A DNA stretch of 59,091 bases, taken from Pseudomonadota bacterium (lineage in GTDB: Bacteria; Pseudomonadota; Gammaproteobacteria; JAGOUN01). Location of the stretch: positions 18,073-77,163 of the forward strand of contig JAZKAS010000013.1 of assembly GCA_040389005.1 (NCBI GenBank), given 5' to 3'. The notes under the pieces were generated by a model. The model ran no database searches. It had not been told where the DNA came from and saw only the letters and a list, made by a program, of their open reading frames with translations. Both the position numbers and the translations under genes were made by a program. Each line of letters begins with the position of its first letter. Position 1 is the first letter of the stretch. Positions 1 through 59,091 of this stretch are shown in pieces.

Positions 1-92
1 GCCATTCAAACTGCGCCAGACGCGGACAAACAACCTTGGTCACGGAAACTCGAGTTTGTTAAGCCTCTTGAGGGTTCGATGACGCTCTCAAA

Positions 93-788
93 ATGGCGGC
101 ACTTGGCCATCAGTCAACAACCGTCCTCTTTGACACTTCTGAACCCCGTAGAGGGTTTACTGCAACTTTTTTGAATTCTTCCGTATTTATTTTTCTTATG
201 CTTTTTATTGGACGAAGAATCTTCCCAAAAATTTTAGGAATTATTGAAAAAACTGGCTCTCGTGAACTTTTTACTCTCTGTGTTATTGCTGCAGCCATTA
301 GCGTTGCGTATGGTGCAGCATTATTGTTTGGTGTTTCGTTTGCATTAGGCGCTTTTTTTGCTGGTATGATTATGCGTGAATCTGAGTTTAGTCATCGTGC
401 CATTGCCGAATCATTGCCATTGCGTGAAGCATTTTCTGTTTTGTTTTTTGTTTCTATCGGTATGCTGCTGGATCCAAATATTTTATTGCAACATCCATTA
501 CAAATTTTGATTGTGGCGGCAATTATTATTGTTGGAAAATCACTGGCAGCAATAGGTTTGATGTTATTTTTCCGTTATCCTTTAATAGTTGCATTGACCA
601 TTGCGGTGAGTTTGGCGCAAATTGGTGAATTTTCTTTTATTCTTGCTGGTTTGTGCGTTGACCTAGGGTTGCTCTCTGAATTAGCACAAAGTTTAATCGT
701 GGCGGGCGCGCTTTTGAGTATTGCTATAAATCCTTTGCTCTTTAAGCTAATGCAGCCGTTGCATGATTGGATAAAAAAATCGAGGTAA
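93..788 (+). pseudogene. CPA2 cation:proton antiporter (KefB/YbaL-like), membrane-domain fragment
   Basis: The 231-aa ORF matches only the central and late TM part of the family (GRRxxP..TGSRELFTL..LGAFFAGM..ESE.SHRA..LPLREAF..LFFVSIGML.DP..IGEFSFILAG). The first roughly 190 residues and the C-terminal KTN/TrkA domain are absent. In-frame stops lie at 60-62 and 69-71, and the upstream sequence changes composition. Confidence 0.6.
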
Positions 789-865
789 TGTTAGGGCTAT
801 AAAAAATGGCTACGAGCGACATGGTTTTTATTTTCAAAGTACACATATCATTTTTCTGAAAATTT

Positions 866-899
866 GAAGAATCCTTTTGTGTTAACAAAAGGATTCTTC
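866..899. terminator. Bidirectional stem-loop between convergent genes
   Basis: Perfect 14-bp inverted repeat gaagaatccttttg / caaaaggattcttc with a 6-nt loop. It sits between the antiporter fragment (+) and the ORF 905..1363 (-). Confidence 0.6.
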
Positions 900-904
900 T
901 GAGA

Positions 905-1363
905 CTAGTTAAAGCAAGTGTAAGTAGAGCTGCCATGGCTATTATATTCTGCATAACATTGGGTATAGTAGTGACTACTATGAGGGTCGGCACCGGGAGC
1001 CACGCAAGATATTCTGTCATAAAAAAGAACTGTCTGGTGCTTTGGCAGCGGGAGCTCGAGTTTGTTAGTAGGTGGTTGTGAGCAGCTTAACAAAACGGAT
1101 CCACTATTGCATGATACAGTCCCCGCCTGAGCATCAGTAGCGCTACCACTGACACATGATAAGCTATCAGATTCACTTGCTGTTGGCACAAAGGTGAGTT
1201 GTGTATTGCAATTCATGCTATAACCAGTACCTCCATTTGAGGCTGTAGTCTCAACTAAATCACATCCAGTATAGATAATACCATTTCTTTTCGCGAATGA
1301 TTGACTAGATAAAGTGGCTACAAAAACAGACAATAAAATTATTAGAGATGTCTTTCTCATCAT
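905..1363 (-). CDS. Secreted Ser/Thr/Asn-rich 8-cysteine protein, unknown function
   Basis: N-terminal signal peptide (MMRKTSLIILLSVFVATLSSQSFA), 8 Cys in the mature part, and cysteine spacing parallel to the neighbouring ORF. Confidence 0.6.
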   Translation of the reverse strand: MMRKTSLIILLSVFVATLSSQSFAKRNGIIYTGCDLVETTASNGGTGYSMNCNTQLTFVPTASESDSLSCVSGSATDAQAGTVSCNSGSVLLSCSQPPTNKLELPLPKHQTVLFYDRISCVAPGADPHSSHYYTQCYAEYNSHGSSTYTCFN

Positions 1364-1372
1364 GAGTCTCCG

Positions 1373-1942
1373 TTAGGTTGCTGTCCAATTAGTGGGAAAA
1401 CAAAGGCTTGACGAACTATTATCATCATCGGCCATACAAATTGAAATCGACGATGCATTATTGGCTTCCTGGCAGATCGCAAAGTACTTCGTGCGTTGTG
1501 TGTTATCGTTATAGGTCGCTTGGTTACTCTCAAAAATATTACATGTACTTAAAGCTGTCGCGGGAGATAAAGCGTTACACGTAACAGCTGCGCTTTCTGT
1601 TCGTGTTGCACTTTTGGTAGTATTTGTAGAACAATTGGCTGCGCTGATGGCTGAATAGGTGCTGCCTGTATGATTTGCTTGCCGACTTGCTCCCTCTGCA
1701 GCTGTGTGGTTTGAGAGTTGAGCGGAACCTGTGCAGTTTAAAGAGAAGTTTGCATTAGAGTCTCTGCCAAAATTATCACATTGATATAGTGTTACATTCG
1801 TCACTCTATCTGCTGTAGTACTCCCATTGGTGCTTTGGGAGTTATTGGAAAGGGCAAGTGCTTTAAGCGGAACCCCACTTGAAGTTGTGTTAATCCCTAT
1901 TAGAAGTGTAAATGCTAATATGGTACATAAGCCATTTTTCAT
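1373..1942 (-). CDS. Secreted Ser/Thr/Asn-rich 8-cysteine protein, tandem paralog
   Basis: Signal peptide, 8 Cys after the signal region, and the same order and similar spacing of Cys residues as 905..1363. Confidence 0.6.
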   Translation of the reverse strand: MKNGLCTILAFTLLIGINTTSSGVPLKALALSNNSQSTNGSTTADRVTNVTLYQCDNFGRDSNANFSLNCTGSAQLSNHTAAEGASRQANHTGSTYSAISAANCSTNTTKSATRTESAAVTCNALSPATALSTCNIFESNQATYNDNTQRTKYFAICQEANNASSISICMADDDNSSSSLCFPTNWTAT

Positions 1943-2013
1943 GCTGATTTCCTTATCTTTATCGTTATTACAAACGCATCCTTTATTAATCTATCAAAAA
2001 AAACAACAATAAG

Positions 2014-3336
2014 TCAATGATCAGTTTTATCATTTTCTTTTTTATGTAATGATGCTAAAAAATTTAGTTTTTCAGCAATTTTAATTTCTAATCCTCGATT
2101 AACTGGAAAATAATATTTTTTCGGCTGCATGTTTTCAGGGAAATAGTTTTCATTCGCTGCATATGCATGCGGTTCATCGTGTGCATAACGATATGTTTTT
2201 CCGTAGCCGAGTTGTTTCATTAATTTTGTTGGCGCATTGCGCAAATGTAACGGCACATCGGGTGTGTTGCTTTTTTTAACATCACTCATGACCTCATTAA
2301 ATGCAGTATACACCGCGTTACTTTTTGCCGCGCACGCCATATAAATGACGGCTTGTGCAATAGTTAATTCACCTTCAGGGCTTCCCAATCTTTCTTGCAC
2401 ATCCCAAGCATTTAATGCCAGTGTGAGCGCGCGCGGATCTGCATTGCCAATATCTTCACTCGCCATACGAACAACACGTCGCACAATGTACAAAGGATCG
2501 CAACCGGCTTCTAACATACTGGCAAACCAATACAATGCCGCATCTGGATCAGAGCCACGCACCGATTTGTGCAACGCCGAAATTTGATCATGAAAATATT
2601 CACCATGTTTGTCAAATTTTCGAAATTTATTTTGAATGAGATTGTTGAATTTTTCCTGAGTAATATTAAGCTCATTATTTTCGATGCTTTCATCGCATAA
2701 AATTTCAAGCATATTCAACATTAAGCGTGCATCGCCGTCACTCGATAAAATTAAATCACTTTTTAATTTATCATGAAAATTAATGTTAAAATTGCCAAAA
2801 CCATTGTTAGAGTCTACCAATACTTTTTCTAAAAGTTGATGCAAATCTTCTTGTGATAAACTCTTCAATACATAAACACGTACGCGTGACAGTAAAGCGT
2901 TGTTCAATTCAAATGAGGGGTTTTCTGTCGTAGCGCCAATTAAAGTAACAACACCTTCCTCAACATGTGGTAAAAAAGCATCTTGTTGAGATTTATTAAA
3001 ACGATGAATTTCATCGACAAACAATACCGTTGCTTGTCCGGATATTTCTTTGCGTTGTTTCGCGGCATCAACAACCGCGCGGATTTCTTTTACACCCGCT
3101 AATACCGCAGATAATGTTTCAAAATGCGCGCCACTGCTTTTGGCGATAATATTCGCAAGCGTTGTTTTTCCAGTTCCTGGTGGCCCCCAGAAAATCATCG
3201 AATGTAATAAGCCGCGTTCGATGGCCAAACGAATCGGTTTACCTTCGCCGAGCAAATGTTGTTGTCCGCAAATATCTGATAACGCTTGTGGACGAATTCG
3301 TGCGGCGAGAGGTTTTTGAGAGAAGGTTGGTTTCAT
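2014..3336 (-). CDS. rarA: Replication-associated recombination protein A (AAA+ ATPase)
   Basis: Walker A GPPGTGKTT, Walker B VLFVDEIHRFNK, and a MgsA C-terminal region (SDPDAALYW, RRL..ASEDIG); 440 aa. Confidence 0.95.
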   Translation of the reverse strand: MKPTFSQKPLAARIRPQALSDICGQQHLLGEGKPIRLAIERGLLHSMIFWGPPGTGKTTLANIIAKSSGAHFETLSAVLAGVKEIRAVVDAAKQRKEISGQATVLFVDEIHRFNKSQQDAFLPHVEEGVVTLIGATTENPSFELNNALLSRVRVYVLKSLSQEDLHQLLEKVLVDSNNGFGNFNINFHDKLKSDLILSSDGDARLMLNMLEILCDESIENNELNITQEKFNNLIQNKFRKFDKHGEYFHDQISALHKSVRGSDPDAALYWFASMLEAGCDPLYIVRRVVRMASEDIGNADPRALTLALNAWDVQERLGSPEGELTIAQAVIYMACAAKSNAVYTAFNEVMSDVKKSNTPDVPLHLRNAPTKLMKQLGYGKTYRYAHDEPHAYAANENYFPENMQPKKYYFPVNRGLEIKIAEKLNFLASLHKKENDKTDH

Positions 3337-3339
3337 TTT

Positions 3340-3855
3340 CTATTTTGTTTTATACAATGCTTCTAAGGTCGCTTTATCTAACACATGGCCTTTCATCGCT
3401 TTTAATAATTCATTCATCATAAAACCAGAGGGTAAATCGAGTTTTTTATCCAAAGCATACAACTCAATAGTGTACAAATGATCTTTATCCGGTGGCGCGC
3501 AACCACCGTAACGCGAAGCATCTTCTTTGCTAAGCTGATATTCTTTGGGAATAATGCCAGAGCCCCAACTATTCACGCCTTGTAATAAATTCATTTTTTC
3601 ACTGGCATTTTCCGGCAGTTCATTAAGTGTTGGGTCAATATTCGCCGCGAGCCAATGAATCCACGTAAATCCGCAAAAAGGAATCGCATCATGATCAACA
3701 AAGGTTAGTGCTAATGATTGTGTTCCTGGTGGCAAGTTATCCCACGCTAAATGAAACGAATAATTCGGCATAATATTTTTCAAAAACTGCGTGCCGTGAT
3801 GACCCATCTCATCTTTAAAATAACCATTAGTAATGCTGTTTGATTTGATTTTCAT
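3340..3855 (-). CDS. YbhB/YbcL family PEBP (Raf-kinase-inhibitor-like) protein
   Basis: Family-typical length and motifs (SP.L.W...P.GT.S.AL...D.DAP...F.HW...NI). Confidence 0.8.
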   Translation of the reverse strand: MKIKSNSITNGYFKDEMGHHGTQFLKNIMPNYSFHLAWDNLPPGTQSLALTFVDHDAIPFCGFTWIHWLAANIDPTLNELPENASEKMNLLQGVNSWGSGIIPKEYQLSKEDASRYGGCAPPDKDHLYTIELYALDKKLDLPSGFMMNELLKAMKGHVLDKATLEALYKTK

Positions 3856-3877
3856 ATTTTTACCTTACTCTGTTGGT

Positions 3878-4541
3878 TTATGACCATAATGCGGAAAAGG
3901 GTACGGCCCATAGATTTTCTCCCATAGAGCCCAAAAATTCACCTGAATATAGCACGATGCCGATAAAGGATCTATTTTTTGCAAGATTATTTCTAAACCA
4001 TTTTAAGTGTTTAAAATCAGAAATGCTAATAGTTGCGGCAGACTTTACTTCGATCCCTAAAAAAGCATGTTCATGGTTTTTAATTAAAAAATCAATTTAA
4101 AGCATGATCTAAAAAAGTAGGCAAAATACCTAAACGCTCTCCTTGCGACAATGGCCACAAGCGTATTTTCCTTATACGGCCCGCGAGCGATTCTTGCACG
4201 CCTGGTAAAGATTGAATGTTGCTTGACCCTGTTAATAGATATTGGCCTGGGCGAGTATTTTCATCAACCATGAGTTTGATGGCAGATAATAAATCAGGTG
4301 CACGTTGTATCTCATCGATGATATGCATTTTTCCAGCATGTTTAACAAATTCGTGAGGATCGTTTTGCGCAAATTGACGTGTCGCTAAGTGATCCAGCGT
4401 GCGATAAAGCGTATCGCTATTAACAAATTGCTTAGCTACGGTCGTTTTACCGAATTGTCGTGCTCCATTGAGCAAGACAACGCGCCGTGTTAATAAGGCT
4501 TGTTCAATTATCTTTTTTTGCCATCTTGAGTAAATCGCCAT
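3878..4541 (-). pseudogene. AAA_14/DUF4143 ATPase with internal deletion plus frameshift
   Basis: The 149-aa ORF (4092..4541) is only the N-terminal AAA_14 part (GARQFGKTT...IIDEIQ). A different frame at 3878..4090 encodes the family C-terminal end (IDFLIKNHEHAFLGIEVKSAATISISDFKHLKWF...GIVLYSGEFLGSMGENLWAVPFSALW). The middle of the protein is missing. Confidence 0.8.
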
Positions 4542-4613
4542 TTGTCTCTCTTAGCATACCCGCGATTTTTATAGTCAAATAATAAAATACTAATATAATC
4601 AATAAGATAAAAT

Positions 4614-5261
4614 TTAGAGAATCATTGTGCCTTTTTCGCTCGCGCAAATAACAACATCCGCACGGCGTTTTGCAAAAATGCCATTATCAACAACGCCGGG
4701 GAGTTGCTTGATTTTCATTTCCATCGCCAGGGGATCGGTTAAATCAAGATTATGGACATCGATAATAATATTGTTGTGATCGGTGATAAAATTTTCACGC
4801 CAGACAGGGTCGCCACCCATTTTCAATAATTCACGCGCAACTAATCCGCGCGCGAGTGGCAACACTTCCACTGCGACAGGAAATTTCCCAAGTACATCTA
4901 CTTGTTTTGATGCATCCACCATGCAAATAAATTGATTGCTTGCGCTTGCCAAAATTTTTTCTTTAGTCAGTGCGCCGCCGCCACCTTTAATCATACGTTT
5001 GTGCGCATCGATTTCATCCGCGCCATCAATGTAAATGGGCAACGTGCCGACATAATTCAAATCAACCACCGTAAACCCTAAAGCTTTCAGTTTTTTCGTG
5101 CTGCGTTCAGAGCTTGAAACCACCATATCTATTTTTGATTTGATAGTGGCGAGTTGATCGATAAAACATTCAACGGTGGATCCTGTGCCAATCCCGATAA
5201 CATTGTGTTTTTTGGCGTATTCAAGCGCTGCAATGGCAGCGTGTTGTTTTAATTCGGACAT
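4614..5261 (-). CDS. rpiA: Ribose-5-phosphate isomerase A
   Basis: Collinear with E. coli RpiA (GIGTGST, DGADE, KGGGGALT.EK, GVV..GIFA). Confidence 0.95.
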   Translation of the reverse strand: MSELKQHAAIAALEYAKKHNVIGIGTGSTVECFIDQLATIKSKIDMVVSSSERSTKKLKALGFTVVDLNYVGTLPIYIDGADEIDAHKRMIKGGGGALTKEKILASASNQFICMVDASKQVDVLGKFPVAVEVLPLARGLVARELLKMGGDPVWRENFITDHNNIIIDVHNLDLTDPLAMEMKIKQLPGVVDNGIFAKRRADVVICASEKGTMIL

Positions 5262-5396
5262 GAGGGGCTCCTGATTTTTCTATATCATATCGATACAAAA
5301 CAACGTGCGCAATGAAATCTGCTGACTACTGAAGGTTAGTTTAAGCAGAAGCAGCAATTATTGCGTATCCAGTCGGCCCTCGCTAGGGAAATTGTA

Positions 5397-5418
5397 GCAA
5401 CCTTAATTTTAAGGTTGC
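5397..5418 (-). terminator. Stem-loop downstream of hslU
   Basis: gcaacctta-attt-taaggttgc 9-bp stem directly after the hslU stop. There is no clear U-tract. Confidence 0.4.
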
Positions 5419-5429
5419 TCCTTTAAATG

Positions 5430-6824
5430 TTACAAAATATATCGACTTAAATCTTCATCCGCTGCCAACGCTTCTAACGCACGATTGACATAACCGACAT
5501 CAACATTTACGGTTTCACCGCCGCGATCACATGCTTCAAATGAAATTTCTTCGAGCAAACGTTCCATGATGGTATGTAATCGACGTGCGCCGATATTTTC
5601 GGTGCGTTCATTGACTTGCCACGCGACTTCAGCGAGTCGTTCAATTGCTTTTTTGGCAAATTTCAGTGTCACATTTTCAGCACCTAATAAAGCAGTATAT
5701 TGCTTTATTAAAGAGCCATTTGGTTCGGTGAGAATTCGCACGAAATCACCAACTGATAATGCTTTTAATTCTACGCGGATAGGCAAACGTCCTTGTAATT
5801 CTGGAATTAAATCAGAAGGTTTTGAAACATGAAACGCGCCGGAAGTAATAAATAAAATATAATCGGTTTTGATAACGCCATATTTTGTATTCACCGCACA
5901 ACCTTCAATCAGTGGCAGTAAATCACGTTGCACGCCTTCACGGGGAGATGTGTTGCCGCCGTGTCGATCAGAGCGTTGTGCAACTTTGTCAATTTCATCG
6001 ATAAATACAATACCGTTTTGTTCGACATTTTGAATTGCTTTTTGTCGTACGCGATCTTCATCGATGAGTTTTGTGGCTTCTTCATTTTCCAGTATGCGCT
6101 TAGCCACTTTAACCGTCATTTTTCGCGGTTTAACTTTTTCTTGGCTAACCGATTGAAACATGCTTTGTAATTGGTTGGTCATTTCTTCCATACCAGGAGG
6201 TGACATAATTTCGATGCCTACGGGAGATGCGGTGACTTTAATTTCGATTTCTGTTTCATCGAGTTCGCCATCACGTAATCGACGACGAAAATGTTTTCGT
6301 GTTTTATTTTCTTCAAGCGGCGCTTCTTCAACAGCGGGCTCATTTTTAAAGCCGCTTTTCGCCGGTGGTAACAACGCATCTAAAATTCTTTCTTCAGCAT
6401 TGGCTTCTGCTTGTGCTTTTACTTTTTGCATTTCGCTTTCACGCGTCATTTTAACAGCCATATCCGCAAGATCACGAATAATGGAATCAACATCGCGCCC
6501 AACATATCCGACCTCTGTAAATTTTGTCGCTTCTACTTTGATAAACGGAGCTTTAGCAAGTTTTGCCACACGACGCGCAATCTCTGTTTTACCCACGCCT
6601 GTTGGCCCGATCATGAGAATATTTTTCGGCATAATTTCATCACGCAAGCCTTCGGCTACTTGCATGCGTCTCCAGCGGTTTCGCAACGCAATTGCGACGG
6701 CGCGTTTTGCGTCCGCTTGTCCAATAATATGTTGATCGAGTTCGTGAACAATTTCACGTGGTGTCATTGGGATTTCGGCAACAGCAACAGGCTCAGAATG
6801 CGTTTGAGTTTCAATAGTTGACAT
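5430..6824 (-). CDS. hslU: ATP-dependent protease ATPase subunit HslU
   Basis: [19 protein letters not shown] Walker A, an I-domain insert, and IVFIDEIDK Walker B; 464 aa. Confidence 0.97.
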
Positions 6825-6850
6825 AATTTTTCGTCTCTTGGTAATTCTAA

Positions 6851-7390
6851 TTAATAGGATAATTCTTCAAATGAAAGGTTGTGATTCGTATAAACACAAA
6901 TATCAGCGGCGATATTGAGTGATTTTTCAACAATGCTTTTTGCGCTGAGTTTTGTGTTATCCAACAAGGCGCGCGCAGCCGATTGAGCAAACGCCCCGCC
7001 TGATCCGATGGCAATTAAGCCGTGTTCCGGCTCAATCACATCGCCATTACCGGTGATAATCAATGAAGCATCTTTATTGGCGACAGCTAGTAAAGCTTCG
7101 AGTCGTCTCAAGATTCGATCCGTTCGCCAATCTTTGGCAAGTTCAACGGCAGCGCGCACTAAATGACCATGATGCTGTTCAAGTTTGGCTTCAAAGCGCT
7201 CAAAAAGCGTAAAAGCATCGGCCGTACCCCCGGCAAACCCGGCAATGACTTGATCTTTATAAATGCGGCGTACTTTGCGCACATTGCCTTTCATAATGGT
7301 ATTACCCAAAGAGGCTTGACCGTCACCCCCAATGACAACACTTTTGTCACGACGTACACAGACAATCGTTGTTCCACGATATTGTTCCAA
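6851..7390 (-). CDS. hslV: ATP-dependent protease subunit HslV (TTG start, short pro-sequence before catalytic TTIV)
   Basis: GTTIVCVRR...[41 protein letters not shown] sits 6 nt before the TTG. Confidence 0.95.
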
Positions 7391-7423
7391 AATCAGCCCC
7401 TTGTTTTTAGCGAATTACGAGAT

Positions 7424-7451
7424 ATATGGGGAGGATCTGAAGCTTTTCAAG
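7424..7451 (-). promoter_or_regulatory. sigma32 (heat-shock) promoter of hslVU
   Basis: The minus strand reads CTTGAAA-13 nt-CCCCATATA, a near-perfect match to the RpoH consensus, about 30 nt upstream of the hslV start. Confidence 0.7.
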
Positions 7452-7566
7452 CACTCAGAACTTGGTTATTAAATGTGCAAAAATTGTTTGATTTTTTATT
7501 GAATATTGCAAAATCTCATCTATATTTAACCCACTATAAAAATAACAATCTTATGTAGAGAATTTT

Positions 7567-8334
7567 ATGACCAAAACTGCTCCATCTATTGCGTTTCCAT
7601 CTATCGAAACACCAGCAACAATAAGTATCAAGCTGCCCAAAAAAAGTTTTCAGGTAAACCCATGCTTAAATGAAGAAAAGCTCGAAGCACTTGGTCTGAG
7701 CATAGATAATTTGTTATACGGATTGCTACAGGTCTTAGGTTATTATGGGAAAATGACTGTTGATACACAAGAAGATGTGCTAGATAGATTATTAGCACCT
7801 TTTACAACTTCAATGAAAAACATACTTATGGCGCGAATCGAAAAACTCGCAGAACCAGATGTTTTTACCAAAGAAAATGCGGTAGGCATTTATAAGTCTA
7901 ATCAGACAGTTTTGTCAGAGTATTTGCTTGGGAGCAAAAATCTTTTTATGTTTTCAAATGGAGACTATTCTACCATCAATCCAAAAATGATAGCGAGTTA
8001 TGATGTTTCTGCGCAATTTGTTAAAGATATCAATGATTTTTATGAAGAGCTTGATAGTGTGATGGCAGACGCAGAGCCAGAAAAAATGGCTAATATAATT
8101 TCAGATACGATTTGCCAAAATATTATGTTGTTTCATTTGGGGACTATATTAATTCATTTTAGCTCTAAAAAATTTGATCAGTTTGTTAAAGAAAAAACAG
8201 TGGAACTGATAGCTTACTTAGATCAAAAAATGCTTACGCATACACAATCACATCATCTCAAAATAGGATCCATATTCTTAGACGCTGCATCTCCAACCTC
8301 AGTCGCTGATCGAAAGATGGAGTCGAAATTATAA
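7567..8334 (+). CDS. Hypothetical soluble protein (255 aa), no recognisable domain
   Basis: Long ORF with codon usage like its neighbours. No motif was recognised. Confidence 0.5.
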   Translation: MTKTAPSIAFPSIETPATISIKLPKKSFQVNPCLNEEKLEALGLSIDNLLYGLLQVLGYYGKMTVDTQEDVLDRLLAPFTTSMKNILMARIEKLAEPDVFTKENAVGIYKSNQTVLSEYLLGSKNLFMFSNGDYSTINPKMIASYDVSAQFVKDINDFYEELDSVMADAEPEKMANIISDTICQNIMLFHLGTILIHFSSKKFDQFVKEKTVELIAYLDQKMLTHTQSHHLKIGSIFLDAASPTSVADRKMESKL

Positions 8335-8417
8335 AAAAACAGTTATTTTTTCAGCTTTGTTAAACATTCTATCAACTCACACATAATATTTTATGTTTAT
8401 AACAATGTTGAATTCAA

Positions 8418-8515
8418 TTAACCCACTGCCGTATCCGGCGTTGCATCAACCACCGGCACGCCGCTTGGTGCGTTTGCTGCCGCCGCGACTGCTTCTGTTT
8501 CAGCTTGGTCAGGTG
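8418..8515. repeat. Direct repeat copy A (orphan copy of the SPOR-gene 3' end; att-like)
   Basis: 93 of 98 positions are identical to 15751..15848 at an offset of 7333 bp. It keeps the reading frame and a stop codon (TAA instead of TGA). Confidence 0.9.
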
Positions 8516-8533
8516 CAAAAAAAAACATTTTCT

Positions 8534-9643
8534 TTATTTTGCGCATGAGAAAGGAGTTGAAATACTATGATCTACTGGCGCTGATAAAAACATTGAAGAA
8601 ACAGCAGTTTTTTTATAAGGCGTCGAAATAGCAATCGCTAAAAGCTGTTGTACTTTAAGTCCTGTTGCAATATTAGCCAGTCTATTATCAATGTTTTTTG
8701 CTATTATTTGTTGTATCCATGCTTTATTTTGTAAATAAAACGAATCTGACCAGAAGGGCACCTCTGTTTTTGGGTCTGGTATATGTATCATTGAGTCAGT
8801 TTCAATAGGAATCAGATTGGTAGAGGTGCTTAATTGCAATGTAAGCGCATGAGGCGTTGAATTACTAGAATATTTTATCTCTCCATCTTCGAAAACAATG
8901 TGAAGATGAAGCCCTACCTCCTCATCTTCTGCTGACTTACTGGCTTGTATTGCAAAACTTGCTCCATTGTCAGTAATTCCTGCCATTGTGCAGTGATCAT
9001 CTTCAGTAAGCGTTACTCCTTCACGTATTGGATTTTTTATTTCAAGAGAAGCCTCAAGAGAGTTTTCTGCTATGTTGTGGCTAGTGAAATAAGAGACCAT
9101 ATCTAATAAATGACTTCCTAAGTCGCCACAAGCCCCGCCGCTTTTATTTTGCGAGCCATCATCCCTCCACCCAATCGTTTTTTTTGTGCGAGCACTATTT
9201 CTATTTAAAGCTAAATTAAGATGCAAAATCTTACCAAGATTCTCTTTTTTGCTTATTTCAGTGATGGCAAGTAGTGCATGATTAAATCTATAATTAAAAG
9301 CAACAGCACTTAGTGGGGGAGAAATTTGGTAAAAAGCAAGCGCATCTTCATAAGAAGATGACAAGGGTTTTTCGCATAACACAGGAATTGCGTTTACCTC
9401 CACAATACTTTTTAAAATTTCAAGATGCGTATTATTGGGCGTGGCAATGATGACTCCATCAGAATTTTCAACAACCATTCTAATTGAGTCGGCTATGCGG
9501 ATTTTAGAGAAGTCCATGGCCAGTTTTTCGGCATTTGCAGAGTTTCTAGCATGAAGGTAAACGTATTCTACGTCACTTATGTGTTGCAACGCTTTTAAGT
9601 GGGCAATAGCCACCATACCACTGCCAATTATACCGATATTCAT
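8534..9643 (-). CDS. Gfo/Idh/MocA family oxidoreductase
   Basis: N-terminal Rossmann motif IGIIGSGMVA, an EKPL motif, and GDLGSHLLD. It is a paralog of 10431..11441. Confidence 0.85.
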   Translation of the reverse strand: MNIGIIGSGMVAIAHLKALQHISDVEYVYLHARNSANAEKLAMDFSKIRIADSIRMVVENSDGVIIATPNNTHLEILKSIVEVNAIPVLCEKPLSSSYEDALAFYQISPPLSAVAFNYRFNHALLAITEISKKENLGKILHLNLALNRNSARTKKTIGWRDDGSQNKSGGACGDLGSHLLDMVSYFTSHNIAENSLEASLEIKNPIREGVTLTEDDHCTMAGITDNGASFAIQASKSAEDEEVGLHLHIVFEDGEIKYSSNSTPHALTLQLSTSTNLIPIETDSMIHIPDPKTEVPFWSDSFYLQNKAWIQQIIAKNIDNRLANIATGLKVQQLLAIAISTPYKKTAVSSMFLSAPVDHSISTPFSCAK

Positions 9644-9803
9644 ATTAACCCCAGCCTACATAACTTAGCAAAAATATTTCTGTTTTAGTACCAGCATTGA
9701 TTAGCAAGGTCAAGCTATTAAATATTTGACAAATGAAATTTTATACCATAATATGAATTTAAATACCGTTAATTGAATTTTTAATACTGTGGGGCGAGTT
9801 ATA

Positions 9804-10418
9804 ATGAAAAACATTATTTTTGATTTTGGAGCTGTTTTAATTGATTGGAATCCTAATAAAGTCTACTCGTCACATTTCAAAACGGATGAGGAAATGGAGA
9901 GGTTCTATGAAGAAACCCAGATACAAGTTTTAAATAAGCAAATTGATAAAGGCGTTCCCTTTGATGCAATATTGAACGATTTAAGCTCAAATTTTCCTCA
10001 CCATAGTGTGCCAATAAAATTATGGAAAACTGCTTGGCACAGAATGATTGGCGAACCAATCTGGGGAAGTATATCGCTATTAAAAGAGCTTAAAGAAAAA
10101 AATTATCCATTATATGGGTTAACTAATTGGTCGTCTGAGACTTTTCCGTATGTCTATTATAAATATGATTTTTTTCATGATTTTATTGATATTGTTGTTT
10201 CAGGGCGTGAGAAAACTATTAAACCAGAAGAAAAAATATATAAAATTTGTTTAGAAAGAAATAATTTAGCTCCAGAATCGTGCATTTTTATTGATGATAA
10301 TAAGAGCAATGTTGAAATGGCCATAAATTTAGGAATGGCGGGGATAGTTTTTGTAAATCCTGAGCAATTAAAGCAATCTTTAGTTGAGTTAGGGATAGAT
10401 TTAGATACAAAGCTTTAA
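9804..10418 (+). CDS. HAD-superfamily hydrolase (subfamily IA-like)
   Basis: Motif I FDFGAVL, motif II LTN, and motif IV FIDDN. The start is taken at MKNIIFDFG. Confidence 0.85.
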   Translation: MKNIIFDFGAVLIDWNPNKVYSSHFKTDEEMERFYEETQIQVLNKQIDKGVPFDAILNDLSSNFPHHSVPIKLWKTAWHRMIGEPIWGSISLLKELKEKNYPLYGLTNWSSETFPYVYYKYDFFHDFIDIVVSGREKTIKPEEKIYKICLERNNLAPESCIFIDDNKSNVEMAINLGMAGIVFVNPEQLKQSLVELGIDLDTKL

Positions 10419-10430
10419 GTGGAGAGTGGT

Positions 10431-11441
10431 ATGAAAATAGGAATAATTGGGTGCGGTGGTGTGGCATCAGCACATATACGTGCATTACAGTGCATTGACG
10501 CAGTATCTGGAATATATGGCTATGATATGGATGCCTCTCGCCCAGAAGCATTAGAAAAATTATTTCCTCGATTTCAGGCGATGGAATCATTCTCTGATAT
10601 GATTACATCAGTAGATGGAGTTATTATTTCTACTCCAAATAATACTCACCTTAAAGTCCTAAAAGATATAATATCCATTAAAAATATCCCTGTCTTATCT
10701 GAAAAACCGTTGGCTTCTTCCGTAGAAGACGCCAATGAATTTATGAAGTTAGCGCACTCAGATAGTGCGATAAATTTTAATTATAGATTTAATCCTGTTA
10801 TTTCACTTATTTTAAAAATAAAAAAAGATTATGAACTTGGTGAGCTTGTTTTTGTTGATGTGGCCTTTAATAAGAATAGTGCTTTAAGCAAGAAAACGTT
10901 AAGCTGGCGAGATCAAGAAAATCAAAATAATAGCAGCGGTGCGTTTGGAGATTTAGGTAGTCATTTATTTGATTTAATTCATTACCTTGCCGGGTCTACT
11001 ATTAATAAAAATTCATTGAAAATTTCTATTGGAAAAAGAGTGAAAACACGCGCTGGAGTTGATCTGACAGTAGATGATAATTGTATTGTTACTGGCATGA
11101 CAGTAGGTGAAACTTTATTTAAAATGCAGGCGAGCAAGAGTTCTCCAGAGGAAGAGCTAGGATTTCATGTATATTTAATTTGCCAGCATGGAGAAATAAA
11201 ATATTCATCTTCTAATTCAGGTAAAATAAAAGTCACTTATATAAACCAAGTACGACATGATTTTGTAGAGGTAGATTTGAGAAAGTTAATAGATGATCCT
11301 TCAGGGGAAATACCTTATTGGTCGGATTCTTTTTATTTTCAAAACTTAGCTTGGACCAATACACTTAGAGGACGACGCTCTCTGGAAGTTGCAACTATAC
11401 AAGACGGTTGTTACATTCAGGAGCTTCTTTCAGTTATATAG
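10431..11441 (+). CDS. Gfo/Idh/MocA family oxidoreductase (paralog)
   Basis: IGIIGCGGVA, SEKPL, GDLGSHLFD, and a shared C-terminal block (QASKS..EE.G.H......GEIKYSS) with 8534..9643. Confidence 0.85.
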   Translation: MKIGIIGCGGVASAHIRALQCIDAVSGIYGYDMDASRPEALEKLFPRFQAMESFSDMITSVDGVIISTPNNTHLKVLKDIISIKNIPVLSEKPLASSVEDANEFMKLAHSDSAINFNYRFNPVISLILKIKKDYELGELVFVDVAFNKNSALSKKTLSWRDQENQNNSSGAFGDLGSHLFDLIHYLAGSTINKNSLKISIGKRVKTRAGVDLTVDDNCIVTGMTVGETLFKMQASKSSPEEELGFHVYLICQHGEIKYSSSNSGKIKVTYINQVRHDFVEVDLRKLIDDPSGEIPYWSDSFYFQNLAWTNTLRGRRSLEVATIQDGCYIQELLSVI

Positions 11442-11463
11442 TTTTTTGAAAAAGGAGAAAATA

Positions 11464-11775
11464 ATGAAATCAGAGCAATATTCTGTTTTAGCAGTATTTA
11501 AAGCTAGACCAGGGAAGGAAGAAGAGCTAAAGCGTGCATTGCAAGAGATGGTTGAGCCAACCTTAGCAGAAGAAGGCTGCATTAATTATGACCTGCACCA
11601 GTCTGTCGATAACAAAGCACAGTTTATGTTCTACGAAAATTGGAGCAATCAAGCAGCGCATTCTCAGCATAATGTTGCCGCTCATATTGAGGCGTGGAGA
11701 AAAAAAAAAGACCAATTGCTTGAAGAAAATTGTGTTGTGACTGCTTGGAAAATGATTAACATTAATGATAAATAG
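11464..11775 (+). CDS. ABM (antibiotic-biosynthesis-monooxygenase-like) domain protein
   Basis: About 100 aa with a ferredoxin-like ABM pattern (VLAVFKARPGKEEEL...EEGCI.Y.LHQ....FMFYE.W....AH..H). Confidence 0.7.
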   Translation: MKSEQYSVLAVFKARPGKEEELKRALQEMVEPTLAEEGCINYDLHQSVDNKAQFMFYENWSNQAAHSQHNVAAHIEAWRKKKDQLLEENCVVTAWKMININDK

Positions 11776-11786
11776 AGGTTTTTTTT

Positions 11787-13184
11787 ATGAATTCATCTTC
11801 ACAAATATTGAAGCCTAGTGGATCAAAACATAAATTGTTTGTTTATATTGTTGGACTGACGGCAGCTTTGTCCGGTTTGTTATTTGGTATTGATGCAGGC
11901 GTTATTTCAGGCGCATTAAGTTTTATTAAAAATGATTTTAATTTAACGACCGGAAGTACTGAAATGGTTGTTACGGCAATTTTAATTGGTGCAATCATTG
12001 GAGCTCTTGCGAGCAGCTTTATTTCTAGAAAATATGGCCGTCATTTTTCTTTAGTAGTCAGTGCTGCAATTTTTAGTATTGGCGCATTATTGTCGGCTAC
12101 GGCAATCAATGTTAATATGCTAATTCTAGTACGTATATTTTTAGGAATTGGCTTAGGAATTGCGTCTTCTACAGCACCTGTCTATTTATCGGAAATGGCG
12201 CCAAAAAGTATCCGAGGTCGCTTAATTACTGTATATCAATTCATGATTACGCTTGGAATTTTAATTGCTTATCTTAGCGATGCATTTCTTATTTCATATT
12301 CATATAGCTGGCGATGGATGCTTGGGATTACTTTTTTCCCTGCTTTTTTAATGTTTTTATGTGTTTTAACGTTACCTAAGTCACCAAGATGGCTCGTACT
12401 TTTAGGCAAAGTTAGAGAGGCGCGTAGTGTTCTTTCTAGAATTAGAAATCATGACGAGATTGAAGATGAGCTAGCTGAAATTAGAAACACATTTAATCAG
12501 TCTGCGCCTATGGCGAGTCTTTTGAAAAGCCGGCAATTTATGAAAGTACTCTGTCTGGGAATGATATTGCAAATTATTCAACAGATGTCAGGAATCAATG
12601 CGGTTATATATTATGCGCCAAAAATATTTCAATATGCGGGATTTTCTACAGATACTCAACAAATGTGGGCAACCGTTTTGGTTGGATTAGTCAATATGCT
12701 AGTAACTATTGTTTCGATTGCATATATCGATAAGTTAGGAAGAAAGCCTATTTTATATTTTGGATTGTTACTTACCTCTACCAGTATGTTATGTCTTGGA
12801 TATTTGTTCCATATAGGATTGACGACAGTTTTCGCACAATATTTTGCGGTTGCATTGGTATTGATTTTTGTTTGTGGATTCGCAACAAGTCTGGGTCCAA
12901 TTATTTGGATACTCTGCGCAGAAATATATCCTTTGCGTGTTCGAGAAATTGGAATGACAGTCGCAACTGTAACTAATTGGGTATTTAATGCTATTGTTGG
13001 TGGATTCTTTTTGACTGTTGTTAACTCAATAGGAATAGCATCAACGTTTGTCGGGCTATCGATACTGAGTTATTTAAGTCTTATTTTTATCATTGGTTTC
13101 TGCCCAGAAACCAAGGGTGTTTCACTAGAAAAAATTGAAAGCAATTTAATGGCAGGAAATTCTTGCCGAAAATTGGGTGGTTAA
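11787..13184 (+). CDS. Sugar-porter family MFS transporter (inositol/hexose:H+ symporter-like)
   Basis: GRK/GRH loop, PKSPRWL, PETKGVSLEKIE, 12 hydrophobic segments; 465 aa. Confidence 0.9.
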   Translation: MNSSSQILKPSGSKHKLFVYIVGLTAALSGLLFGIDAGVISGALSFIKNDFNLTTGSTEMVVTAILIGAIIGALASSFISRKYGRHFSLVVSAAIFSIGALLSATAINVNMLILVRIFLGIGLGIASSTAPVYLSEMAPKSIRGRLITVYQFMITLGILIAYLSDAFLISYSYSWRWMLGITFFPAFLMFLCVLTLPKSPRWLVLLGKVREARSVLSRIRNHDEIEDELAEIRNTFNQSAPMASLLKSRQFMKVLCLGMILQIIQQMSGINAVIYYAPKIFQYAGFSTDTQQMWATVLVGLVNMLVTIVSIAYIDKLGRKPILYFGLLLTSTSMLCLGYLFHIGLTTVFAQYFAVALVLIFVCGFATSLGPIIWILCAEIYPLRVREIGMTVATVTNWVFNAIVGGFFLTVVNSIGIASTFVGLSILSYLSLIFIIGFCPETKGVSLEKIESNLMAGNSCRKLGG

Positions 13185-13852
13185 GCACTGAATTTAAATG
13201 GATTAAAACTGGTTTTCGCGTCGTTTATAGTAACATTTTCCGTATTTTTTAAGATGAAAACTATAAGCTGCGCTGGCCAGACGGATATGCTCAAATAAAT
13301 ATATTGGACTAAAAGTGTTGAGCCAAGAGCGTATAGGTAATCATGGGCGCTTATTATTCCTAGCCTTCCAACTCCCATTCCAATAGCCATAGTTATCGTC
13401 TCTCCGATTGCGGAAGAGCAAAAACTTCTAAGCCAAAAACAACGCCCTTTTAAAAAAATCTTCCACTTTGAAAGTATGTAGATATTTAAAAATTGACCAA
13501 CAAATATTCCTAAAACCCCACCCAAAACCAGCTGAATACTATGCCCCAAAATATAATTATAAGCCATTTGATACTGAAAAGACGGTGGCGATGGAAGATG
13601 TATGCCGAAGGTAAGAATACAAGAAAATAACGTATCGCAAAACAATGCGATCCAAATTAGTTGACGAGCAATTTTATAACCATAAATTTCAGTAGTAACA
13701 TCTCCAAAGATGTAAATAAGGGGAAAGACAATGATAGATCCAAAAAGTGTAAATGGACCAATGGAAACTATTTTATAGGCTAGCGGTACCGTGGCCAATA
13801 AAGCGGTGATATAGAGTGAGGTTATAAGCAGCAAGTATTTATTTTTTTGCAT
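13181..13852 (-). CDS. YhhQ/VUT family queuosine-precursor transporter
   Basis: Polytopic 223-aa protein with the family motif FP.IYIFGDV.TEIYGYK.AR. Confidence 0.75.
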   Translation of the reverse strand: MQKNKYLLLITSLYITALLATVPLAYKIVSIGPFTLFGSIIVFPLIYIFGDVTTEIYGYKIARQLIWIALFCDTLFSCILTFGIHLPSPPSFQYQMAYNYILGHSIQLVLGGVLGIFVGQFLNIYILSKWKIFLKGRCFWLRSFCSSAIGETITMAIGMGVGRLGIISAHDYLYALGSTLLVQYIYLSISVWPAQLIVFILKNTENVTINDAKTSFNPFKFSA

Positions 13853-13872
13853 TATATGATCCTTAGAATAAA

Positions 13873-14610
13873 TTAATTTTGAATCTTTTCATTTTTTATT
13901 TGTTCATTTGCTGTAGTATAACCAATAGCATAAGCATCTTCGCTATTTATTGATTTGATTAGTTCAGGGTTTTCAAACACTTCTTTTACACTTTTCTCTA
14001 TTTCTTGTCCGGTTTCGTTGTTTTTTAATTTTAAGTAAATTTTATTTGTTCCTGATTTTATCACTTGAGCAATAAGTTTTAGCGTTGAGGCTTTTTCTTC
14101 TGGTTTGTAATGAATTAAAATCGCCTCTTTTTTTATTTGTTCATTCGCTGTTACGTAGCCTATTGTATAAGCATCTTCTGAATCTAGCGTTTTAATTAAT
14201 TCTGGGCTTCTAAAGATCTCTGATGTGTCTTTTTCTATTTCTTCGCCAGTTTTATCATGCTTTAACTTAAATACTATTTTATTTGTACTTGATTTTAATG
14301 ATTGCCCAATCATTTGACGCTTTGGCTCTTTTTTATTTTCACAAGCGAGATAAGTAAGTAAGCGAATATCTTTTTTTGAAAATGATTCTGTTAGTGTATC
14401 ATCAGCTAAAATAATTTCAGGCAATTTTTTAAAAATTAGCCGTTTTCTTCTTAAATGAACTTCCGCTTCAAATTTACCTTGTTTATTTTTTTTATAATCA
14501 ACAACAGTGAAAGGAGCTTCAGTTTGATCGCGACAATCGCGTCTAAATTCAGCATACATATTAAGAATCCAACTGATATAAGCGGATAATTTATTATGTT
14601 CAGTATTCAC
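13873..14610 (-). CDS. Hypothetical protein with internal tandem repeats (about 79-aa period)
   Basis: Two clear copies of NKI.(F/L)KLK...TG(E/Q)EIEK...E(I/V)F..PELIK...SEDAY.IGY.TANEQIK, plus one degenerate N-terminal copy. Confidence 0.6.
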   Translation of the reverse strand: MNTEHNKLSAYISWILNMYAEFRRDCRDQTEAPFTVVDYKKNKQGKFEAEVHLRRKRLIFKKLPEIILADDTLTESFSKKDIRLLTYLACENKKEPKRQMIGQSLKSSTNKIVFKLKHDKTGEEIEKDTSEIFRSPELIKTLDSEDAYTIGYVTANEQIKKEAILIHYKPEEKASTLKLIAQVIKSGTNKIYLKLKNNETGQEIEKSVKEVFENPELIKSINSEDAYAIGYTTANEQIKNEKIQN

Positions 14611-14667
14611 TTTTTATTCCTGCCTATATTTGGTCTGAATAGTAACATAATGGTAATAAATAATGCA

Positions 14668-15309
14668 TTATTTTTTAATTCTTGCTTCTACAAAAATACC
14701 AACAATCACGTCTTCATTTGGATGGAGTTGTTCTATGCCAATTGGCAGCAAATCTTCATGAAGAGGTCTAATAAATTGATTGGCTCCGTTGAAAATAATC
14801 ATGCGAAAATAAGCTTTATCATGTTTTTTGATATATACAACAACCATGTCGCGATCGGATGGTTTTTTTATGGTATTTACGATAACTTCAGTTTTTTCTG
14901 GAAACTGAGGATACATGGATTGATCAGTTAATTGCACTACAAATGACTTATCATCAATATCTGCGGTAGTAAATGTTGTCCCCATTCCATTTTGAATAGT
15001 AAGCTTTCCTGATTTTGCAAAATTAATCACGTCATCCCAAGAATAAACAGGTATTTCTTTCCATCCTTTTAGTGTTTCACTCAAGGGTTTTTCTTCAGAA
15101 ATTTCTTGAATAGGCTTATGACCAAAAAGTTGAGCTTCAGAAATTTTAAAAAAGCCCAGGAGAGCGTTAATGGTATCTTGTCGTGGGTGTGAGCTTGTGC
15201 CTGATACCAAGTGGTGTAAGGTGGTTTGAGGTATTCCAGACAATCTCGCAACTTCAGCAGTTTTCAAGTTACGCTTAAACATTAAATTTTTTAGAACTTG
15301 ATCAATCAT
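14668..15309 (-). CDS. CI/LexA-like repressor (XRE HTH plus S24 peptidase domain)
   Basis: N-terminal HTH (LKTAEVARLSGIPQTTLHHLVSG). C-terminal S24 with a DQSMYPQF Ser motif and a downstream Lys. Confidence 0.85.
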   Translation of the reverse strand: MIDQVLKNLMFKRNLKTAEVARLSGIPQTTLHHLVSGTSSHPRQDTINALLGFFKISEAQLFGHKPIQEISEEKPLSETLKGWKEIPVYSWDDVINFAKSGKLTIQNGMGTTFTTADIDDKSFVVQLTDQSMYPQFPEKTEVIVNTIKKPSDRDMVVVYIKKHDKAYFRMIIFNGANQFIRPLHEDLLPIGIEQLHPNEDVIVGIFVEARIKK

Positions 15310-15555
15310 TAGTTATTTCTTGTTTTGAAGCCAGTGATTGTTTTTAAGCTGAATTTTAGCATAAAAAAAGCATACTACAAATTAAAAATTCATTTTAAGG
15401 ATAAAAATTTCAAATAGAGACTCTAGAATGTTCTCTATAGGTCAAACCAAGGGATATTTTTAAATTTTCGCTATCTATGTATAAGTTAAAAATCTACAAA
15501 AAATGTAACTAATTATTAGTTCAAAATTTTTTTATCGGAGATTTAAACAGAAAAA

Positions 15556-15744
15556 TTGGCCAGCAAAATAAAAACACTGGATTGGCCAATGGCACGACAA
15601 GATGTGATTCGCTTTATTCACCCCGAGCATCAAGCGACGTTGAAGCTGTGGGATGTGGATTTTTTTATGAGCGAGATTGAGAAAATGCAACGGTATTTGC
15701 CAGAAACGGGCGATTGCTGTTTATTTGCAAAAAATTGCATTTAA
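15556..15744 (+). CDS. Small ORF or possible gene remnant at the island edge
   Basis: 62 codons with a TTG start and no SD seen. Its composition is closer to the core genome. Function unknown. Confidence 0.2.
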   Translation: MASKIKTLDWPMARQDVIRFIHPEHQATLKLWDVDFFMSEIEKMQRYLPETGDCCLFAKNCI

Positions 15745-15750
15745 ACAGCA

Positions 15751-15848
15751 TCAACCCACTGCCGTATCCGGCGTTGCATCAACCACCGGCACGTCGCTTG
15801 GTGCGCTTGCTGCCGCCGCAACCGCTTCTGTTTCAGCTTGGTCAGGTG
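15751..15848. repeat. Direct repeat copy B (the 3' end of the SPOR gene in use)
   Basis: See copy A. It encodes the C-terminal tail ...TPDQAETEAVAAAASAPSDVPVVDATPDTAVG. Confidence 0.9.
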
Positions 15849-16455
15849 TGGCATTCGCAATCGGAGGATCAACATGGAAAATATAACTGCTGATATTCAT
15901 CTTCTTTAACTCTTGTTGACGCGCCACCGCATTTTCTTTAGTAGTGAAGGGCCCGAGCACAATCACAAACAAATCATGATCGGTTTTGGTTGATTTGCGC
16001 TGCGTGATAGCAACATCAAGCCCCATGAGTTGTAATTTATCCAAATAAGCACTCGCATCTCGCATATTGTAATAGAGCATGAGTTGCAACCAATAACCGG
16101 GTTGTTCGTCTGGCGGTGCAGTACTCGATGCTGGATCAGGCACGTTAATTTTCGGCAATAACGTATAAAATTCGTAATCAACTGGCTCTTCTTTGGCTTC
16201 AACGACAGGCGCTTTATTCACAGCTTTTTTAGGAGATGTGGCTTTTGCATCGACAACAGGTGGTAAAAGTGATGTCGGTATTTTAGGTTGATGATAATAA
16301 AAGTACCCAGCAACGCCGGAAGCGATTACTAATAAAATAACAATAATTACAAATATGCCGCGTATACTCGAGCCAGAAGCTCCTTTTTTACGCTTTTTTG
16401 AAGCACCTTTTTGACTATGGTTTTGGTTGTATCGTTTTGCGTAGTCTCTTGGCAT
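15751..16455 (-). CDS. SPOR domain-containing cell-division protein (DedD/FtsN-like)
   Basis: Basic N-terminus, one TM segment, a Pro-rich linker and a C-terminal SPOR fold (WLQL....A..Y...L...G.....Q.......F.V.LGPF....A). It lies downstream of argS, as in many gammaproteobacteria. Confidence 0.85.
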   Translation of the reverse strand: MPRDYAKRYNQNHSQKGASKKRKKGASGSSIRGIFVIIVILLVIASGVAGYFYYHQPKIPTSLLPPVVDAKATSPKKAVNKAPVVEAKEEPVDYEFYTLLPKINVPDPASSTAPPDEQPGYWLQLMLYYNMRDASAYLDKLQLMGLDVAITQRKSTKTDHDLFVIVLGPFTTKENAVARQQELKKMNISSYIFHVDPPIANATPDQAETEAVAAAASAPSDVPVVDATPDTAVG

Positions 16456-18188
16456 TACATTTTTTCCGGTGCTGAAACACCCAACAGGGCCAAACCGTTG
16501 CGTAAGGCATGTTGAGTGGCTAATACTAAATTTAATCTAGCATTACATAAGTTGAGGTTTTCTACAATAAAAGCGTGCGCATTGTAGTAGCTATGAAAGC
16601 TAGCCGCGAGCGCACGCAAATAAGCTGCGAGGCTATGAGGTTCATGTGACTGCGCTGCTGACACAATAATATCAGAATAACGATTAAGTTGATCAACCAA
16701 ATCTGTTTCATGTTGCGTCGTCAATAAAGCAAGATGCTTTTCACCTAGCGCAATATCGTGTTGCAATGCTTTTTCATCTAATTGACGAAACACGCTACAA
16801 ATACGCGCATGGGCATATTGAATATAATACACGGGATTTTCGTTTGACTGTGATTTTGCGAGTTCTAAATCAAAATCCATGTGTTGTTCATTTTTACGCA
16901 TGACATAAAAAAAGCGCGCCGCATCGTTGCCGACTTCTTCACGCAATTCACGCAAGGTGACAAACGAGCCACTACGCGTTGACATTTGTACACGTTCATC
17001 ACCGCGATACAAAATTGCGAATTGCACTAATAATGCTTTGAAATCTTTATCACCGTGACCCAGTGCTTTTAATACGCCTTGAATACGGGGTACGTAACCG
17101 TGGTGATCGGCACCTAATATGTCAATTACTCGATCGTAACCGCGACGATATTTATTGACGTGATAGGCAATATCATTAGCAAAATAGGTACGATCGCCAT
17201 TTTCTTTAATCAGTACGCGATCTTTTTCATCACCAAAATCGGTCGCGCGAAACCACGTTGCGCCATCAGCCTCATAAATGCTGGATGCTGATTTTAAAGC
17301 TTCGAGTGCAATTTCAAATGCACCGCCATCGACAAGACTTTGTTCAGAAAACCATTCTTCATAAACAACGCCGAATTCAGCTAAATCATCACGAATATCA
17401 GCAAGAATATCATCTTTGGCGACATTAAAAATTTGCTGATATTTTTCTTTGCCTAATAATTTTTTAGCGTTATTGATCAAACCGTCGATGTGCGCGTCTT
17501 TATCGCCGTTTTCTTGGCCTTCATCCGCAGGAACGTTTTCAAACACTTTTGTTGCAGAAATTAAAAGTGTTTTGCCATATTTTTCTAACGCTTGTTTGGC
17601 AAGATCAATCACATAGTCGCCTTTATAGGCATTAGAAGGAAATATAAATTTTTCACCACATAATTCCAAATAACGCAACCATGTGCTCGTGCCGAGAATA
17701 TGCATTTGTCGACCAGCGTCATTAACATAATATTCACGATGAACGTCATAACCCACTTCTTTTAAAAGCGAGGCAACCGCTGCACCAAAGGCAGCACCTC
17801 GACCATGTCCCACATGCAATGGGCCGGTAGGATTCGCCGAAACATATTCGATATGAACCCGTTTGCCCGCGCCGATATTACTTCGACCAAAGTTTTCCTT
17901 TTGCGTAATCGCTTGCATGATGACGGCGGTTTGTTGATTGGGATCAATATAAAAATTAATAAACCCTGGTCCCGCAATTTCCATCTTCAAAATGGATGAG
18001 TGCGTTATCTTGTTGACGATTTGTTGCGCCAATTCACGCGGCGGCATGTTCATGGATTTTGCCAACACCATCGCAATATTGCTTGAAAAATCACCAAACT
18101 TTTTGTCTTTGGTGTGATCGATTTGAATTTGTTCAAGCGAAGCCGATGGAACGGCTTGTTGAAGCAATGTTTGTAATAAAAATTTCAT
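16455..18188 (-). CDS. argS: Arginine--tRNA ligase
   Basis: Class I HIGH (SANPTGPLHVGHGR) and a KMSK-like MSTRSG motif; 577 aa. Confidence 0.97.
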   Translation of the reverse strand: MKFLLQTLLQQAVPSASLEQIQIDHTKDKKFGDFSSNIAMVLAKSMNMPPRELAQQIVNKITHSSILKMEIAGPGFINFYIDPNQQTAVIMQAITQKENFGRSNIGAGKRVHIEYVSANPTGPLHVGHGRGAAFGAAVASLLKEVGYDVHREYYVNDAGRQMHILGTSTWLRYLELCGEKFIFPSNAYKGDYVIDLAKQALEKYGKTLLISATKVFENVPADEGQENGDKDAHIDGLINNAKKLLGKEKYQQIFNVAKDDILADIRDDLAEFGVVYEEWFSEQSLVDGGAFEIALEALKSASSIYEADGATWFRATDFGDEKDRVLIKENGDRTYFANDIAYHVNKYRRGYDRVIDILGADHHGYVPRIQGVLKALGHGDKDFKALLVQFAILYRGDERVQMSTRSGSFVTLRELREEVGNDAARFFYVMRKNEQHMDFDLELAKSQSNENPVYYIQYAHARICSVFRQLDEKALQHDIALGEKHLALLTTQHETDLVDQLNRYSDIIVSAAQSHEPHSLAAYLRALAASFHSYYNAHAFIVENLNLCNARLNLVLATQHALRNGLALLGVSAPEKM

Positions 18189-18302
18189 GCGGATTCGTTA
18201 TTTTCTCGGATATTAAGTGCATTATCCTAGAACAAGTGCTTGAAAGCTACTATCTTGTAAGAAGCTGCGTAAAAATTACGGTAAAAACAATTTTAAGCTC
18301 TC

Positions 18303-18701
18303 TTAAATCAATAAGAAAAACCCTCCCGCAAGTGCGACATTCGTGACAAAAATAACTGTTTTTATATGCTTTTCTTCAGGAGTGGCACGCCAAAAATCTT
18401 GAAAAAGACAAGAGGCGCCGATAAAAAATAAACCGAGTAAAAAAGCAAAAAATGGTGTGTAAATGTGAAAAAGTATGCTAAGTGCGCCGCAAAGTTTTAA
18501 GGCAACCGCAGCGGTAAATGCCCAAGAAGGTTTGGGTATCTTTTTTTTCGCTAAGAGTGTAAGAAGGTAAGGGCGATCTCCAATATCCAATTTGACTAAC
18601 CACAACAGCATGATTCCAAGAAGTATTCGGCCAGCAATTTCCATGTTCTTTATCCAACGTTTAAAAATCATATTGTTCCATAATAATTTCGTATAATTCA
18701 A
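18303..18701 (-). CDS. DoxX family membrane protein
   Basis: Four hydrophobic segments with a DoxX-like pattern. The true start may be the internal Met (MEIAGRILLG). Confidence 0.7.
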   Translation of the reverse strand: MNYTKLLWNNMIFKRWIKNMEIAGRILLGIMLLWLVKLDIGDRPYLLTLLAKKKIPKPSWAFTAAVALKLCGALSILFHIYTPFFAFLLGLFFIGASCLFQDFWRATPEEKHIKTVIFVTNVALAGGFFLLI

Positions 18702-18717
18702 TTAATTTTTAGGATAC

Positions 18718-18746
18718 TTGCTTGCTATAAATATATAGCTTATACT
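18718..18746 (+). promoter_or_regulatory. sigma70-type promoter with a palindromic operator for the TA operon
   Basis: TTGCTT, then 17 nt, then TATACT. The spacer contains the palindrome GCTATA-AATA-TATAGC (18724..18739). Confidence 0.55.
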
Positions 18747-18770
18747 ATACCTATATATCAGGAGATGATT

Positions 18771-18983
18771 ATGTTAGCGATACGATTGCCCAACGAGATT
18801 GAAAAACGACTTGATGTCCTAGCACAAAAAACCGGGCGGACAAAAACCTACTATGTGCGTGAAGCAATTCTTGAGCAGCTGGATGATCTTGAAGATATAT
18901 ATCTTGCCTTAGACAGATTGGAAAAACCTGCAAAGCGTTGGTCTTTAGAAGAAATGGAGAAAGAACTTGATTTGGAAGGTTGA
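18771..18983 (+). CDS. Ribbon-helix-helix antitoxin (RelB/ParD-type)
   Basis: RHH N-terminus (LAIRLPNEIEKRLDVLAQKTGRTKTYYVREAI) that overlaps the toxin gene. Confidence 0.85.
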   Translation: MLAIRLPNEIEKRLDVLAQKTGRTKTYYVREAILEQLDDLEDIYLALDRLEKPAKRWSLEEMEKELDLEG

Positions 18984-19233
18984 TTTCGATGATCGAGCGA
19001 AAAAAGAGTTTAAAAAGCTAGATAAAAAACTTCAAAAAGATATTCTAAATTATTTGCGTGAACGCGTTGCGAGTAATACGGATCCGCGACGTTTTGGCAA
19101 ACCACTTTCTTATGACAAACATGGTTTGTGGCGTTATCGTGTGCAAGATATTCGCATCATCTGTCGTATTGAAGATGATGAGCTATTTATTTTAGTCGTG
19201 CGAGTTGGTCATCGAAAAGCGATTTATCATTAA
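18967..19233 (+). CDS. RelE/ParE family toxin
   Basis: 88 aa with the pattern W.V.F...A.KE.KKLD...Q..I...L......PR..GK.L......LWRYRV.D.RIIC.I.D..L.I.V..VGHR; TTG start. Confidence 0.85.
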   Translation: MIWKVDFDDRAKKEFKKLDKKLQKDILNYLRERVASNTDPRRFGKPLSYDKHGLWRYRVQDIRIICRIEDDELFILVVRVGHRKAIYH

Positions 19234-19235
19234 TC

Positions 19236-20471
19236 ATGACCATGAATAAATTTCTTCTTAATCCCTTGTTCGATGGTCTGCAAGAAATGCTAGCCGAAGA
19301 GGATTATTGTCCGTCATTAACGAGTGAAGAAAAAACGATTCACAAGCACGCGAAACAGTTTTTGTTAAGTTATCGCGGCAGTCTCGATACGTTCAATTCT
19401 TATCGTCGTGAAATTGAACGTTATTTACAATGGTGCCAACTTATCGCAAAGAAATCCATATTGGATATTCGTCGAGAAGATTTCGAAAATTTTTTAAGCT
19501 TTTGCCAAGATCCACCCGAGTCTTGGATTGCTACCCGTGTTGAAAAACGTTTTATGATGAGCGGCGGTGAACGCATTCCGAATCCTGAATGGAAACCCTT
19601 TGTCGTTAAAATCACCAAGGCCGCAACAAAAAATGGCGGCAGTCCTAAAAAAGAAAATTATGAGCTTTCAGAAAAAGCGTTTAAATCTTTATTCGCGATT
19701 ATTAGTAGTTTTTATAATTTTCTCATTCAAGAAGAAGCGACAAATGTGAATCCTGTTTTACTCATTCGACAAAAAAGTCGTTATATTCGCAAACACCAAA
19801 CGGCACCAACCATTCGACGATTGTCAGAATTACAATGGGGCTATGTGATTGAAACTGCGGAAATCATGGCGAATGAAAATCCGCAACACAAACGCACTTT
19901 GTTTATGATGAATTTATTATATGGCATGTATTTGCGAATTTCAGAACTTGCCGCAACGCCGCGCTGGACCCCGACGATGGGGGATTTTCATCGAGATTCT
20001 GAAGGGCGTTGGTGGTTTTTGACCGTCGGTAAAGGTAATAAAGAACGAAAAATTACCGTGAGCCCGGTAATGTTAGAAGCGCTGAAACAATATCGAATGT
20101 CATTGGGGCTTTCTTCGTTGCCATCGCCACAAGAAAAAACGCCGCTTATTTCAAAACATAATGATGGAAAATCCATTAGCAGTACGCGTTATATTCGTGA
20201 AATTGTGCAAACCTGTTTTGATCGTGCCGGTGAACGTTTACGCGCCGATAATCAAATCGAAGAGGCCGAACAACTCATGGCCGCAACCGTGCATTGGTTA
20301 CGCCATACCGGTATTTCGGAAGATGTGAAAATTCGCCCGCGTGAACATGTGCGTGATGATGCCGGCCATAGCTCGGGTAGTATTACCGATAAATATATTG
20401 ATGTGGAATTACACAAACGCCATGAATCCGGTAAACAGAAGCGGATTAGACCAGAATTTCTCGAAACATAA
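19236..20471 (+). CDS. Tyrosine site-specific recombinase/integrase
   Basis: The catalytic set is visible: RISEL, GKGNKER, HWLRHT, GHSS and TDKYI. Confidence 0.9.
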   Translation: MTMNKFLLNPLFDGLQEMLAEEDYCPSLTSEEKTIHKHAKQFLLSYRGSLDTFNSYRREIERYLQWCQLIAKKSILDIRREDFENFLSFCQDPPESWIATRVEKRFMMSGGERIPNPEWKPFVVKITKAATKNGGSPKKENYELSEKAFKSLFAIISSFYNFLIQEEATNVNPVLLIRQKSRYIRKHQTAPTIRRLSELQWGYVIETAEIMANENPQHKRTLFMMNLLYGMYLRISELAATPRWTPTMGDFHRDSEGRWWFLTVGKGNKERKITVSPVMLEALKQYRMSLGLSSLPSPQEKTPLISKHNDGKSISSTRYIREIVQTCFDRAGERLRADNQIEEAEQLMAATVHWLRHTGISEDVKIRPREHVRDDAGHSSGSITDKYIDVELHKRHESGKQKRIRPEFLET

Positions 20472-20482
20472 GAGATGCGAAT

Positions 20483-21937
20483 ATGACACAACAACGAGAT
20501 ATTGACCTAGTTAATGATTTATTAAGTAATAGTGCAGAGCTTTCTTGGTTGGAATTCAAACAAGATAATGCCAATGAGCAAATGATTGGAAAACTTTGCT
20601 CAGCACTTTCCAATGGAGCGCGATTAGCAAATAGAGATTTTGGCTACCTTATTTGGGGCGTAGTAGATGGAACACGTGAAATCGAAGGTACACAGTTTAA
20701 TCCTGACACTGCAAAAATAAGTAATCAAGGATTACAAATTTGGTTAGCACAGCAACTAAAACCCAGTATTTCTTTTTGTTTCAAAGTGATTGCTCATCCT
20801 TGCGGGCGAGTAGTTTTATTAGAGATTCCTGCTGCCGTTACGGCTCCAGTTGCTTTTAATGATATCTCCTATATTCGAATTGGTAGTGCAACTCCCAAGT
20901 TACTTGATTACCCGGAACGTTACAAAAGTCTTATTGAGGCGTTACGTCCTTATAGCTGGGAACATGGTATTGCGAAACAATATATTTCTGAGGATGAAGT
21001 ATTAGATCTACTGGATTACACTTCTTATTTTCGTTTAAATAAGCAGCCGTTGCCTGATAATCGTTCGGGTATTTTTGAAAAATTAGAAGCGGATCGATTA
21101 ATTACCCGAGATGTGGGCGGCAAATGGAATATTACAAATCTTGGTGCAATTTTGTTTGCAACAGACCTTAATAGATTTGATCATTCGCTTGCTCGTAAAG
21201 GAGTGCGATTAATTGTCTATAGTGGAAAAAATAAAGCCTCACAAGTAACCCATAGGCTGGACGGTCGCAAAGGGTATGCGAATGGATTCGAGGGCATGAT
21301 TGAGTACATCAATAACTTATTGCCAGTTAATGAGCATATTGGTGATGCATTCAGAGAGGAAAGGGCGCTTTTTCCGAAATTGGCAATTCGTGAATTAGTT
21401 GCTAATGCATTGATTCATCAAGATATGACCATTACTGGCGCAGGTCCGCAAATTGAATTATTTAGTGATAGAATGGAAATTGTGAATCCAGGAAAATCTT
21501 TGTTGGATCCAGTGCGCATGATTGATTTACCGCCGCGTTCACGTAACGCAATGCTTGCATCATTAATGCGACGCATGGGTTTATGTGAAGAGCAAGGTAG
21601 TGGATTAGACAAAGTAATTGCGGAAGTTGAACTATATCAACTGCCCCCTCCATTATTTCACGAGAGTGATAATTCTATGCAAGTGATTCTTTATGCCCCA
21701 AGAAGTTTTGCGCAAATGACGGCCGATGAGCGTATTCGAGCTTGTTATCAACATGCAGTATTAAGATTTTTGGCTGGCGATAAAATGAAAAATTTAAGTT
21801 TATGTGAGCGTCTTGGTATAGATAAAAAAAATGCTGCCCAAGCAACAACGGTCATAAATAGTACGCAAAAAATAGGCTGGATTAAGGCTGCAGAAGCTGG
21901 TCGACCTAGGACAGGATATGTGCCTAGTTGGGCTTAA
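20483..21937 (+). CDS. AlbA_2 (Schlafen-like) DNA/RNA-binding domain plus HATPase_c_4 ATPase-like plus wHTH protein
   Basis: N-terminal E..WLEFK motif, RELVANALIHQDM in the C-terminal half, and an HTH-like tail. Confidence 0.7.
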   Translation: MTQQRDIDLVNDLLSNSAELSWLEFKQDNANEQMIGKLCSALSNGARLANRDFGYLIWGVVDGTREIEGTQFNPDTAKISNQGLQIWLAQQLKPSISFCFKVIAHPCGRVVLLEIPAAVTAPVAFNDISYIRIGSATPKLLDYPERYKSLIEALRPYSWEHGIAKQYISEDEVLDLLDYTSYFRLNKQPLPDNRSGIFEKLEADRLITRDVGGKWNITNLGAILFATDLNRFDHSLARKGVRLIVYSGKNKASQVTHRLDGRKGYANGFEGMIEYINNLLPVNEHIGDAFREERALFPKLAIRELVANALIHQDMTITGAGPQIELFSDRMEIVNPGKSLLDPVRMIDLPPRSRNAMLASLMRRMGLCEEQGSGLDKVIAEVELYQLPPPLFHESDNSMQVILYAPRSFAQMTADERIRACYQHAVLRFLAGDKMKNLSLCERLGIDKKNAAQATTVINSTQKIGWIKAAEAGRPRTGYVPSWA

Positions 21938-22048
21938 TTTTCTTGATTGGCTCTTGATTTTAATTAACTTTTAAGTCAATTATAACATAAAAATACTTTT
22001 AAAATCAAAGAGTTATAATTTTTTATTTTCTTGATCGGTTCTTGATTA
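21938..22048. repeat. Array of TCTTGAT(T) motifs (two 22-bp direct repeats plus one inverted copy)
   Basis: ttttcttgattggctcttgatt (21938..) and ttttcttgatcggttcttgatt (22027..), with aaatcaaagag between them. Confidence 0.6.
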
Positions 22049-22093
22049 TTCAATTGGATTAACAAAAGTTGATTCGGTTTTTTAAATCAATTG

Positions 22094-22132
22094 CTATAGA
22101 GCAGGTTACGTTAATCGTAACTTGCTCTATAG
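22094..22132. terminator. Long stem-loop between convergent genes (fba / AlbA_2 gene)
   Basis: ctatagagcaggttacg-ttaat-cgtaacttgctctatag, a 17-bp stem with one G-T pair. Confidence 0.6.
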
Positions 22133-22146
22133 CTGATGAGCAGATT

Positions 22147-23214
22147 TTATCGTCGAACCAACGGATCCAACGCGCCACTCAAATACCGCAAATACATTTG
22201 TTCAAGCGATAGCACTTTAATTTTATCGGCATTACCCGCAGTACCAAATTGATTGTAACGATCAATACAAATTTGTTTCATCGCATCTTTTGAAACAGCA
22301 AGATATTTGCGAGGATCAAATTCAGCTGGGTGATCGTTCAAAAATTTTCGAATCGCACCGGTGCAGGCCATGCGCAAATCGGTATCGATATTGATTTTTC
22401 GCACGCCGTGTTTAATACCTTCTTGAATTTCAGTAACCGGTACGCCGTAGGTTTCCCCCATCGCGCCGCCGTTTTCATTAATGATTTTTAGCCAATCTTG
22501 TGGCACAGACGATGAGCCGTGCATGACTAAATGCGTGTTCGGAATGCGTGCATGAATCGCTTTAATGCGGTCAATCGCTAAAATATCGCCTGTCGGTGGG
22601 CGTGAAAATTTATACGCGCCATGACTGGTTCCAATCGCAATCGCTAAAGCATCGACTTTGGTGTGTTGCACAAAATCCGCAGCTTGTTCTGGATTTGTTA
22701 AAAGTTGATCGTGCGATAAAATACCTTCCGCGCCTGATCCATCTTCTTCACCGGCAACGCCTGTTTCTAATGAACCCAAACAACCCAGTTCGCCTTCAAC
22801 AGAAACGCCACACGCATGTGCCATGGCAACCGCTTGTTGTGTCACCTCAACATTGTATTCATAACTTGCTGGTGTTTTCATATCGGCTTTTAAAGAGCCG
22901 TCCATCATCACCGAAGAAAATCCAAGTTGAATTGAGCGTTGACATACATCCGGTGATGACCCGTGATCTTGATGCATGCAGACAGGAATATGCGGATATT
23001 CTTCAATCGCTGCAAGGATTAAATGCCGAATAAACGGCGCGCCGGCATATTTGCGAGCGCCAGCAGATGCTTGTACGATAACTGGGCTATTGGTTTCTTG
23101 TGCGGCCTCCATGACAGCGCGCATTTGTTCTAAATTGTTAACATTAAATGCGGGCACGCCGTAATTATTTTCTGCAGCGTGATCGAGTAATTGACGAAGT
23201 GAAATTAAAGCCAT
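22147..23214 (-). CDS. fba: Fructose-bisphosphate aldolase, class II
   Basis: Class II motifs (PVIVQ.S.G, HQDHG, LVMHGSS); 355 aa. Confidence 0.95.
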
Positions 23215-23241
23215 GATGCTACCTCTATTATTTTATAAATT

Positions 23242-24723
23242 TTATGAATCCAATGAACCGACTTCAACAATTTTCATCGTATTCGTTTTGCCATGAATTC
23301 CTGCCATATCGCCTTTGGTTAAAATGACGCGATCGCCTTCTTTTAATAATCCAAGACGTTGTAATGTTTTTACTGCTTCTTTGATAATGTCACGTTTTTC
23401 CACTTTGGTGGCATCAAAATGCACGGGATAAACGCCGCGATAAAGCGCGACAATACGTTGAGTGGGAATATTGCGACTGAGGGCATAAATAGGAATATGC
23501 GCGCTGACACGTGACATCCATAATGGCGTTGAACCGGATTCTGTCATGGCAATAATCGCGGTAATATTTAAATGATTTGCGGTATACATGGTCGCGCGCG
23601 CGATGGCTTCATCAACATGATGTACCATGGGATCAACTTCGTGTGTGTGAATGGCGCCGCCCATGGCAGGATTTTTTTCCACCGTGAGTGCAATACGCAC
23701 CATGGTTTCAACCGCTTTGTCAGGAAATTTTCCTGTCGCAGTTTCGGCCGATAACATCACCGCGTCGGTTGCATCGAGTACGGCATTCGCAACGTCAGAG
23801 ACTTCTGCGCGTGTTGGAACAGGGCATGTGATCATCGATTCCAACATTTGTGTGGCAGTGATGACAGGTTTATTCAACGCACGCGCACGCATGATCATGA
23901 GTTTTTGTACCGCAGGCACCTCTGCATCACCAATTTCAACGGCGAGATCACCGCGTGCGACCATCACACCATCAGACGCTTTAATAATTTCGTCGATCAC
24001 CGGCACGGCTTCGGCACGTTCAATTTTCGCAATAATTTTTGCATTACCGCCCGCAGCTTTAATTAAAATGCGCGCTTCGAAAATATCAGCCGCTGATCGT
24101 GGAAAAGAAACTGCGATATAATCTGCGCCGAGTTTTAAGGCCGTTTTTAAATCTTCGCAATCTTTTTCAGTGAGTGCTGGGGCCGATAATCCACCGCCTT
24201 GACGATTGATGCCTTTGTTGTTGGAAAGTTCACCGCCATTGACGACCAAGCACGTAATGCGAGGGCCTTCGACATTTTTAACGGTAAAAACAATTTTTCC
24301 ATCATCGAGCAATAAGGTATCACCAACATGAACATCATGAGGAAGTTCTTTATAATCGATACCAACATGGGTTTCATCACCTTGATCATTTTCAAGTGAC
24401 GCATCAAGAATAAATGTTTGACCGTCTTGTAGTTCTACTTTCTTTTGTTTAAAGCGAGAGACGCGAATTTTAGGCCCTTGAAGATCAGCAAGAATCGCAA
24501 CTTCTGTTTTTAATTCAGTAGCGATTTTTCGTACCGCGTTAATGCGTTTAGCGTGATCATCAGCAGAACCGTGTGAAAAGTTCGCGCGAAAAACGCTAGC
24601 GCCTGCTACCATGACTTTACGTAACATGGTTTCATCATCGAGCGATGGTCCTAATGTGACAACGATTTTTGTGAGTCTAACTTGTTGAGGTTCATGAGAT
24701 TTTTTTATTGTCGTTACGGTCAT
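23242..24723 (-). CDS. pyk: Pyruvate kinase
   Basis: TKIV.TLGP, RANFSHG, KIE, MVARGDL.VE and ATQMLESM. Confidence 0.95.
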
Positions 24724-25901
24724 AGAGTTCTCTCTTTTGCATGTTTTTCAAGTGCTACAACAGCGGGCAATGCTTCGCCTTCTAAAAAGCTTAAGAAAGC
24801 ACCGCCGCCAGTGGAAATATAAGAAATTTTTTCATTGAGACCAAATATATCAATGGCCGCAATCGTATCGCCGCCACCGGCAATACTAAAGGCTTTGCTT
24901 TTGGCAATGGCCTCACCGATTGCGCGCGTGCCATGGCTAAATTGTTCAATCTCAAATGCGCCAACAGGGCCATTCCATAAAATCGTGCCGGCTTTCTCAA
25001 TAAATGTATTATAAAGTTTTGCCGTTTGTGGGCCGATATCAAGAATCCGTTCGTCTTCATCAACTTGATCGATTTCTTTCACATAACTTTCCGCTTCAGC
25101 TGAAAACGCTTCTGCCACGACCACATCGATCGGCATCGGAATTTTTGCGCCTGTTTTTAAATTGACTAAACGATCTGCTTCATCAATGAGATCAGGTTCA
25201 TATAAAGATTTACCCATATCGTAGCCCTGTGCGGCTAAAAAGGTATTGGCAATACCACCGCCAACGATGAGTACATCGACTTTTTTTGATAAAGCATCGA
25301 GCACCGGTAGCTTTGTAGAGATTTTTGATCCACCGACAATCGCGACAACCGGACGTTTGGGGGATTCAAGGCCGCGTTTTAACGCTTCAAGCTCCTGTGC
25401 TAATAATGGGCCCGCACACGCCAAGGGCGCATAGTCGATGACGCCACAAGTCGAGGCTTCTGCGCGATGTGCCGTTGCAAACGCGTCCATCACAAAAATA
25501 TCGCATAAGCTAGCGATTTGCTTGGAAAGCTCAGGATCATTGGCTTTTTCACCCCGATTGAAGCGTACGTTTTCACATAACACCAGTTGTCCGGGGGCAA
25601 CCTCAACCCCTGACAACCAGTCTCGGATTAAGGGCACGTCCATACTTAATAAATCAGACAAACACGCCGCAACGGGTGCTAGTGAGTATTCTTCATCAAA
25701 AAACCCTTCTTCGGGACGCCCTAAATGCGACAACAACATCACCCGCGCACCTGCCTGCAAAGCGGCTTGCAGCGTTGGAATCGCCATGCGAATGCGTGCA
25801 TCACTCGTCACTTGACCTTTGGATAGCGGCACATTCAAGTCTTCTCGAATCAAGACGCGTTGATGGCTTAAATCAAGATCGCTCATGTGAATGATGGACA
25901 T
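24720..25901 (-). CDS. pgk: Phosphoglycerate kinase
   Basis: R.DLNVP, SHLGRP, NVRF..GE and STGGGA. It overlaps the pyk start by 4 nt. Confidence 0.97.
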
Positions 25902-26214
25902 GGTAGCCTCTTTTTCTTAGGTTTGTTTAGAGATTCTGATTAGAAACCTCAGAAAATGCAAGGCGATAAAATGTTTGTTGTAAATTAGTTCGAAAAGCAC
26001 AATTTTTCCGCATTCATAACGCTGCCTTAAAATAATATCAACCATCATGAGTGCTGGTTTTATAAGGGCAAAAGGTCATTATTATGGGGTTATTTTTTGA
26101 TCGCGAAGAGAATCAAAGTAAAACTTATAGAGGCATGGCCCTTGTCAAACATGGGGCCTGCTTTTTGCGCGATACTATGTCAAAATAAGCCAAGAATTTT
26201 AAGGAAAAAGTGTT

Positions 26215-26403
26215 ATGTCAGATGTTTTGAAGCGACCGAATACCGAGAATCATTATAAGATTACACGGCGTGATTTGCCGCTGTGTTGTCCAAGCGAGAA
26301 AATGCGCGTGTGGGATTCGCATCCTCGTGTGTTTTTGCCTATTGAAAAGACGGGTGAAGCGGATTGTCCATATTGTGGTGCTAAATATAGTTTAGTAGAT
26401 TAG
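26215..26403 (+). CDS. Small zinc-finger (CHCC-type) protein
   Basis: 62 aa with CC...CPYCG cysteine pairs. Confidence 0.6.
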   Translation: MSDVLKRPNTENHYKITRRDLPLCCPSEKMRVWDSHPRVFLPIEKTGEADCPYCGAKYSLVD

Positions 26404-26406
26404 CTC

Positions 26407-27396
26407 ATGGTTAAGTATCTCATCGTAGGACCTTCTTGGATCGGCGATATGATTATGGCCAACGGTTTATTTCGCTTGCTTAAATTACAGCATCCAGATT
26501 GCGTGATTGATGTGTTGGCGCCGGCGTGGAGCCACCCCGTATTGGCGTGTATGCCAGAAGTGCGCCGTTCGATTATGATGCCAGTGAAGCATGGCGCATT
26601 TAATTTAATGATACGATATCAATTAGGAAAATCATTGCGTGATGAGCGTTATGATTATGCTGTTGTTTTGCCAAATTCATGGAAATCTGCCCTCATTCCT
26701 TTCTTTGCTCGCATTCCAAAGCGCATCGGTTGGCGAGGTGAATGGCGCTATGGAATATTAAATGATGTGCGCATTTTAAATAAGAAAAAATATCCCTTGA
26801 TGATCCAACGTTATTTAGCTTTGGGAAATTTAGATGCCAACGATCAAAAAATTTATCCGCATTTAAAAGTTGATTTTGCTGCACGAGAAATTGCTTCAAA
26901 AAAATATCAGATCAATCAAACACAGCGTTTATTAATATTATGTCCTGGCGCGCAATATGGTGCATCAAAACGTTGGCCAATCGAATACTTTGCAAAAGTG
27001 GCAGATTATTATTTGCATGAAAACTGGCAAGTTGCTGTTTTGGGTGGTAAAGATGAAAAATGCTTAGTCGATGCGATGAATGCGGCACTCTCAACGCCTG
27101 CGCTTGATTTGACTGCAGCCACACTTGCCGAAGCAATTGATTTAATGTCATTAGCAGACGCTGTGGTAAGTAATGATTCAGGCTTAATGCACGTGGCGTG
27201 TGCGCTTGACAGAAATGTTGTTGCCATTTATGGTTCCAGTTCTCCTGATTTTACCCCGCCTTTACATGAAAAAGCGGTGATCTTGTCTAAATCCCTTCCA
27301 TGCAAGCCGTGTTTTAAACGAGAATGCCCTTTACGACATTTAAATTGTTTAAAAATGATTACACCGGAAGAAGTTATAAAAGCAATAGGCCAATGA
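26407..27396 (+). CDS. waaF: ADP-heptose:LPS heptosyltransferase II
   Basis: Collinear with E. coli WaaF (GPSW.GDM.M, LPNS.KSAL.PFFA.IP.R.GWRGE.RYG.LND.R, NDSGLMHVA). Confidence 0.85.
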   Translation: MVKYLIVGPSWIGDMIMANGLFRLLKLQHPDCVIDVLAPAWSHPVLACMPEVRRSIMMPVKHGAFNLMIRYQLGKSLRDERYDYAVVLPNSWKSALIPFFARIPKRIGWRGEWRYGILNDVRILNKKKYPLMIQRYLALGNLDANDQKIYPHLKVDFAAREIASKKYQINQTQRLLILCPGAQYGASKRWPIEYFAKVADYYLHENWQVAVLGGKDEKCLVDAMNAALSTPALDLTAATLAEAIDLMSLADAVVSNDSGLMHVACALDRNVVAIYGSSSPDFTPPLHEKAVILSKSLPCKPCFKRECPLRHLNCLKMITPEEVIKAIGQ

Positions 27397-28469
27397 TTAT
27401 GCGCGTTCTTATCATTAAAACATCGTCTATGGGGGATGTTATTCACACGCTTCCAGCATTAACCGATGCTATGCGTGCTATTCCCGATATTAAATTTGAT
27501 TGGGTTGTTGAGGAAAAATTCCAAGCAATTCCCAAATGGCATCCGGCGGTCGATCGTGTCATTCCTATTCAGCTGCGGCAATGGAAAAAAAATAAAAACT
27601 ATCGTTTAAAAAACATTTTTTATGCGCTCAAAAAATTTCACGCAACCTTGAATCAAACATCGTATGATTTAGTGCTTGATGCGCAAGGATTAATGAAATC
27701 TGCATTGATAACAAGTTTTGTTCGCGCACCGAGCGCGGGGTATAATAAAAAGAGTATCCGTGAAAAATGGGCATCTATTTTTTATAAGAAAAAATATAAT
27801 ATTTCACGCAATCAACATGCTGTTGAGCGTATTCGACAATTATTCAGTGAGGCGTTATATTATCCGCGCCCCAAAACAATGGCAGATTATGGCATCAACA
27901 AAGCGATTTGGTTAGATAATACAGTAGAGCCGTATGTGTTATTTTTTCATGGAACAACGTGGATCAATAAACATTGGCCAGAAAATTATTGGAAAGTACT
28001 TATTGAATTGCTCAACAAGCAACAGTTAAAAATAAAACTTGCGTGGGGAACGCAAGAAGAATATGAGCGCAGTTTGCGTCTTTCACAGCACGTGAATGCA
28101 GAAGTGCTGCCTGATTTAAATATTGCAACGCTTGTCCCTGTGATTGCAAATGCGAGTGCTGTTGTTGCGGTAGATACGGGGCTTTGTCATTTGGCTTCAG
28201 CGTTGAATATTCCAACAATTGCGCTATTTGGCCCGACAGATCCTGAAAAAACGGGATTAATGGGCGAGAAGCAAATTAATCTCACTGCTAATTTCCCTTG
28301 CGCACCTTGTTTGAAACGAGAATGCCACTACAAGGGTGAAGAAATTAGTAATGCGCAAAAAATATCAAATAACTGCTTAAGCCCCTTGTCAGCATGGCCT
28401 GCATGTTTTACAACGCTGCCACCACAATTAGTGATGGATAAACTTCTCACCATTTGGGGCAACAAATGA
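27393..28469 (+). CDS. waaC: ADP-heptose:LPS heptosyltransferase I
   Basis: MRVLIIKTSSMGDVIHTLPALTDA..AIP.IKFDWVVEE is nearly identical in pattern to E. coli WaaC. An ATGA overlap joins it to the waaF stop. Confidence 0.85.
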   Translation: MIMRVLIIKTSSMGDVIHTLPALTDAMRAIPDIKFDWVVEEKFQAIPKWHPAVDRVIPIQLRQWKKNKNYRLKNIFYALKKFHATLNQTSYDLVLDAQGLMKSALITSFVRAPSAGYNKKSIREKWASIFYKKKYNISRNQHAVERIRQLFSEALYYPRPKTMADYGINKAIWLDNTVEPYVLFFHGTTWINKHWPENYWKVLIELLNKQQLKIKLAWGTQEEYERSLRLSQHVNAEVLPDLNIATLVPVIANASAVVAVDTGLCHLASALNIPTIALFGPTDPEKTGLMGEKQINLTANFPCAPCLKRECHYKGEEISNAQKISNNCLSPLSAWPACFTTLPPQLVMDKLLTIWGNK

Positions 28470-30385
28470 AACTAGCATTTTGTATTTTTAAATATTTTCC
28501 TTACGGTGGTTTGCAACGTGATATGTTTCGCGCAGTAGAAATTGCGATTGCGCGTGGGCATGAAGTTGATATTTATACGATGAGTTGGGAGGGCAATGTT
28601 CCCGAAGGTGCAGCGATTAAAATAATATCAGCTCGTGGTTTTACCAATCATGGTCGCGCAGCATCGTTCGCTTCAACGTTGAAAAAAATATTTAATAATA
28701 TAGCATATAATCGTGTCGTTGGATTCAATAAAATTCCTGGGGTTGATATTTATTTCACGGGAGAAAATTGTTTCGCACAGCATCTGCAAAATAAATCTTT
28801 ACCCATTATGCATTATTTTCCTCGTTACCTTATTTTCTCTATGTTGGAGAAAAAAGTATTTGAAAGTAAGAGTGATACAAAAATATTATTAATTTCCCCG
28901 AGAGAACAAGAAATATATCAAAAATTTTACCATACACAAAGCGACAAATTTCATTTGTTATTTCCAGGCATAGAAAAGCGCTCTTTTTCTAATGAAGAGG
29001 CATTAAATGTAAGAAGTAGAATGCGAGATTTTTACAAGATTTCCGAAGAAAAAATTTGGTTATTGTTTGTTGCTTCTGATTACGCCCTTAAGGGACTAGG
29101 TCGAATACTTGAATCTTTTTGCGTGCTAGATAAAAAATACGCAGAAAAAATTGTTTTAACAGTCGTTGGACAAGATAAAAATGTTTCTTATCAAGAATTC
29201 TTAACTCAGCACAACATAAAAACACGAGTCGATTTCTTAGGGGCGTCAGATGCTGTTTATGAACTAATGAGTAGCGCAGATTTGCTAGTACATCCTGCTA
29301 AAGTAGAGTTGGCTGGGAAAGTATTATTAGAGGCCATTGTTAACGATTTGCCTGTTTTGACAACAGCGGTGTGTGGTTGCGCTTATTATGTTGAAGAAAG
29401 TTTTGGTGGACAAGTGTTGTCAGAACCTTTTTCTCAATCAGTGTTCACAAAAGTGTTAGAAGATATGTTGCAGCCTGACGTGTTGCGACAATATAAAAGA
29501 AATTTATTATCTTATCAGATTAATGAAGGTGTTTATCGATCACACCAGTATCTGGTTGATTGTATCGAAAATTTAAATTCGCATTGCATGCGTGATTTTT
29601 ATAGTGATGAATTTTTAATTCAACATATTCCTTCACGCAAGCAAGACTGTATAAATTATATTTTTTCTTTAGAAGGAAAAGTTTATCGGCAGGTAAAAAG
29701 TAGAAAGACTATTTCTACTACGATAGCAGGTAAAAATTATTTTATTAAAATGCATCGGGGAATTGGTTGGAGAGAGATATTAAAAAATATTCTTGCATTT
29801 AAGTCTGCAACGTTAGGTGCAAAACAAGAATACAAAGCAATTCGTGAAATGAAAAAAGCAGATATTTTAGTTCCTGAAGTGTGTGGCTATGCGACCGAAG
29901 GAATGAATCCCGCGAAAATAAATTCATTTATCGTCACAAAGCAAATAGATTATCAGTATGATTTAGAAAAATTCTGTCAGGATTGGATAGTTCGCCCACC
30001 TAATTTTTTGTTTAAACGACGGTTGGTTTGCCGTGTGGCGGAGATTGCCAGAAAGATGCATGCGGCTGGGATGAATCATCGTGATTTTTATCTGTGTCAT
30101 TTGCTTTTAGATGCCCGCAGTGAAAGTGACTTTGATCTTTATTTGATTGATTTGCATCGAGTGCAGGTTCGAAAAAAAGTGCCATTACGTTGGAAAATTA
30201 AAGATTTGTCCGGCTTATATTTCTCAGCAATGAATATAGGTTTGACTCGCCGAGATGAATATTATTTTCTTATGCATTATTACCAACTGCCTTTGAAATC
30301 GATTTTTAAAAAACATCGATTTCAATTATTCTGGCTTTATTTACGCGCAAAAATGCTTTATCGCCGTCATTATAATAAGTTATGA
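28466..30385 (+). CDS. Fusion protein: WaaG-like GT4 glucosyltransferase (N) plus WaaP-like LPS core heptose kinase (C)
   Basis: The N-terminal roughly 370 aa is collinear with E. coli WaaG (KYFP.GGLQRD, VVGFNK.PG.D.YF, LLEAI...LPVLTTAVCG.A.Y). The C-terminal roughly 260 aa is collinear with WaaP (YF.K.HRG....EI.KN, MH.AG.NHRD.Y.CH.LL, IDLHR.Q.R..VP.RW..KDL.GLYFS.MNIGLT.RD). No stop lies between the two parts. Confidence 0.85.
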   Translation: MKLAFCIFKYFPYGGLQRDMFRAVEIAIARGHEVDIYTMSWEGNVPEGAAIKIISARGFTNHGRAASFASTLKKIFNNIAYNRVVGFNKIPGVDIYFTGENCFAQHLQNKSLPIMHYFPRYLIFSMLEKKVFESKSDTKILLISPREQEIYQKFYHTQSDKFHLLFPGIEKRSFSNEEALNVRSRMRDFYKISEEKIWLLFVASDYALKGLGRILESFCVLDKKYAEKIVLTVVGQDKNVSYQEFLTQHNIKTRVDFLGASDAVYELMSSADLLVHPAKVELAGKVLLEAIVNDLPVLTTAVCGCAYYVEESFGGQVLSEPFSQSVFTKVLEDMLQPDVLRQYKRNLLSYQINEGVYRSHQYLVDCIENLNSHCMRDFYSDEFLIQHIPSRKQDCINYIFSLEGKVYRQVKSRKTISTTIAGKNYFIKMHRGIGWREILKNILAFKSATLGAKQEYKAIREMKKADILVPEVCGYATEGMNPAKINSFIVTKQIDYQYDLEKFCQDWIVRPPNFLFKRRLVCRVAEIARKMHAAGMNHRDFYLCHLLLDARSESDFDLYLIDLHRVQVRKKVPLRWKIKDLSGLYFSAMNIGLTRRDEYYFLMHYYQLPLKSIFKKHRFQLFWLYLRAKMLYRRHYNKL

Positions 30386-31108
30386 CAAGCCACGAATGAT
30401 ATCGGCATTCGTGTTGCTAGCTGCTTGTCCCAGTGCGCTAAATTGTTCTGATAATGATGTTGAGCTATCAAATTCAACGGCTACAATGCGTGTTTGAAAA
30501 CGTTCCCAGCGATAAGTGTTGCAGAGCAATAGTAATTGAAGATCAGTTAGATTGGTCATGGAAGATCGTGGTTTTGCAAGTTGAGGGTCAATAGATTCTT
30601 TGCGATCAAAATACTGCAAATCAAGTACTACAGCGATATTATTGGGCAGTGGCTTAGCTGAGGAATTGGGGGCGGATTCAAGTGTTAGCAATTCAGTGCT
30701 GTTGCCAAACTCAGAATCGAGCAATGCTTGAGCGGCATCTCCTCGTATTTTTCCAACGCGAAAGAGGTTTGCACGTAAAACAAGATTCGCTTCATCAAGA
30801 TTTTTAACTACTTTGAAAGATTTTTCTTGTAAGCTTTGTGTTAACCAAGGTTGAATATCAAAAGCATCCGTTCCTGAGTCATTTTGAATTGAGATATACA
30901 CGGTGCGTTCTTCTTTAGGAATCGGCGTGAGATAGATAAATGAACTTGCGCGTGTTTTTACTTTCAGCGGTTGAGCGTTAATGCTAATGTCAGATTCGTT
31001 GACTGTGGTCGGCGACGTGGGTTTAGATTTAGGCGGTGTTTGGCATGCAACCAACAAGCCCGCGCAAAGTGAAAGACCCAATATTTGCAGAGAGTATTTT
31101 TTTAACAT
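30380..31108 (-). CDS. TraT-like outer-membrane lipoprotein
   Basis: Lipobox LLVAC. The blocks KVKT....IYL.P....RTVY.SI.N.S and FQTRIV resemble TraT (EVKTQMSETIWLEP..ERTVFLQIKNTS ... YQTRVV). Confidence 0.55.
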   Translation of the reverse strand: MLKKYSLQILGLSLCAGLLVACQTPPKSKPTSPTTVNESDISINAQPLKVKTRASSFIYLTPIPKEERTVYISIQNDSGTDAFDIQPWLTQSLQEKSFKVVKNLDEANLVLRANLFRVGKIRGDAAQALLDSEFGNSTELLTLESAPNSSAKPLPNNIAVVLDLQYFDRKESIDPQLAKPRSSMTNLTDLQLLLLCNTYRWERFQTRIVAVEFDSSTSLSEQFSALGQAASNTNADIIRGLS

Positions 31109-31176
31109 AACTTGTAATACTTATTCAACCGTTGATGAAACGTAATTATATACTTCTCATGACAAGAGTAACAGTC

Positions 31177-31523
31177 ATGCCAATCACGATTCCTTGTCCA
31201 ACATCCCCCATCGATGCAAAAATTAGCATTCCTGGGTCAAAAAGTATCACTAATCGCGCCTTGTTGTTGGTGGCGCTTGTTGAGGGTGAATCTTTTTTGG
31301 AAAATGTGCTGTTTAGTGATGATACACTGAAGAAAGTGCTGCATTAACCGTTTATCCAGGAATGCCGGGTGCGGGTGTCGTAGAAACGTATTGTGATCAT
31401 CGTATTGCAATAGCGTTTTCTTTGATTGAGTTAAAAATCCCTGGAATTGTTATTGACGATTCAGTGTGCGTCAATAAAACATTTCCAGGATTTTTTGAGG
31501 TTATGAAAATTTTTTTAAACTAA
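31177..31523 (+). pseudogene. aroA: EPSP synthase remnant with a large internal deletion
   Basis: The N-terminal roughly 55 codons (ISIPGSKSITNRALLLVAL.EGES...SDDT) end at a stop at 31345-31347. A second frame encodes the family C-terminal end (TVYPG..GVVETYCDHRIAIAFSLIELKIPGIVIDDSVCVNKTFPGFFEVM). The total of 347 bp compares with about 1.3 kb for an intact gene. Confidence 0.85.
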
Positions 31524-31526
31524 AGT

Positions 31527-32855
31527 TTAAAGCTTTTTCTTCGGTCGTTTTTTCGTTTTAGGCTTTTGATTTTTTTTTATCTCATCCGTTAACATCTGTG
31601 TTTGTGTAACAGGGTCAACTTCTTGTAATCGTGTCCACCATGCTGCTTTTTCTTTGTATTCTGGATCAATTTCCGCACGCAATAATAAAAAATCATAAGC
31701 GGCTCTAAAGCGTGGGTGATCCAGTACTTCGAATGTTTTTTGCGTGACGGGGCATGTTAGGCGGAATTGTAAATGCCAAATATCACGGATCGCCATGACT
31801 AATATTTTAGGGATCGCAGTATTTTTTATTTGCGTTGTAATCACTTGTGATGCGGCAATATTGTTGGCTTGTGCTCTTGGCATTTCTGCGCTTAATTCTA
31901 GGGCTCTTTTTTTGTAAGTATGCCACAAGAAAATAGCAAATAAGAAAGCCGGTGTTACTTTTTTATCTTGTTTGACGCGCGCATCGGTATTTCGGCAGGC
32001 ATATTCAATTAATGTTTTTGCTTGAGGATTTTGTTCGATTGTCGCCACGGTTTGTGGGAACAATCGATGAAAAAGATGTTGTTGATATAAGAGATGAAAT
32101 GTTTTAAGTGCAGCGCCCGTATGAAATAATTTATAGACTTCATCAAATAATCGCGCATGAGAAATATCGTCTAACATGGGCGCCATTTTTTTGATGGGCG
32201 CCAGAGATTGTTTTTCGATGGTGAAATTAAGTTTGGCTGCAAGTCGCACAACACGCAACATGCGCACAGGATCTTCGCGATAACGTAATTTGGGGTCGCC
32301 GATTACACGAATAATTTTATTGTTGATGTCATCCATGCCATTAACGGCATCAATAATAGAAAAACCATCAATATTATAATACAGTGCATTGATAGTAATA
32401 TCTCGACGCCAAATATCTTCCTCTAATGTGCCGTACGTGTTATCACGTTTGATTATACCGCTGTCATGATGTTCTTGCGTACCATCGTCACTATCCGTGC
32501 CACGAAAGGTGGCGACTTCAATAATTTCACGACCAAAATGCACATGTGCTAAACGAAAGCGCCTGCCAATTAATCGGCAGTTGGTGAATAAATCCTTAAC
32601 TTGATGGGGGTGGGCATCCGTCACAATATCAAAATCTTTTGGTCTGAGGTTCAATAACAAATCGCGAACACCGCCGCCGACAATGTAAGCTTGGTATCCC
32701 GCTGACTTTAAACGATACAATACTTTCAGGGCATTGGGGCTAATATTCGCTCTGGAAATGGTGTGTTGTGAACGTGGAATAATACAGCGTGCATCAATTT
32801 TTTGTGCAGCGACTTTTTTTCTCTTGAAGAGAAGTTTCGCGAAAAATGCTTTAAT
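31527..32855 (-). CDS. pcnB: Poly(A) polymerase I; proposed AUU initiation codon
   Basis: Collinear with E. coli PcnB (GGGVRDLLL...PKDFD, RLAHV, RRD.TIN..YY, PVRMLR.VR.AAKL). The homology (IPR.QH.ISR..IS.NALKV.YRL) extends 45 codons upstream of the first ATG. AGGAG, 7 nt, then ATT lies at 32853-32855. Confidence 0.85.
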   Translation of the reverse strand: MKAFFAKLLFKRKKVAAQKIDARCIIPRSQHTISRANISPNALKVLYRLKSAGYQAYIVGGGVRDLLLNLRPKDFDIVTDAHPHQVKDLFTNCRLIGRRFRLAHVHFGREIIEVATFRGTDSDDGTQEHHDSGIIKRDNTYGTLEEDIWRRDITINALYYNIDGFSIIDAVNGMDDINNKIIRVIGDPKLRYREDPVRMLRVVRLAAKLNFTIEKQSLAPIKKMAPMLDDISHARLFDEVYKLFHTGAALKTFHLLYQQHLFHRLFPQTVATIEQNPQAKTLIEYACRNTDARVKQDKKVTPAFLFAIFLWHTYKKRALELSAEMPRAQANNIAASQVITTQIKNTAIPKILVMAIRDIWHLQFRLTCPVTQKTFEVLDHPRFRAAYDFLLLRAEIDPEYKEKAAWWTRLQEVDPVTQTQMLTDEIKKNQKPKTKKRPKKKL

Positions 32856-32965
32856 GGTTGAGCTCCTAAAAATCTGTTGATTGGTTCGTCAATACCTTTT
32901 AAATGGATTATACGCGAAAAATTATGCTACGCTAGCACACTCTGTTGTAATCCAAGAAATGCCGC

Positions 32966-34129
32966 ATGATTTCCTTGCCCCCGCCTTCTAGTGAAGCTCA
33001 GGCTCATAGCGAGCGCTTAACCGAGGTCTTGAAACAAGTCATCCAACAACACGGCTGGATTAGTTTCGCCGAATTTATGCATCGAGCGTTGTATGAACCT
33101 GGATTAGGGTATTATGTCTCAGGTAGTCGAAAACTCGGCGCAGAAGGGGATTTTATCACCGCACCGGAGATATCGTCGGCGTTTAGCGAGTGTTTGGCGT
33201 TACAATGTCAGCAGGTTTTTGATGCATTAGACACGAGATTGATTCTGGAGTTTGGCGCGGGTTCAGGCGCGATGGCGGCGGATATTTTATTAACACTCGA
33301 AAAAAATCAGCAACTTCCCCAGTCTTATTACATTTTAGAAGTAAGCCCCGATTTTCAAGAGCGACAACGCCAAACCCTTCAAGAAAAATGCGTACATTTG
33401 TTGCCCTTAGTTTCATGGTTAAGTGAATTGCCAAAAGCGTTTGAAGGGGTTGTATTAGCAAATGAAGTGTTAGACGCGATGCCGGTGCATTGTTTTGAGG
33501 TTCAAAATGGAAAAAAATTTGAACGAGGAGTTGTTTCTTGTGGTGAGAATTTTATGTGGAAGACAAGACTGGATCCCAGCCTTTGCTGGGATGACAGTAG
33601 CAAGGGCAACGACAGTCTTTTGTTGATGGATGATGGGTATGTTTCAGAAGTTTGTTTTGCCATAAAACATTGGTTAAAAGCTTTATACGCCTCAATGAAA
33701 CGCGGCGTTGTTTTATTGATTGATTATGGCTTTCCCGAGCACGAATATTATCACCCTGATCGTTATCAAGGCACATTAATGTGCCATTATCGACATCATG
33801 CTCACGCTGATCCGTTTATTTATTTAGGCTTACAAGATATAACAGCGCATGTTGATTTCAGCGCCGTTGCACGTGCTGCCGATCGCTGTGGATTTGAGGT
33901 TGCAGGGTATACGAATCAAGCAAATTTTTTAATGGCGCTGGGAATCCTTTCTAATACGCATCATGATTTATTGAATACACGACAACAATACACGCATGCC
34001 CAAGCCATAAAAAAGTTATTACTGCCTTCAGAAATGGGCGAATTATTTAAAGTGATTGCGTTGGCTAAAAAAATTAAAACTCCATTACTGGGGTTTCAAT
34101 TAAGAAACGAGATAGGTCGTTTGTACTAA
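32966..34129 (+). CDS. MidA/NDUFAF7-like SAM-dependent methyltransferase
   Basis: FMH.ALYEPGLGYY......G..GDFITAPEIS..F, followed by EFGAG.G. Confidence 0.8.
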   Translation: MISLPPPSSEAQAHSERLTEVLKQVIQQHGWISFAEFMHRALYEPGLGYYVSGSRKLGAEGDFITAPEISSAFSECLALQCQQVFDALDTRLILEFGAGSGAMAADILLTLEKNQQLPQSYYILEVSPDFQERQRQTLQEKCVHLLPLVSWLSELPKAFEGVVLANEVLDAMPVHCFEVQNGKKFERGVVSCGENFMWKTRLDPSLCWDDSSKGNDSLLLMDDGYVSEVCFAIKHWLKALYASMKRGVVLLIDYGFPEHEYYHPDRYQGTLMCHYRHHAHADPFIYLGLQDITAHVDFSAVARAADRCGFEVAGYTNQANFLMALGILSNTHHDLLNTRQQYTHAQAIKKLLLPSEMGELFKVIALAKKIKTPLLGFQLRNEIGRLY

Positions 34130-34291
34130 AAATGCCATTTTCTGGTCAAATTCAATTCAATTTAAGGCTTATTTGCCAAACAAATGCTTTTTTTTACAAG
34201 TGTTGTGCGTAAAATTTACAATCCTTCATGTCCTCTTAAGAATTGAGACCTATTATGAGAACCTAACAATAACCATAAAAAGGTAAGAATT

Positions 34292-37200
34292 ATGCAAGGT
34301 GATCGACGCAATAGTAACCCTCCAATCTCCTCGGAACAAGCTGCGCAGGAATCATCTGAGCGGAGGAGTAGCTATCTCAACGTTTCGGATTTGATGCGTC
34401 TTGAGTCTGGAAACGATTGTGAGGAAGCTGTTAAATCGCATGAAACAGGCCGCCTTACTTTATCGCAAGAAATATTAGAAAGCGTTGTTTTTCGACAAAT
34501 TGACTTTTATATAAGCTCACGAGAGCAAGGATCAAAGCTTAATAAAGATGAACACTGTTTTCCAGGTTTACAAAAACATAGATTAACGTGGAAAGCTTTA
34601 ACGAACGTATCAGATCCTTCCGCTTTTTATATAAAATTATTAAAGCTTTATCATGTTTGTGTTGCAGACTTACCTCACGCAGAAGCGACTGCGACGCTAG
34701 AAGCGCTCGAAAAAACAGAAAAAAAATCCCCACTTATTTTTAAGCGGCACTTTGAAAATAAATCTAAAAAGCCTACTCAAAATAATTATCTTTTTGATCT
34801 AATGGCTGCGATGTATCAATTGCAAAACGTAGTTTTTAAATCCTATATGAATGATATTCATAATCTTCGTCGACAGCTTATTGCGCAACAAGAAGAAAAT
34901 GATGCGGCTGATGTGTCAGCGGATATTGAATACAAAGCGGAGAAACAAAAGAGAAAACAAGAGCTAGTTAATTATAAGACAAGCCAAGAAGGCGTGATAC
35001 AGGGGCTCGAGCAAAGGAAATCGCAAGCATTAGCAAAGCTTTCTTTTGAATATACGCCCCGTAACTTCTTAGAGAGACAGCTGGTTGGATCGTATACAAA
35101 ACACTACACACAGGCGCTTGCAGACCTAGAAAGAGTAAAAAGGGCGTGTCTTGCCAAACACTTTACTCTTGATAATGCAGGCGTTTCTTATAAAGATAAA
35201 GATTTTACTGATTACGTGGAATATAGAAGAAGGCTTCAGGATTTTGAAACTTCGGATCAATTTATGAATTATAAGCATGAGGAAAAGGTTAACGATAATT
35301 ATATTCAGCAGCTACAAAAAGCAATAGCAGATAAAGGCAGGCAAGTTAATGATACGCTCGTGTTTTTCGGCGAGAGCTTGGTTAAGGAGAAAGCGAAGAG
35401 AAATGCAGACCTAAAAAGTTTAATGAATAAACAAAAAAAACTTATCAAAAGTGCTGTCAGACAAAATCCTGTAACGGAATTACCTCGATTAGCGCTTAAA
35501 GGCATGGAACAAGAGCTATTAGAGAGTAGTGGAGATCAGTTTCCTTCTCATTGGCTGGATTTAATACTTTCTGGTTTAGATGACTTCTATGAAGCCGTCA
35601 TGAAGGGTGAGTTTGCTTATACATTCACGCCAGGAACGATGATTTCTTCAGAGGTATCGGCAGAAAAATTTCCAGTAATGCTCTTAGTAAATGCGCCTAA
35701 ATTTAGCGAATGGTTTATGGCGTATCATGCTGCAAAAACAGATTCTCACGTGCTCAAGGCGAGGGAAGATGATAAGAAAGCGGTGCTTCGTAAAATATTT
35801 TTAGAGAAAATTAAAACTCCCAAAAACCTTAATGCGCTAAATGTTTTGTTGGGAAAAGAATTTCCTATCTATTCTGCTGCGCCTAAAAAAGATGGCGAAA
35901 TCGTGTTGGAAGACGATGAGGTAAATGAGCAAGGTGTTCAAAAAGAATCAGAGGCTTCCAATACAAAGAGTGTCGCTAGAGATGCAGAAAAAGCAATGAA
36001 AATGAGAGAAGATTCAGGCAAGGCGCTTAAATATTTTCATGTTAGGCATCATGTTGATCCGCTAAGCAAAACATTTTCTAATCTAGAGCTCGTGCAGTTA
36101 TGTATTGCTTTTTCAGGCAGTGAAGTGCTTCCGTCAACAGATTTCTCATTACTACCAAGTGAAAAAAATAGATATGCTGAATATACAAAAATAGCACGAC
36201 ATTCTATTGCATTAATTAAAAAAGAGATTAGTGATAAAGAATCTTCGCCCGCTGTTAATTACTGGAGAACGATGATGGCGGTGATGCATGATCGCGATTC
36301 ATTGCAATATTTTTTAAAACAAGATGCGACTAATCCGTTATATGGCGTGCTTCTCCGTTCAGGCGCCATAAAAGAAAATGATTTTTCTTTTATGCAGGGT
36401 GAGGACAACTTAAGAGCTAAATTTGCATTAGAACGCTTGTATGGTTCATTGTCACAAGAAAAAAGTATTACGCTTGAAAGTATTGAACATGCTTGCGCAT
36501 TTTTGTCACATCTTAAAGGTAAGCTTGAGATACCTGCTTGTGAAAACGCAGATGCATTTCAGCAGGCGATGAGTGCTAGAAAAGAAACGGAGCTAGATCT
36601 ATTAGTGATTGTTTCATTCGCAGATAGTATTTTTGCGCGTTATAAAGAATATGTGCGATTATCAACGCCTAAAAAGCGATCGTCTTTTACCTCCGCACTA
36701 TTTGGATCAAAAGAAGAAGTGATGCCCATTGAGCTTCCTGATTATTTGCGGCCACACCTAGAAGCAGCGCAGGCTTATCAAACGACATATCAGCAGCGGA
36801 AAAATTATCCTTCATTGCCGGTGAGTGCTGAACCTGTATCTTGTGAGAATACTTTGCTAGAGTTGCACGAGGAAAATAGGCTTAAAAACGAATCTGCTGC
36901 ATCTGAAAAGAAACTCAGCGTTGATGTGAGTAAAGAGCCAAAGACAACGCGGCCAGCGTTAGAAGAAAATGTAACTTCAATGAGATCAAAGACACCCCCA
37001 CCTCTCCCGTTTCCTAGCGATAGTGCTGTGAGCGTAGAGGCGAGTTCGAAGGGTGATGGTTATTCAAAAGACATGTTAAGTTCTGACAAATTAGAAGTGT
37101 CAACAGTGGTTCTTGCGAAGCCTGCGGCTTCACCAGTGCAGAGACAACCAGCGCCACCGCCACCGGTAACAGTGAAGGTTGGGGTTTCTGAGATAAGTTC

Positions 37201-59091: not shown

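Follow-up and report, generated by a model that had tools for sequence, protein, structure and literature searches.

A low-GC islet between two copies of a SPOR-gene 3' end in a Legionella relative

In an uncultured Legionellales bacterium, a relative of Legionella, the end of a SPOR-domain gene occurs twice, and a run of other genes lies between the two copies. How did this arrangement arise, and does it mark the arrival of a mobile element? We addressed these questions in a 59,091-nucleotide stretch of DNA (the window), in which the following features are relevant.

7424 to 7451, minus strand: sigma-32-type hslVU promoter (CTTGAAA-N13-CCCCATAT), kept upstream of hslV in relatives L001, L005, L006, L009 and L010
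7567 to 8334, plus strand: 255-aa gene of no known family, low-GC accessory, no family match
8417 to 8515, minus strand: repeat copy A, orphan in-frame 3' end (APDQAETEAVAAAANAPSGVPVVDATPDTAVG, stop TAA), both junctions confirmed by unitigs
8534 to 9643, minus strand: Gfo/Idh/MocA oxidoreductase A (GfoA), by family match; last islet gene, adjoining copy A
9789 to 10418, plus strand: HAD-IA phosphatase, by family match
10419 to 11441, plus strand: Gfo/Idh/MocA oxidoreductase B, paralogue of A, by family match
11461 to 11775, plus strand: ABM (antibiotic-biosynthesis-monooxygenase-fold) protein (Pfam ABM, E 1e-20)
11787 to 13184, plus strand: MFS sugar porter (Sugar_tr, E 9e-117; TIGR00879 above cut-off)
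13181 to 13852, minus strand: VUT/YhhQ-family queuosine-precursor transporter (Pfam Vut_1; TIGR00697 above cut-off)
13873 to 14610, minus strand: 245-aa protein with units of ~60-70 aa repeated internally, no family match; the regulator's conserved partner
14668 to 15309, minus strand: HTH (XRE) plus peptidase S24 regulator of LexA/CI/LvrR type (Pfam HTH_26, Peptidase_S24; PHROG transcriptional repressor)
15310 to 15749, no strand: 441-bp spacer from regulator to copy B, with palindrome, hairpin and 62-codon ORF
15750 to 15848, minus strand: repeat copy B, SPOR 3' end in use (TPDQAETEAVAAAASAPSDVPVVDATPDTAVG, stop TGA)
15751 to 16455, minus strand: SPOR-domain, FtsN-like gene, 234 aa (Pfam SPOR, E 5e-12; argS-SPOR-hslV-hslU order in relatives)
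19236 to 20471, plus strand: XerL orthologue, chromosome-dimer resolvase, outside the islet (full-length match to Lpg1867 and synteny; PMC9765430)

The two copies lie in direct orientation at an offset of 7333 bp and are identical at 94 of 99 bases (8417-8515 versus 15750-15848), or 93 of 98 over 8418-8515 and 15751-15848 (blastn E 6.7e-42). A search for further copies, suggested in an earlier note on this DNA, covered the 59-kb window and returned only these two (blastn). They differ by substitutions alone, at 8419, 8461, 8473, 8487 and 8490, leaving exact blocks of 41 bp (8420-8460) and 25 bp (8491-8515), and homology stops abruptly at both edges, one 2 nt beyond the stop codon and the other at 8515/15848. 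Copy B comprises the final 32 codons and the stop of the SPOR ORF. Copy A keeps the reading frame, with two synonymous (GCA/GCG, GTC/GTT) and two nonsynonymous (N/S, G/D) changes relative to copy B and with TAA in place of TGA; 18 bp separate it from the GfoA stop upstream, and 83 bp from the stop codon of the 255-aa gene. The earlier note had described just such a 98-bp direct duplication, with the gene's working end in copy B and an in-frame orphan in copy A, and the alignment, the ORF and the codon comparison bear it out.

Two strains joined chimerically across a common tail could mimic this duplication: the source contig is metagenome-assembled, and the longest exact block, at 41 bp, could confuse small k-mers. 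Logan unitigs (k = 31) from run SRR26324622, which are independent of the contig, match window positions 3395-8449 and 8431-10030 at 100% identity and end at the last copy A-specific 31-mers on either side of the 41-bp block, thereby reproducing both flanks of copy A and breaking as a true two-copy repeat predicts. Because these independent unitigs break exactly at the block edges, we take the repeat to be real and regard an artefact as barely conceivable. The copies also differ at five positions, and the junction of GfoA, 18 bp and tail must physically exist however the block is threaded. The duplication therefore stands against the artefact objection that had been raised in advance.

The SPOR protein carries a basic stretch and one hydrophobic helix at its N terminus; the gene order in E. 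coli K-12 is ftsN-hslV-hslU. The order argS-SPOR-hslV-hslU is kept in six relatives, whose SPOR proteins are 55-75% identical, and hslV directly follows SPOR in them, which makes the interval an insertion with respect to the family ground plan. Empty sites with a 55-200-bp spacer occur in L001/2, L005, L006 and L007; in the two shortest spacers, the sigma-32-type hslVU promoter almost touches the SPOR stop, and L007 has a looser version of this promoter. In the window, the SPOR-hslV spacer holds 8.3 kb of low-GC accessory DNA, and the promoter at 7424-7451 marks the resumption of conserved core sequence. In L003/L004, SPOR is immediately followed by a gene that shares 28% identity with the 255-aa gene outside the repeats; the upstream region is similar there too, and the arrangement of copy A with the 255-aa gene has its counterpart in these relatives. 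Judged by this similarity, the 255-aa gene is likely to be the original downstream neighbor of SPOR; the earlier note had suggested a search in related genomes for an empty site of this form (SPOR followed directly by this neighbor).

Spacer cargo differs by lineage and is free of repeats: L009/L020 carry HicAB, L010/L019 have genes for TcdA/B-like glycosyltransferases, and L003/4, L008 and L021 hold other accessory content. None of the 12 related loci has its own SPOR tail duplicated, and there is therefore no sign of an element family that targets the site. The nearest neighbors switch along the locus (L001/L009 for XerL, argS and SPOR; L005/L020 for PK, FBA and hslU), which indicates past interlineage recombination with breakpoints at variable spacers.

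The islet itself (8516-15749, 7.2 kb) carries eight intact genes. Its GC content is 0.34 versus 0.41-0.42 in the flanks, its GC3 (0.18-0.36) is below that of the flanks, and the composition profile suggested for 8.4-15.8 kb thus identifies it as compositionally foreign, acquired DNA. GfoA is intact and full-length, with an equally long homologue (P0033) that is 88% identical; the paralogy of oxidoreductases A and B is also visible as an inverted similarity between 9277-9310 and 10764-10797. By family assignment, the cargo is a small predicted sugar uptake and oxidation set, a queuosine-precursor transporter, and a LexA/CI-type regulator with its partner gene. A scan of all eight ORFs found no recombinase, integrase, excisionase, transfer, or phage gene, in agreement with the earlier note's statement that the interval has no integrase, and the only gaps (199, 145, and 441 bp) offer no space for a pseudogene. 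Searches of phage, viral, and plasmid (DNA level) collections gave no relatives of either the islet DNA or the regulator. The spacer next to copy B contains a terminator-like hairpin (15591-15575, minus strand, ~160 nt past the SPOR stop); a 62-codon ORF there (15556-15744, plus strand) is unsupported and has no family match. The perfect 15-bp palindrome reported upstream of the regulator is present (AACTAATTATTAGTT at 15507-15521, arms 7+1+7); its copies with up to three mismatches in the window are at chance level (10 found, 8.5 expected).

The regulator had been described as a CI/LexA-like repressor at the copy B edge. Its type and position hold, but a tie to phage does not, as there are no viral or phage matches. 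Only two homologues turned up among 5.8 billion proteins; the one that is a clear relative has the same partner gene beside it, followed by an MFS transporter (the 245-aa protein is 52% identical to a 164-aa gene after the regulator homologue in L011/L012), and the pair may therefore be an ordinary regulatory module. At greater distance, the regulator is 24% identical to an S24 gene beside tra genes on an L. pneumophila plasmid, and the VUT transporter shares 32% identity with the VUT gene adjoining that S24 gene; on Legionella conjugative plasmids, such distant S24 and VUT relatives are neighbors of each other and of tra genes.

The gene at 19236, cited in the note as a tyrosine integrase 3.4 kb away, is the only recombinase gene in the 59-kb window. 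Its product shares 52% identity with L. pneumophila Lpg1867 across the full length and keeps Y387, and the gene is syntenic in nine relatives (81-92% identical), with or without an insertion. We rejected it as the element's integrase: it is the housekeeping xerL, with synteny conserved regardless of insertions, and therefore gives no evidence for an element. XerL does integrate a mobile element carrying a dif mimic, LME-1 at dif in L. pneumophila (PMC9765430), and since an intact orthologue able to integrate foreign DNA is encoded next door, an IMEX-like capture of the islet could be imagined. We consider this scarcely plausible. The repeat has a GC content of 61% and lacks a dif-like dyad, any dyad with 7-bp arms, and other recombinase-core symmetry, whereas the dif site of Legionella is rich in AT and has perfect 10-bp arms; the minimal spacers of L005 and L006 contain the hslVU promoter only, hence no dif at the locus; and the position of xerL is the same in all relatives, whatever the insertions.

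The best explanation, which we hold tentatively and with slightly less than even confidence, is a Campbell-type event in the last ~100 bp of the SPOR gene; we favor it because the geometry matches that of e14 in icd/icdC of E. coli. A single crossover inside this part of the FtsN-like gene would have taken a circle into the chromosome. The incoming DNA would have brought its own SPOR tail, about 5% diverged, such that the gene would now end in the incoming tail (copy B), with islet-supplied sequence after it, and the resident tail (copy A), displaced by 7.3 kb, would remain beside the 255-aa gene and the hslVU promoter. We infer that the crossover was site specific, where it fell, and that the intermediate was circular. 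For lack of a recombinase of its own, the islet would be a stranded remnant of cis-mobilizable type or would have been moved by an enzyme encoded elsewhere. An orphaned gene tail behind an insertion is an already known kind of insertion scar, and the clean ends (GfoA intact, its stop 18 bp from the repeat) would be expected of an organized element and are unlikely for a random illegitimate joint. Against a Campbell-type event stand the missing integrase, excisionase, transfer, and phage genes and the lack of a tail copy in all 12 related loci, despite other accessory genes or rearrangement in 9 of them. The earlier proposal of site-specific integration with a replacement end therefore keeps the insertion with its own tail and the e14 geometry, but its site specificity is weakened.

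A serious rival, possible though doubtful, is HFIR-type import by transformation or conjugation, which combines one-ended homologous with illegitimate recombination. A linear chromosomal fragment from a closely related strain would have carried argS and SPOR with its own tail, then that strain's spacer cargo; argS/SPOR would have served as the homology anchor, the far end would have entered by an illegitimate joint 98 bp short of the recipient's SPOR stop, and the recipient's last 98 bp would survive as the orphan, making a recombinase or mobile element needless. Such an import suits an interval without a mobility gene, a spacer that is a general hotspot of lineage-specific, repeat-free content, and a neighbor switch that indicates earlier interlineage recombination; an end of homology at the stop codon is natural, since the lineages diverge immediately after it. 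HFIR is a well-documented result of natural transformation, reportedly described by de Vries and Wackernagel in 2002. However, the joint would have to fall within the 18 bp that follow an intact gene and not inside a gene, which at this coding density is about a one-in-ten coincidence, and the SPOR tails of the mosaic lineages are unalignable, so that the mosaic is older than the 5%-diverged duplication. An in situ origin, through duplication at the locus or a long target duplication at insertion whose identical tails later diverged, would account for direct copies that differ by substitutions only. We judge it highly improbable: known transposition duplications span a few base pairs, not 98; five substitutions in 98 bp need long residence, yet all eight islet genes are intact; and the foreign DNA between the copies is left unexplained.

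For the Campbell-type event, e14, a cryptic prophage of E. coli K-12 in icd/icdC, is the proven case of the arrangement (PMC13626634). There, too, an element in the end part of a protein gene supplies a replacement 3' end, and the native end remains in frame, orphaned on the opposite side. In neither case are the copies perfect (icdC and the 3' end of icd share 165 bp with 12 mismatches; here, 98 bp with 5), and the homology extends 1 nt beyond the stop codon in E. coli and 2 nt beyond it here. Unlike the islet, which has no recombinase or phage gene, e14 has intE, xisE, a repressor, phage structural remnants, and known excision. Closer in taxonomy, in the same order, the Legionella lvrRABC islands and ICEs are bounded by imperfect direct 37-48-bp repeats of a gene's 3' end and carry a LexA-type regulator (lvrR class, COG1974) at the edge, but they lie at tRNA genes, measure 30-60 kb, and carry genes for an integrase and a type IV secretion system (PMC3864950). 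The islet has no lvrA, lvrB, or lvrC (csrA), and its regulator shows only the 24% similarity given above; its S24 and VUT pair recalls the distant relatives that adjoin tra genes on Legionella plasmids.

Cis-mobilizable elements (CIMEs), described beside ICESt1/ICESt3 at the fda 3' end in Streptococcus thermophilus, are islands that lack an integrase and lie between att sites. Like the islet, they are flanked by direct repeats of the 3' end of a protein gene and carry cargo only, without recombination or transfer modules; they belong to another taxonomic group, and here neither the genome fragment nor the 12 related loci hold a cognate ICE or integrase for the site. Oliveira et al. are said to have described, in 2017, hotspots at which chromosomes gain genes between conserved core genes, which the SPOR-hslV spot resembles in holding lineage-specific accessory genes, mostly without mobile-element hallmarks. 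Double-crossover turnover at such hotspots leaves no duplicated flank, whereas here a 98-bp orphan remains.

The last 32 codons of the SPOR-domain ORF at 15751..16455(-) have a second, displaced counterpart in the window. Positions 8417-8515 (copy A) and 15750-15848 (copy B) are identical at 94 of 99 positions (blastn E value, 6.7e-42), reproducing the match of 93 of 98 that an earlier note on this DNA had reported for 8418-8515 and 15751-15848, and the 59-kb window contains these two copies and no third. The five mismatches (8419, 8461, 8473, 8487, and 8490) leave exact shared blocks of 41 bp (8420-8460) and 25 bp (8491-8515). Codon comparison bears out that copy B is the gene end in use, supplying the final codons and TGA stop of the SPOR ORF, and that copy A is an orphan which keeps the frame, ends in TAA, and carries 2 synonymous and 2 nonsynonymous changes. 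Similarity stops 2 nt past the stop codon at one border and abruptly at 8515/15848 at the other. As in an integrated element, direct repeats stand at both borders, one of them within the target gene; their GC content is 0.61.

The earlier note had allowed that both copies might arise in assembly. This is very improbable: in an independent assembly of run SRR26324622, two unitigs match the window at 3395-8449 and 8431-10030 with 100% identity and so carry both copy A junctions. On each side of the shared 41 bp, a unitig ends exactly at the last 31-mer holding a copy A-specific base. These are the breaks expected of a true two-copy repeat in a k = 31 graph, and both orphan junctions are therefore real sequence; across the 41-bp block, k = 31 unitigs do not separate integrated from excised forms.

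The DNA between the repeats (8516-15749) and its immediate neighbor are laid out as follows, beginning at the SPOR gene.

Features from the SPOR gene to the 255-aa gene
Spacer of 441 bp, next to the SPOR gene
14668..15309(-), LexA/CI-type regulator (HTH and S24), the first gene away from SPOR after the spacer
13873..14610(-), 245-aa protein with internal repeats and no assigned family, after the regulator
VUT/YhhQ queuosine-precursor transporter, after the 245-aa gene
MFS sugar porter, ABM protein, Gfo/Idh/MocA oxidoreductase, and HAD phosphatase, a group of four encoded on the other strand
8534..9643(-), second Gfo/Idh/MocA oxidoreductase (GfoA), its stop 18 bp from copy A
7567..8334(+), 255-aa gene outside the repeats, convergent with the orphan tail

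All eight genes between the repeats are intact. Scans of these ORFs against Pfam, PHROGs, and NCBIfam returned no recombinase, excisionase, transfer, or phage structural gene, confirming that the interval has no integrase, and the gaps, just 199, 145, and 441 bp long, are too short to hide a decayed recombinase gene. A 62-codon ORF in the spacer has no family support, the sole Rfam match is a tRNA-Met, and the contexts of GfoA homologs are scattered, with no informative pattern. The island and regulator have no match in viral and phage collections, the repeat blocks have none among viral contigs, and the island has no relatives in plasmid or phage DNA. The compositional shift of the interval is clear in GC content (island, 0.34; surroundings of the 255-aa gene, 0.33; flanks, 0.41 to 0.42; GC3, 0.18 to 0.36) and mild in the tetranucleotide profile, which deviates by about 1 standard deviation from the window mean.

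A search of 5.8 billion proteins gave two homologs of the regulator. The clearer of them is followed by a homolog of the 245-aa gene and then by an MFS transporter, and on this basis the regulator and its partner may serve to regulate a transporter and not as a module for prophage immunity. Solved-structure matches of the S24 regulator cover the HTH part only, and its phage-type signal is a single repressor-type PHROG match. The palindrome noted earlier (7+1+7, 15507-15521) is indeed present in the upstream spacer; its near-matches occur at chance frequency, and it is a candidate operator only. The island may also supply the terminator of the operon, as suggested by a terminator-like hairpin on the SPOR strand (15591-15575). 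The 245-aa protein, encoded at 13873-14610(-), contains three related units of about 60 to 70 aa; its homolog in two loci from other genomes or metagenomes (L011 and L012) has one unit fewer (164 aa), and the gene always lies behind an S24 regulator.

We placed the insertion against the ground plan of the lineage. Relatives of the SPOR protein are metagenomic only and 55 to 75% identical, and the named records among them lead to Legionellales. A single-protein scan of one-genome-per-species contigs with SPOR gave no match; alignment-based scans gave three genomic and two metagenomic loci. A tblastn map of 12 related loci yields the order PGK-PK-FBA-[variable]-recombinase-[variable]-argS-SPOR-hslV-hslU-rpiA. 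Escherichia coli K-12 likewise has ftsN-hslV-hslU adjacency, which makes the SPOR gene the positional counterpart of ftsN. Its product has a C-terminal SPOR domain (residues 119 to 192) and an N-terminal membrane anchor, visible as a hydrophobic helix, and the gene lies upstream of hslVU; by domain, anchor, and synteny, the target gene is predicted to encode an FtsN-like SPOR protein.

In two of the related loci (L005 and L006), the SPOR-hslV spacer is 55 to 60 bp and holds a sigma-32-type promoter almost touching the SPOR stop. The same promoter lies at 7451-7424 in the window. Measured against the ground plan, an additional 8.3 kb separates it from the SPOR stop. hslV directly follows SPOR in L001/L002, L005, L006, and L007. 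In L003/L004, SPOR is directly followed by a homolog of the 255-aa gene (28% identity), convergent and with a similar upstream region. This is copy A's present relation to its neighbor and fits the empty site predicted in the earlier note, though in a distant relative; the empty-site loci as a group are distant (SPOR 55 to 75% identical), and the exact attB allele is not among them. The hslVU promoter, CTTGAAA-N13-CCCCATAT, has its textbook form in L001, L005, L006, L009, L010, and the window (7424-7451[-]), and in the shortest spacers (L005, 10616-10673; L006, 10640-10700) its -35 region begins a few nucleotides from the SPOR stop codon. L001 has a 30-nt inverted repeat with 90% complementarity that extends over the SPOR stop and spacer (10633-10743) and is probably a long terminator hairpin.

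The SPOR-hslVU spacer holds other cargo elsewhere. HicA/HicB pairs lie downstream of SPOR in L009 (2620-3202) and L020 (6933-7518), and L019 (8037-10287) and L010 (10206-13276) have a TcdA/TcdB-type DXD glycosyltransferase accompanied by paralogous 230-aa genes, one or two in number; L008 and L021 have other content or rearrangements. The glycosyltransferase cargo, together with its 230-aa genes, has an effector-like look. No flanking repeats surround the spacer cargo of L009, L010, L019, or L020, and none of the 12 related loci carries a second copy of its own SPOR tail. Across window positions 4614-25901, the nearest neighbor switches, with XerL, argS, and SPOR grouping with L001/L009 and PK, FBA, and hslU with L005/L020, which suggests past recombination between lineages with breakpoints at variable spacers, and an old tract bounded by two of them. 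L003 (1-8433), L004 (1-8042), and L008 (8410-10125) have the xerL-argS-SPOR block in inverted orientation with respect to PK/PGK or FBA, with one breakpoint directly after the SPOR stop.

The window contains further unusual genes. A eukaryote-type mitochondrial carrier protein is encoded at 44403-45254(-) (Mito_carr E value, 1e-34); proteins of this type are a known kind of translocated effector in Legionella. Two large ORFs lack a Pfam family (34292-38095[+], 1,267 aa, and 48822-50807[+], 661 aa), and the region of the former shows the strongest tetranucleotide deviation in the window. A 149-aa AAA_14 ATPase ORF at 4092-4541(-) may be what truncation has left of a gene at a further variable spot; relatives have ATPase_2/AAA_14 genes of 320 to 490 aa near rpiA. 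The chromosome also carries a TraT-like lipoprotein gene, at 30380-31108(-), beside LPS core genes (two heptosyltransferases and a Kdo/WaaP kinase fusion).

The gene at 19236..20471(+), 3.4 kb from the repeats, had been read as a tyrosine integrase and a clue to a mobile element. Its product is 52% identical over the full 400 aa (E value, 1e-150) to Lpg1867 of Legionella pneumophila, the experimentally characterized single Xer recombinase of Legionellales (sequence from Table S3 of PMC9765430), and the catalytic tyrosine is conserved (Y387 in ...ITDKYIDV aligns with Y387 in ...TTDRYIDI). Among plasmid proteins, the best match to it is CBUA0010 of Coxiella burnetii QpH1 (56% identity over 98% of its length), a tyrosine recombinase which we take to be an XerL ortholog. 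The gene occupies the same slot between FBA and argS in nine relatives at 81 to 92% identity, about the conservation of argS, whether or not an insertion follows SPOR. Similarity to Lpg1867 marks it as a predicted XerL ortholog, and its position and conservation, irrespective of insertions, as a vertically inherited core gene; it is thus no evidence of a nearby mobile element. Variable small cargo flanks the xerL ortholog on both sides in the window (18303-21937) and in L001, L004-L007, L010, L019, and L020, an unusual setting for a housekeeping Xer gene. It includes ParD/ParE (window and L006), HigB/HTH (L001 and L020), a DoxX gene and a Schlafen/AlbA_2 plus HATPase_c_4 gene (window), and genes of unknown function for proteins of 670 to 730 aa (other relatives).

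XerL might still have captured the island. The Legionella dif site is about 30 bp, AT-rich, and has perfectly symmetric dyad arms (PMC9765430). The GC-rich repeat contains no dif-like dyad with 7-bp arms, and a dif in the SPOR-hslV spacer is ruled out because the 55- to 60-bp spacers of L005 and L006 hold the sigma-32-type promoter only. With neither a dyad in the repeat nor room for dif in the minimal spacers, capture by XerL is unsupported and highly unlikely. A search for a dif-like palindrome near the window xerL and beside C. burnetii xerL (plasmid dif) gave nothing consistent.

We confidently infer that the island arrived joined to a SPOR tail of its own, about 5% diverged, and that the resident tail was displaced, not replaced; duplication in situ has very little probability. 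The proposal of site-specific integration into the gene's 3' end stands as to the duplication and the insertion relative to relatives, while no recombinase and no repeated use of the site in 12 loci were found. We tentatively favor Campbell-type integration, in which a circular element with an attachment region mimicking the gene end would have recombined at the SPOR 3' end; we regard this as quite possible, if short of probable. Two observations favor such a route: the island ends are clean, in particular because the last gene is intact and stops 18 bp short of the repeat, and the regulator and VUT gene are distantly related to two genes that sit together next to tra genes on Legionella plasmids.

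Alternatively, a linear fragment from a sister strain could have been anchored by homology in argS/SPOR and closed by an illegitimate joint 98 bp before the recipient stop codon. Such an import would require no recombinase and would fit the absence of a mobility gene, the hotspot behavior, and the mosaic phylogeny; however, its joint must land by chance just after a gene, and we consider it somewhat unlikely. A bolder reading is that the islet is a live, recombinase-less hitchhiker, excised from and inserted into the FtsN-like 3' end by a recombinase acting in trans, possibly the adjacent XerL acting on a non-dif site. The spacer would then be a dedicated capture site, resembling an integron platform, for cargo such as toxin-antitoxin pairs or effector-like genes. 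This is a long shot; if true, it would add a protein-gene-targeting, trans-mobilized element to the Legionellales mobilome.

Together, these results describe an uncultured Legionellales genome in which a hypervariable spacer has acquired a small islet and a gene end has been displaced. They provide a clean, verifiable record of acquisition at a gene 3' end in this lineage and correct an easy misannotation, since the "phage integrase" beside the island is here the housekeeping XerL. They also show that accessory genes have landed repeatedly at the FtsN-like/hslVU junction in the clade, which is useful to effector mining.

Among known systems, the islet differs from self-mobile integrative elements and prophages, to which it does not belong, as it lacks both a recombinase and phage genes (structural, replication, or lysis), and from IMEX elements, since its repeat has no dif-like site. 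It also departs from Legionella lvrRABC islands, in which lvrR (COG1974, LexA type) is followed by lvrA (288 to 304 aa), lvrB, and lvrC/CsrA. Its LexA-type regulator is 24% identical to Legionella plasmid S24 proteins and neighbors the unrelated 245-aa protein and the VUT transporter, with no CsrA; the VUT protein is ruled out as lvrA, whose product has the length given above and no membrane helices. The islet resembles integrase-less, att-bounded islands. Its arrangement works like that of e14, the proven precedent for Campbell-type integration, where a stretch of 165 bp common to the icd 3' end and the icdC orphan has 12 mismatches and the similarity runs out 1 nt past the stop (PMC13626634): in both, an imported tail completes the gene and the displaced tail persists as an in-frame orphan.
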